From an uncultured Pseudomonadota bacterium (GTDB lineage Bacteria; Oederibacteriota; Muellerivitia; Muellerivitales; Muellerivitaceae): a stretch of 64,000 nucleotides of DNA. The stretch is taken from contig CAWIIP010000005.1 in NCBI GenBank assembly GCA_963836235.1, forward strand, positions 224,001 to 288,000, in the 5' to 3' direction. The notes under the pieces were generated by a model. It made no database searches. It was not told the DNA's origin and saw only the letters and a list, made by a program, of their open reading frames with translations. Of the stretch, positions 1-64,000 are shown in pieces (positions within the stretch are counted from its first letter, which is position 1; every line of letters starts with the position of its first letter). Made by a program: the position numbers and the translations under genes.

Positions 1-543
1 GTTCATTCGGCGGGCCCCAGTGGAGTGGCAGGGACTCCCGCCTGTCCGGTCTCTGTGTCCCGGGATTTCGGGGGGGCTCCCATGACGGTTTTTACCTCGC
101 TGGAAAGCCATTCCCTGGTTCCTTGGACTACCCTCGCCCATTTTCCCTATGAAACCCCCGATATCGAGGAACTGGGAAAACCCCATACCAAGTCCATTTC
201 AAAAAAAGACAAGTTCCCTATACCGGATTTTGTACGTCGGCTGGACGGAACCCCGGTTGCCGTCGTGGGTTTCATGATCCCATTGGCATTAAACGATGCC
301 GGGGATAAGACAACTTCCTTCATTCTGGCCCGCAGCCAAGCCACTTGTTGTTATGGGATCACACCCCGGATGAACGAATGGATGTATGTCGAAATGGAGA
401 AGGGCAAATCCGCCGAGGCCATGATGGATATTCCCATCACAGTCTTCGGAACCCTGTCTGTCGGAGCACAAATAAAGGAATCGAATTGGACCCTTTACCG
501 GATGGTGGCCAACAAAGTCTCGGTTCCTAATATCAATTGGTGA
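1..543 (+). CDS. DUF3299-like protein (5'-truncated by window edge)
   Basis: Frame is open from base 1; motif V.GFMIPL...FIL...TCCYG..P..NEW is typical of DUF3299; adjacent to metal-uptake genes. Confidence 0.65.
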   Translation, partial: VHSAGPSGVAGTPACPVSVSRDFGGAPMTVFTSLESHSLVPWTTLAHFPYETPDIEELGKPHTKSISKKDKFPIPDFVRRLDGTPVAVVGFMIPLALNDAGDKTTSFILARSQATCCYGITPRMNEWMYVEMEKGKSAEAMMDIPITVFGTLSVGAQIKESNWTLYRMVANKVSVPNINW

Positions 544-612
544 ACCGAAACCATCAGAAAATCGGTTCCCCTTCTCGAAATTTTTCAACCTCTCTAAATC
601 AGCGCAACCCGA

Positions 613-642
613 TTGACATTGCCGATCCCCTCTTCCAATAAT
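613..642 (+). promoter_or_regulatory. Candidate sigma70 promoter of metal-uptake operon
   Basis: TTGACA (613-618), 18 nt, AATAAT (637-642); AAGGAG SD precedes ATG 669. Confidence 0.4.
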
Positions 643-668
643 GTGGCCCATTAAGGAGCGGCCCAACA

Positions 669-965
669 ATGGCTTTTTGCCGAAAGCATTTTTTACCTCT
701 GATTATCCTTATTCTCTCAGCTTTCCTGCCCGTCCTGGCGGCCCAAAGCTTCCATCACCATAGCCCGACTGAAAACCACCGGGATTGTTCCCTTTGCGAT
801 TTTCAACAAACCGCTTTCCAAGCCCCTGCCCTTCCCTTGCCCCCGCCCCTAGCTCCGGTTTTGCTGGTTTTCACCCTTTTCATTTTCCTTCCCTTCTATA
901 GTTACAATCCCTTCACTCTTCAACGTGGCAGGTCCCCTCCGCCAAACCTCCTGTCGTTTTTGTGA
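669..965 (+). CDS. DUF2946-like His/Cys leader protein with RSPP motif
   Basis: Signal-like N-terminus, HHHSPTENHRDCSLC (CxxC), Pro-rich linker, C-terminal RGRSPPP. Confidence 0.7.
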   Translation: MAFCRKHFLPLIILILSAFLPVLAAQSFHHHSPTENHRDCSLCDFQQTAFQAPALPLPPPLAPVLLVFTLFIFLPFYSYNPFTLQRGRSPPPNLLSFL

Positions 966-1001
966 CCAACGGCCTTTCAGGCCGAATCCACAGGAGGAAA
1001 C

Positions 1002-2138
1002 ATGTCTAATCGTTTTAAATTGTTGATATTGATTTCTATTAGTTCCCTTTTACCTAGCTTCTCTAACGCGCAAACCCGCTCCATCATCTCAAACCTGGCC
1101 AACCCGGCCATCGGCATGAGCGCGCTTTTTTTGGGACAGACGGCGCCCAACCTGGAGGAACCCTTCGGCATGCAGTTCCAGGAAGCCGAACTGAGCGTCA
1201 TTTCCACGGTGGATCCTTACTGGACCCTGGCGGCTAATCTTGTTTTTGGCGCCAACCCCGCCGACGGAACACCCGATACGGTGGAGGCGGAGGAAGCCTA
1301 CGCCACCACCGACAGCATCCCGAATATCCTATTGAAGGTCGGGGAAATGCGGGCACAGTTCGGGAAACACGGCCTTTTGCACACTCACGCCTTCCCCTTC
1401 ATCCAGGCCCCCATCATCATGGGCAATTCCATCGGCATGGAAGGTTTTAAGGACGCGGGTATTCAAGCGGCCTGGCTCTCCCCCCTCCCCTGGTTTTGCG
1501 AACTGACCGCCGGGGCCTATACCGCAGTGGCCAACGACGGGGTAACGGGGATCGGTGATCCGGTAGGACAAGGCAACCATCCCTTGGATTTCAATTCCCC
1601 GTCCCACGACAATATTCCCTACCTGTTCCACTTGAAAAATCTTTTCGACGTGGATGAAGACACCACCATGGAACTGGGCGCGTCCGATTTAACCGGCATG
1701 GGCGATGACGGCCTGCATCATGCGGTTTACGGGGCGGACTTGACTTTGCGAAACGTCCCTCTTCGCCAGTCGAACCAGCGGGGCTGGATTCTCCAGGGGG
1801 AATACATCAAGAAGGTCTCCTACAATGAAAGTGTTGACAACCAGGAAACCGACGGGTGGTACGGATCCTTCCAGTACCGGCTAGACCAAGAATGGTGGTC
1901 CGGGGTGCGGGTCGAGGAATGTTACAACGCCACACCGGACTTGGCCGTGGATCCCACCGAAAACTCGCTTCCCGGCAATGTCCAGCGGGTTTCCGCCGAC
2001 ATCGCCTGGCTGGCCTCGGAGTTTTCGGAAGTCCGGGCTGAATATAGTTACGCCCGCAACGACGCGGGTTCGGTGGACAACCGGGCCATGTTGCAATTTA
2101 ATTATGTCATCGGCTTCCATCCGCCGCATTCTTATTGA
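1002..2138 (+). CDS. Outer-membrane beta-barrel associated with metal ABC transporter
   Basis: Signal peptide, QEAEL..S.VDPY, FGK...LHTHA.PF and C-terminal G.HPPHSY; lies upstream of a ZnuA-like gene. Confidence 0.7.
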   Translation: MSNRFKLLILISISSLLPSFSNAQTRSIISNLANPAIGMSALFLGQTAPNLEEPFGMQFQEAELSVISTVDPYWTLAANLVFGANPADGTPDTVEAEEAYATTDSIPNILLKVGEMRAQFGKHGLLHTHAFPFIQAPIIMGNSIGMEGFKDAGIQAAWLSPLPWFCELTAGAYTAVANDGVTGIGDPVGQGNHPLDFNSPSHDNIPYLFHLKNLFDVDEDTTMELGASDLTGMGDDGLHHAVYGADLTLRNVPLRQSNQRGWILQGEYIKKVSYNESVDNQETDGWYGSFQYRLDQEWWSGVRVEECYNATPDLAVDPTENSLPGNVQRVSADIAWLASEFSEVRAEYSYARNDAGSVDNRAMLQFNYVIGFHPPHSY

Positions 2139-2179
2139 GGCAATTTTGAATTCTTAATTTTTAATTCAAGGAGAAACAG

Positions 2180-3094
2180 ATGAAATCATTTTTAAAGTTG
2201 TTATTAGGACTGGTGGCGGGCTTTTTAGCACTACCTGCGTTCGCGGATTTGAAAGTCGCCACCTCGCTCAGCGATTTGGCTTCGGTGGCGGAAGCGGTGG
2301 GCGGCAAGCACGTAACGGCCATCAGCCTTTGTAAAGGCTACGAGGACCCGCATTTCGTGCCGGCCAAGCCCAGCCTCATGAAGGCCATCCAAGACGCGGA
2401 CGTATTCGTGTCCGTCGGATTGGAGCTGGATGGCGGTTGGCTGCCTCTAGTCATTCCGGGAAGCCGGAACCCGAAGATTCAACCCGGATCGAAGGGTTTC
2501 ATCGACGCTTCCGAGGGCATCGAGGTGCTGGACAAACCAGTGGGAACCGTCAGCCGGGCTGAGGGTGATATCCATCCCCTGGGCAATCCCCATTACTATT
2601 CGGACCCCCTGAACTTGGGGATCGTAGCCACTCATTTGGCCGAGGTTTTCGGCGAACTGGACCCGGCTAACGCCGCCGAATACACAGCCAATGCCGAGGA
2701 TTTCAACGCCAAACTGGAAAAGGCCGTCAAAGGCTGGCAGGCACAATTGAAGCCCTTCAAAGGGGCGGAGATCGTGACCTACCACGAGAACTTCAAGTAC
2801 TTCACCAACCGCTTCGGCTTGAAGCTTTTCGGGACGGTGGAACCCAAGCCCGGTATTCCGCCTAGCCCCCGCTACTTGAACGAGACCGGCGAGGCCATGC
2901 AGAAAGCCGGGGTCAAAGTGGTGATCTATCAGCCCTACTATGAGGCGGATGAGGCTAACGAGCTGGCGAAAAAAGCCGGGGCCACGGCTTATGTGATCCC
3001 CAACGAGGTAGGCGGGGTGCCCGAGGCCAAGGATGTATTCTCCAAGTTCGACTTTATCGTCTCGACCTTGGTAAAAGCCTTGGGAGGAAATTAA
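2180..3094 (+). CDS. Metal (Zn/Mn) ABC transporter substrate-binding protein, ZnuA/TroA family
   Basis: EDPHFV, GDIHPLGNPHYY and TYHENFKY metal-binding motifs; signal peptide. Confidence 0.9.
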   Translation: MKSFLKLLLGLVAGFLALPAFADLKVATSLSDLASVAEAVGGKHVTAISLCKGYEDPHFVPAKPSLMKAIQDADVFVSVGLELDGGWLPLVIPGSRNPKIQPGSKGFIDASEGIEVLDKPVGTVSRAEGDIHPLGNPHYYSDPLNLGIVATHLAEVFGELDPANAAEYTANAEDFNAKLEKAVKGWQAQLKPFKGAEIVTYHENFKYFTNRFGLKLFGTVEPKPGIPPSPRYLNETGEAMQKAGVKVVIYQPYYEADEANELAKKAGATAYVIPNEVGGVPEAKDVFSKFDFIVSTLVKALGGN

Positions 3095-3099
3095 AAACT

Positions 3100-3924
3100 A
3101 TGTCTAGCTTTATCTCGGTTATGGGGCTGCCGATCCTGGCCTGCGTGCTTTTGGTGTTGATCCACCCTTCTTTGGGTACGCACGTTTTGGCCAGGGGCGT
3201 TATTTTCGTGGACTTAGCCTTGGCGCAAATCGCAGCCATGGGCCAAAGCGTGGCTTTCCTGCTGGGGGCCGAGCCCCATGACCCCAGCGTTTACTATTGG
3301 TCTTTCGCCTTCACCCTGCTGGGCGCGGCCTTGTTCAGCTTCCTGTGGGACCGTAACCATTCGGTCCTGCAGGAGGCCTTCATTGGCATCGCCTTTTCGC
3401 TGTCCACGGCCGCTTCGCTTTTGCTTCTGGCCAATGCCCCCCACGGAGCGGAGCATGTCCAGGGAACCTTGAACGGCGAGGCCTTGGGCTGGGTGACCTG
3501 GCGAGACATCGCGATCATGGCCTTCTTTTACGGCATCGTCGGGCTGTTTCTTTTCTTCAACCGCAAGACCCTCACCCTTTGCTCGACCGACCCCAAGGAA
3601 GCCGAACGCCGGGGTATCTCAGTGAAGCTTTGGGATTTTCTCTTTTACGCCGCATTTGGGCTGGTGGTCACCAGTTCTGTCAAAATCAGCGGCGTTCTGG
3701 CGGTTTTTTCATTCCTGATTGTTCCATTGGTTTGCACCACGCTTTTGGGACACAAGGGCTCCACTCGCCTCTACTGGGCCTGGGGCATCGGGTTCGGTGT
3801 CTCCCTGATAGGATCAGTTGTTTCTTATACGAGGGATTTACCCATGGGAGCTAGTATCGTTTGTGTTTTCGGCTTGGCCGTCGTCCTGATCTCCATGGCG
3901 ACCCGCATGAAAAACGCGGACTAG
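3100..3924 (+). CDS. Metal ABC transporter permease (ABC-3/ZnuB family)
   Basis: HVLARGVIFVDLALAQIAA, multiple TM helices, SVKISGVLAVFSFLIVP. Confidence 0.88.
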   Translation: MSSFISVMGLPILACVLLVLIHPSLGTHVLARGVIFVDLALAQIAAMGQSVAFLLGAEPHDPSVYYWSFAFTLLGAALFSFLWDRNHSVLQEAFIGIAFSLSTAASLLLLANAPHGAEHVQGTLNGEALGWVTWRDIAIMAFFYGIVGLFLFFNRKTLTLCSTDPKEAERRGISVKLWDFLFYAAFGLVVTSSVKISGVLAVFSFLIVPLVCTTLLGHKGSTRLYWAWGIGFGVSLIGSVVSYTRDLPMGASIVCVFGLAVVLISMATRMKNAD

Positions 3925-3962
3925 GCATCGCCGACAAAACAATTTGAATTTGTAGCTAAAAT

Positions 3963-4001
3963 AAAAAAGCACCACTGGCTTTAGGCCAATGGTGCTTTTT
4001 T
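3963..4001. terminator. Bidirectional intrinsic terminator
   Basis: AAAAAAGCACCA...TGGTGCTTTTTT hairpin between convergent genes. Confidence 0.8.
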
Positions 4002-4020
4002 ATTTTACTGCACTAATATC

Positions 4021-4260
4021 TTAAGAAACGACCGAGTTTCCCTTGGTTTCGGCAGGCTTCGCGGCCTCAGCCGGCAAAGCTGCATTGACCGGCGCGGCCG
4101 GAGTGGAAACGGTGTGATTGGCGGGGTCATCCGGATTCGCAGCCTTTTTAAATTCACGCATCGCCGTTCCCAATCCCTTGGCGAAATCGACCATTTTATT
4201 CGGTCCAAAAAACAAAAGTCCGACAGCGAGAATGAGTAGGATTTCTTCGATACGGCCCAT
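4021..4260 (-). CDS. tatA: Twin-arginine translocase TatA/TatE subunit
   Basis: EILLILAVGLLFFGPNK...AKGLG.AMREFKKA. Confidence 0.88.
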   Translation of the reverse strand: MGRIEEILLILAVGLLFFGPNKMVDFAKGLGTAMREFKKAANPDDPANHTVSTPAAPVNAALPAEAAKPAETKGNSVVS

Positions 4261-4364
4261 GGCACAACTCCCTAAAAACTAAGAATGATGCTTCTATATA
4301 AGGATGCTCCCTTGTCTTGGTTTTTTCAATAGCTATTCCGCTCCACCCTAAAATACCTGGTGAT

Positions 4365-4733
4365 TTACCCCTTGTGGGATTTGGAATAGTGCCGGACAAG
4401 CCCGGGCAATTGCTCCCGGAAAGCCGACTTGGGCAAAGCCAAGTCCGCTCCCAATTCTTTCGCGTCCTGCAAAAGATCGGCTCGCAGGCTGTTGCCGAAG
4501 GCCACGAGGGGGATTTTTCGAGTGGATGGATTTTGTTTCAGCTTTTGAACCAACGAGGGCCCGTCCAATGAAACCAGCCCAATTTCAATGAAAATCACAC
4601 CGGGGTTTCCCTCTTGGAGGGCCGCCAAAAGAGTTTCTTCCTCCGTCAGGCAAAGGCATTCGACCGATTCGCTTTCGGCAGCCTTCTCGATCATTTCCTG
4701 GGATAAGGCTTCTTGGACAATCGCGATGATCAC
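4365..4733 (-). CDS. Single-domain receiver-like protein (atypical)
   Basis: DGPSLVQKLKQNPSTRKIPLVAF...AKELGAD; the phospho-Asp position appears to be Glu (IFIEIGL). Confidence 0.7.
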   Translation of the reverse strand: MIIAIVQEALSQEMIEKAAESESVECLCLTEEETLLAALQEGNPGVIFIEIGLVSLDGPSLVQKLKQNPSTRKIPLVAFGNSLRADLLQDAKELGADLALPKSAFREQLPGLVRHYSKSHKG

Positions 4734-4759
4734 TTTTCCGTCCTATTGAAATCCAATGG

Positions 4760-4954
4760 CTATTGTCCGTCCGGAAGCGGGATGAACATTAGCCCGTCAT
4801 CCAAGAAGCTTTTCTTGGCGCCTTTTTGGGCGCAAGAATCCTTTTGGCAGCTATAGACGGCCTTATAGTTCGTCTTTCCCGCGGCCACTTCCCCCTTGAT
4901 GATCTTCCGGGATATTTCTTTCATCTCATTTCCGCAACCCAAACAGGACGGCAT
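4760..4954 (-). CDS. Small Cys-rich (zinc-ribbon-like) protein
   Basis: MPSCLGCG...CQKDSC; AGGAGG SD before ATG at 4954. Confidence 0.55.
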   Translation of the reverse strand: MPSCLGCGNEMKEISRKIIKGEVAAGKTNYKAVYSCQKDSCAQKGAKKSFLDDGLMFIPLPDGQ

Positions 4955-5127
4955 GGTTCCTCCTAAAATAAACCACAGCATTTGGCCGCGAATCAAGGCA
5001 AATTTTCACGGTTTTAAAAACAAAGACCAAAGAAATAGAAGCCCTTGCCCCCATATTTTCTTTATCGACAGATTTTGATTTCAATTTTAAATCGGCGTCA
5101 ATTTGCGAGAATTCGCGGCTAATTCTT

Positions 5128-5427
5128 TTACCTCGACCTTTCTTCCATCTCTTTTTCAATCTCAGCGATCCTCACCTCTGTCAACTGGTCGGCTTGCTTC
5201 CGGCCCAAGGGAGCCAGGGCCACAAACTTCGGCTGATTAAGAACCACTAAGTCTTGTTCCCGCATCTTTTCCAGGATCAAGTCCAGGCGTTCCTTGTCCT
5301 CCTTGGGGAAAAGAGCCTTTTGAAAACGGATTTCCTTCAGGATAGATTCCGTCATCAAAAAAGAGGTTTTTCTTTTCTTGAAAACTCGGAGGATGGCGTC
5401 CCGAAACATCTCGAAATCCTCATTCAT
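5128..5427 (-). CDS. Hypothetical protein (possible winged helix)
   Basis: 99-aa ORF co-oriented with neighbours. Confidence 0.5.
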   Translation of the reverse strand: MNEDFEMFRDAILRVFKKRKTSFLMTESILKEIRFQKALFPKEDKERLDLILEKMREQDLVVLNQPKFVALAPLGRKQADQLTEVRIAEIEKEMEERSR

Positions 5428-5460
5428 TCGGCAAACCTTTCAAAGGGTTCGAAAATATCC

Positions 5461-6036
5461 CTATTTGGACAAAGTTTTCTCGATACGCCTATCCGGCACC
5501 AGCCACATCAAGGCCACCGCCACATACAAGGCGTAGGCCAGCCAATAGTTCCAAAAACAAAGTAGTAAGGCGACGACGTAAATGACGATGGAAATCTTGC
5601 CCTTGAAATCGCTCCCCAAAGCGGTGGCCAGCGTGGAGTTTTGGCCGGGGTGCGCCAGGAGGGCCCGGACCAGGATATAGTAGGCGATGGCCGAAAAAAG
5701 AAGGTCAAATCCGTAAATCGCCACCGGCCAGGCCGCGAAGCTGTCAACCCCGATCCATCGGGTGGCAAAGGGAATCAGCGAGAGCCAAAACAACAAGTGC
5801 AAATTCGCCCAAAGAGTGGGCCCATTGACCGTCTTGACGGCTTGCATCAGGTGATGATGGTTGCTCCAATAGATGCCCACGAAGATGAAACTCAGGGCGT
5901 AGCTGACGAAGTCGGGGATCAGGGGTTTCAAGTCCGCCAGGCCCGTTCCGTCGGGCACTTTCAGTTCCAGGACCATGATGGTGATGATGATGGCCATCAC
6001 CCCGTCGCTGAAAGCCTCCAGCCTTCCCTTGTTCAT
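5461..6036 (-). CDS. TMEM175 family potassium channel (DUF1211)
   Basis: Signature RLEAFSDGVMAIIITIMVLE; YWSNHH. Confidence 0.92.
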   Translation of the reverse strand: MNKGRLEAFSDGVMAIIITIMVLELKVPDGTGLADLKPLIPDFVSYALSFIFVGIYWSNHHHLMQAVKTVNGPTLWANLHLLFWLSLIPFATRWIGVDSFAAWPVAIYGFDLLFSAIAYYILVRALLAHPGQNSTLATALGSDFKGKISIVIYVVALLLCFWNYWLAYALYVAVALMWLVPDRRIEKTLSK

Positions 6037-6082
6037 GGATGTCCTCTTTTTAGTTTCAGAATGTGAAATGCGAGGTCGGTCC

Positions 6083-7042
6083 TTATCCCCCTGGAGGGAA
6101 CAAAACTAGGACGATCGTACCCAGGGCGGCGAGGGTTCCCAACAAACCGAAAAGGATATCCCATCCCCGGTTTCCCTGTCTTTCCCACTGGGCCTTGCAG
6201 AGAAAACCCAACAGAGCCCCGCAGGCGAAACCCGATCCATGCGCCGCGTTATCTGCCCCGATCATGAACCCGAAACCCATCGTGTAAAGGCCCCACATCA
6301 CCATTTGGTCGCGGACGGCCTTCCCCATCCGAGTTCCGTCCCGCTGTCCCCATCCCGCCGCCAAGCCGATTAGGCCCATCAGCGCTCCCGAAGCCCCGAT
6401 CCCCACGCCTCTCAAGCCTATCATTTCGCTTCCCAAACCCGCCACCATCCCGGTGAGCATGAAGAAAAACACCATCCGTCCCCGGCCGAATATCTGCTCG
6501 ATTTGGGGGCCGATCTGTTGGAGGGCGATCAGGTTGAAAAGAATGTGCCAAAGGCCCGCGTGAAGGAAAATATAGGTCGAAAGCCGCCACCACTCCCCTT
6601 CCATGACGGACGGGGGAAAATTGCCGCCGAAACGCACCAGTGTATCCGCGTCCAAGTTCAGCAGTCCAAATCCCCCCTGCGCCATCGCGACGCGGACATA
6701 GCAGAGGATAATCCCCGCGCTCAACAAAAAGCTGACGGAAGCCGGATGAAAACCGACAATGCCCAGCCGTCCCAAGACCTCCCAAAACCGGGGGGCCATG
6801 GCCTTGCCGCAATAAAAGCAAACCTTGTTGGTCCTATCCTGAAGGCTGTGGCAGTGGGGACAAATCCGGTGTTGGTAACCGATATGCTGGGCTGTGGACC
6901 GGCCCCGATTGAGTCGGTTCGACCAACCTTCCTTCAGGCCCATCAATTTCCATCGGAACTTGACGGGGTTCGCTCCCAAGGCACCCGCGATCCGGGTGAG
7001 GACGTCAATCCAATCTTTTGAGTTTTCTCCGGGGTTTGGCAT
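6083..7042 (-). CDS. Rhomboid intramembrane serine protease with N-terminal zinc ribbon
   Basis: WWRL, HAGLWHILFN, GASGAL, AHGSG; CPHC...CFYC. Confidence 0.9.
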   Translation of the reverse strand: MPNPGENSKDWIDVLTRIAGALGANPVKFRWKLMGLKEGWSNRLNRGRSTAQHIGYQHRICPHCHSLQDRTNKVCFYCGKAMAPRFWEVLGRLGIVGFHPASVSFLLSAGIILCYVRVAMAQGGFGLLNLDADTLVRFGGNFPPSVMEGEWWRLSTYIFLHAGLWHILFNLIALQQIGPQIEQIFGRGRMVFFFMLTGMVAGLGSEMIGLRGVGIGASGALMGLIGLAAGWGQRDGTRMGKAVRDQMVMWGLYTMGFGFMIGADNAAHGSGFACGALLGFLCKAQWERQGNRGWDILFGLLGTLAALGTIVLVLFPPGG

Positions 7043-7181
7043 AGGTCCCCATCATAAATCAGGCGGGGGCCCTGGGATACCGGACGCTGAAAGAATTTGA
7101 GGGACAAACCCTAATACTTAATCCGAGAAAGGATCCAGGGTTTTGATGCCTGATGAAAACTTCCACCCCTGCGCCCCAGAA

Positions 7182-7430
7182 TCAGTTTTGAATTTGCCCC
7201 TGAGATGGCGGGACCATGAAAGCTTTCGCTTTTTGGTATTCGGCGTCAAATCCCTCGATCAATTCGGGATAGACGACTACTCTTTCGATCCTGGATTTTT
7301 CGTTTTTAATCCGGACGTCCTCGATCAATAAATAACGCCCCGACCGGGGGGAATCCTTGACGGTAAACCGATATTCCCCGCTTTTCACCTTGATCGCCGA
7401 CTCGTAAACCGTCTTGTTTTCCGATTCCAT
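7182..7430 (-). CDS. PUR/DUF3276-like nucleic-acid-binding protein
   Basis: YRFTVK..RSGRYLLIE...RIERVVVYPE.IEGF pattern. Confidence 0.55.
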   Translation of the reverse strand: MESENKTVYESAIKVKSGEYRFTVKDSPRSGRYLLIEDVRIKNEKSRIERVVVYPELIEGFDAEYQKAKAFMVPPSQGQIQN

Positions 7431-7498
7431 GGCCCCCCCTGAAAGGATGCGGTATCGGTCCGTCGGGAACTTGGACGAATCGATTTCCTTTTATGATT

Positions 7499-7657
7499 TT
7501 AGGCTTTATTTGTTTCCGGCGCCTTTTTCACCACGGCGGCCATTTTTGCCATCGCTTCCACCAGGGCGGAGCCAGTCAAATGGCGGGTCTTCTTCCGTTG
7601 AATCCGCTTCACCGTAAATTCCGTCTTGGCCTTTTTGGGCCCTTTTTGCTTTGTCAT
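7499..7657 (-). CDS. Small basic hypothetical protein
   Basis: Lys-rich 52-aa ORF with GGGAG SD. Confidence 0.4.
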   Translation of the reverse strand: MTKQKGPKKAKTEFTVKRIQRKKTRHLTGSALVEAMAKMAAVVKKAPETNKA

Positions 7658-7863
7658 TTTCAACTCCCGTTTAAAAAATTGAGGCAACGTCCCATCTTAT
7701 GGGGGGCCACTCCCAATTGATACCTGGCAGGAAAATATAGTTGGTCTTTCCAAACCTCCATTTATCCTTTTCATTCGGGAGGCGGCACTGACGCTAAATG
7801 AAAAATGGAAGCGGTAAAATTGACCGGTCAGAAAATAATTTAGGTCCGGCCGGACGCTGGTCC

Positions 7864-8697
7864 CTACCGTTTAATGACGTCGAACAAACTCAGGGTCTGG
7901 TAACCGGCAGGAGGATCGAAAGTCCTCGGATTGAATTTTCGGGAACGAACACGGAGGATTTGGAACCGGCAGGAAGGCTTTCCCCCTGCGTAAAGGATCG
8001 CGAGGACCGGTAATTGTGGCTGGGAAATCCCCTCTTGAAAATCAGTCGTATCCACTCCCCATTGGGTCAATTCCCCGCTACAAAGATCCACCACAAGATG
8101 AACCAGGCTGCGCAAAGTGTCGTAGTCTTCTTCGCTCATGCCCGCTTTCTCAGGGGAAGTCACCCATACTTCGCGGGCCCTTACCCCATTCAAATCAGTA
8201 CGGTACCCGTCACAGGTAAAACCGGTTTTTTGGATTCCCTTCTCCTTAAGGACCGGAATCCCGTTGAAAAAAGCCCGTGCGTTTTCCTGGGCCATTTCAT
8301 AGGCCTTCTGGGCGCTTTCCCGCGACCCGGCGATTTCAGCCTGAAGCCTATCGGCGGCGATGGCGCCCATCAATTTGAGGACGGTCTGGTTGTTCTGTGT
8401 GAGCGGCAAAATGGTTTTGTGGAGGTCGTCCACCACCGTCACCAAAGAGTTTTCCCGGTCGTAAATCAGGGACCCATGGGACCATGGCCCCTGGAAATCC
8501 AGCCGCAATTGCCCCTCGCCGATGGCGGCTTCCACATCCACCCAGGCGTCTTTATAGGTATAGCTTTCCAGGTGGGCTCTCACGCCGACGCCAGCCCAAA
8601 GGGGCGAAATCCAGCAGGAATACAGGAGGAAGAGAGTGGTTATTCGCGGGGCTTTATTCACGGCGTCATCATACCGGCGTTCCGAAAGGTGGATCAA
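7864..8697 (-). CDS. Secreted protein, DUF4412-like (start uncertain)
   Basis: Signal-like segment; GFTCDGY...EVWVT and FDPPAGY C-terminal motif. Confidence 0.55.
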   Translation of the reverse strand: MIHLSERRYDDAVNKAPRITTLFLLYSCWISPLWAGVGVRAHLESYTYKDAWVDVEAAIGEGQLRLDFQGPWSHGSLIYDRENSLVTVVDDLHKTILPLTQNNQTVLKLMGAIAADRLQAEIAGSRESAQKAYEMAQENARAFFNGIPVLKEKGIQKTGFTCDGYRTDLNGVRAREVWVTSPEKAGMSEEDYDTLRSLVHLVVDLCSGELTQWGVDTTDFQEGISQPQLPVLAILYAGGKPSCRFQILRVRSRKFNPRTFDPPAGYQTLSLFDVIKR

Positions 8698-9025
8698 GAG
8701 AAGTCCCTAGTGGTTCCTACAAAACTGTAACACGATTCTTCAGAACCTCATCCAGCTTTTTTGAACCCCCCCTACTTTTTTCAGAAAAAAAGCCTGTCTC
8801 GGATTTTTTGGGCCATTTTCCAAGTTGGTACGACTGTTGCATTACAAAAGTAAGTCGTCGTTGAATGAACAAAAGGTAAAAGGGCGCTTGGCGGGGAAAG
8901 CGGTGAGCGCGGTTAAAACGCTGACAACTCATTTGAACTAAAAAATTACAATTGAGAACCATTGATTCACGCGTGCAACCGCGTTCTTCGCTATTTCAAT
9001 CCTTGCGCTTAGGGAGGGGCTGTCG

Positions 9026-9145
9026 ATGAAAAAATCTTATTGGAATTCATGGCCCGGTTTCTTGGCTCAAATGGTCTCCTTTGCCGTTCTCGGCGTTCTC
9101 ATCGCCTTGGCGGTGAAAAACATTCAATATCTCCTGGGAGGTTGA
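9026..9145 (+). CDS. Small single-TM protein (39 aa), not in ORF track
   Basis: GGGAGGGG SD; MKKSYWNSWPGFLAQMVSFAVLGVLIALAVKNIQYLLGG. Confidence 0.45.
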   Translation: MKKSYWNSWPGFLAQMVSFAVLGVLIALAVKNIQYLLGG

Positions 9146-9554
9146 AGTTGGTGGAACTCTCATACCGTTACCTTAAAAACCTATTCGACTTGCGTCATAC
9201 CTTTCCGATCAAGCGTCTGGTTTGGTCCCTGGAAACCCGGCTGCAATGGTCGGTGGAGTCCTTTTTGAGGACGATAGGGGCTGGCAAGTAGGCTTGATCC
9301 CCGGCTGACCGCTTAAGAAGAGGGGGGAATCGGGCCGCCTTTCGGCGGGATGGACGAGGGACGCAACATCCCCGCCTTCCCGCTTTTTTATGCCCGAATC
9401 GCCTCAACTTACCCATCCCCTTTTTAACTAAGATAAATGACTTTCTTTTGTCCTTTTTCTGAAAAAATTTTATTTGGACTGTCGGTTGACTAAAATAACC
9501 GTTAAAATTGACCTGAATCTTCTACACATTATTGCCATTTACCGGGAGGGGGTC

Positions 9555-10013
9555 ATGTCCTCTGGAGACGCTTCCGAAAAATTCTTGGACGATATCCACC
9601 GTTTAAGGGAATGCCTGCAGGGAACCTTCTTCCTCGACCGGTTGAAAATGACGGAGCTGGAAAAGCTCATGTCTGCCATGAAAAAACAGCATTTCCCTCC
9701 GGGTTTTACCGTCTTCAAGCAGGGGGATAAGGGGGAGACTTTTTACCTAGTTTCCAAGGGCCGGCTTTCCTTCTGGGTCCGCAAAGGGCTGATGGAAAAG
9801 AAGGTCACCGAACTTTTTCCAAAGGACTTCTTCGGGGAAACCGCCTTGATCAGCGACAATCCCCGTTCGGCCACCGTGAAGACCGAAACGGAGTGCGACC
9901 TGTTTCTTTTAAATAAGGCGGATTTCAAGGAGATCCTCATGGCCAATCTTTGGATCGCCGAGGAAATCCGATCCCACATGGCCCAAAAAAATCGAATCAA
10001 GAAAAAATCGTAA
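9555..10013 (+). CDS. Stand-alone cyclic-nucleotide-binding protein
   Basis: FKQGDKGETFYLV, FFGETALISDNPRSATV; no HTH. Confidence 0.85.
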   Translation: MSSGDASEKFLDDIHRLRECLQGTFFLDRLKMTELEKLMSAMKKQHFPPGFTVFKQGDKGETFYLVSKGRLSFWVRKGLMEKKVTELFPKDFFGETALISDNPRSATVKTETECDLFLLNKADFKEILMANLWIAEEIRSHMAQKNRIKKKS

Positions 10014-10147
10014 ATTCCAATCTGCTTCCGTGGAATCTTTTAACGTGAAATAGTAATTTCTCTTTTTTCTTTAGTTTACCCGCACAATGATTCTCCGTTG
10101 TGTTAGATTCCCCTGGTTGTTTTTCAGGTTTTCAGAAAGGTGAACTG

Positions 10148-10429
10148 ATGAACTCTTGGGAAATCGTGGCAGAACAGGAAAAAGCCTTTTCAGGATTCCA
10201 ATACAGGCTGGTTCTGTTGCGCAGCCAAAAATCCACCGAACCCTATAAAGTTTATGGATTGGAAAGAGTCTCTTCCTTTTGGGACTTGGTGGACAAGTTT
10301 TACCTCGCCGGAACGAACGGTGCCGAGGAACTGGATTGGGCCTTTGAGCAAGCCTGGCCGCTTTTCAACACCCGCAGGTCGGAGCTGGGACACCTGAACT
10401 TATTTAACTTCCCCCCAAAAAATTCATAA
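10148..10429 (+). CDS. Hypothetical protein, paralog of 53233-53505
   Basis: Shared MN.W.I.AE.EK.F...L.LLRS....PYKVYGL and WAF.QAWP.F. Confidence 0.65.
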   Translation: MNSWEIVAEQEKAFSGFQYRLVLLRSQKSTEPYKVYGLERVSSFWDLVDKFYLAGTNGAEELDWAFEQAWPLFNTRRSELGHLNLFNFPPKNS

Positions 10430-10535
10430 CCAGCCGTTAAAATTCGGCCGGCCCAGGTTTAAAAAAATCGTTGATGCTTCAATGGCCCCTCACCATCTGT
10501 TTCAAGCTCTAGGTGCGCCTCTACAGCCATCAGCG

Positions 10536-11888
10536 TTAGGATTGGGCCAGCCGGGCCCGGACATAAGCGATGTTTTCTTTCAAGCTGTAGAGCATGGGGA
10601 TATAGTTTGAGGATACCCTCACCCGGTTGGTTCGATCTTCCAGGTGTTTCAATCGGGTTAAAATCTCTTCCGTCGGGGGACGGCTGCCCAGCTTGTTGAT
10701 CTCCGTCTCCAACCAATGAAGCTCGCCGTAGATCAGGAAAATCCTCCGTTGCATGCCCCAGCCGTACAGGGACGCCAGCCCCTTTCCCAGGGGATAAAGA
10801 AGGCCCAAGAGGGGAATCACCAAAACTGCGGCCTGTTCCACCATGGCAGCCAACCAGAAAGGCATGTAGCGCTGGAGAAAAGGTCGGCCCGATTTGTAAA
10901 AATGCCTCGCGTCGGAACCCAGCTCGATCTCCAGCGCCTCCGCCGCCGGAAACTCGCCGGCTTTCTGGAAAATTCCAGCGTGCGAGTGGATTTGGGAGGC
11001 GGTCTCCAGCAACAAATATTGAAGGGCCGGGTGCAGATCGCCCCGGACAATGAGGCTGGTCTTGGTGGCCAGCAGGGTCGTGTCATGGGGCGGACGGTTA
11101 TGCGCCAAATCCCCCACACCCGCTGGAAGCACCCTTTTGTACAGGGAGGGGAAGAGGGCCACATAGGCGTCGGCCCGTGAAAAATTGGCCACGTCAATGC
11201 CCGGGGCGGCGATCAATTGCCGGATGACCGGGGAACCCCAGCTGGTCATGAGGATCGCCGCGTCAATCTTGCCTTGAAGCAATTCGGCCGTAGCCTCCTC
11301 CGGTTCCAGGCCCAAGGGCTGGAAATTCTCTATCTTCAACGAACTGCGTTTGAGAAGTTCCTCCACCAGCGCCCGGGTGTCGCTTCCCTCCGGCCCCACC
11401 GAGACTCGTTTCCCCTGTAGGGCGAACAAGATCCGGTCCGTGACGATTTTGCGGGAAAAGAACCAAACGGGTTCATAGCCTAGAGTCCCCAGAGAGACCA
11501 GCGCGGGCGAGTCGGTGTCGGCGGCCACTCCCCCTTCCACGAAACCCAGCTGAACCCCCGACTTTGGATCACGGAGCAGATTCAAATTTTCGACTCCACC
11601 CGCCGTAGGCTTCAACACCAGGTCGATCCCCTCTTTCGCCAGAAGGATCTTGTAGCGTTTTCCCCAATAGGCATAGGTGCTTCCATCCGGGCCCGTGGCC
11701 ATGGTGATGGTGTGGGGCGGTAGCGGATGGGTCGTGGAGATCAACCAGACAGCTCCTATCACGAGTAGAAGCAATGAAATCAGGATAATCCTCAAGGTTT
11801 TGCGGGAAAATAACGAACCGGCCCCGGAGCCCATCCCCAAGGGGGCATTGGCGCTTCCATCCCTTTTGTGATTTGATTGATTGGCCAT
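10536..11888 (-). CDS. TAXI family TRAP solute receptor with C-terminal TM extension
   Basis: ATGPDGSTY, TAGGVENL, YEPVW, VGPEGS, PFLQRYMPFWLA. Confidence 0.85.
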   Translation of the reverse strand: MANQSNHKRDGSANAPLGMGSGAGSLFSRKTLRIILISLLLLVIGAVWLISTTHPLPPHTITMATGPDGSTYAYWGKRYKILLAKEGIDLVLKPTAGGVENLNLLRDPKSGVQLGFVEGGVAADTDSPALVSLGTLGYEPVWFFSRKIVTDRILFALQGKRVSVGPEGSDTRALVEELLKRSSLKIENFQPLGLEPEEATAELLQGKIDAAILMTSWGSPVIRQLIAAPGIDVANFSRADAYVALFPSLYKRVLPAGVGDLAHNRPPHDTTLLATKTSLIVRGDLHPALQYLLLETASQIHSHAGIFQKAGEFPAAEALEIELGSDARHFYKSGRPFLQRYMPFWLAAMVEQAAVLVIPLLGLLYPLGKGLASLYGWGMQRRIFLIYGELHWLETEINKLGSRPPTEEILTRLKHLEDRTNRVRVSSNYIPMLYSLKENIAYVRARLAQS

Positions 11889-12024
11889 GAACTCTCCTTT
11901 TTGAATTGGAACTATCTTGATCCCTTTTCCCGCCCCGCAGGCATCTCGTAAACGGGCTTCATTTTAACAGATGTTGAATAAGTCGTCCCGCCGAATGAAA
12001 TTGGAAAGGTTGGTCATGGAAATG

Positions 12025-12053
12025 TTGTAAATTCCCCGGGTCTCTTTTACGAT
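12025..12053 (+). promoter_or_regulatory. Candidate native tRNA promoter, now upstream of attL
   Basis: TTGTAA-17 nt-TACGAT followed by GC-rich GCGTCGC discriminator, 15 nt before the tRNA 5' fragment. Confidence 0.55.
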
Positions 12054-12068
12054 GCGTCGCAGGTAAAA

Positions 12069-12113
12069 GTGCCCATAGCTCAATTGGATAGAGCTTCTGA
12101 CTTCGGATCAGAA
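12069..12113 (+). repeat. attL: 45-bp copy of tRNA-Arg 5' half
   Basis: GTGCCCATAGCTCAATTGGATAGAGCTTCTGACTTCGGATCAGAA is identical to 49446-49490. Confidence 0.95.
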
Positions 12114-12285
12114 AGTTAGGAGAAGAAGTCTTCTTGAGAAAGGCATCTTAAAAAACTAGTCCCCAGCACATTATCAAAGGCCTTTGCCTGTAAGGGTTTT
12201 ATGACCCGATCAAGCGGAGGCCTTTTTTGTTGGTGACGGTCGAGAACATTTGGCGACGGTCAAAACCCGATTTTGATGGTCGAGT

Positions 12286-12304
12286 TTGACACGCATATGA
12301 CACG
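12286..12304 (+). repeat. Putative integrase arm-type site (TGACACG x2)
   Basis: TTGACACGCATATGACACG matches 49355-49373 at 18/19. Confidence 0.65.
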
Positions 12305-12317
12305 GGAGCCACTTTGA

Positions 12318-15300
12318 CTATCGAATGATAGCGATTTTTCCTACTTTAGTTTCCTGGGATGCACCGTTATGCACCCGTAGTACAAAAAGATAGAGACCGC
12401 TGGCTACCGGCTGACTCCCGTTGTTTTGGAGATTCCAAACTATTGTGTTCAATCCCGCTGATCCCTCCGTCTCAGTACCGTAAACCTGTTCGCCGCTCAC
12501 CGTGAAGATGGCTAGGGAGACCTTGGCTTGACTAGTTAAATAAGTTAATAATCGGATGGGCTGTTGGCCATTAGTTATATTTGGTGCGGCTACGACCGAT
12601 GCCAGCAATGGTGGGATGGGTGTTGGCGTTAACGTTGGATTTCCATTCATCCTAGCGAGGTCAGCCACTATAGCTCCTTGGCCGCCGCTGGGCGTGCAGG
12701 TTGCCAGGGGGCGGCAGGAAGGCGGAATGCCGCCCGAGGCCGTCACTAGGTTTCCTTTTAGGTAAATGGCGTAATGAGAATTAGTTGAATATGTCGAAGC
12801 CATCACGCAAGGGCTATACCAATAGGAAGTTCCCGGCACAAAAGGCTGGTTGTCGGAGCGGTTAACCAGAGTCTGAAGACCCACCCAGCTTGTCCCGCCG
12901 CTTAAAACCGTGTTGTCCGTCGTTGAAACCGTCATTTCCCAATTGGCCATTTGGGTGGTACTGGGGCCGCAGGCCGGGGAGAAATTCAAGGCGGATATCG
13001 TCGTGCCCGTAACGTTGTGGGAACAGGTTGGGTTCCAGATACAACCTCCTGTGCTGATAGACCCTACCAGGCTTACCCCCGATGTGTCGTAGGGCCAGAA
13101 CTTGATGGTGAGGTCCGAAAGCGTCACCGCCGCCCCGTTGTTGACGACGGCGAAAAGGTGGTAGACCGAATTGGACCCGCAGGAACTCGTATATTCTTCC
13201 AGCAGGGCCAAGGCCGAGGTGTTCGTCCCGCAGGCGGTCGTGGGGGAGGGTGTCGGGGTAATCGTCGGTGTGTAGGTCTTCGTTACGGTGAAAGTCTTGG
13301 TTGCGGTATTCGTAAGCGTCGCCGTCTTGGTCGAAGTGCCCGTGACGGTGAAAGTCGATGTCTTCGTGGGCGAATTGGCCGGTGTTGGAGTTTTGGTGGC
13401 GGTTTTGGTTTCGGTCCGGGTAGGTGTTTGGCTTGGGGTCAATGAAGCGGTCGAAGTCCTTGTGTTGGTGGGGGAAAGGGTTGGGGAGGCTGTTGGAGAA
13501 TTCGTCGCCGTATTTGTAGTTGTCTTTGTTGTGGTATTAGTAGCGTTATTAGTGGGAGTGTAAATGACTGTTTTTGTTGGCGTAGAAGTGGCTGTGTTGG
13601 TGGGGGTATTGGTCCCCGTGCTAGTGGCGGTATTCGTCGAGGTATTCGTTGTCGTGTTAGTCGGGGTGCTTGTGGTCGTTTTGGTTGGCGTATTCGTAGT
13701 TGTTTTCGTAGTGGTATAAGTCGCTGTGTTCGTTGACGTTTTGGTGGTGGTACTAGTCGGTGTGTCGGTGGTTGTGTTGGTGGGTGTATTCGTAGTTGTA
13801 TAAGTCGCAGTATTCGTGAGTGTGTTGGTCGCCGTATTGGTAGTCGTGTAAGTCGCCGAGTTGGTGGCTGTATTAGTTGGCGTATTCGTGCCGGTGAAAG
13901 TGGTGGTGTTCGTCGGTGTTTGAGTAGGCGTTTCCGTGCCCGTATTGGTTGGGGTAAAGGTCGCTGTCAATGAAGGGGTAAAAGTGTAGGTTCCCGTGAG
14001 AGTCAAAGTATAGGTCGGCGTCGGTGTGGGATAGGGCGCCTGTCCACAAGAGCCTAACCGTTCAATATTATTGAGATCATCCGCCGCCGCATAAAAGGTT
14101 CCATCCTGCGGCGCGGCCACGCCGCCCGGTGAGGCGACGCCACTGATCACGCCCACTTCATTACCTGACAAATCGCTTATCCCTAAGCCACTTCCCTGAG
14201 TCGCCACACAAACACGATTCGCGGTACTATCCACCGACAGGAAGACCGGATTGGGTAGCCAGGAACTCGTGTTCCATTGGTTGAGGAAGTTCCCACTTCC
14301 GTCGAAAACCTCGATCAAGCTGGGATTAAAGCTTTCCACGTAAACCCGTCCTTGGTTGTCCAAGGCCAGGCCCGTTGCATAATCGAATGTCCCGTTTCCG
14401 TCATCCCCGGCTGTCCCCCATTGGGTCACCGGAACTCCTTGGCCATTGAAAACCTCAACTCGGTTGTTTGCTTCATCCGCCACATAAACCGTTGTTCCGG
14501 CCGAATTCACCGCTATCCCCCAGGGAGCCTGGAACTGACCTATCCCGTTTCCGCTTCCCCCCCATTGGGTGATGGGGTTGCCCGCAGTATCGAAAACATA
14601 AACCATATCGTCTTCATAATCGGTCATGTAAAGATGGTCGTTACCATCGATCGCCAGTCCCATGGGGTAAATAAATGGGTTCTGGCCGTTGGAGGGTGGG
14701 CCCCACTGGGTGACGGCATTCCCGTGGGGGTCGAAAATATCCACTTGGTTGTTGTCAACGTCCGCCGCGTAGAGGTTGCCTTGGGTATCCAGCGCCAGCC
14801 CGTCGATAGACCCGTCCGTTGACGAGGAAGAGACTACGTTGCAATAAATAGACACGGGTGGAGGTAACGGCGTAAGAGTCGGAATCAATATAGGCGTTAG
14901 GGTAGGGGTCGGTGTGGGATAGGGCGTCTGGGAACAAGGGCCTAAACGTTCAATAACCCCCAGATTGTTCGCACCGACCCAAAGCGTTCCATCCTGTGGG
15001 GCGGCCACGCCGCCCGGTGAAACGATACCGCTGACCACGCCCACTTCGTTTCCCGACAAGTCGCTGATGCCCAAAACGTTCTGGGCCTCTATGTAAACCT
15101 GATTCGCCGTGCTATCCACCGCCAGCATGACAGGGTTGGGTGCCCAAGACCCTGTGTTCCATTGGTCGAGGAAGTTTCCGCTTCCGTCAAACACCTCGAT
15201 CCAATTAGGATTATAGCTGGCCACGTAAATCCGGCCCTGGTTATCCAAAGTTAATCCCGTCATGTAGTCGAAGGTTCCCCCGCCCGCGTCCCCATAGGTT

Positions 15301-18300
15301 CCCCACTCGGTTATCGGATTCCCATTGCCGTCTAAAACCTGCACCCGGTTGTTTCCGCTGTCCGCCACGTAAACCGTGGTTCCGTTGGAATTGACGGCGA
15401 TCCCGATGGGATACTCGAACTGTCCTGGCCCGTAACCACCTCCGCCCCATTGGGTGATGGCATCGCCCGCCGTGTCGAAGACATAAACTTGATTGTTGTA
15501 ATTATCCGTCAGGTAAAGGTGGTTGTTCCCGTCCACGGCAAGGCCCATGGGGTTGATAAACTGGTTTTGGCCGCTTGGTCCCCACTGGGTGATGGGGTTT
15601 CCCTGAGGATCGAAAACATCCACCTGATCGGTATCGCCGTCCGCTGCATAGACGTTTCCTTGGCCATCAGTTGCCATCCCATTGATCGCCGAATCAGTTG
15701 ACGAGGAAGAAATCAGGTTGCAAAAGATTGGAATGGGCGACGGGCCAGGGGTGGGAGTTAAGGTCGGCGAAGGTGTAAAGGTTGTTGTCGGTGTGGGATA
15801 AGGGCTGGAGGAACAAGGTCCCAAACGTTCAATATTTTCATGGTCGTTCACTGCCGCGTAAAAGGTGCCATCCTGCGGCGCAGCCACGCCACCCGGTGAG
15901 ACAACACCACTGATCACGCCCACCTCGTTTCCTGATAAATCGCTTATCCCTAAACCACTGCCCTGAGTCGCCACACAAACACGATTCGCGGTACTATCCA
16001 CCGACAGGAAGACCGGATTGGGCAACCAGGAACTCGTGTTCCATTGGTTGAGGAAGTTCCCACTTCCGTCGAAAACCTCGATCAAGCTGGGATTAAAGCT
16101 TTCCACGTAAACCCGTCCTTGGTTGTCCAAGGCCAGGCCCGTTGCATAATCGAATGTCCCGTTTCCGTCATCCCCGGCTGTCCCCCATTGGGTCACCGGA
16201 ACTCCTTGGCCATTGAAAACCTCAACTCGGTTGTTTGCTTCATCCGCCACATAAACCGTTGTTCCGGCCGAATTCACCGCTATCCCCCAGGGAGCCTGGA
16301 ACTGACCTATCCCGTTTCCGCTTCCCCCCCATTGGGTGATGGGGTTGCCCGCAGTATCGAAAACATAAACCATATCGTCTTCATAATCGGTCATGTAAAG
16401 ATGGTCGTTACCATCGATCGCCAGTCCCATGGGGTAAATAAATGGGTTCTGGCCGTTGGAGGGTGGGCCCCACTGGGTGACGGCATTCCCGTGGGGGTCG
16501 AAAATATCCACTTGGTTGTTGTCAACGTCCGCCGCGTAGAGGTTGCCTTGGGTATCCAGCGCCAGCCCGTCGATAGACCCGTCCGTTGACGAGGAAGAGA
16601 CTACGTTGCAATAGATGGTACCCGGTACGGGTGACGGGGTGAGGGTTAAGGTCGGAGTTGGCGTGAGGAGGGGGGTCTGTGTTGGTGAAAGCGTGATAGT
16701 CGGCGTCGGTGTGGGATAGGGTATTGTGGAACAAGATCCCAAACGGTTTATAACCCCTTGATCATCGAGCGCCGCGTAAAAAGTGCCGTCCTGTGGCGCG
16801 GCAACGCCGCCGTAAGTTGGCGCTTGGGGGATGGAGCCACCGGTCCCACTGATCACGCCTACTTCGTTTCCTGACAAATCGCTTATCCCCAAGGTGTTAT
16901 TGATTGTCGTGATGTAAAGCTGACTCGTCGTATTGTCAACCGAAAGGAATAGTGGATTGGGCAGCCAAGAGCTTATGTTCCGCTGGTTTAGGAAATTACC
17001 ATTCCCGTCGAATACCTCGATCAAACTCGGAATATAGCTTTCAACGTAAACCCTGCCCTGATTATCTAGGGCCACTCCCGACGCCAAATCGAAAGTTCCG
17101 TTGCCGTTGTCTCCGGTTGTCCCCCATTGGGTTATCGGCTCCCCTTGACCGTTGAATGACGCAACCCTGTCGTTTATAAGATCCGCCACATAAACCGTGG
17201 TCCCAGCCGAATTGACCGCGATCCCAAAGGGGGCCTGGAACTGGCCTGTCCCGCTTCCGCTCCCGCCCCATTGGGTGATCGGGTGACCCGCCGTATCGAA
17301 AACATAAACCATGTCGCCCAAATAATCCGTCATGTAAAGATGGTTATTTCCGTCGATCGCCAGTCCCATGGGGTAAATAAACTGGTTCAGGCCATTGGAG
17401 GGTGGCCCCCATTGGGTAACGGCGTTTCCATGGGAATCGAAAACATCTACCTGGTCGGTATCCGCGTCGGCGGCATAGAGGTTTCCCTGGGTGTCGAGTG
17501 CCAGCCCGTTGATCGACCCATCCGTTGATGAGGAAGAAACCTCGTTACAATATATAGAGACGGCTGTTGAAAGAGGGGTGGGAGTCGGGGTGCTGGTGGG
17601 GGTTTCCGTCGGGACCAGGCTGTTCGTATACCATGTGTCGTTCAAATACTCGTTGCCATCCCAACCGGCGATGACCCAGAGCTTGTTGTTGAAGGCCACG
17701 CTGGAATGGTCGGATCGGGGGGAGAAGTTGGCCGAGCTGGTGGCCATGGTCCAGTTGGAACTGCTATTAAGGTACCAAACATCGTTGGCCTCGGTGCCGT
17801 CGTCCAGGGTCCCGCCGATGACGAACATGAAATTGTCCATTATCCCCGCCGAAGCGTCCTGCCTCCCTTGGGTGCCGAAGGTCGTGGGTCCGTACCAATG
17901 GTTGCCGTCCGTGTACCAAGCGTCATTCAAAAGGTCCCCTTCCGCCGGAACCCCTCCGGCCACCCAAAGCGAATTGTTATAAGGGGCGCCCGCCTGATAT
18001 GCCCTCAGGGGATAAGCCGTGCCAGAGTTGGAACTCGGAGTTTTGGAACTCCAATTCATCCCGTCGGAGGAAACCCAAATGTCGGATAAGACATTGTCGT
18101 TTTGGTCCAGGCCGCCGACCAGCCACAATTCAGGTCCGTTCCCCAGGTTCTGAACCATCAGGGAGCTTCCTGTCCGGGGGCTGAAGGGAGCCTGGGTGAC
18201 AGCCTCGGTCCAGTTCACGCCGTCCGGCGAGGACCAAACGTCGTTATTCAGGCTGTCGTTGAAATTCTGCCCGCCCACCACCCAAATCTTCCCGTTAAAG

Positions 18301-21300
18301 GCCGCCGCCCCAGGGTCGATGCGGGGGCTGAACCCGGTGGAAACCGTTTGTTGGGTCCAATTCGCCCCGTCGGTGGAGGACCAAGTGTCGTTGAAGAACT
18401 CGCTGTCGTTGCCTCCCCCAATGACCCACATCCGGTTATTAAAGGTAACACTGGCCTGGTCCGCCCTTTGTGGAAACCCGGCGTTCGCCGTGGCCTGTGT
18501 CCAATTGCCGTATGGCCCCACGGTCGGCGTGGGTGTTGGTGACTCATAAGGAGCCAAGGGTGAGTACCAGGAATTGCCGTTGTTGTTGCCGGAAAGGTCC
18601 GTCCCACCCACGATCCATAAAGCATTATTCCCTTGGGGACTGGACGATGGATTGAATACCAGTCCGGATAATCCCTGACGGGGGCTGAAATTCGCCGCCG
18701 CCGTCTCCTCGGTCCAATCGGTCCCATCGCCGGAACTCCAAACGTCGTTTTTGACGGCTCCGGAGGCTCCATGACCTCCCATGATCCACATCTGCCCATT
18801 CGCGACCGTCCCGGCGAAACCGGTGCGGTACTCAAATGGCAGGCTGGTTCCCGTGCTCCAGTGGACCCCGTCCGAAGTGGACCAAGCCATGCTTTGATAT
18901 CCATAAAAATTGGGGTTTGGAGTGACGTCAGTATTAGTAACAGGTATACCGCCGACCACCCATATTTGGCTGTTAAGGGCCATGGCCTGGAAACCCGAAG
19001 TAGTGGCAAAAGGCCCCCTCGGCTCTTCGTCCCAATTGATGCCGTTGGTGGAAGACCAGACGTCCGCCAACCCGTCTCCCCCCATCACCCACATCTGGCC
19101 GTTGAAGATCACGACCTGGTGGCCGCTTCGGGGCGGGAAAGAAGCGCTGGCCGTCACCTGGGTCCAGGAAACTCCATCCAATGAGTTCCACACGTCGTTG
19201 GTCACGCCCTGGCTCGTCTGCCCGCCAATCATCCAAAGCGCCCCGTTGAAGCTGACGGCGGCCTGGCCTGTCCTGGTCCCAAAAGGCGCCAAAACGGTAG
19301 AAAGATTCCAATTGATCCCATCCGGGGAATCCCAAATATCCGCTCCCCCGCCTCCGATTACCCAAATGGAACCATTGAAAGCCGTGGCCGTCTGGCCTTG
19401 CCGGTTAGGGAATGCGCGGCCAACCGGGGCCCCTTGGAGCCAGCCTTGGCCGGTTATGGAAACGACGGTAGGGGTAGGGGAAATAGTCGGGGTTGCCGTG
19501 GGGGTGGGGGTGGAAGTCACGGCGGGGGAAGGCGTAGGCGTGAAGCTATTGGTCGGTGAGTTCGTGATGGAACCGGTGAATGTCGGGCTGGGAGTAAAGG
19601 TCGAAGTGGGTGTCCCCGGGCCCGGTGTCCAGGTGGAGGCCGGCGTATAACCCAAAGCGGGCGCGGTCCAAACGTCGTTCAAGTCGTTTCCATTGGAGTC
19701 CTGCCCACCCACGGCCCACATTTGATTGTTGAAGGCCGCCGCCGAGAAGTTGGTTCGCGGTATATAAGCCGTAGTCACCGCCACCTGGTTCCAATGGATT
19801 CCGTCCTGGGTAAACCACTGGTCTTGTAGGGCGTTGTTTCCGTTGATACCGTTAGGAATAAATAAGGCTCCCCCGCCGAAACTCATGGGTTCGTAGTTGG
19901 AAGTGTAGCTGGTTGCTTCATAAGCATAAGGCAGGTTTCCGGAAACTTGAGACCAATGTACGCCATCCGAGGTTTTCCATACCGTCTCGTCGGTTATTGG
20001 AGTGGGTCCTCCACAATCCCAAAATCCCCCAAAAATCCAAATGTATCCATTGAAGGCCATAGTGTTATTGACGCCCAAAATCGGCACTTGGCTTTCCAAG
20101 GTCCAATTCATCCCATCCGGCGATGAGAAAAGGCGGCTCGCGTTTCCACAGCTTGAATCCATAACCCATAACTGGTTATTCAGGACATAGGCCCCTATGA
20201 CCTGGCTGAAAGGCGCCTGGGCATCCGCCAAGTTCCAATTCACCCCATTTGGCGAACTGAAAACCTGGTACTGGCCATTGTCCCAATCTATCGCGTTGAA
20301 GACCCACAAATTCCCATTAAATGTTGAAGTGACCAAGCCGGTTTGCTCGTCGAATGGCGTGTTATCGGTGGCCAGTCTCCAGTTCACCCCATCAGGGGAA
20401 TTCCAAACATCTCCCAAGGGGCCGATGTCGCTGTTGGTTCCCCCGGCCATCCAAAGAAGGTTTTGTCCCGCCCAAGAACCCGTCGAGGGCTGGAAGGCCG
20501 TTAAGCCGGGATTGGAACGGGGAATGAATGCGGTATCACCCACGGCCTGGGTCCATACCGCGTTGCCGTCGGGCGTCGGGGTTGAAGTGGGCGTAAAGGT
20601 GGGCACCTGGGCGAAATTGGAATACCAGGCGTCTCTTAGATCGTAACTATAATTATTTTCTGACTGCGACTCCGGCAAAAGGGGATCGCCGCCCGTTATC
20701 CAAATGTGGTTATTATCCGTTGCCGCCGCCCCATAGGCTCGGCCGGGAAAGGGGGCCGCGTAAGTCGAAGCCGTCCAATTGATACCATCCGAGGAATGAT
20801 AGACATCATTAAAGGAAATATAAGGTTGATGCTGTGAATAGACCGGATTGGGGGGGGGGTATCCTCCACCCAACACCACCATTTGGTTACTAATGGGATC
20901 AACCTGGGCCGTAAAACCCCACCGGGGTGGCCAAGAAGCGTTGGCCGTAGCCTCGGTCCAGTTCACACCATCGGGGGAACTCCAAACGTCATTCAGGGGT
21001 TCATTAAAAAAGTTGCTCCCACCCATCACCCAAAGCTGGCCGTTGTAGGCCAAGCATTGGTGGTAAAAACGGCCGGGGAAAGCGGCGGAAGCCGTCTGCT
21101 TGGTCCAATTCACCCCGTCCGGCGAACTCCAAACGTCATTGAGATCGTTATTGTCCAGGTCTTCCCCACCGATGACCCACATTTGGCCATTGAAAGCCGT
21201 TACGGTAAAAGCGGTCCGGTAACCCCATGGGGCTTGGGCCTTTGTTTCGGTCCAGTTGACGCCGTCCAAGGAACTCCAAACATCGCTCAAATAGGTCCAC

Positions 21301-24300
21301 CCCCCGTTATAGACAGCAACCGCGCCCATTACCCACATTTTCCCGCCGAAAACCACGGCCCCAAAATCCGCCCGAGGAGGAAAGGCCGCCGCAGTCACCG
21401 CTTCGCTCCAATGGATGCCATCCGAGGAGGACCAAACATCGTTAGCGGGGTTGCCACCATTTTCGTTTCCAAAGGGCTCCCCGCCGATGACCCAATAATG
21501 GTTGTTGAAATAAAGGGCTTGGTGGTGCGCCCTCTGCCCGAAACCTGCCGCGTCGGTGGCTTGAAGCCAGTTGCTATAGGCATCCCCATTGGGCGTAGCT
21601 GTGAAGGTAAAGGTGGCGAAGAAAGTGGGGGTCTCGGTCGGCGTTGGGGTCCAAGTGATGGTGGGGGTTGGGGTGGCATAAGGTGTCTGGCCGCAAGGAC
21701 CGAAATGCTGGATATTGCCTTGGCCATTCAACGCCAAGTAAAAGGTCCCGTCCTGTGGCGCGGCTATTCCACTGGTGTAACCAATGCCACCCATCACTCC
21801 TGCTTCATTGCCTGACAAGTCGCTTATCCCTAACTCCCCCAATGCAGAGTAGAGGTAAATCTTTCCCACCGTGTTATCCACTGAAAGAAGATCGGGATAG
21901 GGCGCCCAAGTGCTTGTGTTCCATTGGTTGAGGAACTTTCCCGTTCCGTTAAATACTTCGATCCAATCAGGAACCTCGCTCGTCACGTAAACTTGACCCT
22001 GGTTATCCAGGGCCACGCCCGTCGGGAAGTCAAAAGACCCCTGCCCATCGTCCCCTTCCGTTCCCCATTGAGTTATCGGGCTTCCCTGTCCGGTGAAAGC
22101 CTGAACCCGGTTAACTTCACTGTCCACCACATAGACCGTGGTTCCCGCCGCGTTGACCGCGATCCCGGTGGGGTCCTCGAACTGGCCCGTCCCGGTACCA
22201 TATACACCTCCCCATTGGGTGATGGGATTTCCGGCTGTGTCAAAAACAAAAACCATGTCCCGGTAATCATCGGTCATGTAAAGATGGTTGTTGCCGTCGA
22301 TGGCCAACTGATTAGGGGTATCAAAGTGGTTCACGCCGTTGGCGGGCGGCCCCCATTGGGTAACGGGATTGCCCTGGGCGTCGAAGACGTCCACTTCATC
22401 GTAGTCGGTGTCGCCGGCATAGAGGTTCCCTTGGCTGTCCACGGCCAATCCACTGATAGACCCATCCGTTCCAATGGAGGAAATGACGTTGCAATAGAGC
22501 GGACCCGGTGGAGTGGGCGTGAAGGTGGAGGTATAACCGTTCAAGTTGGTGCTGGTGGAAGTCGGTGAAATGGTCGGAGTGGAGGTGGGCGTATGGGTAA
22601 AGGTGAAAGTCGAGGTATAACCGTGCAGGTTCGTATTGGTAGGGGTAGGGGTGAAGGTAAAGGTTGCGGTCGGTGTGGGTAAAGGCGTGTTGGTGGGCAA
22701 TGGCGTGAAATTGGGCGGCAGGGGTATTTGCGCCACGCGGACGTTGGAGTAATCGTCCATGAAGGCCAGCGTCCCCCCCGGCCCTCCGCCGGGCGCGTAG
22801 GAAATCACCACCCCCATGAAGGGATCGTTCGGCCCCTCCTGGATGGAAAGCTGGCAAAGAAGATTGTTGTTGGTGTCATACCCATAAACCGTCAGACCGT
22901 CCGTGCCTAGCACATAAACGCGCCCGTCCCCAGTGGAAACCTGCATCTGGGGGCTGGCGCCGGAAGGCGTATCCGGGTTCACTTCCTGCGCCCAAGCGAC
23001 GGAAGGCTCTAGGAAAGAAAAGCATTTTGGAAGCAAGGCGAGATTTTCTCCTTCGCCCAAAGGCAAGGAGGCGGTTTGAATACCTTGGCCTAGTTGTTGT
23101 TGTAGTCCGTTACCGTAAAGGGTGACGTTCCAATATTTATCCCGGATGACGGAGCAACCGGGCGGCAAGAACCTACTGCTTAAAACGTCATTTGGAGATT
23201 GGGTAATAAGGGTATCGGAAACTTCCGTGTCCTCCACAAAAGTCATGTACAAAACATACAAATTACCTTGGCCGTCGAAAGCTATGTTTTTAACTTGATC
23301 ATTTGGGAGAGGAGAACAATTCGGACTACCGCCGACAATTGGACCATTGCTGTTGATCTCCGAATACCAGAGGGTGGGTTCGGTGGGTGTTGAGTAACAC
23401 GACGCCATGACAGCCGACAAACCGTTCGGAGAAATATCATATGAAATCGGCTCATAATTCTCAAAAAGACCTAAGTCCGTGTCGTTCAGCTTGAAGGTTT
23501 TTAGGTTGAATTGAACCATATACCCATGGTTAGGATCTGAATTGGTATTAAACCCGCAAGCGTAAATATCCCCTACTGGGTCCGTCTCGAAAAACTTAAA
23601 CGGCCCCCGAGCAATGGGAAAAATGGATAAAGCCGATAGGACATCCTTAAGCGTGGTCGGTGTTTGCGCCGGCGTCGGATTGGGCGTGGGGGTGAAGGTG
23701 GGCGTGGGAGTGGTAATAAAAAACGCGTTGGCGGTATCCGCCTCGGCCTCAAACCCAGCCCAGCCGTTTAAATCATAGCCCGTTTTCAATTGGTAGGCGA
23801 TGGTATGGGGGTCGCCATCCATTGGACGATTGTTTGCGTCCTTCGCCCCGCTGATGGAAAGCGTAACGCTATCCCCTGCTTCAGAAGTGGTAATTAAAGT
23901 CGAAGGGGCATCCGCACTATAAGTTTGCCCATCTAACCCCCAGCTTCCAACCGGAAATATCCAAGTGCTTACAGGCGTTGGCGTACTCTTAACATAAAAT
24001 AAAGCTTCCACCGTCGGCACCATCGTCGGATTCACATTCATGGGGTTATTGAAGTAGAAGTCAAAGTGCGTTCCCACCCCGAATAACGCCGGAACGTTGG
24101 TGTTCACCGTCGGCGCGTTGGCCAGAATGGTTACGGGATACGGAGTGGGAGTACCGATCATTTCCACTGTCGGTGAAGGTGGCGGGGCCAATGGCCATTG
24201 GGCCTGGTAGATCGGCGTGGCGTTTTGGCTGACGGTGACGCCTTGGACGTAGGCACGGGGAAAAGTGGACACTTGAAAAGCAAAATTCGTCACGGGTCCA

Positions 24301-25682
24301 GCTTCGTAACCATTCCAAACGCTAGGGCCTGTACTTAAGGACAAAGTAGCGGGAGTTGAAGCATCGGAATCTAAAGCCTCTGTGGAAGAAATTGAAGGAT
24401 TGGGAGTACCGGAAGGAAAGGGATTAATGGAAATGCTTACCCCTTGTCCAATGATGCTAACAGGGCAATTAGAGGAACCGCTCGGAACAATGAAGGTTCC
24501 CTCCCAAGTTGGGAAATTACCACTACTAAAATCATTCCAAACACCAGTAGCTGTGACAGCATTAGTTCCGGAACTCAAAAAGACCTGAAGATTTTCCCGA
24601 GTATCAATTGATTCATTCGCAGTCAGAAGGATGACCGCCGTCGTTCCGGCGATTAAACTATCATTTTGTTGTGTGGTTAGCTCCCTACTACTTGGCTCAT
24701 CACTAATATTCATCCCATCAATCGTAGTTACATTAAAAGGGGGTATGGAAGAAGTTGTGACATCATCCCACTGAGCTGAATATCTCAAATTAGCATCGGA
24801 GTCATTGTCCTGGTAGATATCAATCGCTCTGATGATAGGAGGGCTAACAGCGTAAAAATAATTTAAAATACCTTGGTAATCCCAACCTTTCTCTCGGGCT
24901 AAAGTCAATGCGCCTTGTTGAGAAAGGCCTTCGGCATTAAAAGCAGGGACATCCCTAGTTGCCCCAGTGTCATCTCGACGTTTAAGATATGGAGGAAAAT
25001 TCCAAAACCCAGGGAAAGCAGGGTAAAAAATTTCATCTTCGGAGTTATCTCCAAACGCATCAGAAAATTTTGCTAAAGTTAATTCAGTCACGCTGGTTGT
25101 TCGATTAAAAGCGAAAAGAGCCTGATGGGCAGTTTCAGAAACAGAATCCCCGGCCCCACTATCCCCCCCAACAACATCGGTGTCATAAGGTTTAAAGGCT
25201 TCTAAACTTAGGGGTTCGATAAATGTCGTTTGATTTTCATCCACTATGGTTAAGGGTTGGGTAGAATCCGTCACATCATAAGTCAGCCCGTCTAATTGTC
25301 GAAAAGCCCTTGATTGAACCGATGCGGTGAAACTTCTAGCTGCAACAGCTTGAGCTTTCAAGGCCTCTGGTGGCTGGTTGTCACCACCTATTTCAGAAAA
25401 AACAACTCCATCAATGAATTCATCATAAGGCATCGAAATAACTAAACTAACACCAGCATTATACGCAATAACCGTGACGCCATTAATTGCTTCAATCTGA
25501 TTTACAATATCTTGATTTAAATTTGATGTCTCACCCAAAAAAACCGTAACAGCTCCCGGCAATTGAGTAATAGGACCGCTTTGGGCTTTACAAAAGGAAA
25601 TATCCACGACATTTATTAAAAGAAAAGTGGATATCAATAGAACTACTTTTAAATTTTTACTCTTTGATCCATTTGTAAACAT
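12318..25682 (-). CDS. Giant 4454-aa secreted protein: SpoIID/LytB-like domain, NHL and Kelch/BNR-like propellers, Thr/Pro linkers, CBM3-like domain, T9SS/FlgD-like C-terminal domain
   Basis: Signal peptide; SEIG..PEALKAQAVAARS and GLSQ.GA...G..YQ.IL.YFY; repeated GIAVN..G.TVYVAD and DVWSS.DG.NW; terminal SGLYLFVL...KVGKIAIIR. Confidence 0.85.
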   Translation of the reverse strand: MFTNGSKSKNLKVVLLISTFLLINVVDISFCKAQSGPITQLPGAVTVFLGETSNLNQDIVNQIEAINGVTVIAYNAGVSLVISMPYDEFIDGVVFSEIGGDNQPPEALKAQAVAARSFTASVQSRAFRQLDGLTYDVTDSTQPLTIVDENQTTFIEPLSLEAFKPYDTDVVGGDSGAGDSVSETAHQALFAFNRTTSVTELTLAKFSDAFGDNSEDEIFYPAFPGFWNFPPYLKRRDDTGATRDVPAFNAEGLSQQGALTLAREKGWDYQGILNYFYAVSPPIIRAIDIYQDNDSDANLRYSAQWDDVTTSSIPPFNVTTIDGMNISDEPSSRELTTQQNDSLIAGTTAVILLTANESIDTRENLQVFLSSGTNAVTATGVWNDFSSGNFPTWEGTFIVPSGSSNCPVSIIGQGVSISINPFPSGTPNPSISSTEALDSDASTPATLSLSTGPSVWNGYEAGPVTNFAFQVSTFPRAYVQGVTVSQNATPIYQAQWPLAPPPSPTVEMIGTPTPYPVTILANAPTVNTNVPALFGVGTHFDFYFNNPMNVNPTMVPTVEALFYVKSTPTPVSTWIFPVGSWGLDGQTYSADAPSTLITTSEAGDSVTLSISGAKDANNRPMDGDPHTIAYQLKTGYDLNGWAGFEAEADTANAFFITTPTPTFTPTPNPTPAQTPTTLKDVLSALSIFPIARGPFKFFETDPVGDIYACGFNTNSDPNHGYMVQFNLKTFKLNDTDLGLFENYEPISYDISPNGLSAVMASCYSTPTEPTLWYSEINSNGPIVGGSPNCSPLPNDQVKNIAFDGQGNLYVLYMTFVEDTEVSDTLITQSPNDVLSSRFLPPGCSVIRDKYWNVTLYGNGLQQQLGQGIQTASLPLGEGENLALLPKCFSFLEPSVAWAQEVNPDTPSGASPQMQVSTGDGRVYVLGTDGLTVYGYDTNNNLLCQLSIQEGPNDPFMGVVISYAPGGGPGGTLAFMDDYSNVRVAQIPLPPNFTPLPTNTPLPTPTATFTFTPTPTNTNLHGYTSTFTFTHTPTSTPTISPTSTSTNLNGYTSTFTPTPPGPLYCNVISSIGTDGSISGLAVDSQGNLYAGDTDYDEVDVFDAQGNPVTQWGPPANGVNHFDTPNQLAIDGNNHLYMTDDYRDMVFVFDTAGNPITQWGGVYGTGTGQFEDPTGIAVNAAGTTVYVVDSEVNRVQAFTGQGSPITQWGTEGDDGQGSFDFPTGVALDNQGQVYVTSEVPDWIEVFNGTGKFLNQWNTSTWAPYPDLLSVDNTVGKIYLYSALGELGISDLSGNEAGVMGGIGYTSGIAAPQDGTFYLALNGQGNIQHFGPCGQTPYATPTPTITWTPTPTETPTFFATFTFTATPNGDAYSNWLQATDAAGFGQRAHHQALYFNNHYWVIGGEPFGNENGGNPANDVWSSSDGIHWSEAVTAAAFPPRADFGAVVFGGKMWVMGAVAVYNGGWTYLSDVWSSLDGVNWTETKAQAPWGYRTAFTVTAFNGQMWVIGGEDLDNNDLNDVWSSPDGVNWTKQTASAAFPGRFYHQCLAYNGQLWVMGGSNFFNEPLNDVWSSPDGVNWTEATANASWPPRWGFTAQVDPISNQMVVLGGGYPPPNPVYSQHQPYISFNDVYHSSDGINWTASTYAAPFPGRAYGAAATDNNHIWITGGDPLLPESQSENNYSYDLRDAWYSNFAQVPTFTPTSTPTPDGNAVWTQAVGDTAFIPRSNPGLTAFQPSTGSWAGQNLLWMAGGTNSDIGPLGDVWNSPDGVNWRLATDNTPFDEQTGLVTSTFNGNLWVFNAIDWDNGQYQVFSSPNGVNWNLADAQAPFSQVIGAYVLNNQLWVMDSSCGNASRLFSSPDGMNWTLESQVPILGVNNTMAFNGYIWIFGGFWDCGGPTPITDETVWKTSDGVHWSQVSGNLPYAYEATSYTSNYEPMSFGGGALFIPNGINGNNALQDQWFTQDGIHWNQVAVTTAYIPRTNFSAAAFNNQMWAVGGQDSNGNDLNDVWTAPALGYTPASTWTPGPGTPTSTFTPSPTFTGSITNSPTNSFTPTPSPAVTSTPTPTATPTISPTPTVVSITGQGWLQGAPVGRAFPNRQGQTATAFNGSIWVIGGGGADIWDSPDGINWNLSTVLAPFGTRTGQAAVSFNGALWMIGGQTSQGVTNDVWNSLDGVSWTQVTASASFPPRSGHQVVIFNGQMWVMGGDGLADVWSSTNGINWDEEPRGPFATTSGFQAMALNSQIWVVGGIPVTNTDVTPNPNFYGYQSMAWSTSDGVHWSTGTSLPFEYRTGFAGTVANGQMWIMGGHGASGAVKNDVWSSGDGTDWTEETAAANFSPRQGLSGLVFNPSSSPQGNNALWIVGGTDLSGNNNGNSWYSPLAPYESPTPTPTVGPYGNWTQATANAGFPQRADQASVTFNNRMWVIGGGNDSEFFNDTWSSTDGANWTQQTVSTGFSPRIDPGAAAFNGKIWVVGGQNFNDSLNNDVWSSPDGVNWTEAVTQAPFSPRTGSSLMVQNLGNGPELWLVGGLDQNDNVLSDIWVSSDGMNWSSKTPSSNSGTAYPLRAYQAGAPYNNSLWVAGGVPAEGDLLNDAWYTDGNHWYGPTTFGTQGRQDASAGIMDNFMFVIGGTLDDGTEANDVWYLNSSSNWTMATSSANFSPRSDHSSVAFNNKLWVIAGWDGNEYLNDTWYTNSLVPTETPTSTPTPTPLSTAVSIYCNEVSSSSTDGSINGLALDTQGNLYAADADTDQVDVFDSHGNAVTQWGPPSNGLNQFIYPMGLAIDGNNHLYMTDYLGDMVYVFDTAGHPITQWGGSGSGTGQFQAPFGIAVNSAGTTVYVADLINDRVASFNGQGEPITQWGTTGDNGNGTFDLASGVALDNQGRVYVESYIPSLIEVFDGNGNFLNQRNISSWLPNPLFLSVDNTTSQLYITTINNTLGISDLSGNEVGVISGTGGSIPQAPTYGGVAAPQDGTFYAALDDQGVINRLGSCSTIPYPTPTPTITLSPTQTPLLTPTPTLTLTPSPVPGTIYCNVVSSSSTDGSIDGLALDTQGNLYAADVDNNQVDIFDPHGNAVTQWGPPSNGQNPFIYPMGLAIDGNDHLYMTDYEDDMVYVFDTAGNPITQWGGSGNGIGQFQAPWGIAVNSAGTTVYVADEANNRVEVFNGQGVPVTQWGTAGDDGNGTFDYATGLALDNQGRVYVESFNPSLIEVFDGSGNFLNQWNTSSWLPNPVFLSVDSTANRVCVATQGSGLGISDLSGNEVGVISGVVSPGGVAAPQDGTFYAAVNDHENIERLGPCSSSPYPTPTTTFTPSPTLTPTPGPSPIPIFCNLISSSSTDSAINGMATDGQGNVYAADGDTDQVDVFDPQGNPITQWGPSGQNQFINPMGLAVDGNNHLYLTDNYNNQVYVFDTAGDAITQWGGGGYGPGQFEYPIGIAVNSNGTTVYVADSGNNRVQVLDGNGNPITEWGTYGDAGGGTFDYMTGLTLDNQGRIYVASYNPNWIEVFDGSGNFLDQWNTGSWAPNPVMLAVDSTANQVYIEAQNVLGISDLSGNEVGVVSGIVSPGGVAAPQDGTLWVGANNLGVIERLGPCSQTPYPTPTPTLTPILIPTLTPLPPPVSIYCNVVSSSSTDGSIDGLALDTQGNLYAADVDNNQVDIFDPHGNAVTQWGPPSNGQNPFIYPMGLAIDGNDHLYMTDYEDDMVYVFDTAGNPITQWGGSGNGIGQFQAPWGIAVNSAGTTVYVADEANNRVEVFNGQGVPVTQWGTAGDDGNGTFDYATGLALDNQGRVYVESFNPSLIEVFDGSGNFLNQWNTSSWLPNPVFLSVDSTANRVCVATQGSGLGISDLSGNEVGVISGVASPGGVAAPQDGTFYAAADDLNNIERLGSCGQAPYPTPTPTYTLTLTGTYTFTPSLTATFTPTNTGTETPTQTPTNTTTFTGTNTPTNTATNSATYTTTNTATNTLTNTATYTTTNTPTNTTTDTPTSTTTKTSTNTATYTTTKTTTNTPTKTTTSTPTNTTTNTSTNTATSTGTNTPTNTATSTPTKTVIYTPTNNATNTTTKTTTNTATNSPTASPTLSPTNTRTSTASLTPSQTPTRTETKTATKTPTPANSPTKTSTFTVTGTSTKTATLTNTATKTFTVTKTYTPTITPTPSPTTACGTNTSALALLEEYTSSCGSNSVYHLFAVVNNGAAVTLSDLTIKFWPYDTSGVSLVGSISTGGCIWNPTCSHNVTGTTISALNFSPACGPSTTQMANWEMTVSTTDNTVLSGGTSWVGLQTLVNRSDNQPFVPGTSYWYSPCVMASTYSTNSHYAIYLKGNLVTASGGIPPSCRPLATCTPSGGQGAIVADLARMNGNPTLTPTPIPPLLASVVAAPNITNGQQPIRLLTYLTSQAKVSLAIFTVSGEQVYGTETEGSAGLNTIVWNLQNNGSQPVASGLYLFVLRVHNGASQETKVGKIAIIR
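14259..14846. repeat. Intragenic duplication, copy 1 (copy 2 at 16026-16613)
   Basis: Offset 1767; antisense ORFs 14277-14822 and 16044-16589 have identical translations. Confidence 0.85.
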
Positions 25683-26634
25683 ATGCTCCCGTTTGGGTCG
25701 TTAAAAGTTGAAAAATATTCCCCTTCTTATCAACCAAATAAAAATGTTGATTAAGACCATTGGCATAACAAGCGTCAATATCCACCGGGATTTCTGAAAT
25801 CAGCGTGCCTTCAATGGAATAAATTCGGATTTCTTCTTCTTTCAAATCCATATAATGATTCCGAGAATATCCTTGTAGCAAATAAACATTTCCGTCATCG
25901 TCAAAACCGAGAACCTTATACTCCAGATGCATGCTCCGTTTGTTTTCGAGAGGAATATTTACAGAATCGGAAATTGTGGCCTTTCCATTTTTTTGAGCTA
26001 TTCGATTAATTTTTTCTGTCCGAATATGTAAAAACCAATCCCCACCCCGCTTTCTATTGTAAGTATTCGTAACATCCGTTTTTAAAAAGAGTGGTTCATT
26101 AAACTTTGAAGACGTCGAGGGCCTATCTTCAAAGGAAAAAATTTTGTTTCCTGTTTCATCCAATAATGAATCTTCGTAAATTGGTCCCCATTTTTGTTCA
26201 TATTTAATTTTTTCACCATTACTTTTTATTCTCAAAATTTTTAATTTAAATTTATCGGCAAGGTAGGTTGTATAAATGTCACCAGTTTCATTGATTTGGA
26301 AGGAAGATACCGCAGAATCTGTCGGGACACTTTTTATCAAACTTCCGTTGCTAGAAAAAACTTGAATCCGATGATTGCCTGGTTCTGATATATATATGTT
26401 CTCATTCTTATCAACAGCCATTGCCCCTGGGCCACAAAAAGGATTTCCAAGAACTCTCACTTCCTTATCCCCGTTCCCAAACTGTAAATACAAAATTTGC
26501 TGTTTTGTATAACCATTTACTACTTTTGATTGACCCATTACGTGTTGAGGAGGGAGGATGGAAATAATAAAAAATGAAAATGTAACCGTGAAAATCTTCA
26601 ACTCAGAAATTCTCTTCTTCATTTTTAAATCCAT
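25657..26634 (-). CDS. AT-rich secreted beta-propeller (NHL-like) protein overlapping giant gene start
   Basis: Signal peptide; GPGAMAVDKNENIYISEPGNHRIQVF; 26-nt overlap with the giant gene. Confidence 0.7.
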   Translation of the reverse strand: MDLKMKKRISELKIFTVTFSFFIISILPPQHVMGQSKVVNGYTKQQILYLQFGNGDKEVRVLGNPFCGPGAMAVDKNENIYISEPGNHRIQVFSSNGSLIKSVPTDSAVSSFQINETGDIYTTYLADKFKLKILRIKSNGEKIKYEQKWGPIYEDSLLDETGNKIFSFEDRPSTSSKFNEPLFLKTDVTNTYNRKRGGDWFLHIRTEKINRIAQKNGKATISDSVNIPLENKRSMHLEYKVLGFDDDGNVYLLQGYSRNHYMDLKEEEIRIYSIEGTLISEIPVDIDACYANGLNQHFYLVDKKGNIFQLLTTQTGAYVYKWIKE

Positions 26635-26877
26635 TACTTCCCCCTGGTTCAACGCCTATAAAAGTCCCTAAGATTAGTATTTTCAGAAACGTTTTCAGGT
26701 GGAATATATCAAAATGACAAATATTTACTATATTTAAAGGTATGGCCAAAAAACCCTTATTTCAGCGAGGTGAAATTGTTGAAATATTGACTGGTCTTGG
26801 TGTTCAGCCTTGTGGAATCTTCTCGCCGATAGTGATACTTTGTAGCGTCACTTTAATCATCTGGGAGGGTTACTCAT

Positions 26878-27228
26878 ATGAAAAGTTCCATCTTGGCTGT
26901 CATCACGGCTTTATTTCTTGGGTCTACCGCCGTTACATTCGCCGCGACTTCATCTTCCGCCCCGGTCGTTAGCCAAAATCCCAATACCCACCAAGTAAAC
27001 CTTCGATTGAAAAGCCAAATGGTTTTAATTTATAAAGGGCAAAAGGCCGGGAAATTCACGCCGGAACAGACGAAAACCCTAAAGATGGGCCTTCGGGCTA
27101 TCCGTCAAAAGGAAGTCGGGTTCTTCAAGCTGAATGGAAATAAGGAACTGACTTCGGACCAGCAAAGCCAACTGAACCAGGCGTTGAATGCTAATTCGAC
27201 GACTTTGGGCGAAACACCCGTCAATTAA
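26878..27228 (+). CDS. Small secreted protein, paralog of 43997-44356
   Basis: Signal peptide; shared HQ.NLRLK.Q...EVGFFKLN...LT.DQ.SQLN..LN.NS.TLGETP. Confidence 0.8.
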   Translation: MKSSILAVITALFLGSTAVTFAATSSSAPVVSQNPNTHQVNLRLKSQMVLIYKGQKAGKFTPEQTKTLKMGLRAIRQKEVGFFKLNGNKELTSDQQSQLNQALNANSTTLGETPVN

Positions 27229-27269
27229 GCCATCAGTCCTGATCGAATGATCTAGATAATCTTAACAGT

Positions 27270-27299
27270 TCCCTCTTCGCGGGTCCCCGTCGTGGACAG
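27270..27299. repeat. Cassette-boundary site 1 (left arm divergent)
   Basis: tccctcttcgc-GGGTCCCC-GTCGTGGACAG. Confidence 0.8.
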
Positions 27300-27312
27300 G
27301 TGTTTTCGTTAA

Positions 27313-27597
27313 TTAATGAGCGGCCAGATGGTGGCGTTTCTTTTTAGCTAGATAGTGCTGGTCCAAGCCTTGGCGAAGGATCGATTTGATAACTGCTTGG
27401 CGGCTTACATTCATTTCGCGGACCAACCCATCCAATTCCTTAAGCATGTTTTCCGCGAAATCCACATTAACTCGGCGGATGGCCGGCATCATTTTTCCGT
27501 GGTTCGTAAAATGTTTGGAGATGTTCTCCCCTTTGTCAGCCATTTGAGCTAATTGTTCAGCCGTTGGAATTGTTTTTGCCTTATGAACGGTTTTCAT
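27313..27597 (-). CDS. CopG/BrnA-like antitoxin
   Basis: RRVNVDF...LD......VSRQAVIK RHH pattern; overlaps toxin. Confidence 0.8.
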   Translation of the reverse strand: MKTVHKAKTIPTAEQLAQMADKGENISKHFTNHGKMMPAIRRVNVDFAENMLKELDGLVREMNVSRQAVIKSILRQGLDQHYLAKKKRHHLAAH

Positions 27598-27859
27598 ACA
27601 ATTTCCTTTCTTCCTTAGTGGATTTCCAAAGAGTGACTAAGTGAATGTACTCTCCATCCCGATCCGATCTCTCTTCATAGATCACCGTATATAGCCTATC
27701 CCCCACCCAGCCGATGGCCCGCCATTGCTCCGGCACCTCGGATCGTTGATCCAAGTAGTAAGGGCTTTCCCAGAGCACTTGAACTTCTTCAAAACCGATT
27801 CCCCGTAGGCGGTTTCGACGAAGGGCTTCGCTCTTGTGTTTGTCGAATTTAACCCGCAT
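27581..27859 (-). CDS. BrnT family toxin
   Basis: FDKHKSE..RRN..RGIGFEE...WRAIG......TVIYE.R....HLVT.WKST..ERKLYE. Confidence 0.82.
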   Translation of the reverse strand: MRVKFDKHKSEALRRNRLRGIGFEEVQVLWESPYYLDQRSEVPEQWRAIGWVGDRLYTVIYEERSDRDGEYIHLVTLWKSTKEERKLYENRS

Positions 27860-27868
27860 CCACGCTCC

Positions 27869-27885
27869 GGTATAACAGTTATACC
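27869..27885. promoter_or_regulatory. Putative BrnTA autoregulatory operator
   Basis: Perfect palindrome GGTATAAC-A-GTTATACC, 9 nt upstream of the toxin start. Confidence 0.6.
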
Positions 27886-27929
27886 ATCAATTTCTTATTA
27901 CTTCAAGAAGGCATCCCACGCGAATTTAG

Positions 27930-27959
27930 GTGTCCACGAAGGGTCCCCGTCGTGGACAA
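27930..27959. repeat. Cassette-boundary site 2
   Basis: GTGTCCACGAA-GGGTCCCC-GTCGTGGACAA. Confidence 0.88.
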
Positions 27960-27975
27960 GAACTAACCCATTATT

Positions 27976-28320
27976 TTATTCGAATAAGAGAATTTTAAGG
28001 TTTTCGATCAACTTCACTTTATCAATCGGGCTTAACTCCCCCAAGTGCTTGACGAACCGGCGGTTATCAATGGCCCGGATCTGGTCAACCAAGATATCGG
28101 AGTCCTTCTTTAGGTTGTTTCCTTTTTTGGGAAGGTGAACCCGGAGTATCTCCGCTCCATGAATGACGTTGGTGGTAATGGGACAGACGATGGTACTGGG
28201 ATGCAATCCATCATTTAAAAGGTTGGTTTGAAGGACGACGACGGGCCTAGTTTTTCCAGGCTCGGTGCCGAAGCGCGGACTTAGATCGGCCAGGTAAATA
28301 CTAAATTTCCTGATTTTCAT
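27976..28320 (-). CDS. PemK/MazF family toxin
   Basis: ADLSPRFGTEPGKTRPVVV, VCPITT, DQIRAIDNRRF. Confidence 0.92.
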   Translation of the reverse strand: MKIRKFSIYLADLSPRFGTEPGKTRPVVVLQTNLLNDGLHPSTIVCPITTNVIHGAEILRVHLPKKGNNLKKDSDILVDQIRAIDNRRFVKHLGELSPIDKVKLIENLKILLFE

Positions 28321-28556
28321 TCAATGGTTGCTTCTTCAAGCTTTTCCATCTCACTCAAGATGTCCATGGAGTTATTTCGCGTAAGCAGGGATTCTTTTTG
28401 CAGTTTTTTACGAAGACCTTTGCGCCTGTTGAACGCGTTGTAAAAATCCAACGCCTCGTTGATGTAAGTATTTCGCGGCATGTGGAGCCGCTTAGTCTGA
28501 GCTTCAACATCCTCAAAGATTTCGCTTTTGATTTTAAGGGACAGGACTTTAGTCAT
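28317..28556 (-). CDS. Putative RHH antitoxin of the MazF-like toxin
   Basis: LSLKI...PRNTYINEALD; 4-nt overlap with toxin. Confidence 0.75.
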   Translation of the reverse strand: MTKVLSLKIKSEIFEDVEAQTKRLHMPRNTYINEALDFYNAFNRRKGLRKKLQKESLLTRNNSMDILSEMEKLEEATIE

Positions 28557-28570
28557 TTTGAACTCCTTTT

Positions 28571-28597
28571 AAGGTATATACGAATAGTATATACTTT
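28571..28597. promoter_or_regulatory. Putative MazEF-like operator
   Basis: AAGGTATATAC-N5-GTATATACTTT inverted repeat upstream of the antitoxin. Confidence 0.55.
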
Positions 28598-28630
28598 TCG
28601 GTTTAAAAAGGAACAAATTTTCTAATTTAG

Positions 28631-28660
28631 TTGTCCACTCCGGGTCCCCGCCGTGGACAA
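28631..28660. repeat. Cassette-boundary site 3
   Basis: TTGTCCACTCC-GGGTCCCC-GCCGTGGACAA. Confidence 0.88.
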
Positions 28661-28667
28661 AGCCACC

Positions 28668-29258
28668 CTATGGCTGGTTCTTCAAAGGCCCGGCGGCCTT
28701 GTAAGCATTCATCAGGATGCCCGTGGGGAAAGAACGGGTGCTTATAAGTTCGAACGAGCGCGGTGGGGTCCCCTCCGCGAAAATGCGCTTTCCCTTTCCC
28801 AGAAGGACCGGATCGACGAGCAGTAGCAGCTCATCCGCGAGGCCGTGCTCCAGCAGGGGTGATATCAGCGATATGCTACCGCAAAGGACCAAGTTAGGGC
28901 CCTCCTGCGACTTGACACGGCGAACGCCCTCGATCATGTCCGGCCCGATGGCCTCGGAAGGGCCCCACTCCAGGCCTTCCGGCCGGTGGGTCACGACGTA
29001 TTTCTTCGCGCCGTTGATCGCGTCCGCCATCGGACTGCTCGGCATCTTCGGCCAGAAGCTTGAAAAGTAATCGTAGGTGCGCCGGCCCAACAGCAGGTCG
29101 AATTTCCCACCATAGGCCGCGAGCACCGCGTCTCGGCCCTCAGGGGTACGGTAGGGCCCCGACCAGTCGCCGTAGGGGAAATCCTTGTCGTCGCCCGGGG
29201 CGCCAACCTGGATCACGCCGTCCAACGAAATATGATTGGCGATCTTCAGTTTTCTCAT
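28668..29258 (-). CDS. Dihydrofolate reductase / RibD C-terminal family protein
   Basis: MRKL....ISLDGV, LLGRRTY, GS..L...L...L.DEL.L.V.PV.LG.GKR.F. Confidence 0.88.
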   Translation of the reverse strand: MRKLKIANHISLDGVIQVGAPGDDKDFPYGDWSGPYRTPEGRDAVLAAYGGKFDLLLGRRTYDYFSSFWPKMPSSPMADAINGAKKYVVTHRPEGLEWGPSEAIGPDMIEGVRRVKSQEGPNLVLCGSISLISPLLEHGLADELLLLVDPVLLGKGKRIFAEGTPPRSFELISTRSFPTGILMNAYKAAGPLKNQP

Positions 29259-29350
29259 TTTGTGTCCTCCTTCACAGGCTCTTGTCGTTCACACGGGTTA
29301 CCATCGTGCGTAAATAAAGGGGCCAGGGTTTTCCCTAACCTCCGATTTGG

Positions 29351-29380
29351 TTGTCCACGATGGGTCCCTGTCGTGGACAA
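29351..29380. repeat. Cassette-boundary site 4
   Basis: TTGTCCACGAT-GGGTCCCT-GTCGTGGACAA. Confidence 0.88.
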
Positions 29381-29414
29381 CTAATTTATAGGTTTTTCAA
29401 AAAGACGGTAAAAC

Positions 29415-29450
29415 AAAAGAACCCGACTTATCCCCAAGTCGGGTTCTTTT
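29415..29450. terminator. Intrinsic terminator after PEGA gene
   Basis: AAAAGAACCCGACTT...AAGTCGGGTTCTTTT. Confidence 0.75.
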
Positions 29451-29519
29451 GTTACGGACAAAATGGAAAGTGTCTAACCCTGTTTGTTCTTCTTAAGGTT
29501 CGACTCTTTGTTATCAAAA

Positions 29520-29879
29520 CTATTTTTTGTCCAGCAAAACTTTGAGATTTCCTTTATCAAGATCATTCCAATTTGACGTTGCAGCATCAACCACTAAAGG
29601 AACTAATCCAAAGAGATCAAGAATCAATAAACCTGGCACTAATTGAGATTGAATTATTGCAGTTTTTTCTTCATACCCTTCTTTTTTAAAAGTTAAATTT
29701 GCAGAATGCTTTTTTTCCATCTCGACATTTATTGGGGTTTTACCGACACGATTACCATCTACATAGACATCGGCACCTTGAGGATCAGAATCCAACATTA
29801 CGGGTTTTAGATTTCTATTAAATAGGGTGCCGCACCCGGTCGTTGCAATTAACAAAACAATGCTTATCAAATAACGCAT
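29520..29879 (-). CDS. PEGA-domain lipoprotein
   Basis: Lipobox TTGC; SDPQGADVYVDGNRVGKTP...KKEGY. Confidence 0.8.
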   Translation of the reverse strand: MRYLISIVLLIATTGCGTLFNRNLKPVMLDSDPQGADVYVDGNRVGKTPINVEMEKKHSANLTFKKEGYEEKTAIIQSQLVPGLLILDLFGLVPLVVDAATSNWNDLDKGNLKVLLDKK

Positions 29880-29908
29880 TTAATTACCCCCTCAATTTGG
29901 ATTCTAAA

Positions 29909-31611
29909 CCCGGATTTCCCAGATGGAATTTCCTTTCGAGTATAATAAGACAACGTTTGGCCATATAAACAAAGGTTTTTCTTCGTGTTGGGGAACATGA
30001 GAGGGGGAAATGCAATGGGTGAAGGCGGAAAAGACGCTCTTCGGGTGGTTTTTGACCCTGGCCTCAAGTTGGAGTTCCATGGTGCGAAGGTCACTTCCGA
30101 TGGCGGGTTGATTCCCTATCGCGAACTCGACGAAGCTTTTGGTTTGACTGACAGAACAGAAAACATCCTTTGGGATCGGCGGACCGGTAAGAATACGCAA
30201 CACACGATTACGGCGCTTCTTCGCCAGTCGGTATTCAGCCGCTTGGCCGGTTATGAGGATACCAACGACGCAGAACGCCTGAGTGTCGATCCTGCGATGC
30301 GGCATGTGATCGGAGGACGGGCCAGGGAAAAACAGGCCGCCTCCACCAGCCAGATGGGTCGTTTCGAGACGGAGGTCCTCACCCAGTCGAAGAATTTGAC
30401 CGGCTTAATTGACTTATCGGGCCAATGGATCGATGGAGTCCATGAGAAAAAGCCCATACAACAGATCATCCTCGACATGGATAGCTCAGTGAGCGAGACC
30501 TACGGGGATCAGGAAGGTTCCTTGTACAACGGTTACTTTGGCTGTACCTGTTACCATCCCCTGTTTTGCTTCAACCAGTTCGGCGATTTGGAACGGGCTA
30601 TGTTGCGCAACGGCAATGTGGCCAGTGCCCACGAATGGCGTTCGGTTCTTGAACCGGTAGTTGCCCGCTACCGGGGTCTTTCCATCAGCCGGTTTTTCCG
30701 GGGTGACGCGGCTTTCGCCCGTCAGGAACTATACGAATACCTAGAAGACGAAGGATATCTTTACGCGATCCGCCAACCTGCCAATGCCATACTCCAACGG
30801 GAAATCGAGCCATTTTTAACCCGTCCCGTGGGCCGCCCCTCCCACAAGCCGGTTGTCCGGTTTCACAGCTTCCAATACCAAGCCGTCAGCTGGGACAAAC
30901 CCCGCCGCGTGGTGGCGAAGATCGAACATCACAACGGGGAATTGTTCCCAAAGGTGGGTTTCATCGTAACGAACATGCGACGACCGGCACCCCAGGTGGT
31001 GAAATTCTACAACGGAAGAGGCACGGCTGAGCAGTGGATCAAAGAGGGAAAGTATGCGATGAAGTGGACAAGACTAAGCTGCCACGACTTCGCGGACAAC
31101 CAAGTGCGCTTACAACTATTCGCCCTGGCCTACAATCTGGGCAACTTCCTGCGCCGACTGGCACTGCCAGAACTGGTGAAACATTGGTCGCTAACGACCT
31201 TGAGGGAAAAACTCATCAAGATCGGGGCTAATGTCATCCGTCATTCGCGGTACGTTATTTTCCAGATGGCGGAGGTGATGGTTTCCCGACGCCTGTTTGC
31301 TGAAATCCTCAATCGGATACGGCTACTGGCAATGGTAAGGCCGCGAGCGCCAGTACTGCGATAACCGCAGGAAGGCATCAAGGCTTCAACCCGAGCGACT
31401 ACCGCAGGATAGGTGTGCGCTCACAACGAGAATTGGCTTTCCAGAAGGTCAATTTCAGCTTTTTTGGGCACAGAAACCTTTTCCTGGGGCTTATTTCAGT
31501 GGCCCAGGACGGAAAATTCCGGATTCGGATGGAAGAAGCGGGGGGGGGCGATATAATGAGAAACAAATTACCCGGCAATGTTTTCAGAGAAGGTCATCTG
31601 GGAAATTCCGG
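29909..31611 (+). mobile_element. IS1380 family insertion sequence
   Basis: IRs CCCGGATTTCCCAGATG / CATCTGGGAAATTCCGG; flanks CTAAA/CTAGA (imperfect TSD). Confidence 0.88.
30015..31364 (+). CDS. IS1380 family DDE transposase
   Basis: TSDGGL, GYEDTNDA..L..DP, LDMDS, FRGDAAF, YNGRGTAEQWIKEGK. Confidence 0.93.
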   Translation: MGEGGKDALRVVFDPGLKLEFHGAKVTSDGGLIPYRELDEAFGLTDRTENILWDRRTGKNTQHTITALLRQSVFSRLAGYEDTNDAERLSVDPAMRHVIGGRAREKQAASTSQMGRFETEVLTQSKNLTGLIDLSGQWIDGVHEKKPIQQIILDMDSSVSETYGDQEGSLYNGYFGCTCYHPLFCFNQFGDLERAMLRNGNVASAHEWRSVLEPVVARYRGLSISRFFRGDAAFARQELYEYLEDEGYLYAIRQPANAILQREIEPFLTRPVGRPSHKPVVRFHSFQYQAVSWDKPRRVVAKIEHHNGELFPKVGFIVTNMRRPAPQVVKFYNGRGTAEQWIKEGKYAMKWTRLSCHDFADNQVRLQLFALAYNLGNFLRRLALPELVKHWSLTTLREKLIKIGANVIRHSRYVIFQMAEVMVSRRLFAEILNRIRLLAMVRPRAPVLR

Positions 31612-31683
31612 CTAGAACAAATTATTAACCTGCGTTATCAGCGAACCCTTTTGAGGCTGTTTTTTTTGTTGGAGGTTTTCAGA

Positions 31684-34182
31684 ATGTTTATTCTCAAAAG
31701 TCTCTCCGGCGTTTTTTATTTTTCACTTTTTTTAATTCTCTCCCTGGCAGTTTGTGAAAGCGGGTTCGCTCAAAGCCCGCCGGTTTTAAAGCCGATAAAA
31801 AAATCCCCGCCCCAAACCTTTACCGCCCAAGAGCTGACCGAAGCCATCCGCGGCGCGGGACTGCTTTTAAATCCGAAAATTCAATTTTTCCAGCCGGTGG
31901 TATCGGCCCCCAGAAAAAGCGTTCCCAAGGCCGCCAATAAAAAATTAGTTCCGTCCCTGGACAAAAACGCGTCTCTCAAGGCCATGGAGGATTTACAGGC
32001 GAGGACCCAGGGGAATCCCCAAATGCTGCAAAGTCTTCTTTATTCGGCTTTTTACGCCAACCATAAAAGTCAGTTGGCCGGGATTAAAAAAAACGGGACG
32101 AAAAAATACAAGGTCAAGCAGATTACTTTCGGCGGGGTTGATTTGAAATCGAACGCGGTGACTTACCAGCTCAATCCCGGAATTCTGAACGCCATTGAGG
32201 GTTCGGCCCCGGCGGGCAGTTATTCGCCCGATTCGATGGAAACGGTTCCCGTCGACCTGCTTCCCACCCAGTGGAGTGAAATTAATTCTCCGTCCATTTG
32301 TATCCAGGGACCCGCTTACATGTCGACCGTCAGTAACGTCAGTAATTGGAATCCTTCTCTCTTCTTCGCGGGACCGAGCCAGCCCGCCTTTTTCGTCAAT
32401 AGCACCCTGGCGGCCAGCGCGGGCATTTCAAACGCTCCCGTCATTACGGTGCCCAGCACGGCGGTTATTTTCAGCGTCTTTTGCCGCTATATCGACGATT
32501 CGTCCATTGATATGGGTCCGTATTTCAACGGGAACTACGGACACTATGAGATGAAGGTGCAAACGATGCAGTTTGATTTTTTGGGAACTCCTGTTTTAGA
32601 TGGTACCGGGAATGTGATTTGGAACGACGCCAGCGGCGTCCGCCAATTGAATCTTTGCGGTTCCACCGCGGCCAGCGACCCCTTTTTGCCCTATAACGAC
32701 AACCCTTCCGCCCCGGTGAATGGGTCCACCCAGGCGGTTCTTGCCTCGACGGCTTATTTTAACAATCCGGCGAACCTGGTGCGGATCGCCTATCGTTACT
32801 ATTTGGGAAACGCCAACAATAGCTACGACACACCGGCCAATAGCCCGGGAGTGATAAACGGCGGCTTCCAATTTCATGCGACGATGCCCGCTTCCTGGAA
32901 CGGGTCGACGGCCAATACCACCGACTGGATTTACTCGAGCCCGTTTGAAGTCGATATCACGCCCAGCGAGCTGATCCAATTGAAGTATCTGCCCCTGGCC
33001 ATTCTTTACGCGCCCCCGGGCAATTCCAGCGCCGCCACGTTCACGAATTCCAACTCGATCTCAAACGTGATCAGTCTGAACCAAAGTCTGGGGAGCCAGT
33101 TTCAAAACAGCAACTCCACCAGCCACACGGTTCAAAATTTATCCCAATTCGGATTTCAATTTTCGGCGCCCGTGCTGGGCGCGGTCGAGGTCGGCGGGTC
33201 AACCCAGGGCACCCAGGAGTGGGACTTTACCACCACCCAGACCAACACCGCGACGAACGACACCCTGGACTCGATGACTTCGGTTTTCGGCACGACCATC
33301 TCATTTTTCTACACCGCGTTAAACATGCCGGGGAGCGACCAGGAAACGGTTTCGCAGGAACCATTCTGGTCGGATCTTTTTATTCTGATCACGCATCCCC
33401 AATTCGCCATTTGGAATTACGCGTCCGTGACGCCCGCGGACGGACCGGCCTTAAATGAGGTGACGATGATTTCCAGCAACGCCTCTTATTTTCCCTCGAT
33501 CAATGTGGCGGAGCTGGCGGACTGCGCCACGGGGGGGGCGGGCCCCTGCGTCTTTACCGAGAATAATCCCGCGTTCGTCGATAATTTGTACTCCTATGAC
33601 TGCCAGCAGTTTTTGGAGCTGGACCCCTTTTACATGGATCAATGGCAGGGCTGGCCGGGAAGCGTGTGGAACACTGCCGCGGGAAAATACGAGTTCGTGA
33701 CCAACACCGGCGGGCGGGCCTGCACCATCGGGGCTTTTAATACGGCCACAGAAAAAGGAGGCCAGTTTTATGGCGTCGATATCGGCCAGGTGTTGAAAAA
33801 CGAGGTTGACCAAACCGATAGTTTTGAAACCAATTACAACGGAACGGTGGAATCCCAATATAAGACAACCATGAATTCCGACGGGACTATCGGGCTTAAC
33901 CAGGAAAAATTCGGCGTCAATACCACCAACGGCCAATCCACGTCGAACACCGCAAGTTTGCTGGTGAACGAAAAGGCCGCCATCACTAACGGCGCGGTGA
34001 CCGAGATTGTGGTCGGCGGACAGGTGGGGGATACCAAGGGACAGATTGATTTTTTCGCTTATCGGGATTTGGTCTTTAAGGGCGTAATGTTTCAGGATAT
34101 CAATGAGACCGCGCCATTTAGACCCGTGAGTATTCTGATCCTCAAAAAACAGCCGTATAAAATCCTCCCCCCTGCGAACTAG
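31684..34182 (+). CDS. Large secreted hypothetical protein, Ser/Thr-rich beta segments
   Basis: GGAGG SD, signal peptide ending GFA-Q, 832 aa; ILYAPPG motif. Confidence 0.7.
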   Translation: MFILKSLSGVFYFSLFLILSLAVCESGFAQSPPVLKPIKKSPPQTFTAQELTEAIRGAGLLLNPKIQFFQPVVSAPRKSVPKAANKKLVPSLDKNASLKAMEDLQARTQGNPQMLQSLLYSAFYANHKSQLAGIKKNGTKKYKVKQITFGGVDLKSNAVTYQLNPGILNAIEGSAPAGSYSPDSMETVPVDLLPTQWSEINSPSICIQGPAYMSTVSNVSNWNPSLFFAGPSQPAFFVNSTLAASAGISNAPVITVPSTAVIFSVFCRYIDDSSIDMGPYFNGNYGHYEMKVQTMQFDFLGTPVLDGTGNVIWNDASGVRQLNLCGSTAASDPFLPYNDNPSAPVNGSTQAVLASTAYFNNPANLVRIAYRYYLGNANNSYDTPANSPGVINGGFQFHATMPASWNGSTANTTDWIYSSPFEVDITPSELIQLKYLPLAILYAPPGNSSAATFTNSNSISNVISLNQSLGSQFQNSNSTSHTVQNLSQFGFQFSAPVLGAVEVGGSTQGTQEWDFTTTQTNTATNDTLDSMTSVFGTTISFFYTALNMPGSDQETVSQEPFWSDLFILITHPQFAIWNYASVTPADGPALNEVTMISSNASYFPSINVAELADCATGGAGPCVFTENNPAFVDNLYSYDCQQFLELDPFYMDQWQGWPGSVWNTAAGKYEFVTNTGGRACTIGAFNTATEKGGQFYGVDIGQVLKNEVDQTDSFETNYNGTVESQYKTTMNSDGTIGLNQEKFGVNTTNGQSTSNTASLLVNEKAAITNGAVTEIVVGGQVGDTKGQIDFFAYRDLVFKGVMFQDINETAPFRPVSILILKKQPYKILPPAN

Positions 34183-34250
34183 GGGGGGGTCCAATTTAAT
34201 TTTGAAAAAAGGGTTCGATTTTGGGTTTGTTTTAGCGAAAGGTGGTTTGT

Positions 34251-34640
34251 ATGGCCGACAGTTATTTCTTACCGACTAGTTTTAAGTGGGGCGCCATCGG
34301 CGGTTTTCTTGCCGTCGGGGGAGGGGTTATCGCCATCGTGGCCGCCGTAGGGGGCTCTCCGATTTGGGTCATCATCGGCGGCGGCGCGGCGTTAGCGGGG
34401 GGTATGTTGACCGTTCTTTCTGCGGCATTGCAATGGTTGGAGGATCACGATCCTAACCAGAATCCCGGATCAGGCGTGGTTCCGACGTCGGGGCCGGTAG
34501 GACCGGTGAGAGGACCTGGATCGGGCTCCGGACTTGGGTCGGGAGTTGGATCAGGGTTTGGGTCGGGATTTGGGTCGGGATTCACTCCTGGATCAGGGAT
34601 TGGAACGGGAGTGGGTCCTGTTGGACCAGGATCGGGATAG
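34251..34640 (+). CDS. Gly-rich hydrophobic-hairpin peptide with GSG-repeat tail
   Basis: GAIGGFLAVGGGVIA...GGGAALAGG; tail GSGLGSGVGSGFGSGFGSGF. Confidence 0.6.
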   Translation: MADSYFLPTSFKWGAIGGFLAVGGGVIAIVAAVGGSPIWVIIGGGAALAGGMLTVLSAALQWLEDHDPNQNPGSGVVPTSGPVGPVRGPGSGSGLGSGVGSGFGSGFGSGFTPGSGIGTGVGPVGPGSG

Positions 34641-34716
34641 TCCGTGGAATGGCGGCGCGTTATGGTACCGTCAAGGGCTGGTGCGGCCCACTTTTAGCGG
34701 TTACGGGAATGATGAT

Positions 34717-35463
34717 ATGAGTCCTGAGGAAGCCTGCGTCCGGAAAAAAAGAGATTCGTTTTTCGAGTTTTCAAGCCGGGTGAAATCCTTTCGTGAATCG
34801 CTGAAAAACCGAATCCTGGAATTTTGGTATCCCCCTTTGCGTAGCTTTAAAGATGTTCACCAGGGAAAGGCTTTCATCGTTTGCGGATGCGGGCAATCGG
34901 CGGGCAATTTCAAAAAGCCCACCTCGGCTTTGACCATTGGAGTAAATGATTTTGGAAGAAATTTTGACCCTGATTATCTTTTGGTGATGGATCCCCCTAA
35001 AACGTTTACACCGGAGCGGTTCCACTACATTGAAAATTCCAGGGCGAGGTACGTTTTTTCGGACCAATACTTTGATTTGCGGCGCTCCCAATTAGTCCGG
35101 TTTAAATTACGGCAGGCCGCCAAACCTCAATTTGACGACCCCAATTGGCTTTTCTATATCGATAAACCGATCACCTCACCCTTTATGGCGGTGACCCTGG
35201 CCGCGCATATGGGGGCGGGCCTGATTGGACTGATAGGCGTTGACTATACCGAGAATCACTTTTTCGCGGCAACTGGTACCCATGTGCTTACTCCCCACCT
35301 TGCGGGTATCGACCGGCGATTCCTTCTTCTTCTGAATGCGCTTCAAAGCCTCGGGATAAAATTCTTCAATTTAAGCCCGGAGAGTCTTTTGCGGTCGGTG
35401 CCGAAAATTTCAATGAACGATTTTACCGCTGAGGTCGGAAGGTTAAGGGTACCTCGCCGATAA
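34717..35463 (+). CDS. DUF115/Maf-like putative glycosyltransferase
   Basis: FKDVHQGKAFIVCGCGQS, TIGVN, PDYLLVMD, AAHMGA..IGLIGVDY, FNLS. Confidence 0.65.
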   Translation: MSPEEACVRKKRDSFFEFSSRVKSFRESLKNRILEFWYPPLRSFKDVHQGKAFIVCGCGQSAGNFKKPTSALTIGVNDFGRNFDPDYLLVMDPPKTFTPERFHYIENSRARYVFSDQYFDLRRSQLVRFKLRQAAKPQFDDPNWLFYIDKPITSPFMAVTLAAHMGAGLIGLIGVDYTENHFFAATGTHVLTPHLAGIDRRFLLLLNALQSLGIKFFNLSPESLLRSVPKISMNDFTAEVGRLRVPRR

Positions 35464-36182
35464 CATTGGCTTATTAATTGAAATGGAATCTCGTTGGGGT
35501 GTGTTGAGGTTTAGCGGTGGACTTTTCCCCGGCGATACAAGACCGATAACGGGGATGCGGTGGCGGAGCAGGATGTGGCGGATATTTATCAGGCAAAATC
35601 CGATTGGCGAAACCGCGAGAAAATAGACGTCTGGTTTGGAACCTATCTGGAAAGCGGAAGGTCTTTTACGGCCCCAAAACCCTGAGATTGAAAAAGGGGA
35701 AAAGACTTTCATCCATCGCTTGCTGACAGCTCTCTGTTCAAAAAAACCAAGGCATTACTCATGCCAATTTCTGGTTTGAATAAGACCTAAATGCCCGTTC
35801 TTTACCAAGTTCTTTTTTCGAAATCTGAATTTTTTCATAAACGTGTTCTGGATCATAACGCCCTTTATCCCTAAGTTTTAACTTATAAGCAGCATCCAAA
35901 AAGGAGCACCCATTTCCCATAATATTTCTGAAATGGGCATATCCAACTTAAAGGAAGTGTCCGACTGGGTGATGTCCCGTTAACTTCCTTCGCTTCTTTT
36001 CGTCCTCCATCAACGGGACATAAAAAACGGACATCCAAAATTTAGTCGTAACTTCCCAGGGGGCAAAGCGGATATGGTTAGGTAATCGAAATCCAATCAG
36101 TTAATGGTTGGGGTCCCACTTCCGTCAAACGCTTTGCGGCGGGGAACCATTGGGTTTTAGAAGCCTATCCTGGAGGCCGGTC

Positions 36183-37469
36183 ATGATTCGTTATTTGTTT
36201 TTCCCCGCGCTTTTGATCCTGGGAGTTTTGTCCATCCCGGCCTGCGGCAGTAAGAGCAGCCCTTCCACCCCTTCCGGCAATTCCAACCCGGGCCCGACTT
36301 CCACCTTCACTTCCATTCCGTGCGTGAACGCCAGCGACACTCCCTGCACCTCCACCGCTACCCCCACCTTTACGGCCACTTCCACAACCACCTCCACCCC
36401 GACGGCCACCCATAGCCCCACCTTCACCCCAACCCGCACGCCGACCCTGACGCCCACCGTCACCCCCACGCCGACCTTGACCCCGACCTCCACCCCCACC
36501 TTTACGGCCACCTCCTCGGCGACCCTGACGGATACTTCGACCATCACTTTGACCCCGACGGCCACTGAAACCTCCACTCCCTCCCCCACGGCCACAAATT
36601 CGCCGACGGGGACTCCGACGCCCACGGTGACCTCCACCTCCACCCCCTTCAGCCAAGGGGTCTCGATCAATTTGACGACCTCGGTGCCTGGCGTGACGAC
36701 GGAGAGTCCGGGCCTTATCCGTTACGCGTCCGGCGGGGACTTATGGATCACGGCGATCCAGGGGGATTACCTCCAGGAATGGACGACCCTGGGCGGATCG
36801 CCCGTTACCATCATGCAAACGGTCGCCGGGCTGGATTGGACGGCCTTGACCGGCCTGGGGATCGATCCCCATAACGGCAATATTTATGTGGCCAATTACT
36901 TGGGAACAGATGTGTTGAACTCCTCCGGCCAGTATTTGGTTGGTTTCCAGGAAACGGGCTATGAGACCCTCGCGGATGTCGCGGTGAATTCCCAGGGGAC
37001 GACCTTTTACGGTGTCGACAACAACGACACCAACCAGTTCTTCACGGGCGCCATCGGCGGTACGGCCGCCAGCCCCACCTTTACCTTTACCGGCAGCGCC
37101 ATGGTGGGAACCTCGGCGGATTCAATCCAGGGTTTCAGTTTCGATTCCTCCGGCAACCTCTGGATGGCCAGCGAACGTCCCGGCGGCATCGGTTCGGTCA
37201 TCGAATACAGCGCGGACCTCACCACCCTACTGACCCGGATTAACCTTCCCGGCTTGGACCAGCCCGCCGACGTGGCGGTGGATTCCTCCGGCAATGTTTT
37301 CGTCGCCGATACCACGGGGGATGAGGTTTTGGAATACGACTCCTCGGGCCTCCTGGTCAACAGCTTCGGGAAAGCCACCACCAGCCCCAGGGGCCTGACT
37401 CTCGATGGGGCGGGCAATCTTTATGTCGCTTATGCGGGCAACTATGTCCTTGGCTTCAAGGTCAATTGA
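36183..37469 (+). CDS. Lipoprotein with Thr/Pro stalk and NHL-repeat propeller
   Basis: Lipobox IPAC; TPTxTPT repeats; [16 protein letters not shown]. Confidence 0.8.
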
Positions 37470-37559
37470 GCCGGGTTGAGAAAGGCTTTGAGGCGAGTTT
37501 GGGCGTTTGTTTTTTCCAATAAATAAAAAAGGCAGTTCATCATAAAAAGGAGTTTTTCC

Positions 37560-38774
37560 ATGAGAAAGCTTTGGATGGGGTTGTTCAGCGTCTTGTTGAC
37601 AGGGGGAATGGCGCTATCGTTCGTCTCCTGCGGCAGTAAAAAATCGAGCCCGACTTCGCCCTCCGGGCCGACGGGCACGCCGGTGCTTTACCTCTACGCT
37701 TCCAACACGACGGCCGCGACGAATTACCAGAATTTGCTCAATGCCAACGGCTATAACTGCACGACGGCCACCTTGGCCAACGCCACCAACGACAGCCTCG
37801 CCACCCTGGCCGCTTACAGCGTCATCTTGGTCAGCGACGACGCCCAGGCCATCACGGCCCTGGCCAATACGACGCTCGCCACCAATATCTTCAACTCCAA
37901 CAAGCCGGTGATCGGCATCGGCAAGGCGGGAAGCTACTTTTTCGACGAGGTAGGCGTCACTTCCATTGGGTACATCAACTCCGGCACCACCTCGGGAACC
38001 GAAGTGACCGCGCTCAACACCGCGGACACCCTCTGGACCAGCCCCAATACCATCTCCCCCACCACCGCCGCCGTCCTCTACTCCAGCGCATCGAGTTACT
38101 ACTCGCCCTATTACACCGGCACGCCCGCCGCCGGGACGGTTTTGGAAGCCTTTGATCCCGGCAGCGCCAACTACTATCCCATCGCGAATTTCTTCACCGG
38201 GACCACGACTTATTTCGTGTGGGGCTACCAAACCGATCCCTCCGGCATGACGGCCACCGGAAAGAGCCTGTTCATCAACCTGATGAAGAAGGCCCAGGCG
38301 GAGCCCAAGCGGCTGATCAACTACACGGAAACCAGCGGGGGCGGGAGCAGCATCAGCGACGGGCTGGACATCGTCTCCTATCCGGGAACCAGCCTGGCCA
38401 GCATTGTCCTGTGGATCTCCACCAACACCGCCGGCTCCTTCACCTATAACCTGGTGGCTTTTGATGACTGTTTCACCGGCACCAGCCTCGGCAACGCCAC
38501 CAGCGCCACCGTCGTCCAGGACGGGACACCGGCGGATAACCAACCCGTCACCTTCAGTTTCGCGTCCAACCCGGCGGTGCCTAAGGGCGACGCGGTGGCC
38601 ATGATCTTGACCCAGGCCTCCGGCCCCAGCGCTCCCTCCTATTTCTCCGTCACGGGCAATTTCGGCGGCTTGACGGGATCGGCGATCGGGGTCAACGACC
38701 TCAGCGGCAATGGGGGTTGCTTGAGCACCCTCAAGACCAATGGATATGCCATCTTATTGAACGGCAATCCCTAA
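37560..38774 (+). CDS. Hypothetical lipoprotein
   Basis: Lipobox FVSC; paralog of next gene. Confidence 0.75.
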   Translation: MRKLWMGLFSVLLTGGMALSFVSCGSKKSSPTSPSGPTGTPVLYLYASNTTAATNYQNLLNANGYNCTTATLANATNDSLATLAAYSVILVSDDAQAITALANTTLATNIFNSNKPVIGIGKAGSYFFDEVGVTSIGYINSGTTSGTEVTALNTADTLWTSPNTISPTTAAVLYSSASSYYSPYYTGTPAAGTVLEAFDPGSANYYPIANFFTGTTTYFVWGYQTDPSGMTATGKSLFINLMKKAQAEPKRLINYTETSGGGSSISDGLDIVSYPGTSLASIVLWISTNTAGSFTYNLVAFDDCFTGTSLGNATSATVVQDGTPADNQPVTFSFASNPAVPKGDAVAMILTQASGPSAPSYFSVTGNFGGLTGSAIGVNDLSGNGGCLSTLKTNGYAILLNGNP

Positions 38775-38872
38775 GACCGGATTGGGGCTTAAACCATGCG
38801 TCCCGGGGCTTTTTAAGGGCCCTGGACGCTGGTTTTTTACCGGCAAAATTTGAATTTTTTAGGAGTCGAACC

Positions 38873-39440
38873 ATGAAAAAGCAATTGGGATGGAGTTCAA
38901 GAATCCTGCTGATGGGGGGGCTTTCGCTTTTGTTGGTTTCCTGCGGAGGTAAAAAAGCCGCCCCCACGACGCCTTCCGCCCCCGGGCCCAGCGGGCCGGC
39001 GGTGCTTTACATTTACGGAAGCAACACCACGGCGGCGGGGAATTACCAGAGCCTGCTCAATGGCAACGGCTATAACGTCACCACCATGGCGCTCCCCAAC
39101 GCCATCAACGCCACTCTCGCCAATTACAGCCTCATTATTTTCAGCGACGATTCGCAGGCCGTCACGGCCATGGCCTATGACACGCTGGTCACCAATATCT
39201 TCAACTCGGGCAAGCCCGTGATAGGCATCGGGGCCGGGGGAGGTTACTATTTCCAGCAGGTGGGCGTCACCTCGATCGGGTTCAGCAACTTGTATTCTTT
39301 TCCCTCGATCTCGGTGACCGCCGCGAATGAAACTTCCAGTTTTTGGTACAGTCCCAACGCGATTACCCCCACCGGAACCCTGACCCTCTATTCCAGTTCG
39401 GTGAGCTGTCTGGCGCCCTATTTCGCCTCCACGCCCAAAA
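38873..39440 (+). pseudogene. Truncated paralog of 37560-38774
   Basis: Homologous (VLY.Y.SNTTAA.NYQ.LLN.NGYN; TNIFNS.KPVIGIG) until the transposon IR at 39441. Confidence 0.75.
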
Positions 39441-40461
39441 AAAGGGGTCAGGCCTCTAGATTATACTTCAGGAGCTTCTTCGCGAATTCCTTGTCCTCCG
39501 CCAATCGCTTCTTGGCCTTTACCCAGTGATGCCCAACTGCGCCCAAACTTACTCCCATTCTTTTTGCTATCTCCTTCAGGCTCAACCCCGCTTCTTTCTT
39601 TAACAGGTATATCGCCACTTCTTTGGGCTCTCGTCTTCGGGCCCTCGCCACCAGCACTTCTTCCGGTTTTATTCCATGGTTTTTTGCCACCCATTCGATG
39701 ACCTTTTCCGGGTCCTGTTTAATCACGTGTTTTTGGTACTTGGGCACATCCAGGTGCCGGTGCTTTTTCCCAACCTCGTGCACATGGCCTAAAAACTCGT
39801 CACTTCCCAGGTAAATTCTTGAGGCTAGCTGTTCCCAGGGGGATTCCTTTTTCCCCATTCCATCTTCTACAAACCGCTTATAAGCCTCATGCGCTCTTTT
39901 CCGTTCTTTTCCAAATTGTCCCAAGATCCAGTCCACCTCCAACCACGGTTCCGGTTTTTCCAATCCTGCCGTGGCCCGGTAACTGCTCCACTTCCAGTCC
40001 TTGGGATGTTTCACCATCCGGGCCCTCACCGGGTTCAAAACCACATATCGACTTAATTCCTTTAAATAAGTCTCTTTTTCCACCACTAAGGCCTTATACC
40101 GGCCCTGGTAGAGATGGCCGACCCGGTGGTGTTTCTTGTTAAATCGTTGGGTATAAATGCCATTGAAGTGTTTCATGGCGACGGACAGGTTAGCCGCCGG
40201 TGTTTCCAAGAGGAGATGGTAGTGGTTGTCCATCAGCACCCAGGCATGGCACACCACCTGGTTTTCCTCGATCATTTCGCCCAAAAGGCGCACAAACATC
40301 CACCTGTCGGAGTCATCCGTTACGATTTTCCTCCGCTCGTTACCCCGGGAGGTCACATGGTAAACCGCGCCTTCATAATGGATTCGTTTGGGTCGGGGCA
40401 TGGGCATATCTTACCGGCGGCGTTGTTCTCGTAAACTATATTCTAGAGGCCTGACCCCTTT
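39441..40461 (-). mobile_element. Y1-transposase element with perfect 20-bp terminal inverted repeats
   Basis: AAAGGGGTCAGGCCTCTAGA (39441-39460) / TCTAGAGGCCTGACCCCTTT (40442-40461). Confidence 0.85.
39448..40407 (-). CDS. RAYT/IS200-like HUH (Y1) transposase with C-terminal HTH
   Basis: YHVTSRGN, LMDNHYHLL (HUH), GHLYQGRYK, YVVLNPVRA, WSSY. Confidence 0.9.
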   Translation of the reverse strand: MPMPRPKRIHYEGAVYHVTSRGNERRKIVTDDSDRWMFVRLLGEMIEENQVVCHAWVLMDNHYHLLLETPAANLSVAMKHFNGIYTQRFNKKHHRVGHLYQGRYKALVVEKETYLKELSRYVVLNPVRARMVKHPKDWKWSSYRATAGLEKPEPWLEVDWILGQFGKERKRAHEAYKRFVEDGMGKKESPWEQLASRIYLGSDEFLGHVHEVGKKHRHLDVPKYQKHVIKQDPEKVIEWVAKNHGIKPEEVLVARARRREPKEVAIYLLKKEAGLSLKEIAKRMGVSLGAVGHHWVKAKKRLAEDKEFAKKLLKYNLEA

Positions 40462-40463
40462 GT

Positions 40464-41918
40464 TCACGAACCGTCTGCCAAAAGGAAACTGATAGTTGGA
40501 TTCACCCTTGAATTCATCGATTCACTGAATCCAATAACTAACGAAATACTGCCTCCTTGACTGTTATCAATGGAATTGTTAATGGAATTATTTAAATTCC
40601 CAAGAGTAGTATTACCTGGCGATGGAGTGGGCCAAGATGCCCCATAAAAAGCAGTTGTATCTTGGGACAATGTAACCGATTGAACATAAGGAAGCTGTTT
40701 TTGGAAGGTATTTTGTAAAAGACCCCAAAGTTCTGTTTGGGGCGCATCGTAACCTAATGCCCAAATCCCAATGCCAGCTAAATTATTGGAATTGGCATAG
40801 TTATATTTCAGTCCTAATGATTGAACATTGTCATACCAAGTTTGGTAATAATTTTTATTGTTTAGGGAGTCTAGAAAAGAAAAGTAAAACCACGGGGATT
40901 CCGCACCATTTCCGGTATCCGGTGTCGGTTCCCATGTTTTCGTAATTTGAACTTGGAATGTAACTCCATAACTATCAACAAACGGTCCGCCACCAAGCGA
41001 AACCCAACTTGCAATATTTCCAATTCCGGGAGCAGACACATTCCCATAAAACCACGTGTTATAAGTATACCCAGCTAAGATACTGGCACCCTCAGAGGTG
41101 CTATTGGTCGGCCAGCCATATCCATAATAAGGGCAAGCAAGTACTAAAAATCCGCTTGGGACTTGGTTAACAAGCAAGTTTTGAATGGTATTATCTACGG
41201 ACAAACCATTATCAATTTCAGTTTGACCTTGACTATTGGGCCAAGTCGAAGAATAAAGAGGTGCATTAGGGCCTGGTGGAGTACTGACCGGCCCAGAATA
41301 ATCGTAGGCACCTACCACCCATCCGTCAGTTGCTTGAGCAATATCAGCCACATCATAACCTTTGGCCATAGTGCTATTCCCATAAAGAGATGGGTCTTGG
41401 GGTAAATAGGCGGTAACTTGGTAACCCAAAGAATAAGGTGGATTACTTTTATAAACTTGATTTGCTAAATTGCTCATAAAAGTAACAAAAGCAGATTGAT
41501 AGCTTGGTTTTACATATTCAAAATCTATACAAACACCTTGATATGTATTTCCCATATCACTGATGATTTCACCAATAGTATTTTGAAAATTAGAACTGTT
41601 GCTCAAAAACGCAGTAACTGCAGAAGTATTTAAACACGCTATCCCTAAAATTGGCACAACACCATCAGCCTTTGCTTGTGTAAAAGCTAGAGAGTATTGG
41701 CCGTTTTCATAAAGTTCCCCCGAGCCATCCATAGTAACCGCCATATTTGCTACGTGAGTTAATTTCGGCCATTGAATACTTGAAAAATTAGACCCGTTAT
41801 AAAAACCGTAAACAATGCGATTGACACCAGAACTCAAATTCTGGGCCATTGAAAAATTTGGGAGAAAAAATAAAACCCAAATAATAAATTTTAAAAATCT
41901 AGATATAGTTAGATTCAT
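40464..41918 (-). CDS. GH18 glycoside hydrolase, probably the truncated N-terminus of a second giant protein
   Basis: Signal peptide; GVCIDFEY, AYDYSG, PYYGY, WYDN..SL..KY, GIWALGYD; the tail matches a giant-protein module and ends at the transposon IR. Confidence 0.8.
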   Translation of the reverse strand: MNLTISRFLKFIIWVLFFLPNFSMAQNLSSGVNRIVYGFYNGSNFSSIQWPKLTHVANMAVTMDGSGELYENGQYSLAFTQAKADGVVPILGIACLNTSAVTAFLSNSSNFQNTIGEIISDMGNTYQGVCIDFEYVKPSYQSAFVTFMSNLANQVYKSNPPYSLGYQVTAYLPQDPSLYGNSTMAKGYDVADIAQATDGWVVGAYDYSGPVSTPPGPNAPLYSSTWPNSQGQTEIDNGLSVDNTIQNLLVNQVPSGFLVLACPYYGYGWPTNSTSEGASILAGYTYNTWFYGNVSAPGIGNIASWVSLGGGPFVDSYGVTFQVQITKTWEPTPDTGNGAESPWFYFSFLDSLNNKNYYQTWYDNVQSLGLKYNYANSNNLAGIGIWALGYDAPQTELWGLLQNTFQKQLPYVQSVTLSQDTTAFYGASWPTPSPGNTTLGNLNNSINNSIDNSQGGSISLVIGFSESMNSRVNPTISFLLADGS

Positions 41919-42088
41919 TTCCTCTTTAGCAAACTAATGATTCAAATTTTGTATTTTGAACGTTTTTAATAATAATTTTTTATCTGCTTTTTAATGTTAC
42001 TTCCGAGATCGCTTTCTCGCTTTCGCTGCCCTTTCCAATGGAAGTAATGCCAAAATAGTAAGTCTTTCCATTTTTCAATAATCCGATG

Positions 42089-43140
42089 CCCCAGTTCAAT
42101 AGCGAAGTGCAACACTTAGCCCCGGCAGAATCCGGGGGTTATCCTAAGTTTTATGAAACAATCCTACAAGCACCTGTCGTTTGCCGAACGTGAAGAAATC
42201 GCAGTTTGGAAGGCAGAAGGCCTCTCCATACGAGAAATCGCCCGACGCCTCGAACGTGATGTGTCCAGTGTTTCCCGAGAGTTGAAGCGTAACGCACCAC
42301 CTTTACGTCCTGGCCGTTATCTACCAGCTCGGGCTCACCTGCGATCTACCCAGCGTAACCAACTCTCTCGGACCCATCTGCGTCTCAAAAAACCAGGGAT
42401 CCGACAACATGTTTTGCGTAAGCTTCATCAGGGGTTTTCTCCCGAACAAATTGCTGGTCAGCTTCGCCTTGAGAACTCCAAACTATTCATTTCCCACGAG
42501 GCCGTCTACCAGTTCATTTATTCCGAAGCCCGAAACCTCATCCCTCTCTTGGCTCGTTCCCATCGAAAGCGGCTTCGCCGATGGCATTCGCACAAACATC
42601 GAAAAAGCCATATTCCAGAACGAACTCCGATCACTCAACGACCCGCCATCGTGCAGACGCGGCGTCAATTTGGTCACTGGGAAGCGGACACCATCATCTC
42701 CAGAAAAAGTAAAGCCTCCCTTTTGGTGATGGTCGAACGAAAAAGCCGCCTCGTGAAACTCGCCTGGTTGCCTCAAAAGTCCGCTTCGAAAACACGAGCA
42801 GCTATCAATCGACGGCTCACCCTCTTTCCGAAGGGGTTACACCGGACCATTACTTACGACAACGGCTCTGAAAACATCGAGCATCTTCAAGTTAACAATC
42901 TCTTAGGAACCCGTTCCTTTTTCTGTCTTCCTTTCCACAGTTGGGAAAAGGGAACCGTCGAAAACACTAATGGTTTGGTGCGGCGCTTCTATCCAAAGAA
43001 AACCGATTTTGCTACCATAACTCCAGCGAACGTGCGACGTGTGGAGCGGGCTCTCAACAGCCGTCCACGCAAGTGCCTTCGCTTCAAAACGCCGGAGCAG
43101 GTCTTTCGTCTAGGTGTTGCACTTACTGGTTGAATTCAGC
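42089..43140 (+). mobile_element. IS30 family insertion sequence
   Basis: Imperfect IRs containing TTCAA...AAGTGCAACAC; ATG duplicated at 42086-42088 and 43141-43143. Confidence 0.88.
42153..43133 (+). CDS. IS30 family transposase
   Basis: SVSRELKRN, SPEQIAG, GHWEADT, TYDNGSE, WEKGTVENTNGLVR. Confidence 0.95.
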   Translation: MKQSYKHLSFAEREEIAVWKAEGLSIREIARRLERDVSSVSRELKRNAPPLRPGRYLPARAHLRSTQRNQLSRTHLRLKKPGIRQHVLRKLHQGFSPEQIAGQLRLENSKLFISHEAVYQFIYSEARNLIPLLARSHRKRLRRWHSHKHRKSHIPERTPITQRPAIVQTRRQFGHWEADTIISRKSKASLLVMVERKSRLVKLAWLPQKSASKTRAAINRRLTLFPKGLHRTITYDNGSENIEHLQVNNLLGTRSFFCLPFHSWEKGTVENTNGLVRRFYPKKTDFATITPANVRRVERALNSRPRKCLRFKTPEQVFRLGVALTG

Positions 43141-43996
43141 ATGGTTACTTTGTTTTTTCGATTTGTACTAAAAACTCTTTGTTTAAATTTTTTGCCATCT
43201 TCGGAAATATAAACGGAATAATCGATAGCTCTTGGCATTGCGTCCCAAGTCAAATAAGCCATTCCATTACCGGCTACTACTTTTAAATCGGTTGGGGAAT
43301 CTGTCTTTGGTTCTGATGGTCTTTTTCTACGACGACTTGGATAACTCCCCCCGCTAAAACTGGCTTTAATTGAATCGACATGTTCGCCTCGGGGCTCCTC
43401 ATCTTTTTCCACCGTTGCCATTGGCATTAAATTTTCCGTATTAACTCTAATTGCACTAACCGGCTTTGGTTTAAGTTCTCCATGTGTCGGGGTCGAGTCA
43501 TCGGCATAGCCCTCCTTACATAACAATCCAAAAATTATTGATACACACACCCACAAAAAGATCCGAGGAACAAAATGGCCAAGCTCACCTTTTAGAACGA
43601 AGGGGTCAGGCCACCACTTTCTACTTTTCAATTCATCGACCCAAAATCGGCGTTTGTTTTCTTTCCCCATATCTGGACTCCCTTCCCATGTGGCGTGCTG
43701 GTTGAACATTTTTATAAATCGACATTATTGAAAATTACGAATTAGGCCTTATATCTTGGACCCCGCAAAATATATTTAAGTGTAGGAGTGAGTTGGAAAA
43801 TAATTGCTTTATTTGTGACCGGTCGCGACAACTATACCAAAAACCCCAATTACGACAACGTTAAATACTAAATTCACGAAAGCCTTGTTCCGGACACAAA
43901 ATTCGCACTATTTCTGACCACTCTTGAAAATATTTGTTCTTTTTAAAAGAAATGGTACTCTATCCGCAGAATTGAGAACTTCAGGGAGGATATGAA

Positions 43997-44356
43997 ATGA
44001 AACGTTTGGTCATATTGATGGCGGTTGGATTAAGTTTTGGATTGGCTAGTTATTCCCATGCGGCGGCGACAACTTCAACCCCAGTCCCCTACAAAAGCCT
44101 CAATCCCCAAGCTCATCAAATTAATCTGCGGCTAAAAAACCAGTGGATGCTGGTTCAACAAGGACTTAAGTCTGGGAAATTCACCAAGGCGCAGGGCGCT
44201 TCTTATCGGGCCAGCCTGAAAGCCGTCCGCGAGCAGGAAGTCGGCTTCTTCAAGCTGAACAAAAGCCACCAACTAACCACCGATCAGGTGAGCCAGCTGA
44301 ACACTTCGTTGAATCAAAACTCCTCCACCCTCGGTGAAACTCCCACCAACAACTAA
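43997..44356 (+). CDS. Small secreted protein, paralog of 26878-27228
   Basis: Signal peptide SHA-A; strong similarity to 26878 protein. Confidence 0.8.
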   Translation: MKRLVILMAVGLSFGLASYSHAAATTSTPVPYKSLNPQAHQINLRLKNQWMLVQQGLKSGKFTKAQGASYRASLKAVREQEVGFFKLNKSHQLTTDQVSQLNTSLNQNSSTLGETPTNN

Positions 44357-44370
44357 ATCTTTTAAAAACA

Positions 44371-44399
44371 AAAAGGTGCCCCAATTGGAGCACCCTTTT
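44371..44399 (+). terminator. Probable intrinsic terminator
   Basis: AAAAGGTGCCCC-AATT-GGAGCACCCTTTT. Confidence 0.55.
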
Positions 44400-44730
44400 G
44401 TTTAAATTCATTTCCCAATTTTATTTAAAACCTCCCCAAATATTTGATCCAAATTTAAAATAACACGCAAGCCACAAATCAAAGCCAGGTTAATTTTCCC
44501 TCAAACCATTTTGGAACTTATATAAGCGCTCGAATTGAGCTTGGTTACAATAGCCGTTTCTCATGGCGTAAAGCATCGCATCAAAAAAATCTTCAACCCT
44601 GATATAAAAGTTTTCATTGTCCACTCCTATAACCGTTAAAAATATTGAATCATTTTAATAAATCTGATATATCTAATAGCGCAACTATTTAACACCTCAT
44701 GACGTCCAAAAGAAAGGTTGGGTTAAATTT

Positions 44731-44931
44731 ATGCAGATAAAGAAAAAACGCGGCCCTCAACCCATGGGAGGAATTCGGATCATCCTCCGCCTCTTGCCGG
44801 ATTTAATTACGGCACTTGACGCGGAACAGAAGCGGTCAGGACGTACCCGGACCGACTTGATCCAGCGGGCCATTGAGGCCCAATACATGGGCAAGCGCCG
44901 CAAAACAGATTGGGAACCCCCTAAGAGATAG
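44731..44931 (+). CDS. RHH/CopG-like DNA-binding protein
   Basis: IILRLLPDLITALDAE..RSGRTRTDLIQRAIE. Confidence 0.65.
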   Translation: MQIKKKRGPQPMGGIRIILRLLPDLITALDAEQKRSGRTRTDLIQRAIEAQYMGKRRKTDWEPPKR

Positions 44932-44991
44932 TTCGTCTCCCGAAGCCTCAAAGCCAAGGAGATAGCGGGCTTACGGGGCGGGAGAGCGGAC

Positions 44992-46788
44992 ATGACAAAG
45001 GAAGACTGGGAGCGTTTCAACCAGGTTGTTCTGTTGCCGTTGACCCTTCCTTTTATTTTTATCGGCCTCAATTTCTGCTGGCCCTTTTTCGGCCTGGGGA
45101 ATATGGACGGGACCTTCCCGGACCCGGACGTGGTGAATCGCCACCTACTGGGACCGTTCATCCTGATATTCGCCGTCCCCTATGTTCTCGTCTTCCTGTA
45201 CCGGGAGAGCGAGAACATCCTTATTCCCACCAAGCTGGCGGTCTGCCCGACCATGGCGGTCGCCGTCTTGGACCTCCTCTTTTCGACCTATAGCAAGTTT
45301 TACCTCGTTTCAGTCGCGCTCGTGACCTCGCTTGGCTTGTTTGAACTTTTCTGGAAGCCAGTCAAGAAGAAGAAAGAGGAATTAGGACCCTATCCCTTAG
45401 TTCTAGATTCCAAGGGGCAAAACATCCTTTCGACGTCCTCCCTGCACGAGAACGTTCAAATAGTGGGTGGAACAGGCACCGGCAAGACCCATTACGTCAT
45501 CAAACCCTTCATTGAACAAACCATCCGGCAGGATTTGGGTTGCTTCATCCTGGACGTCAAAAGCAACATGTTCCCGGACGTGGCTTATTTCGCTTGGATG
45601 GCCAAAGGCCGCTTCATCCGCCATTTCACCCTGGCCGACATCCTGGGTTCCCTTCGCTACAATCCACTCTATGGGGATAATCCCGACGCCATCGCCAACC
45701 GGGTTTTCGTGGCTCTTTACTTCGACGTCAGGTCCACCGAGCCCTATTACCGGGAATTAGCCGAAACCTATCTCCACAACCTCATTGGGTTACTCAAGAA
45801 AGAGATAAAGACCCTCACGTTCCAGGACCTTCTCACCTGTACCCAGGAAGGGGATACCTTCAGGACAATCGCCTGGTTTTGCTCCAAATACCCCGATACC
45901 CATTACGCGCGGTACTTCCAGGAGCAATGGCTTGGTAAATCTCCCAAGGACCGGCGTAATGATCTTTCAGGACTATTGAACAAACTCCAAAGGTTCTGCA
46001 ACAGCGAGTGGTCCCATCTGCTCAATGTCCGTGAACCCGATATCAAGATGGAAGACGTGGTAAAGCTTGGTCAGGTCTTCCTGTTCTCCCCCGACGCCGC
46101 CCGTTACCCGCAGGACGCCAAACCCCTCTGCATCCTCGCCATGATGGACTTGGCCGAGCAATTGGCTGATCGATACCGAACCACCCCACAGAAGCCTTTC
46201 CGGGTCTTCCTGGACGAGTTCTACAACCTGGCTTACCCGAAGTTCATCGACTTCATCAACAAGTGCCGGGAAGCCCAGGTGAACCTCTTCTTGGCCCACC
46301 AGTCCTTGGGGGACTTGAGGGGCGTTTCGGAGGATTTCCTGGAACAGGTCTTGAACACCGCCAGCAACAAGATCATCTTGCGGGTCAACGACCCGGACAC
46401 AGCGGAGTCTTTCTCCCGGCAGTTCGGGACCGAACTGGACCGGGAAGCCAGGGTGACTTCCTACAAGGCGGACCATACCCTGGCCGGGTACAGCGTTCCC
46501 ATCACCGAAAAGTTCCGGTTCCATCCGAATCGGATCAAGGATCTCAAGGTAGGCCAAGCCATCGTCAAGGCCATGGGGGAATCGGGAGTCCGCATCTTCC
46601 AGACCGACTTGCGGCGGGCCGACAAGCCCTGGGCAGGCTTCAACCCGAAAAATGCCTTGGCCTATAGGACCCCCCACGAGGGAAAGAACGAAAGCTCTAT
46701 CCCCCAATTGATCCAGGAAGTGGCCGTACCTGTTGGGCAGGGTTCCAGGAGGACCATTGCGTCCTTGGGGGAGGAAGAAAATGACTGA
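44992..46788 (+). CDS. Type IV coupling protein (VirD4/TraD-TraG family)
   Basis: N-terminal TMs; GGTGTGKT, ILDVK, YNPL, FLDEF, AHQSLGDL, NTASNKIILRV.D. Confidence 0.88.
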   Translation: MTKEDWERFNQVVLLPLTLPFIFIGLNFCWPFFGLGNMDGTFPDPDVVNRHLLGPFILIFAVPYVLVFLYRESENILIPTKLAVCPTMAVAVLDLLFSTYSKFYLVSVALVTSLGLFELFWKPVKKKKEELGPYPLVLDSKGQNILSTSSLHENVQIVGGTGTGKTHYVIKPFIEQTIRQDLGCFILDVKSNMFPDVAYFAWMAKGRFIRHFTLADILGSLRYNPLYGDNPDAIANRVFVALYFDVRSTEPYYRELAETYLHNLIGLLKKEIKTLTFQDLLTCTQEGDTFRTIAWFCSKYPDTHYARYFQEQWLGKSPKDRRNDLSGLLNKLQRFCNSEWSHLLNVREPDIKMEDVVKLGQVFLFSPDAARYPQDAKPLCILAMMDLAEQLADRYRTTPQKPFRVFLDEFYNLAYPKFIDFINKCREAQVNLFLAHQSLGDLRGVSEDFLEQVLNTASNKIILRVNDPDTAESFSRQFGTELDREARVTSYKADHTLAGYSVPITEKFRFHPNRIKDLKVGQAIVKAMGESGVRIFQTDLRRADKPWAGFNPKNALAYRTPHEGKNESSIPQLIQEVAVPVGQGSRRTIASLGEEEND

Positions 46789-47644
46789 ACCCCTCTCCCC
46801 CATTACGGCCCTGGAACCCAAGGACGTCGAAACCTTGGCCTATATCCATTCCAACAAGTTCATCACGACTAAGCTATTCCACAAGAAGTTCCACCACCAC
46901 CATTCCTATTGGACGGCCTGCCTGCACCTGAAACGGCTCATGGAGAAGGGCCTACTCTTGAAGACAAGGAACCTCCCTAACGAGGACGCTTTCTACTGCC
47001 TGACCCGCCCGGCCATGCGCCATTTGTCCGAGCTGGCCCGAATTCTCATTTCCCCGGAAGTGCGCTCCCCCCATATCAATCCATTCGAGCGGGAGCACGA
47101 CAAAAGGGTTCTTGCCATGCGTATCCAGATCGAGGAAGCGGGCGGCTTGGACGGGTTGACCTGGCTTTCGGATTACGAAATGCGTTGCGGGTTGAGACTC
47201 GATTGGAAAAAGGCCCTGGCCGAGGGCCGGGGTTGGGCCCTCGCCGGGGCGAAACTGCACCGGGTTCACCACCGTACCCCGGACGGATACTTTGAGGGCT
47301 CCCTCGCGGGCAAGGGTGTTGCCTTTGCCTTGGAGTATGAGCATACGTCCTACAACCGGGAGAAGATGACCGCCATGGTCTTGAACCTGACCAGGGACTT
47401 CCCCGGTGCCTTCCGGCTGGTGGTCAGCCGGGACAAGGACCATGCGGTCAGGATGATTGAGGGGCTGGAAACCTACCTCAAAGGCGACCCCCGTAACCGG
47501 GACCTATGGGGCTTTTCCTTCTTTGAGAAGGTGGTCCGGCTTCCCTTCATTCGGGTGCCTTGGGTCAACCTGCACGGCGAATACCTGCCCTTCGTGAAGG
47601 ACCCCATCCTAAAAGCCTCCCAATCGGCGGAGGTGACGGCATGA
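46781..47644 (+). CDS. Replication-relaxation (Replic_Relax)-like protein
   Basis: N-terminal wHTH (LKRLMEKGLL...YCLT), EHD, PDG and ALEYEHT motifs; overlaps T4CP stop. Confidence 0.65.
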   Translation: MTEPLSPITALEPKDVETLAYIHSNKFITTKLFHKKFHHHHSYWTACLHLKRLMEKGLLLKTRNLPNEDAFYCLTRPAMRHLSELARILISPEVRSPHINPFEREHDKRVLAMRIQIEEAGGLDGLTWLSDYEMRCGLRLDWKKALAEGRGWALAGAKLHRVHHRTPDGYFEGSLAGKGVAFALEYEHTSYNREKMTAMVLNLTRDFPGAFRLVVSRDKDHAVRMIEGLETYLKGDPRNRDLWGFSFFEKVVRLPFIRVPWVNLHGEYLPFVKDPILKASQSAEVTA

Positions 47645-48049
47645 ACCACACCCCTAAACACCTGAAGCGGAGGTTGAAACAGAGTCAAGCCAAAATCCAC
47701 GGAAACGCCCACGAAAGAGGGCGATTCGGCTCTCTTGCGACGCCAGCCCCCACTCTCCCAGCATCATTACATGAGTGCTGGAATTCGATAGTGGGGGCTG
47801 GCCTCTCATCCATCCGAATCCTTATAAGCGCGGGCGTAGAGGACAAAGACAAGAATCAACAGATAAAGAATACAGATACAGCGAAAGTCAAAAGCAATGT
47901 CAACAGCAACACAAACACCGTGGAAACCCCCCCGAATAACCTGTTGGTAATGAAACAGGTTTGGGAAGCGGGGTTTTCCACACCTTTCCCCGAAGGTAGG
48001 ACCCTATCGGGTCCTTTATTTTTCAATCTTTATGCAGAGGAGGTAATCC

Positions 48050-48304
48050 ATGCAAGATCGTAGGAAGAACGTAGAACGGCGGAATTATTTAATGTCGGAC
48101 AAGGATATCGCTGAATGGGCCGGGGTTTCTCCTAATACGGTCCGCTATTGGCGGCAAACAGGTGTCTTGCCTTTCGAGAAGGTCGGCAAGTACCCCAGGG
48201 TTTGGTATTCCGTGCTCCTTCAAGTTTTTCAAAAAGCCAGTCCACATTTGGCGAACGGTGCTGATAAAATGCCAAGTGCTGGGGACATTAGGAGGGACGC
48301 ATGA
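48050..48304 (+). CDS. Excisionase-like HTH protein
   Basis: LMSDKDIAEWAGVSPNTVRYWRQTG.LP..KVG; overlaps integrase start. Confidence 0.75.
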   Translation: MQDRRKNVERRNYLMSDKDIAEWAGVSPNTVRYWRQTGVLPFEKVGKYPRVWYSVLLQVFQKASPHLANGADKMPSAGDIRRDA

Positions 48305-49410
48305 GTAGACCTAATGTTCATGGATTGCCCCGGTTTTTGAGAAAGGACGCCGGGGGTTATTTTCTGGATTACTTTGTCCAAGAGGAAGGAGTGAGAAAAA
48401 GGAAAAGGGTTCGTTTGGGATTCATTCCACTGGCCCAGGCTAAGCGGGTCTTGGCTCAACACACGCAAGAAATTGTGGAGCAAAGATTTATAGCCTTAGA
48501 GAAGCCGAAAGTCACGTTCATGGAAGCGGCGGATTCGTTTTTGGCCTATTCATCGGCCAGGAAAAAAAGCCACAGGAACGACGCGCAGATCGTCACCCGA
48601 CTTAAGGCTTTTTTTGGGAACCGGTCTTTGGAGAGCCTGACGCCCGATCTTGTTGAGGCTTACCTGACTCAAAGGCAGAAAGAGGGTAACAAGCTTCACA
48701 AGAGGGATTTCCTGACAGGCTCAACACTTAATCGGGATATTGCCTGCCTAAAAACCATTATTCGTAGAGCGGTTTTAAACAGGCGGATTGAGCGTAATCC
48801 AATCGAGGGAGTGCGGCGGTTCAAGGAGTATTCTCGCGATAGGACGTTGACCCAACAGGAACTGCAAGACTTTCTGGCGGTTTGCTCGCCCCATTTAAGG
48901 TCCATCGTGGAGCTAGCCTATTTAAGCGGCATGAGACGCGGTGAAATTCTTGGTTTAAGGTGGGATCAGATCGACTTCAAGAACAAGGTTATTGTTTTGG
49001 AAGCCGCCGACACCAAGACCCAGGAAAAGAGGGAAATTCCGTTGAGTTCAAGACTGAATCAGCTTTTCCAGCGGATACCCAAGACTTTGGGAAATCCATT
49101 TGTGTTTACTTACAAAGGTAAACGCATTGGAAATATCAGAAATGCCTTCAAACGAGTTTGCCGCAAGGCGGGGATCAAGGATTTTCGGTTCCATGATTTC
49201 AGGCATTGCGCGGTGACCAACTTGAGGAAGGCGGGGGTGAGTGATTCGGTTATCATGTCCATTTCGGGCCATAAGACCCATGCTGTTTTTAGAAAATATG
49301 ACCGAGTGGATCGGGATGACCGGCAGGAAGCTTTTCGGCGTGTTGAAAGTTTGATTGACACGGATATGACACGTCAAGAAAATCCTATCCCGCAAGAGGC
49401 AGGTTCGTAG
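48301..49410 (+). CDS. int: Tyrosine integrase
   Basis: SGMRRGEILGLRW, TKT, FHDFRH, SGHKT, RKY; adjacent to tRNA. Confidence 0.95.
   Translation: MSRPNVHGLPRFLRKDAGGYFLDYFVQEEGVRKRKRVRLGFIPLAQAKRVLAQHTQEIVEQRFIALEKPKVTFMEAADSFLAYSSARKKSHRNDAQIVTRLKAFFGNRSLESLTPDLVEAYLTQRQKEGNKLHKRDFLTGSTLNRDIACLKTIIRRAVLNRRIERNPIEGVRRFKEYSRDRTLTQQELQDFLAVCSPHLRSIVELAYLSGMRRGEILGLRWDQIDFKNKVIVLEAADTKTQEKREIPLSSRLNQLFQRIPKTLGNPFVFTYKGKRIGNIRNAFKRVCRKAGIKDFRFHDFRHCAVTNLRKAGVSDSVIMSISGHKTHAVFRKYDRVDRDDRQEAFRRVESLIDTDMTRQENPIPQEAGS
49355..49373 (+). repeat. Putative integrase arm-type site (TGACACG x2)
   Basis: TTGACACGGATATGACACG; 18/19 to 12286-12304. Confidence 0.65.
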
Positions 49411-49445
49411 TTTAAAAGTATTGTTTTAAAAGAAACTTTCGAGCG

Positions 49446-49522
49446 GTGCCCATAGCTCAATTGGATAGAGCTTCTGACTTCGGATCAGAAGGTTGCAGGT
49501 TCAAGTCCTGCTGGGCACACCA
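49446..49522 (+). tRNA. tRNA-Arg (anticodon TCG)
   Basis: Acceptor GTGCCCA/TGGGCAC, anticodon arm TCTGA-CTTCGGA-TCAGA, T arm GCAGG-TTCAAGT-CCTGC, encoded CCA. Confidence 0.95.
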
Positions 49523-49753
49523 TCTATCCACAGAAGATATGGCAAACAAAGTTTGCCGTTAAACAGAGGATGGCGTTGTACCAATTTCCATAGTGTTTGT
49601 CTTTTAAGAAAATTGGTACACACCATTATTCCAATACCATTCAAAGCCTCCGCCTTGTTGATCCCTTTATTTCCTGTGAAAACTTCTTGTAAAAACTGCT
49701 TTATTTTGGACTAATGCTTGCAAGTTTAGCCTTTACTACCAGGAGGTCTTATC

Positions 49754-50032
49754 GTGACGAAGAGTGAAATGCAGATGACGTTGGCGACGGCGACGGGTTT
49801 TAAGAAGAAAGATATCGAAAATATGCTACAGGCCCTGAACGACCTGATTTACAAAACCTTGAAAAAAGAAAAGGTAATCAAGCTCGACGGCCTCGGCGTG
49901 TTCCAATTGAAGGATCGCAAAGCCCGCATGGGCCGCAATCCCGCCACCGGCGAAACCATCAAGATCGCCGCCAAGCGGGTCGTCAAGTTCCGCGTGGTCA
50001 AGGCCTTGAAGGATGAGGTTCTGGGAAAATAA
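49754..50032 (+). CDS. hup: HU family DNA-binding protein
   Basis: MTKSE, GLGVF, RKARMGRNPATGETIKI.AK.VVKF. Confidence 0.92.
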   Translation: MTKSEMQMTLATATGFKKKDIENMLQALNDLIYKTLKKEKVIKLDGLGVFQLKDRKARMGRNPATGETIKIAAKRVVKFRVVKALKDEVLGK

Positions 50033-50275
50033 TTCGGCCCCGCGAATAAGCATCGCAGACGCTGGACTTCGGAGTGCTGATGCGAAAATCATAAAGCATC
50101 AGCGCTCCTTTTTTTTGACCTTTTTCCCCTCGCTTAAAACCGAGGAGTTGTCGGTTGGGCGGTTTTTAAAAAACTTGTTGAACTCGTTGTTTCCCCTCCG
50201 AATTTTTGGTTGCCGTCATACGGTTTTTTTTAACCACGACCCTTTGCATCACTTTGATAGCCAAAGAGAAATTCC

Positions 50276-50503
50276 TTACCGCAGATCGGCGCTCGTCTTG
50301 AAGCCCCATTTTTTCCAGGTTTGGGCGCGGGTATAGAAGGTACTGTCCTTATGTAAAAAGCCGGTGTTTTCCTGACCGAGAGAAATAATGCCTTCCGCCT
50401 CGGCGGCCATTAAGGCTTCCATGTGATCGAAACCCGTATAGGTCTTCCCCGTGAAGGGATCCAGTACGGCGGGTTTAAAGTCGGATTTTCGAAAGGGTTT
50501 CAT
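50276..50503 (-). CDS. Hypothetical protein
   Basis: 75-aa ORF. Confidence 0.45.
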   Translation of the reverse strand: MKPFRKSDFKPAVLDPFTGKTYTGFDHMEALMAAEAEGIISLGQENTGFLHKDSTFYTRAQTWKKWGFKTSADLR

Positions 50504-50525
50504 GCCCTTATCCTATCGCCCCGCT

Positions 50526-50562
50526 AAAAAAAGGCCCGTGCCCCAAAGGGGCCGGGCCTTTT
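50526..50562. terminator. Intrinsic terminator
   Basis: A7-GGCCCG...CGGGCC-T4 hairpin downstream of the TolB-like gene. Confidence 0.7.
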
Positions 50563-50577
50563 GAAACCGGAAGGTCT

Positions 50578-52134
50578 TTAAAAAGCCCCGTAAGAGGTTC
50601 CCACCAAATCCACCTGGTTGCTGCCGTCCAGGTTCATCCGATAAATCTGGGGGGTCCCGTTCGGCACGCCGGAGCGGCCATAGGTGTAAAACAAAATGCT
50701 TCGGCTGTCCGGGGTATAGATCGGCATGAGGTCACCGTAGCCGTTGTTGGACAGGTTGGTGACGTTCGATCCGTCGGGGTTCATCACGTAGATCTGGTTC
50801 TTCCCCGTTCTTTGGGAATCAAAAGCGATATGCGTCCCGTCGATGGACCAGCAGGGTGACTCGTTGTTGTTGGTGGCGGTCAATTGCGCCTGGCCGCTGC
50901 CGTCCGGGTTCATCACCCAGATATCGTCCCCTTTGGCGAAGGCGATCTTGGTCCCGTCTGGCGACCAGGAAGGCTGGTCGTTAGTGTTGGGGTCGCTCGT
51001 CAATTGGGTCACGTTGGACCCGTCGGGGTTCATGGTGTATAGTTCGAACCAGCCGATGCCGGACCGGGAGGAGGAAAAACAAATTTTAGTACCGTCCGGC
51101 GACCAGCAAGGCCGGCGGTCCTGGTAAATGCCCGGATTGGTCAGCTGGGTTTGGTTACTTCCGTCCGCGTTCATCGTCCAGATGGCCCACCCTCCCACAA
51201 ACTCAGAATTCCAGACGATTTTCGTCTGACCCATGTTGAAACGGGGATCGATATCCACCCCACCATGGGCCGTCAATTGCACGGGATCGGACCCATCCGC
51301 GTTCATGACGACGATCCCGTCAGGACCTGGGAAGGCACCCTCAAAGACGATCTTATAAGTGGGAACCGGGGTTGGGGTATTGGTAGGGCTTAAGGTGACG
51401 GTGTTTGTCGCCGTGGTTGTGAGGGTGCCGCTGGGCGTCAAGGTCGGCGTGGCGGTGGCGGTCAAGGTGGCGCTGTTGGTGGGCGTCGGCGTGGCGGTCG
51501 CCACGCGGGTATTGGCGTTCACCCGGCGGATATTGGAGGTGGCGCAGGTCGTCCCCGTCGTAGTGTCGTAAACCTGCACCTTCAACTGCGTGGGGATGTT
51601 GGCGGTCAGGGCGATTTCCAGGCCCAGGGGCAGGGTGGAAACCGTTACGGTGGAGGGGATGGGGACAATCACGTTATTGTTGGCGTCCAATACCCGCAGG
51701 CCCACGGTCGTGGAGCTACAGCCGTTGGGCAGCTTTCCCCGAAGGGTGATATGGGCGTTCAGGGCCTGGTTCCCCGTCCCCGCGTTCAACAGGACTACCG
51801 AGTTGAAGCGGATTTTCAGAGGTGCGCAGGTGGTACAGCTGGGGGCCGCGTCGGCGACCGCCGAAGCCGTTTCCGAGGGTGAGGAGGTGAGGGCCAAATC
51901 CTGTAAGTCCTCATCCGTCAAAAGATCGGAATCGTCCTCGATGGTCGGAGTTTCATGGGCCGGTGAACCGGACGGGGTCAGCGAGGGACTGGGAAAGCCG
52001 GAAGCGTTCGTCACCGGCGCGACCATGGCGGAAGTCGCGGCCGTGGGCTGGCTGGAGCTGGAGCTGTTGGAACAGGAAATGGCGGCAATGGTTCCCACCA
52101 GAATCAGCAATGGAATAAATATTTTTTTCAGCAT
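50578..52134 (-). CDS. Lipoprotein with TolB-like (PD40/DUF5050) propeller
   Basis: Lipobox AISC; repeated P.WSPDGTKI.F and MNPDGS..TQLT. Confidence 0.85.
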   Translation of the reverse strand: MLKKIFIPLLILVGTIAAISCSNSSSSSQPTAATSAMVAPVTNASGFPSPSLTPSGSPAHETPTIEDDSDLLTDEDLQDLALTSSPSETASAVADAAPSCTTCAPLKIRFNSVVLLNAGTGNQALNAHITLRGKLPNGCSSTTVGLRVLDANNNVIVPIPSTVTVSTLPLGLEIALTANIPTQLKVQVYDTTTGTTCATSNIRRVNANTRVATATPTPTNSATLTATATPTLTPSGTLTTTATNTVTLSPTNTPTPVPTYKIVFEGAFPGPDGIVVMNADGSDPVQLTAHGGVDIDPRFNMGQTKIVWNSEFVGGWAIWTMNADGSNQTQLTNPGIYQDRRPCWSPDGTKICFSSSRSGIGWFELYTMNPDGSNVTQLTSDPNTNDQPSWSPDGTKIAFAKGDDIWVMNPDGSGQAQLTATNNNESPCWSIDGTHIAFDSQRTGKNQIYVMNPDGSNVTNLSNNGYGDLMPIYTPDSRSILFYTYGRSGVPNGTPQIYRMNLDGSNQVDLVGTSYGAF

Positions 52135-52274
52135 AAGGTCCTCCCTAGATAAAAATTTGAAGAGTCAAAATTATAATCCGGGCGCAAACAGACTCAAGTT
52201 AAATGGAAGTGAAGGAACCGAAAAAGGTTCAAAATCATTTCAAGAAACGTTTCAAGCCCTGGAGAATGAACCTT

Positions 52275-53004
52275 CTAATAACTAGCCGAAGCGACGTTAC
52301 TGGTGATCAGGTAGGAACTTGTCTGGGCTTCCGGAAAAGCGGCGGTGGAAAATTGGGAGATGTTCAGGTTGACTGCGTCGTTTCCCGCTCCCGGCGTCTC
52401 ATCGCTAAAAACGCTGTTGGCAATGATATAGGGGTTGCTGGACAAAACCGGGCCCAGATAGAGCTTGATCGAAGGGCTGTCTACATAAGCAAAACTGCGG
52501 TTCCCCACCCCGTTGGACCAGGAACAGGTCACCCCCGCCGAACCGCTCGAAGGCTGAACCACCGGGTTGGCAGCGATCCCGGTAATCGAGGCCGAATAGG
52601 TTGCCGAGCCGACCGATATCTGGAATTGATAGGCTTGCCACGCCGTGTAGGTGATGGGGCTGTTGGAAAAAAACTGGCCCGTGATGTAGGGCGCCCCCAA
52701 AAAGGTTACCGCCGACGAGTTGCTCAGGGGCCAGGGCACCGGGGTCAGGGGGATGGTGACGCCGTTGCTGAAGACTGTCACACTCGTGTTGGCTGTTCCC
52801 GTGGTGCCCGTGCTGTCCGAAACGATGGCGTCAACGATTTGGGTGGCTCCGTTTTCCACCAGGATGCCCACGATCACCGGGCCCGTGGGGTGGGTGTGGC
52901 GGTGTTTTCGGGGGGGCCGTCGGGCTGTTCTTTGCCGGACAGCCGAGGATGAAAAGAGTCGAACCCGTCAAAAGCCCCCATAGCCCCATCGCACAAAGTT
53001 TCAT
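52275..53004 (-). pseudogene. Frameshifted lipoprotein gene (or assembly indel)
   Basis: ATG 53004 gives signal plus ILGC lipobox; frame breaks in C runs at ~52885-52916 before VIVGILVENG. Confidence 0.55.
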
Positions 53005-53232
53005 AGAACCACCTGATATGTCAGTTAAAATGACCGGTTCATTATAGGCCCAAAACCGGCCTCTTTTTCAAAACCGGCCTTTTTTTGGTAAAACCCTGAA
53101 AATCACTTAACCCGGCATCATCTTTCAACCTGATCTAAATCATGCTCTTCTGACCGTTGGATGCTTAGGATAATAGTGTCTTGGGGTAAATTCGCACCCC
53201 CGTAAAAAATCTAGCGACAAGGAAGAAGCTTC

Positions 53233-53505
53233 ATGAACCCTTGGAAAATTATCGCGGAAGAGGAAAAATCGTTTGCGGAAGGCCTTCGCCGACTCATCCT
53301 CCTTCGCAGCCCTCATCCCATGGATCCCTATAAGGTTTATGGCCTGGTCAAGCGCGCGGGTTCTTGGCTAGTGGTGGATAGGTTCCAAGTCCCCGGTACT
53401 ACCGGCACGGAGGCTCCCGATTGGGCCTTCCGTCAAGCTTGGCCACAATTTCTAGCCCACAAAGGCAAGGAACATGGTTTAGGTGTGTTGATGCACAAGT
53501 CATAA
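53233..53505 (+). CDS. Hypothetical protein, paralog of 10148-10429
   Basis: PYKVYGL and WAF.QAWP.F shared. Confidence 0.65.
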   Translation: MNPWKIIAEEEKSFAEGLRRLILLRSPHPMDPYKVYGLVKRAGSWLVVDRFQVPGTTGTEAPDWAFRQAWPQFLAHKGKEHGLGVLMHKS

Positions 53506-53641
53506 AGCATCAACATCGTTATTTAATTCGAATAGCTTAAAAACATTCCAGAGTAAATAAGCCATTTTTTTTAGTTCCCTGCTTCTGTCGCAAATACCCC
53601 TTCCCATAATTTCTCGAAACCCAGTTTACGGAGACTGTCGA

Positions 53642-53836
53642 TTAACGGTCGTTTTTCTTGAGAAGTTTAATGACTTTTTCCAGAGGCACGGCCTTTTCGT
53701 TTTTTCGTTGGGCGATTGCCTTCAAATCCTGCAGGTCATCCTTCAATTTTTCGTAGAGCTCGTGGATCATCTGTATCCCTTTTTGTTTGCCCTTCTTCTC
53801 CCCGCGGTCTTCCGGGTTCGGCTCTTGAATTTTCAT
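53642..53836 (-). CDS. Small hypothetical (antitoxin-like)
   Basis: YEKL..DLQDLKAIA.RKNEK.VPLE.V pattern. Confidence 0.35.
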   Translation of the reverse strand: MKIQEPNPEDRGEKKGKQKGIQMIHELYEKLKDDLQDLKAIAQRKNEKAVPLEKVIKLLKKNDR

Positions 53837-54040
53837 TGAGTTCTCCCAGGCCGATCATATCAGAATCCATCTCTTACCGTAGGTCCGAACCCAAAACCTA
53901 AAGTGTCGAATGTTGGCCCGGCTTATCTTCCCCAATAAAGGAATAACTTTTCGCGTCAAGGATGACCGACGGGAGATCGTTCCCTCAATAAAAAAGCGCC
54001 CAACCCTTGGGCGCCCTTCTTAAGCGTTGTTCTTCGGCCT

Positions 54041-54674
54041 TTAACCCCTCAGGAGGACCACCGTGCGCCTTCTTTTTCTCAGGGACCCCAAGCGGAATCG
54101 GCGCAGGTGGTATCCCAGGATCAAAGAGGGAACAGCCGAGGCCAGTGCGTAGAGGGCGACGGTCCAGGCGAGGCTACCACTTTCCGTTCCCTGCCAAAGG
54201 AGGGCCGCTCCGAAAACGAGGGAGAGAAGTCCGGCATAAAAAAGTGCCGGCCGACGGTCCCGATATTCGGTTCCCCGCAGACCCTGGTTCATCTCCATCA
54301 AACCTGACAGAATGGCCCAGGCGGCAATCCAATAAAGAAGGATCAAGATGGAAAGGCCGGGCCGCATCAAAGACAGGAGGCCCAAACCGATCGTCATCAT
54401 CCCTCCCCCGGCCAGTGCCCACCAGCGGTGGCCTTCGCCGAAGTCCTGAATCCCCTAGAAGGATAGAAAAAAGTCCCTCTAAAAAAGCGTAAAAGCCTAG
54501 CAAAAGAGCCAACATCACCATTAACTCGATGGGTCTGATCAGGCGAGAGAAACCAAATGTATCCCCATATCTTTCCCCGCTCCCCAAAAGCCACAGGGAG
54601 GCCAGCCCTAGGAACAGGCCCAGCGTCCCCCGGAGCATCAATATCCACCAAACCTTTGATGTTAAATGTCTCAT
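54041..54674 (-). pseudogene. HdeD/DUF308 membrane protein with single frameshift
   Basis: WWILMLRG...GFYAFLEG and YWIAAWAILSG in different frames; 634 nt; removing one base of the run at 54452-54455 restores the frame. Confidence 0.7.
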
Positions 54675-54683
54675 GGCATCCTC

Positions 54684-55136
54684 CTAGTCTTCCCGCTCGT
54701 CCACCCCCACGAGAAAAATTTCCTCCACCCGATGGATGGCCGAGCGGAACTCGTCGAAGTCGGCCGGTTTCATCACATAATAATTGGCCCCCGCCTCATA
54801 GGCCTGCCGAACGTCCTCCTCCGACCGGGAGTTGGTCAGAATCACGACCGGGATATCCCGGAGCAAGGGATCGGCCTTGAGCTCCGCGAGAACATCAAAA
54901 CCGTTCTTCAGGGGCAAATTCAGGTCCAACAGGATCAGGTCGGGCCGATTGCTGGGCTTGAACCCGCCCTGCCCCCGCAGGTGGTCCATAACCTCATCCC
55001 CATTATTCAGGCTGACTAGCCAAATATGCCTCTTGGATGTTTTGAACGCTTCCATGACCAGGGCGGCGTCGGCCAGATTATCCTCGGCCAACAGGACTTT
55101 GATCAAACGCGGGATCGTTTCGGTGGGGGAAACCAT
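54684..55136 (-). CDS. Single-domain response regulator (Rcp1-like)
   Basis: LLAEDN, PDLILLDLNLP.KNG, IPVVILT.S, ANYYVMKP. Confidence 0.9.
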   Translation of the reverse strand: MVSPTETIPRLIKVLLAEDNLADAALVMEAFKTSKRHIWLVSLNNGDEVMDHLRGQGGFKPSNRPDLILLDLNLPLKNGFDVLAELKADPLLRDIPVVILTNSRSEEDVRQAYEAGANYYVMKPADFDEFRSAIHRVEEIFLVGVDERED

Positions 55137-55599
55137 AGGCCCTCCTGTGGGCAACCCATGAAAAAAGAAGGAAGACGGCGGAGTTGGGAGCCGGTTCGAA
55201 ACCGGATTCAGCTCGGGGTTGAAAAACGGCCGCCGGAAGATAAGAAACGTCCCCAAAGACGCGGCGGCTTTGGGACCTTTAGGAACGCGGAGGAATATCC
55301 CGTACGACAGGTGGCTCCCGCCCTGTGAGGTATTCCCGCCCATTAAGTCTTGACTTTATTTTACCTCCAATTCGAACAAAGGGAATCCAAGTAAAACGGA
55401 TTTTTCCGGAAATCTTTTACCTAGAAATGGGGGAAAGTCTTGCGAACGATTTTAGGGAGGAATCTTTTTGTTCATTTCGTCCCCGCCACGAAAAGCACCA
55501 CGCGAAAAAGTGCCGCTTCTTTTCTTCCGCCCCTTGGCTTACCCGGGACTTCTGCCTAGGTTTAATTAAAGAATTAAGAACGAGTAAAAGGAGGACGTT

Positions 55600-56271
55600 A
55601 TGACACTACGATTAGGAGACACCGCTCCGGATTTCAAACAAGTCTCCACCGAAGGAGCCATTCATTTCCACGAGTGGGCGAAAAATTCCTGGGTCGTGTT
55701 TTTTTCCCACCCGGCGGATTTCACCCCGGTCTGCACCACCGAACTGGGAATGACAGCGAAGCTTTCCCGCGAGTTCAAGAAAAGGGGCGTCAAGGTCCTG
55801 GGGATTTCAGTAGACCCCTTGAGTTCCCACCTGCAGTGGATCGCCGACATCAACGAGACCCAAGGGGTTAAGGTCGATTTCCCCATCCTGGCGGACAAGG
55901 AGCGCAAAGTGGCCGAGCTTTACGATATGGTGGACCCCCGCTTCATGGTCCATTCCACCGTCCGTTCGGTCTTCATCATCGACCCCGAAATGAAAATCCG
56001 GGCCACGATCACCTACCCGGCCAGTACGGGTCGCAATTTCGATGAAATCCTGCGGGTGATCGACTCGCTCCAATTGACGGACAACTTCAAGGTGGCCACC
56101 CCGGTCAATTGGAAACCGGGCGACGAGGTCGTGATCCTGCCCACCCTGCAGGACGAAGCTGAGCTCAAACGGCGCTTTCCCAATGGCTATCGGACTGTCC
56201 GTCCTTATCTGCGGATGACCGCCGATCCAAAAGCGAGGATCCCCGAACCCACTATGCGGGGGGCGGTTTGA
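55600..56271 (+). CDS. 1-Cys peroxiredoxin (Prx6)
   Basis: FSHPADFTPVCTTE, GRNFDEILR, ATPVNW. Confidence 0.93.
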   Translation: MTLRLGDTAPDFKQVSTEGAIHFHEWAKNSWVVFFSHPADFTPVCTTELGMTAKLSREFKKRGVKVLGISVDPLSSHLQWIADINETQGVKVDFPILADKERKVAELYDMVDPRFMVHSTVRSVFIIDPEMKIRATITYPASTGRNFDEILRVIDSLQLTDNFKVATPVNWKPGDEVVILPTLQDEAELKRRFPNGYRTVRPYLRMTADPKARIPEPTMRGAV

Positions 56272-56470
56272 TCCGGATGACGGAAGAGGGGGAAGGCGAT
56301 CGGGCCTCCCCCTCGAGGCGGAACCGGAGTGGAAACCGCCCATAGCTTCCATTCTTGGCTCTTTGGAGTCGTCCCAATAGGCTTGGGCGAGTTTAGGACG
56401 GCTTCAGCGCTAACCTTCCATTTTTCCGGCTGCTAACCGGTTTACTTTGAATTCGCCCTATTCCAAAAAA

Positions 56471-57100
56471 TTATTTACCCAGCCCGAGGATTTGGCGCGC
56501 ATAAAGCCCACCTTCCACCGTGTCCAACATGAATTTGGCCAAAGCCCGGAAGGACATTTTTAAGGCCGCCGGGGGAAGAGTGCCGACCTGTGCGCGGTAT
56601 TGCTCGTTCGCGCCTTTGGCCAGCCAGTTGGGCCGGGCAATGGTCCAGTCCAAGGGACTTTCGGTCACGGCCTTTTCCATTTGTTTTAAGTCCTCCATGT
56701 GGTGGCGGGCCAGAGCGCTTAAAAACCGGATGTAAAGATTCTGTCCCGGGAACAGTCCCGACGAGGAGAAGAGGACTAACTTTGAGACCTTCGCTTTTTC
56801 CATAGCCAAAAGGGTGTTGGCGGCGAATCGTTCCATGGTCCAGGTTCTCTTGTTTAAGGCGGTGAAGATTTCCCCGGGTTTGGGCCCTAGCGCCGAAAGC
56901 ACGGCGTCATGCCCTTCCATGGCCTCTGCCATTGCCTGAATATCCTCCGGGCTTCCCTGGAGGACATGGAGATCTTTATCCGAGGCCGTGATTTTTTCTG
57001 GCGACCGGACGAAAGCGGTAACCCGATGGCCTTGTTTCAAGGCCAGGTCCACCAGTTCCATTCCAGTTTTCCCCGTGGCGCCGATGACGAATAAACGCAT
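56471..57100 (-). CDS. NAD(P)H-binding oxidoreductase (BVR-B/NAD_binding_10)
   Basis: GATGKTG, TAFVRSP, LDWTIARP. Confidence 0.85.
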   Translation of the reverse strand: MRLFVIGATGKTGMELVDLALKQGHRVTAFVRSPEKITASDKDLHVLQGSPEDIQAMAEAMEGHDAVLSALGPKPGEIFTALNKRTWTMERFAANTLLAMEKAKVSKLVLFSSSGLFPGQNLYIRFLSALARHHMEDLKQMEKAVTESPLDWTIARPNWLAKGANEQYRAQVGTLPPAALKMSFRALAKFMLDTVEGGLYARQILGLGK

Positions 57101-57280
57101 TGGTTGTTTCCTTCCCCGCGTAGTTTGACCCACTTTACCCGGGTTCAGCGCCTTAAAGTTGGATTTCAAGTTAAAGACGTGAAACACTTTGGCCCGTCAA
57201 GCCCGCCCCAGTTCCTTTGGGGCTCGACGAACGGGTTCCTGCGCGGATAACTTCACCCAAAGAGTCGGATTTGGCCCAGT

Positions 57281-57727
57281 TCAACTTGAAATCCGCAAGG
57301 TCGCCTCGCCCCTTTCTTCGTAGGCCTTGCGGAGTTTCTGGGCGATGGCGGGATTTTTCATGAGTAGGTTTTCGAAATTATGCTTCTCCAGGATGAAAAG
57401 CTCTGTGAGCATTTCCGCCACCACTGTGGCATTGCGGGGCGCGTTGGAGATCAGCGACATTTCGCCGAAATACTCGTCGGACCGCAGGCCCGCCACCCTC
57501 ACGCGGGTGGAACCCTTGTTTACCCAAACCGAAACCCGGCCGGAGGCGATGAGGTAAAAGGCGTCCCCGGGGGCGCCCTGCCGGATGATCTCGTAGCCCT
57601 TAAAGACCCGTACGGCGCGCAGGCAGGACATCAGTTTGTCCAGCTCCTTCGGGCCCATGTACTGCAGGAAATAGGCCTGCTGAAGCACGCGGCGAAGATG
57701 GCCGAAGATGGCGGAAGTGGGTTGCAT
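57281..57727 (-). CDS. Stand-alone cyclic-nucleotide-binding protein
   Basis: IRQGAPGDAFYLI, YFGEMSLISNAPRNATV. Confidence 0.85.
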   Translation of the reverse strand: MQPTSAIFGHLRRVLQQAYFLQYMGPKELDKLMSCLRAVRVFKGYEIIRQGAPGDAFYLIASGRVSVWVNKGSTRVRVAGLRSDEYFGEMSLISNAPRNATVVAEMLTELFILEKHNFENLLMKNPAIAQKLRKAYEERGEATLRISS

Positions 57728-57784
57728 AGGAACAGCCTCCAGGATGAATAAATCGAGGGACCAAGTTTATCCCTTTCATCATAA

Positions 57785-57994
57785 CTAAAAAAGATCTACA
57801 AGTTTTTTCAAAACATATAAGTCGAAAAAACCCCAAACCACCATATAAAGCCAAAAACCACCGGGGCTGGAACGCCGGTCCAGTCCAAAACCAAATCTAT
57901 CGCGAAAATAGCCCTGAGCCAGGGCAATTCCCATCTCGAAGATGATTCCTAGAAAGAGGGCCAGTAATAAAAACCTTTTGATCCAAAGTTTCAT
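57785..57994 (-). CDS. Small membrane protein
   Basis: Two hydrophobic segments; abuts upstream gene. Confidence 0.45.
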   Translation of the reverse strand: MKLWIKRFLLLALFLGIIFEMGIALAQGYFRDRFGFGLDRRSSPGGFWLYMVVWGFFDLYVLKKLVDLF

Positions 57995-58234
57995 TTAAAT
58001 GAAATGCCCCCAGATAGCGTAGGCCACTCCTAGCAATAAGAGGCCTAAAAGAATCCAAACGGTGGCGCTGATCCATGGCCGGGGACTAGAAAGAAGGCCC
58101 GGGCCGCTTTCGATACCCGAATCGGCATCTTCCTCCGCATCCCAGGCATCCGGCGCTTTCCAACCGCATTCAGGACAAGGCGCCCAGTCATAGGGTATTT
58201 CGGCCCCGCATTCCAAACAGGTGGTTTCGGCCAT
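57995..58234 (-). CDS. Zinc-ribbon membrane protein
   Basis: CLECG...CPECG plus C-terminal TM. Confidence 0.6.
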   Translation of the reverse strand: MAETTCLECGAEIPYDWAPCPECGWKAPDAWDAEEDADSGIESGPGLLSSPRPWISATVWILLGLLLLGVAYAIWGHFI

Positions 58235-58243
58235 GGGAACCTT

Positions 58244-58537
58244 TTATTTAGCGGGCTTGTCGTTGGGGCGGCGGTAAATCTCGACCTTTTCCGGGGGATC
58301 GCCCTGCGTGGTTTCGGTCACGAATTCCCAGCCTTGGGCCTTGAGGGCCTTATCATCCACGGGGGACGTGAGATATTGGTAGAGGTATGGCATGCGGAAG
58401 GTCATGTATTCGTAAAGCCCGGCCATCCCCATGAGGAAAAGCAGAACGAGCAGAATGATTTCCAATTTGGAGACGCGGGGCTTTTCGGAGTCGGGGCCTA
58501 GGCGGGTGGGTATCTTAAGTTCTTCAAACATTTTCAT
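58244..58537 (-). CDS. Single-TM hypothetical protein
   Basis: 97-aa ORF with one TM. Confidence 0.5.
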   Translation of the reverse strand: MKMFEELKIPTRLGPDSEKPRVSKLEIILLVLLFLMGMAGLYEYMTFRMPYLYQYLTSPVDDKALKAQGWEFVTETTQGDPPEKVEIYRRPNDKPAK

Positions 58538-58731
58538 TTTTCAAAAATTTGGTTTCCATCCCGGTGATTCCAGCGCCTTAACCCCCACGATTCAATCCCC
58601 ATCATTTCGCTCAAAGACAAACCTTCACAGGCCATTGCTTGTTCGGCTCGGGGATTCAGTTTCGCACATTCCTCTGAAAAAGACCTCTTTTTAAGGGCTT
58701 TGAATTTTTCCTGAAGCGCTTGGCGGACCAC
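58534..58731 (-). pseudogene. Possible degenerate CopG-type antitoxin remnant
   Basis: RSQVVRQAL.EK......ECAKLNP.AEQAMA.EGL resembles RHH antitoxins; no toxin adjacent. Confidence 0.3.
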
Positions 58732-58835
58732 CTGGCTTCGACTTGAAAAATATTTTTTCTTTGCCCACCATTCGAGGATTTTCGGAATTTTTATCAGCGG
58801 AGACGTCTATTTTAACAGATGAGGTCACGGCTAAT

Positions 58836-59192
58836 TTAATTATTGAAGGCTTTACTCAAGGCGATTTCAACATTGGGATAGGCCTTTAAAATGGTACCGA
58901 ATTCCAGGGAAAGGTAGACTTCCAAAACCCCGGCGTTCATCCCCGCCAGAACCAAATCCCCTTCCTGCTCGCGGATCTGTTTGATCTCGCTGATAAAAAC
59001 GCCCCACCCCGCGCTGCCGATGTAATCCACGCCCTTCAAGTCGACGATCAGCTTGTATTTTTTATCCATCACCGCCGAAAGAAGTTTTTTCCGGAATTCG
59101 GGGGCCGTCAGGGTATCGATTTGGCCCTTCACGGAAAGAAGCGTGATATTTTTGTTTTCGGGATGGTAGGTAACGTCTATCGAGATTTTCAT
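58836..59192 (-). CDS. STAS-domain anti-sigma factor antagonist
   Basis: GQIDTLTAP, DLKGVDYIGSAGWGV. Confidence 0.88.
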   Translation of the reverse strand: MKISIDVTYHPENKNITLLSVKGQIDTLTAPEFRKKLLSAVMDKKYKLIVDLKGVDYIGSAGWGVFISEIKQIREQEGDLVLAGMNAGVLEVYLSLEFGTILKAYPNVEIALSKAFNN

Positions 59193-59482
59193 GGAAGTTC
59201 CTCCGGCGGTTTAAACTGGAAATTCAGTTTAGGGTTTTTGAAAAGAAGAGTCACTAAATTCCCGGTAAGATTTTGGTAAACGAAATCATGGAATAAAATT
59301 TTCGAAGGAATGGAATTTGTGACACGGTAAACAGACAAAAGTGTTGAACCTCCAACCCCGAGAGGCCCGGTCCATGGTCCCTTAAGATTTTTTTGCGGAT
59401 AAAAAGAGACTGTGCTAAACGGAAGCGAAAAAAATATTCACCCACCATGACCGCGAAAGATCCAAACCAACGGAAGGGATAT

Positions 59483-61735
59483 CTATTCCAAAACCAACAT
59501 CTTCCCGGTGGATTTTCCCTGTTCCGTGAGGACCACCAGGTAATAAACCCCGCCGGCCAGAGGATGGCCCCAATGGTCGGTGAGCGTCACGGAAAGTGGA
59601 GTGCCGGAAGGCACGTTTGGGAAAGTCTCTTTCTTCACCAGCCGAAAGGCCACCGTGAATATTTCCACCGTCACTTGGGAGGAACCCGGATAGGCCGAAG
59701 GCACCACATTGACCGGGCCCCCGGAGGTGGGGTTGGGGTAGATCGCGACCTTCGAGTTGTTCGGCGGGGTGGAAGTGAGAGAGCTCGTTGAACTCATGGT
59801 CCCCAGGGCGGTGGGCGCGGGAGTCGCGGTAGAGACGGAAGTCACCGTGGGTGTCACGGAAGAGGTGCTGGACGGCGCCGGGGTCGCTGTCCCGGAGGCG
59901 CTGGCCGTTACGGAAGGCGTGGGGCTGTTCGTGGGGATTCCGGTCGCCGTCAAGGTGGGCGGCAAGGTTCCCGTAGGGCCGAGGGTGAGGGTCAAGGTTT
60001 CTCTATTGGTGGGGCTGAAGCTGGGTGTGCTGGTAGATGTCGCTGAGGCGGTCCATGTCGGGGAAGCGGTGACGCTGTCCGTCGGGCTATTCGAAGCGGT
60101 GGGCGACGGTGAACTGGTCGAACTGGCGGAAGGGCTGTTCGTCACGGTCATCGCCGGGGTCGAGGTCGCGCTTTGGGTTATCGTGGAAGTCGAAGAAGCC
60201 GTCGGAGTCAAGGAGGGGGTGGGAGTGAGTGAAACAGTGCTACTGGGCGTTACCGTGGCCGAGTCGGTCGCCGTTGAGGTGGGCGGCAAGGTGCCTGTGG
60301 GACTGTTGGTTGGGGTACCGGTGAGGGTCGGAGTCACGGTACCGCTGCTGGTGGGGCTAAGGGTCGCCGTTCCCGTGGAAGTTACGGTGGCGGTCGCCGT
60401 CGGGGTTCGGGTGGGCGTTGGACTCGGGCTGGAGGTGGGCGAACTGGCCGTCAAGCTTGCGGTTCCCGTGCTGGTGGGGGAAAGGGTCGGGCTGTTGGTT
60501 AAGGTCGGGGTAGGGGTAGATGAAGGTGAGCCCGTCGCGCTCGCCGTAACGGTTTTCGTGGCGGTGGATGTGGAAGTGGGTGTCGGGCTGTTCGAAGCGG
60601 TCCCGGTCGGGCTTCCGGTGGGGGTCGGACACGAAGTTCCGCTGGCCGTGAAAGAAGGAGTGGATGTCAAGCTGTTCGTCGGGGTGCCGGTGGGACTGCC
60701 CGTGGCGGTTTTCGTGGGGCTCGAACTCGGCGTGGCGCTGGAGCTGGGTGTGAAAGTGAGTGTGAAATTCGCAGTCTTTGTCGGGGTGAAGGACGGCGTG
60801 ACACTGGCGGTCGAGGTGGGTGACGGTGAGCTTGTCGAACCCGCGGTGGAACTGGAAGTAAATGTGGGCGTGACCGTTGCGGTGTTGCCGGGGGTGGAGG
60901 TGGGCACGACGGTGCAGCCGCTGTTGACGGCCACCGAGAAAGAGTTGCTGACGAAAGGCACGCCCCCCGTCCTCAGCTCGTCCCCTGCCTCGACCGCGGC
61001 CAGGTACCAGGTATTTTGGATGAAGCCCCGGGAAAGGGCGTCGTTAAAGAAGGACATGAGGTTCAAGTCGCTCACCGAGGAGACATTGGAGGTGATTTGG
61101 TAGGACATATAGGTCCAGCCCAGGGTGGAGGAAGGGGTTTCGTAAAGGTTCCAGGTAAGGCCACAGAGGGAGATTCCGGTGGCCACGGTGACCGAGGCCG
61201 TGGGCAGGGGCGTGTTGCCCACGTAGTTCAGCCAAATCATCAGTTCCGCGCCGCCGGCGAAACCGCCGCTGTCGCTGGCGCAGGTGCTTTGGGAAGTGGA
61301 GCTGAACCAGATGTCATAGGCGATGTCGTAGGAATCCCCCGTGGTGGTCGCCGGGGCCGAGAAATTCCAGCTGGAGGTGACGCAGGTAAGGCTGCTTTCC
61401 AGCATGGGAAGGTTGCTGCCGGGACTGGCGGTGCCGAAGTGGCAGCCGTAATAAATGGAAGGGTAGCTGGCCACGGATGGCGCGCAGGTGAATGTGGCCT
61501 CGGTGACGCCAAAGGCCCCAGTGGCGTTGTTGATGGTCACGCATTGGGTGCCTGCGCAGGCTCCCTGGTTCCAGTAATTGGTCTGCACATTGTAAGCGGG
61601 GGAGCCGGTGGTGCTGATCGTATCGTATTGGGCGCAGGTGGCGGTGGTTTGGGCGGCGGCGGGGGAAAACCAAAGCAACATCGGGAGAAAAAAGAAAACC
61701 CTCCCCAGCGCTGGGAGGGTAAAGGACGGAAGCAT
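59483..61735 (-). CDS. GH12 endoglucanase with long Ser/Thr/Pro linker and T9SS-like C-terminal domain
   Basis: N.W, YPSIY.G, YDIAYDIW, ELMIW, EAG.E; terminal IYPNP...GVYYL...GKMLVLE. Confidence 0.85.
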   Translation of the reverse strand: MLPSFTLPALGRVFFFLPMLLWFSPAAAQTTATCAQYDTISTTGSPAYNVQTNYWNQGACAGTQCVTINNATGAFGVTEATFTCAPSVASYPSIYYGCHFGTASPGSNLPMLESSLTCVTSSWNFSAPATTTGDSYDIAYDIWFSSTSQSTCASDSGGFAGGAELMIWLNYVGNTPLPTASVTVATGISLCGLTWNLYETPSSTLGWTYMSYQITSNVSSVSDLNLMSFFNDALSRGFIQNTWYLAAVEAGDELRTGGVPFVSNSFSVAVNSGCTVVPTSTPGNTATVTPTFTSSSTAGSTSSPSPTSTASVTPSFTPTKTANFTLTFTPSSSATPSSSPTKTATGSPTGTPTNSLTSTPSFTASGTSCPTPTGSPTGTASNSPTPTSTSTATKTVTASATGSPSSTPTPTLTNSPTLSPTSTGTASLTASSPTSSPSPTPTRTPTATATVTSTGTATLSPTSSGTVTPTLTGTPTNSPTGTLPPTSTATDSATVTPSSTVSLTPTPSLTPTASSTSTITQSATSTPAMTVTNSPSASSTSSPSPTASNSPTDSVTASPTWTASATSTSTPSFSPTNRETLTLTLGPTGTLPPTLTATGIPTNSPTPSVTASASGTATPAPSSTSSVTPTVTSVSTATPAPTALGTMSSTSSLTSTPPNNSKVAIYPNPTSGGPVNVVPSAYPGSSQVTVEIFTVAFRLVKKETFPNVPSGTPLSVTLTDHWGHPLAGGVYYLVVLTEQGKSTGKMLVLE

Positions 61736-62164
61736 GGGCTTCAAGGGGGAGGCCTTTCACGGCGCCAGGGATTTCAATTTTCAAACATCATATCGCTCCC
61801 TTCCCCTCCTTGCCACTTTGAACGCCTTTTTCCTCTTGCAAAAAAATTCAGCCAAATAAAAAAACCGAAACCGGTTCAAGAGGGATGCTGGAAGGTTAAA
61901 CCTGATTGGATTCAGTCTTTGGATCGAGTCCAGGGAAATGTTTTTTTGATTCGCCGTCCATGCGGGACGGAACCGTTCAATGATTCGGGAGAGGTGAGGG
62001 CGATACTTGTTTCGCGCCCCTTTGGACGGAATAACCAGAGGACAAAAGATCGATAATCTAGTAGCGGTTCATGTCCACAACGCAAAAAGGTAAACCTGCA
62101 TTCCACAAAAACCTTATCTTTTGTGTTATTTCTCAATTAAACCTTTTCAACGTATAATCTTGTC

Positions 62165-62899
62165 ATGAAATGCCCTGAATGCGACTTGGAACAGCACGAC
62201 AACGCAACCCTCTGCTCCGGATGCGGCTTGAGTTTCGAAATGTGGCGCAAGCATAATCCCGACCTAGCCAAAAGGCCGCCGGTTCCACCCAAAGAGATGG
62301 CCTTCCCGGCCTCGGAGGAGGAACCCACAGCCAAAGCCAATCCCGCCCCGGCGGAACCTCCCCCCGAACGCCCTGAAACTAAGGCCTCAAGTATAGAACC
62401 GGAGTTAGGAGAGAATCCTGGTGAGAAAAAAAATTTCCAATGGACTCCCCTTCTCGGGGCCGGCCTGGGCCTGGTCATCGCCCTGATCCTGACCGGAATT
62501 TACCTTGCCTACCTGGCCTTCAAGCCCATTCCAAATTCGGACGTCGAAAATGAACAGCCCACGGTCGTATCCATGACGGGGTCCTCTTCCACTCCCGATA
62601 ACGGATCCCCCCAGGCCTCAACTCCCACCCCCGAAATCACGCCGGTAGAACCGGCTCCCACCGCCGCCGACGGTTCTGATAGTTCCACCGATTCTACGGC
62701 TGCCGCGCCGGCCGTGGACACTCCAACCAACTCTTCCGATGTGTCTTCTGCCACAAACATGGGAACGGCATCGGCTTCTCTGGCAACCCCATCCCCCGCT
62801 GCCGCGGCACCCATGCGCCCGCCCGCCCCCTTCTCCAGCCCTGACCTTTTGGAATCCTCTCAACCCCTCCCCACCCCCACCGCGATCTCCCTTCCCTGA
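62165..62899 (+). CDS. Zinc-ribbon, single-TM, low-complexity protein
   Basis: MKCPEC...CSGCG, TM, Ser/Thr/Pro tail. Confidence 0.65.
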   Translation: MKCPECDLEQHDNATLCSGCGLSFEMWRKHNPDLAKRPPVPPKEMAFPASEEEPTAKANPAPAEPPPERPETKASSIEPELGENPGEKKNFQWTPLLGAGLGLVIALILTGIYLAYLAFKPIPNSDVENEQPTVVSMTGSSSTPDNGSPQASTPTPEITPVEPAPTAADGSDSSTDSTAAAPAVDTPTNSSDVSSATNMGTASASLATPSPAAAAPMRPPAPFSSPDLLESSQPLPTPTAISLP

Positions 62900-63030
62900 C
62901 CCAATAACCGAGGGAATCTTCGACGGGTACGGGCCCTTTAAAAGTCTCCTTATTCTCCAAATAAAAAACCCCCCGGCCATAAGGCAGGAGGGTTTTAGAA
63001 AACTATTCAAATCTGTTTAAGGGCTATTTT

Positions 63031-63594
63031 TCATTTTCCCTGGTGAATTAAAAGTTCCGTCCTGCGATTCTTGGCACGATTTTCAGGTGTATCGTTCGGG
63101 GCGACCGGATCTTGATCTCCCATACCACGGGCCGTAATGCGATCGGCCGAGACCCCGTCTTTAACCAGTTGCGTCTTCACGGCTTGGGCCCGACGTTTGG
63201 AAAGGCTCAAATTGCCTTCTTTGCTGCCGCTGTTGTCCGTATAACCCGTTACTGTTACGGTTTCATCCGGATATTGGTTCAGTTGATCCGCGATCTTGGC
63301 CAGGCTCTCCACCGCCGCCGGATTCAAGTCCGCCTTTCCTTTGGCGAAGGATAAATCCCCCTTGAGATTGACCTTGATGCCCTCGCTGGTTTGAGTGGTT
63401 TCCCCCACGCTAGCCAGGGCCTGGGCTTGCTGGTCCATGGCTTTTGAGGCGACGGTTTTGGATTTCGCCTCTGGAGTGGCGGTGGCTCCGGTATTTTCAG
63501 AAGAGCTGCTCGGCTTGATAAATAATCCCAAAACACAGCAACCATTCAAAGCAACAACCCCAGCCCCGAGCAACAGATATTTTAAAAACTTCAT
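63031..63594 (-). CDS. OmpA family lipoprotein
   Basis: LNGC lipobox; GYTDNSG...NLSLS.RRAQAV, NRR.E. Confidence 0.9.
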   Translation of the reverse strand: MKFLKYLLLGAGVVALNGCCVLGLFIKPSSSSENTGATATPEAKSKTVASKAMDQQAQALASVGETTQTSEGIKVNLKGDLSFAKGKADLNPAAVESLAKIADQLNQYPDETVTVTGYTDNSGSKEGNLSLSKRRAQAVKTQLVKDGVSADRITARGMGDQDPVAPNDTPENRAKNRRTELLIHQGK

Positions 63595-63798
63595 AATTTC
63601 TTTCTCCTTAAATTTTCCCGAAAAACAAAAACTGAAATTGTTTTCCATAGGTTACATTCCCGACTTGGCCGCTAAGGATACCGCAAAATCAGCCAGTCGG
63701 GTTCAATTTTTTTAGGAATAACCCGGAAAAGGTGGTGAGAAAATCGGTTAGGCTTAGAGAATTCCTTTTAAAATTGAACCCCACTCGCTCCTCGAATT

Positions 63799-64000
63799 TC
63801 ATTTCAGGTCTTGGGAACGATCGGACGAGATTTTTAACTCCGCCATGATGTCGGCGGTAGCCTGTGGGGCCTTGGCGGCGTCAAATACAATCTTAGATCC
63901 GAACCAGACGTGGTCTTCCAGCTCGATCACGTGATAGCCTCCTATCGGATTCTTGAAAGCGGCGATGATATCCTTCATTTGCGAAATGGGGCGCCCGTTC
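63799..64000 (-). CDS. C-terminal end of probable Deg/HtrA-like PDZ protease (partial)
   Basis: Own translation: NGRPISQMKDIIAAF...ISSDRSQDLK*. Confidence 0.5.
   Translation of the reverse strand, partial: NGRPISQMKDIIAAFKNPIGGYHVIELEDHVWFGSKIVFDAAKAPQATADIMAELKISSDRSQDLK

Follow-up and report, generated by a model that had tools for sequence, protein, structure and literature searches.

To our knowledge, integrons have long been regarded as the one dedicated platform for gene-cassette capture in bacteria, and their attC sites are 57-141 bp long. The SCC composite islands are formed by Ccr large serine recombinases, which insert elements one after another behind a resident gene and leave direct repeats of the attachment site. 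SCC cassettes that lack a recombinase are mobilised in trans; the elements span tens of kilobases, occupy one locus (rlmH) and use a full-length Ccr. In large serine integrases, it is the zinc-ribbon/coiled-coil module that makes the reaction one-directional. The pdif modules of Acinetobacter are described as small, often carrying toxin-antitoxin (TA) genes, the BrnT/A type included, and as having arm-spacer-arm sites of about 28-30 bp; these and other Xer-exploiting elements have one well-conserved arm and a recombinase acting in trans (PMC6449649, PMC13141974). The pdif sites are also described as resembling the host dif and alternating in orientation. Finally, the rAID-1 clusters of Bacteroidales are reported to be IntI-free arrays of small genes for accessory or immunity functions, with recurring intergenic sequences and a XerD-family recombinase 5' of every cluster (bioRxiv 10.1101/471110).

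Here we describe cassette arrays of another design, of which we found no account at the level of titles and abstracts. The host is an uncultured soil bacterium of the candidate phylum FCPU426, in which the system is lineage-wide; the window, namely the whole stretch of 64,000 nucleotides that was analysed, held one small array with the following features:

27270-27299, minus strand: site 1, downstream end of the array; PWM score 20.0 bits
27313-27597, minus strand: RHH (CopG-type) antitoxin, BrnA-like (Pfam RHH_1, E = 2.7e-5); cassette 1, gene 2
27581-27859, minus strand: BrnT-like toxin (Pfam BrnT_toxin, E = 4e-7; 30.7 bits, under the Pfam cut-off of 34.5); cassette 1, gene 1
27930-27959, minus strand: site 2, complete; PWM score 49.6 bits
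27976-28320, minus strand: MazF/PemK toxin (Pfam PemK_toxin, E = 3.4e-24); cassette 2, gene 2
28317-28556, minus strand: 79-aa ORF upstream of MazF, presumed antitoxin; no Pfam family match
28631-28660, minus strand: site 3, complete; PWM score 46.9 bits
28668-29258, minus strand: RibD_C (dihydrofolate-reductase-like) protein (Pfam RibD_C, E = 6e-11); cassette 3
29351-29380, minus strand: site 4, complete, upstream end of the array; PWM score 47.3 bits

The initial annotation had described four 30-bp sites at 27270, 27930, 28631 and 29351, and all of them were present there. A repeat search of the window recovered a 19-nt repeat in four copies, made up of the core and the right arm, at 27280, 27940, 28641 and 29361, which reproduced the described spacings of 660, 701 and 720 bp, as well as a three-copy family of 37 nt that included the extra ATTT(A/G)G ascribed to sites 2-4. 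The pattern proposed for the site, GTCCAC-N3-GGGTCCC-N3-CGTGGAC, matched sites 2-4 with 0 mismatches; 0.01 matches per window would be expected by chance, and none of 100 shuffled sequences had as many as 6. ORF and Pfam analysis likewise returned the single minus-strand unit described for each interval (a BrnT/RHH pair, a MazF pair and a RibD_C gene), and the coordinates agreed with the reported gaps of 13, 16 and 7 nt between stop codon and site. The RibD_C cassette was, as had been noticed, richer in GC (0.56-0.66) than the TA cassettes (0.39-0.50). Homologues of the 79-aa ORF accompanied MazF in loci L066 and L102. Upstream of the array, a co-oriented PEGA lipoprotein gene (29520-29879) ended in a terminator that preceded site 4. 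An Rfam search of the window array gave 0 matches.

Genome-wide, we counted 71 strong sites (scoring at least 25 bits). The motif could have been spread over ordinary intergenic DNA, an outcome that the initial annotation had regarded as contrary to its reading; instead, 65 of the 71 sites fell into 12 clusters, and 11 of these had one orientation. The 52 intervals between sites had a median length of 836 bp, and 43 of them held co-oriented ORFs only; cassettes ranged from 0.2 to 4.7 kb in size, and the median gap between stop codon and site was 17 nt. Of 30 other genomes in the same GTDB family, 26 had the site (27 of 31 including our genome, G000), and the site-rich genome G018 had 95 sites. 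The one sister-family genome available also had it (1/1), whereas 67 genomes belonging to 21 further families of the phylum gave none (0/67). A scan of viral contigs gave 0 matches.

In gene orientation, 65 sites gave the consensus tTGTCCACGACGGG-GA-CCCgtcgTGGACAa. The arm-core-arm palindrome of the initial annotation stood, and its 11-8-11 division was refined, since a 14-2-14 palindrome read better; a dyad around a non-palindromic 2-bp centre (14-GA-14) fitted the consensus, the cleavage position not being readable from the sequence. In the same 65 sites conservation was asymmetric, with one strong and one weak arm. Identical bases common to all sites numbered 18-19, and the letters of the site were kept exactly across 14 of 17 sampled genera of the family. 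Among 322 sites, 15 of 67 first-arm variants at position 9 were paired, against 15.9 expected, and at position 8 the numbers were 8 and 6.3. Judged by these counts, the arms behave like independent half-sites rather than like a selected hairpin.

Full sites could be folded as DNA (-9.6 to -12.4 kcal/mol). This foldability, the location of sites directly past stop codons and the presence of some sites beside ordinary genes would suit static REP-like palindromes that serve as mRNA 3' stabilisers, terminators or operators and were spread by RAYT-type Y1 enzymes, the cassettes being immobile. Three RAYT-like Y1 genes were present, including one within the window (39448-40407). We consider such an origin highly unlikely because the sites were clustered rather than dispersed, cassettes recurred in differing contexts and the arms showed no compensatory change; the site was also not followed by a T-run in the 65-site consensus. 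Moreover, besides 16 of 24 genomes in the family, 7 of 9 other sampled families had Y1 genes, six of these seven being site-free; in another site search, family f6 gave one single match with 1 mismatch. The RAYT-like genes had different flanking repeats of their own, and their distribution was unlike that of the site.

The ends of the arrays were informative for another alternative, in which transposase-less cassettes with 11-bp terminal inverted repeats are moved by a DDE transposase in trans that duplicates the 8-bp target GGGGACCC. Inverted 11-mers did bound the cassettes, and exactly one 8-bp core lay between neighbours. Furthermore, site 1 had no left arm, as the initial annotation had stated: read on the minus strand, the strong arm and the core (TGTCCACGACGGGGACCC) gave way to unrelated chromosomal sequence in the place of the weak arm. 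No hairpin was predicted at site 1, and its reading as the original target site is plausible. The window array and the array at C4:135627-146659 were the two that finished as arm plus core without a second arm. However, most arrays ended in complete sites, and the upstream ends carried complete sites, contrary to the DDE model; a uniform orientation is also unusual for DDE elements. No autonomous element with the cassette ends was found, and the two IS families near arrays (IS66-like and DDE_Tnp_1_4 elements) had ends unrelated to them. This alternative is thus very unlikely.

Comparisons between genomes showed that cassettes changed neighbours. The initial annotation had treated the three units of the window as separate cassettes; they were indeed not a fixed block, since the congeneric genome G001 kept two of them, separated, and a second BrnT/A copy lay elsewhere. 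In G001, two cassettes matched from site to site, MazF at 83% and BrnT/A at 78% identity, with 14 kb between them; neither the RibD_C cassette nor the genes flanking the array had a match in that genome. The second BrnT/A copy (about 91% identity) was found at G000:C2:1196607-1197285, in another array with different neighbours. In 11 non-redundant pairs of cassettes with unrelated neighbours, three of them at 100% identity, homology broke inside the site. Strong-arm variants segregated with the upstream ORF and weak-arm variants with the downstream cassette. At the orthologous locus in G012, the flank and the first site were 89% identical and homology ended at the site. The RibD_C cassette was also present at 95% identity or more in contigs from three other soil runs with different sequence beyond the sites, the comparison being made with Logan assembled contigs, where the best run held 0.34 of the sampled words and none held half; isolated sites with different flanks were seen in Logan contigs as well. 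Neither a circle of an excised cassette nor an empty site nor a junction at read level turned up, the public runs with this DNA being assembled contigs, in which circles and empty sites would not show. Since the same cassettes had other neighbours and homology ended in the site, the cassettes would move as units, with the crossover in the central GGGGACCC. The alignments thus establish, at the level of sequence, the anatomy of the cassettes, their modular exchange and the positions at which homology breaks. In five diverged pairs of similar cassettes, positions 18-20 differed in four, which is above the prediction of a crossover confined to the centre.

Exchange of this kind might need no dedicated recombinase if RecA-dependent recombination or slippage acted over the 18-19 shared bases, e.g., after uptake of foreign DNA. 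Most arrays had no detected recombinase, homology broke within the longest identical stretch of the site, and the identity of the site was kept at the DNA level across genera, as under gene conversion. On the other hand, at 30 bp the site is very short for homologous exchange to be efficient, and the perfect dyad with an asymmetric centre, conserved across 14 of 17 genera, points to a sequence-specific dimeric protein. Additionally, a RecA or slippage model does not predict a single orientation or half-sites that end exactly after GGGGACCC. We therefore regard it as improbable.

On balance, we favour conservative site-specific recombination of cassettes, with a short serine recombinase acting in trans as the guess for its enzyme; the recombination chemistry is what we infer from the arrangement of the sites. 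In gene direction, a cassette would have a weak half-site (gtcgTGGACAa) and then its own 5' region, followed by a single gene or small operon and by a strong half-site (tTGTCCACGAC) placed 5-90 nt past the stop codon, and the central GGGGACCC would be common to neighbouring cassettes. Excision and insertion would take place between two 30-bp sites with the crossover in the centre. The non-palindromic GA centre would fix the orientation, and arrays would therefore grow head-to-tail downstream of resident genes. A dimer of the short serine recombinase would fit the 14-2-14 site and may be able both to insert and to excise.

Two other enzymes had been named for testing in the initial annotation, the integrase at 48301 and host Xer, and neither was supported. 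The former lay directly upstream of tRNA-Arg and belonged to the tRNA-linked island integrases. The genome had six paralogous integrases (about 367 aa), with four of these within 3 kb of a tRNA gene; none occurred among the 583 ORFs of 56 multi-site loci, and only 2 of 8 tyrosine recombinases had any site within 30 kb. The latter deserved closer attention:

C1:328837-329895 of G000: Xer-like tyrosine recombinase, 353 aa, the clade's single Xer-like enzyme

The cassettes shared with pdif modules their small size, frequent TA content, arm-spacer-arm sites with one strong and one weak arm, and a recombinase that would act in trans, as expected if the Xer-like enzyme drove pdif- or IMEX-like modules here. 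Of 24 family genomes, 23 had a clear orthologue of this enzyme (56-79% identity), as did the sister-family genome (1/1), which is the same distribution as that of the site; the XerC/D-type genes of 8 other sampled families were only 27-35% identical to it. This co-distribution covers a single clade and therefore counts as one event. The Xer-like enzyme was also the only tyrosine recombinase here without a link to an island or a tRNA. However, a single-copy palindrome, TTCGGTATAT-CTGTAA-TTATACCGAA, lay 3 nt upstream of its start codon, with the same arrangement in 10 genomes. It is a candidate dif at the replication terminus, and its arms shared nothing with the cassette site. A dif-like site beside a Xer-like gene at the terminus resembles the XerS/difSL arrangement as described (PMC2731167). 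No TGTCCA...TGGACA site was found at the terminus, and a search for a dif with the arms of the cassette site and another centre found none. Because the single Xer-like recombinase had its own unrelated dif-like site, the system is unlikely to be Xer-driven. In contrast to the inverted flanking sites of pdif modules, the cassette sites were direct, were spread over about 12 chromosomal loci and were unlike the clade's dif-like site.

Several further candidates were set aside. Full-length large serine recombinases had no site nearby and no relevant palindromes beside them, the IS110 family gave no match, and a 229-aa 'type B' serine recombinase beside one metagenomic array had its own, different palindrome behind it.

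For the favoured site-specific recombination, the best guess at the enzyme was encoded outside the window:

C2:163827-164663 of G000: short serine recombinase, 278 aa, convergent on the end of another array

We hold this assignment, with action in trans, tentatively. All-vs-all clustering of array flanks showed that only the short serine recombinase and group II reverse transcriptases recurred. The protein had the Pfam domains Resolvase and Recombinase without a zinc ribbon or coiled coil; it ended exactly at the Recombinase/zinc-ribbon boundary, before the CxxC region of its full-length relatives, and no separate C-terminal piece was found elsewhere in the genome. Short serine recombinases formed a clade of 19 clusters, all of 275-283 aa, and R18, S20, D89, R90 and R93 were invariant in 29 sequences. 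A site lay 5-40 nt past the stop codon in 4 of the 5 family genes (275-289 aa), the fifth, in G001, being degenerate as judged by eye. None of 14 other inspected serine recombinase loci (full-length, other short forms and fragments) had a site nearby. Conversely, 7 of 233 loci selected for the site carried serine-recombinase ORFs, with a site 3-114 nt from each 3' end. The five carrier genomes had 73, 59, 59, 40 and 15 sites against a median of about 4 in the 26 others (rank-sum z of about -2.9, relatedness ignored).

The enzyme did not accompany the sites everywhere, being present in 5 of 31 family genomes as against 27 of 31 for the sites, and because so few genomes carry it the candidate is unproven. 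It was absent from the near-complete, site-rich genomes G005 (98%, 39 sites), G010 (99%, 27 sites) and G018 (99%), and no recombinase was found beside 17 further array ends in 7 genomes. The strong/weak asymmetry of the arms also counts against a homodimeric serine recombinase and is more typical of Xer-type sites. Alternatively, the adjacency could mean that an array inserted into an integrase gene and truncated it.

The candidate enzyme is also favoured by the solved integrase-attP complex, in which the Recombinase domain touches T10-T11 and base pairs 16-24 of the attP half-site lie under the zinc-ribbon domain; the authors' attB model places the latter domain at base pairs 11-19 (PMC3783163). 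A bolder and rather doubtful version of the serine-recombinase reading is a family-wide counterpart of the integron, i.e., a large serine integrase minus its directionality module, which would act reversibly, site for site, at the 14-GA-14 sequence to take up, rearrange and release single-gene cassettes, with a maximum of about 95 sites per genome. The arrays resembled SCC islands in their tandem cassettes behind a resident gene, direct repeats of the site and a candidate serine recombinase in trans; unlike SCC, the cassettes were small and lay at many loci, and the candidate enzyme lacked the zinc ribbon and coiled coil.

The general layout was that of sedentary chromosomal integrons and CALINs, with co-oriented, mostly single-gene cassettes that were promoter-poor or TA-bearing and were each followed by a palindrome. 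As in integrons and CALINs, many arrays had no adjacent recombinase, and array positions were kept between genera with differing cassettes. A group II intron was inserted in two sites, where matches to RF02005 (60.4 bits) and RF00029 (51.5 bits) flanked an RVT_1 ORF; group IIC-attC introns are described as homing into attC (PMC3001079), and the group II introns here home into the cassette site. This layout, the TA-rich cargo and the introns could suggest an actual integron or CALIN whose attC sites are unusually short, which we nevertheless consider exceedingly improbable. The top score of a TIGR02249 search for IntI over the whole genome was 40.9 bits, the cut-off being 265, and the site was a simple 30-bp dyad without R/L boxes or arm covariation instead of a folded attC. 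The crossover would be central and not at one end (G/TT of R'), with each arm segregating with a different cassette; unlike in integrons, there would therefore be half a site at each cassette end. The candidate serine recombinase was convergent at the distal array end, whereas IntI is divergent at the proximal end.

The claim of the initial annotation that this is a cassette system with its own non-attC site was thus upheld by the clustered sites, the varying cassette contexts and the lack of IntI. Since integron-like arrays occurred without an integron integrase, this looks like an independently evolved gene-capture system. An uncultured soil/peat lineage would have reached the architecture of integrons by way of a very simple site of another kind and in the absence of IntI. 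Should its enzyme be the short serine recombinase, cassette capture would have evolved at least twice, from unrelated recombinase families; the enzyme would then be a natural large serine integrase stripped of direction control, and a compact recombinase with a 30-bp site would be available for engineering. Even with another enzyme, site-to-site PCR on soil DNA could recover the accessory genes of FCPU426, much as attC-primed PCR has done for integrons.

Large or recurrent cassette ORFs gave only cargo in Pfam scans. The cargo was diverse and accessory-like, with 94 Pfam families in 67 ORFs, including three BrnT, two PIN and two SUKH-3 matches. The two SUKH-3 immunity-type ORFs were a trait shared with the rAID-1 clusters, which the cassette arrays also resembled as IntI-free arrays of small accessory genes with repeated intergenic sequences; unlike in rAID-1 as described (bioRxiv 10.1101/471110), no XerD-family recombinase lay 5' of the arrays. 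Some 'cassettes' held ordinary-looking genes, e.g., those for an HflX-type GTPase and glycosyltransferases.

The four sites proposed in the initial annotation were all found, at positions 27270, 27930, 28631 and 29351 of the window. A repeat search of the window returned them as a 19-nt family with four copies (27280, 27940, 28641 and 29361; spacings 660, 701 and 720), and the additional ATTT(A/G)G of sites 2-4 lay within a three-copy 37-nt family. The search pattern proposed earlier matched sites 2-4 without mismatch, where 0.01 matches were expected. As described, each interval carried one unit on the minus strand:

minus strand, RHH antitoxin and BrnT-like toxin
minus strand, 79-aa ORF of no assigned family and MazF
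minus strand, RibD_C protein

The gaps between stop codon and neighbouring site measured 13, 16 and 7 nt, and the third cassette was indeed richer in GC (0.56-0.66, versus 0.39-0.50 in the other two). Resident genes that point towards each other bordered the array: on one side a 116-aa ORF, which ends at 27228, and on the other a PEGA lipoprotein gene that has a terminator of its own.

A weight matrix made from the sites (threshold at least 25 bits) detected 71 sites in the source genome, G000 (3.97 Mb, five contigs, C1-C5), in which the window corresponds to C5:224001-288000. They were not scattered through ordinary intergenic DNA, since 65 of the 71 fell into 12 clusters of 2-14, and orientation was uniform in 11 of these. 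The 52 inter-site intervals had a median of 836 bp (range 234-4747); 43 contained only ORFs co-oriented with the array, three only opposite ORFs and six both. Stop codons preceded sites by a median of 17 nt. In gene orientation the consensus was tTGTCCACGAC-GGGGACCC-gtcgTGGACAa, a 14-GA-14 dyad in which the strong arm, on the side of the stop codon before the site, was nearly invariant and the weak arm had four free inner positions. Only two sites in the genome showed the reversed arm pattern. Three long variants (C2:427140, C2:1231169 and C2:1943049) had an insert (ATTCGAC...GGCAGGCC) of about 23 nt or more directly after GGGGACCC, and one of them kept the second arm past the insert. Core sub-variants GGGGAGCC and GGGGAGGC occurred in runs of adjacent sites (G000:C4:145088-146659, and C198:7557-8123 of the related genome G024), hinting at site subfamilies. 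Insertion sequences were also present: a DDE_Tnp_1_4 element (transposase of 459 aa) near two different arrays (window 29985-31364, plus strand; C1:372133-373512), and an IS66-like element of 1494 bp within array 14 and next to array 8.

Comparison of cassette copies indicated where exchange took place. The BrnT/A cassette of the window had a copy about 91% identical among other neighbours in a 14-site array on C2; homology ran from the core at one end to the far arm at the other. The same rule held in 11 non-redundant homologous cassette pairs from G000 and additional loci, in which strong-arm variants went with the upstream ORF and weak-arm variants with the downstream cassette. A 1.2-kb NHL-repeat cassette was 100% identical in two arrays. 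The three window units did not always occur together in fixed order: in G001, a genome of the same genus, the MazF (83%) and BrnT/A (78%) cassettes aligned site to site with the window copies and lay 14 kb apart, and neither the RibD_C cassette nor the flanks of the window array were matched there. In contigs of other soil runs the RibD_C cassette recurred at identities of at least 95%, mostly at least 99%, with different sequence past the sites. At the orthologous locus of G012, from another genus, the flanking gene and first site were 89% identical, homology ended at the site and the cassettes were different. Thus, the cassettes were very probably mobile and exchanged at the site, as judged from these alignments. 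Their cargo comprised 94 Pfam families in 67 ORFs, including toxin-antitoxin genes, SUKH-type immunity proteins, hydrolases, a P-type ATPase and regulators. NHL-repeat lipoproteins were found as cassettes too; a separate 4454-aa ORF in the window (12318-25682, minus strand) combined repeats of NHL type and Kelch-like repeats with long Pro/Thr linkers.

The search of related genomes suggested earlier was carried out with the strong half-site, one mismatch at most being tolerated. It was present in 26 of 30 further genomes from this GTDB family (up to 95 sites per genome), in the only sister-family genome sampled and in none of the 67 sampled from 21 other families in the phylum; a control pattern gave about zero matches. 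Among named public genomes, multi-site loci came from peat and soil MAGs mostly labelled 'candidate division FCPU426', and a record-level literature search found no description of such arrays in that lineage. The central reading of the initial annotation, that cassettes are organised around a simple site of their own, was essentially right: the sequences describe a family-wide system in an uncultured phylum, integron-like in its working but not an integron.

An integron was rejected on several grounds. The integron-integrase model scored at best 40.9 bits in G000 against a cut-off of 265, the site was just 30 bp with a central crossover, and across 322 sites the arms had no compensatory changes (15 paired versus 15.9 expected, and 8 versus 6.3 at another position). 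One parallel concerned the group IIC-attC introns of integrons, since group II introns were homed in the cassette site as well. They were inserted in sense between GGGGACCCA and TCGTGG (G000:C2:1476562-1478495, C1:223049 onward, and public locus L207:1063-2995), matched Rfam RF02005 and RF00029 and carried a 436-aa RT ORF; RT ORFs were present in eight site-bearing loci. On a soil contig, a second intron lineage was inserted 7 nt further on. A REP/RAYT origin was likewise rejected: the sites were clustered, and the three RAYT-like genes were flanked by other repeats and distributed differently. One of the three copies, encoding a 319-aa Y1 transposase with a long C-terminal extension, was in the window (39448-40407, minus strand) with its own short GGGG.../...CCCC flanking motifs (GGGG upstream, CTGACCCC downstream); this family reached 12-20 copies in G005 and G012.

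With respect to the enzyme, the integrase suspected earlier (48301-49410, 369 aa) was dismissed as one of a set of tRNA-linked paralogues. It was directly upstream of tRNA-Arg(TCG) at 49446 (span 48301-49522), and G000 had six such integrases of about 367 aa, four beside tRNA genes. The paralogues were 57-70% identical, and one of them, 88-90% identical across genera, was more conserved than the Xer-like gene.

The Xer-like protein (353 aa, C1:328837-329924 with its palindrome) was the only other tyrosine recombinase in G000. It scored below the XerC, XerD and XerA cut-offs, and its nearest solved relatives were XerA and XerD. Although its clade distribution was that of the cassette site, the gene had its own single-copy 26-bp palindrome, TTCGGTATAT-CTGTAA-TTATACCGAA, 3 nt upstream of the start codon; this module was found in 10 family genomes, and its arms were unrelated to the cassette site. 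Host Xer action on cassette sites, for which a test had been suggested earlier, was thus improbable. The dif-like palindrome was at the replication terminus, where gene-strand bias and GC skew switched in both G000 and G003. The arrangement was comparable to that described for XerS/difSL in PMC2731167, and other families of the phylum carried instead a pair of XerC/D-like genes, each of about 300 aa, so that the clade appeared to have undergone a replacement of XerCD of the XerS/difSL type. Cassette genes in G000 ran with replication at 20/20 sites on C4, 8/8 on C5 and over most of C1 and C2, and their orientation on C1 switched across the terminus.

G000 had two serine recombinases, one of full-length large type within an island and one short form:

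C2:163827-164663, short serine recombinase, 278 aa, Resolvase and Recombinase domains

The short gene ran towards the downstream end of an array, and a site lay 33 nt past its stop codon. It was carried by five of the 31 family genomes (G000, G001, G022, G042 and G045), with a clear site 5-40 nt after the stop codon in four of the genes and a degenerate one in the fifth; homology among the five loci was limited to the gene itself. The other 14 serine-recombinase loci inspected (full-length, other short forms and fragments) had no such site. Among 233 site-selected public loci (1.36 Mb), serine-recombinase ORFs occurred in seven, and in every case a site was 3-114 nt away from the gene's 3' end; tyrosine recombinases appeared only twice, neither adjoining a site. 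In a large protein collection the short-form clade comprised 19 clusters (74-100% identity), all of 275-283 aa, with invariant catalytic R, S, D, R and R positions. The protein ended exactly where the zinc-ribbon of its full-length relatives starts, and no C-terminal piece was found elsewhere in G000. According to PMC3783163, in the solved integrase-attP half-site complex the Recombinase domain extends to about base pairs 10-11, the zinc-ribbon lies over base pairs 16-24 (in the attB model of the authors, 11-19) and the coiled coil imposes direction. With this zinc-ribbon/coiled-coil module absent, about 14 bp per half-site would be enough and direction control would be lost, properties that would fit an enzyme capturing and releasing cassettes reversibly at identical 30-bp sites. 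Short-form genomes had 73, 59, 59, 40 and 15 sites against a median of about 4 in the other 26 (rank-sum z about -2.9, uncorrected for relatedness and genome size).

On the other hand, the short form was missing from 26 of the 31 family genomes, including near-complete ones with 27-95 sites, and 17 further array ends in seven genomes had no adjoining recombinase. A homodimer cutting at GA does not simply account for the arm asymmetry, nor for related cassettes often differing at positions 18-20. Since several arrays stopped at contig ends, MAG binning may lose array-linked contigs, although this is no evidence for the short form. The short serine recombinase is thus the best candidate for the enzyme but only a tentative one, with the larger share of probability divided among the Xer-like protein, exchange that needs no recombinase, a transposase in trans and something yet unrecognised. 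Another serine recombinase, of 229 aa, beside one metagenomic array was rejected because it had a different palindrome of its own, CTGTAACGCTTCG-CA-CGAAGCGTTACAG, directly after the gene:

L234:11023-11712 (public locus), 229-aa serine recombinase with palindrome
G018:C87 and C84 (related genome), 229-aa serine recombinase / palindrome loci
G000:C1:399246-399269, copy of the palindrome

The last copy was 105 bp from the end of array 3 of G000, and beside it lay a remnant similar to the sequence that flanks the short serine-recombinase gene on its 3' side.
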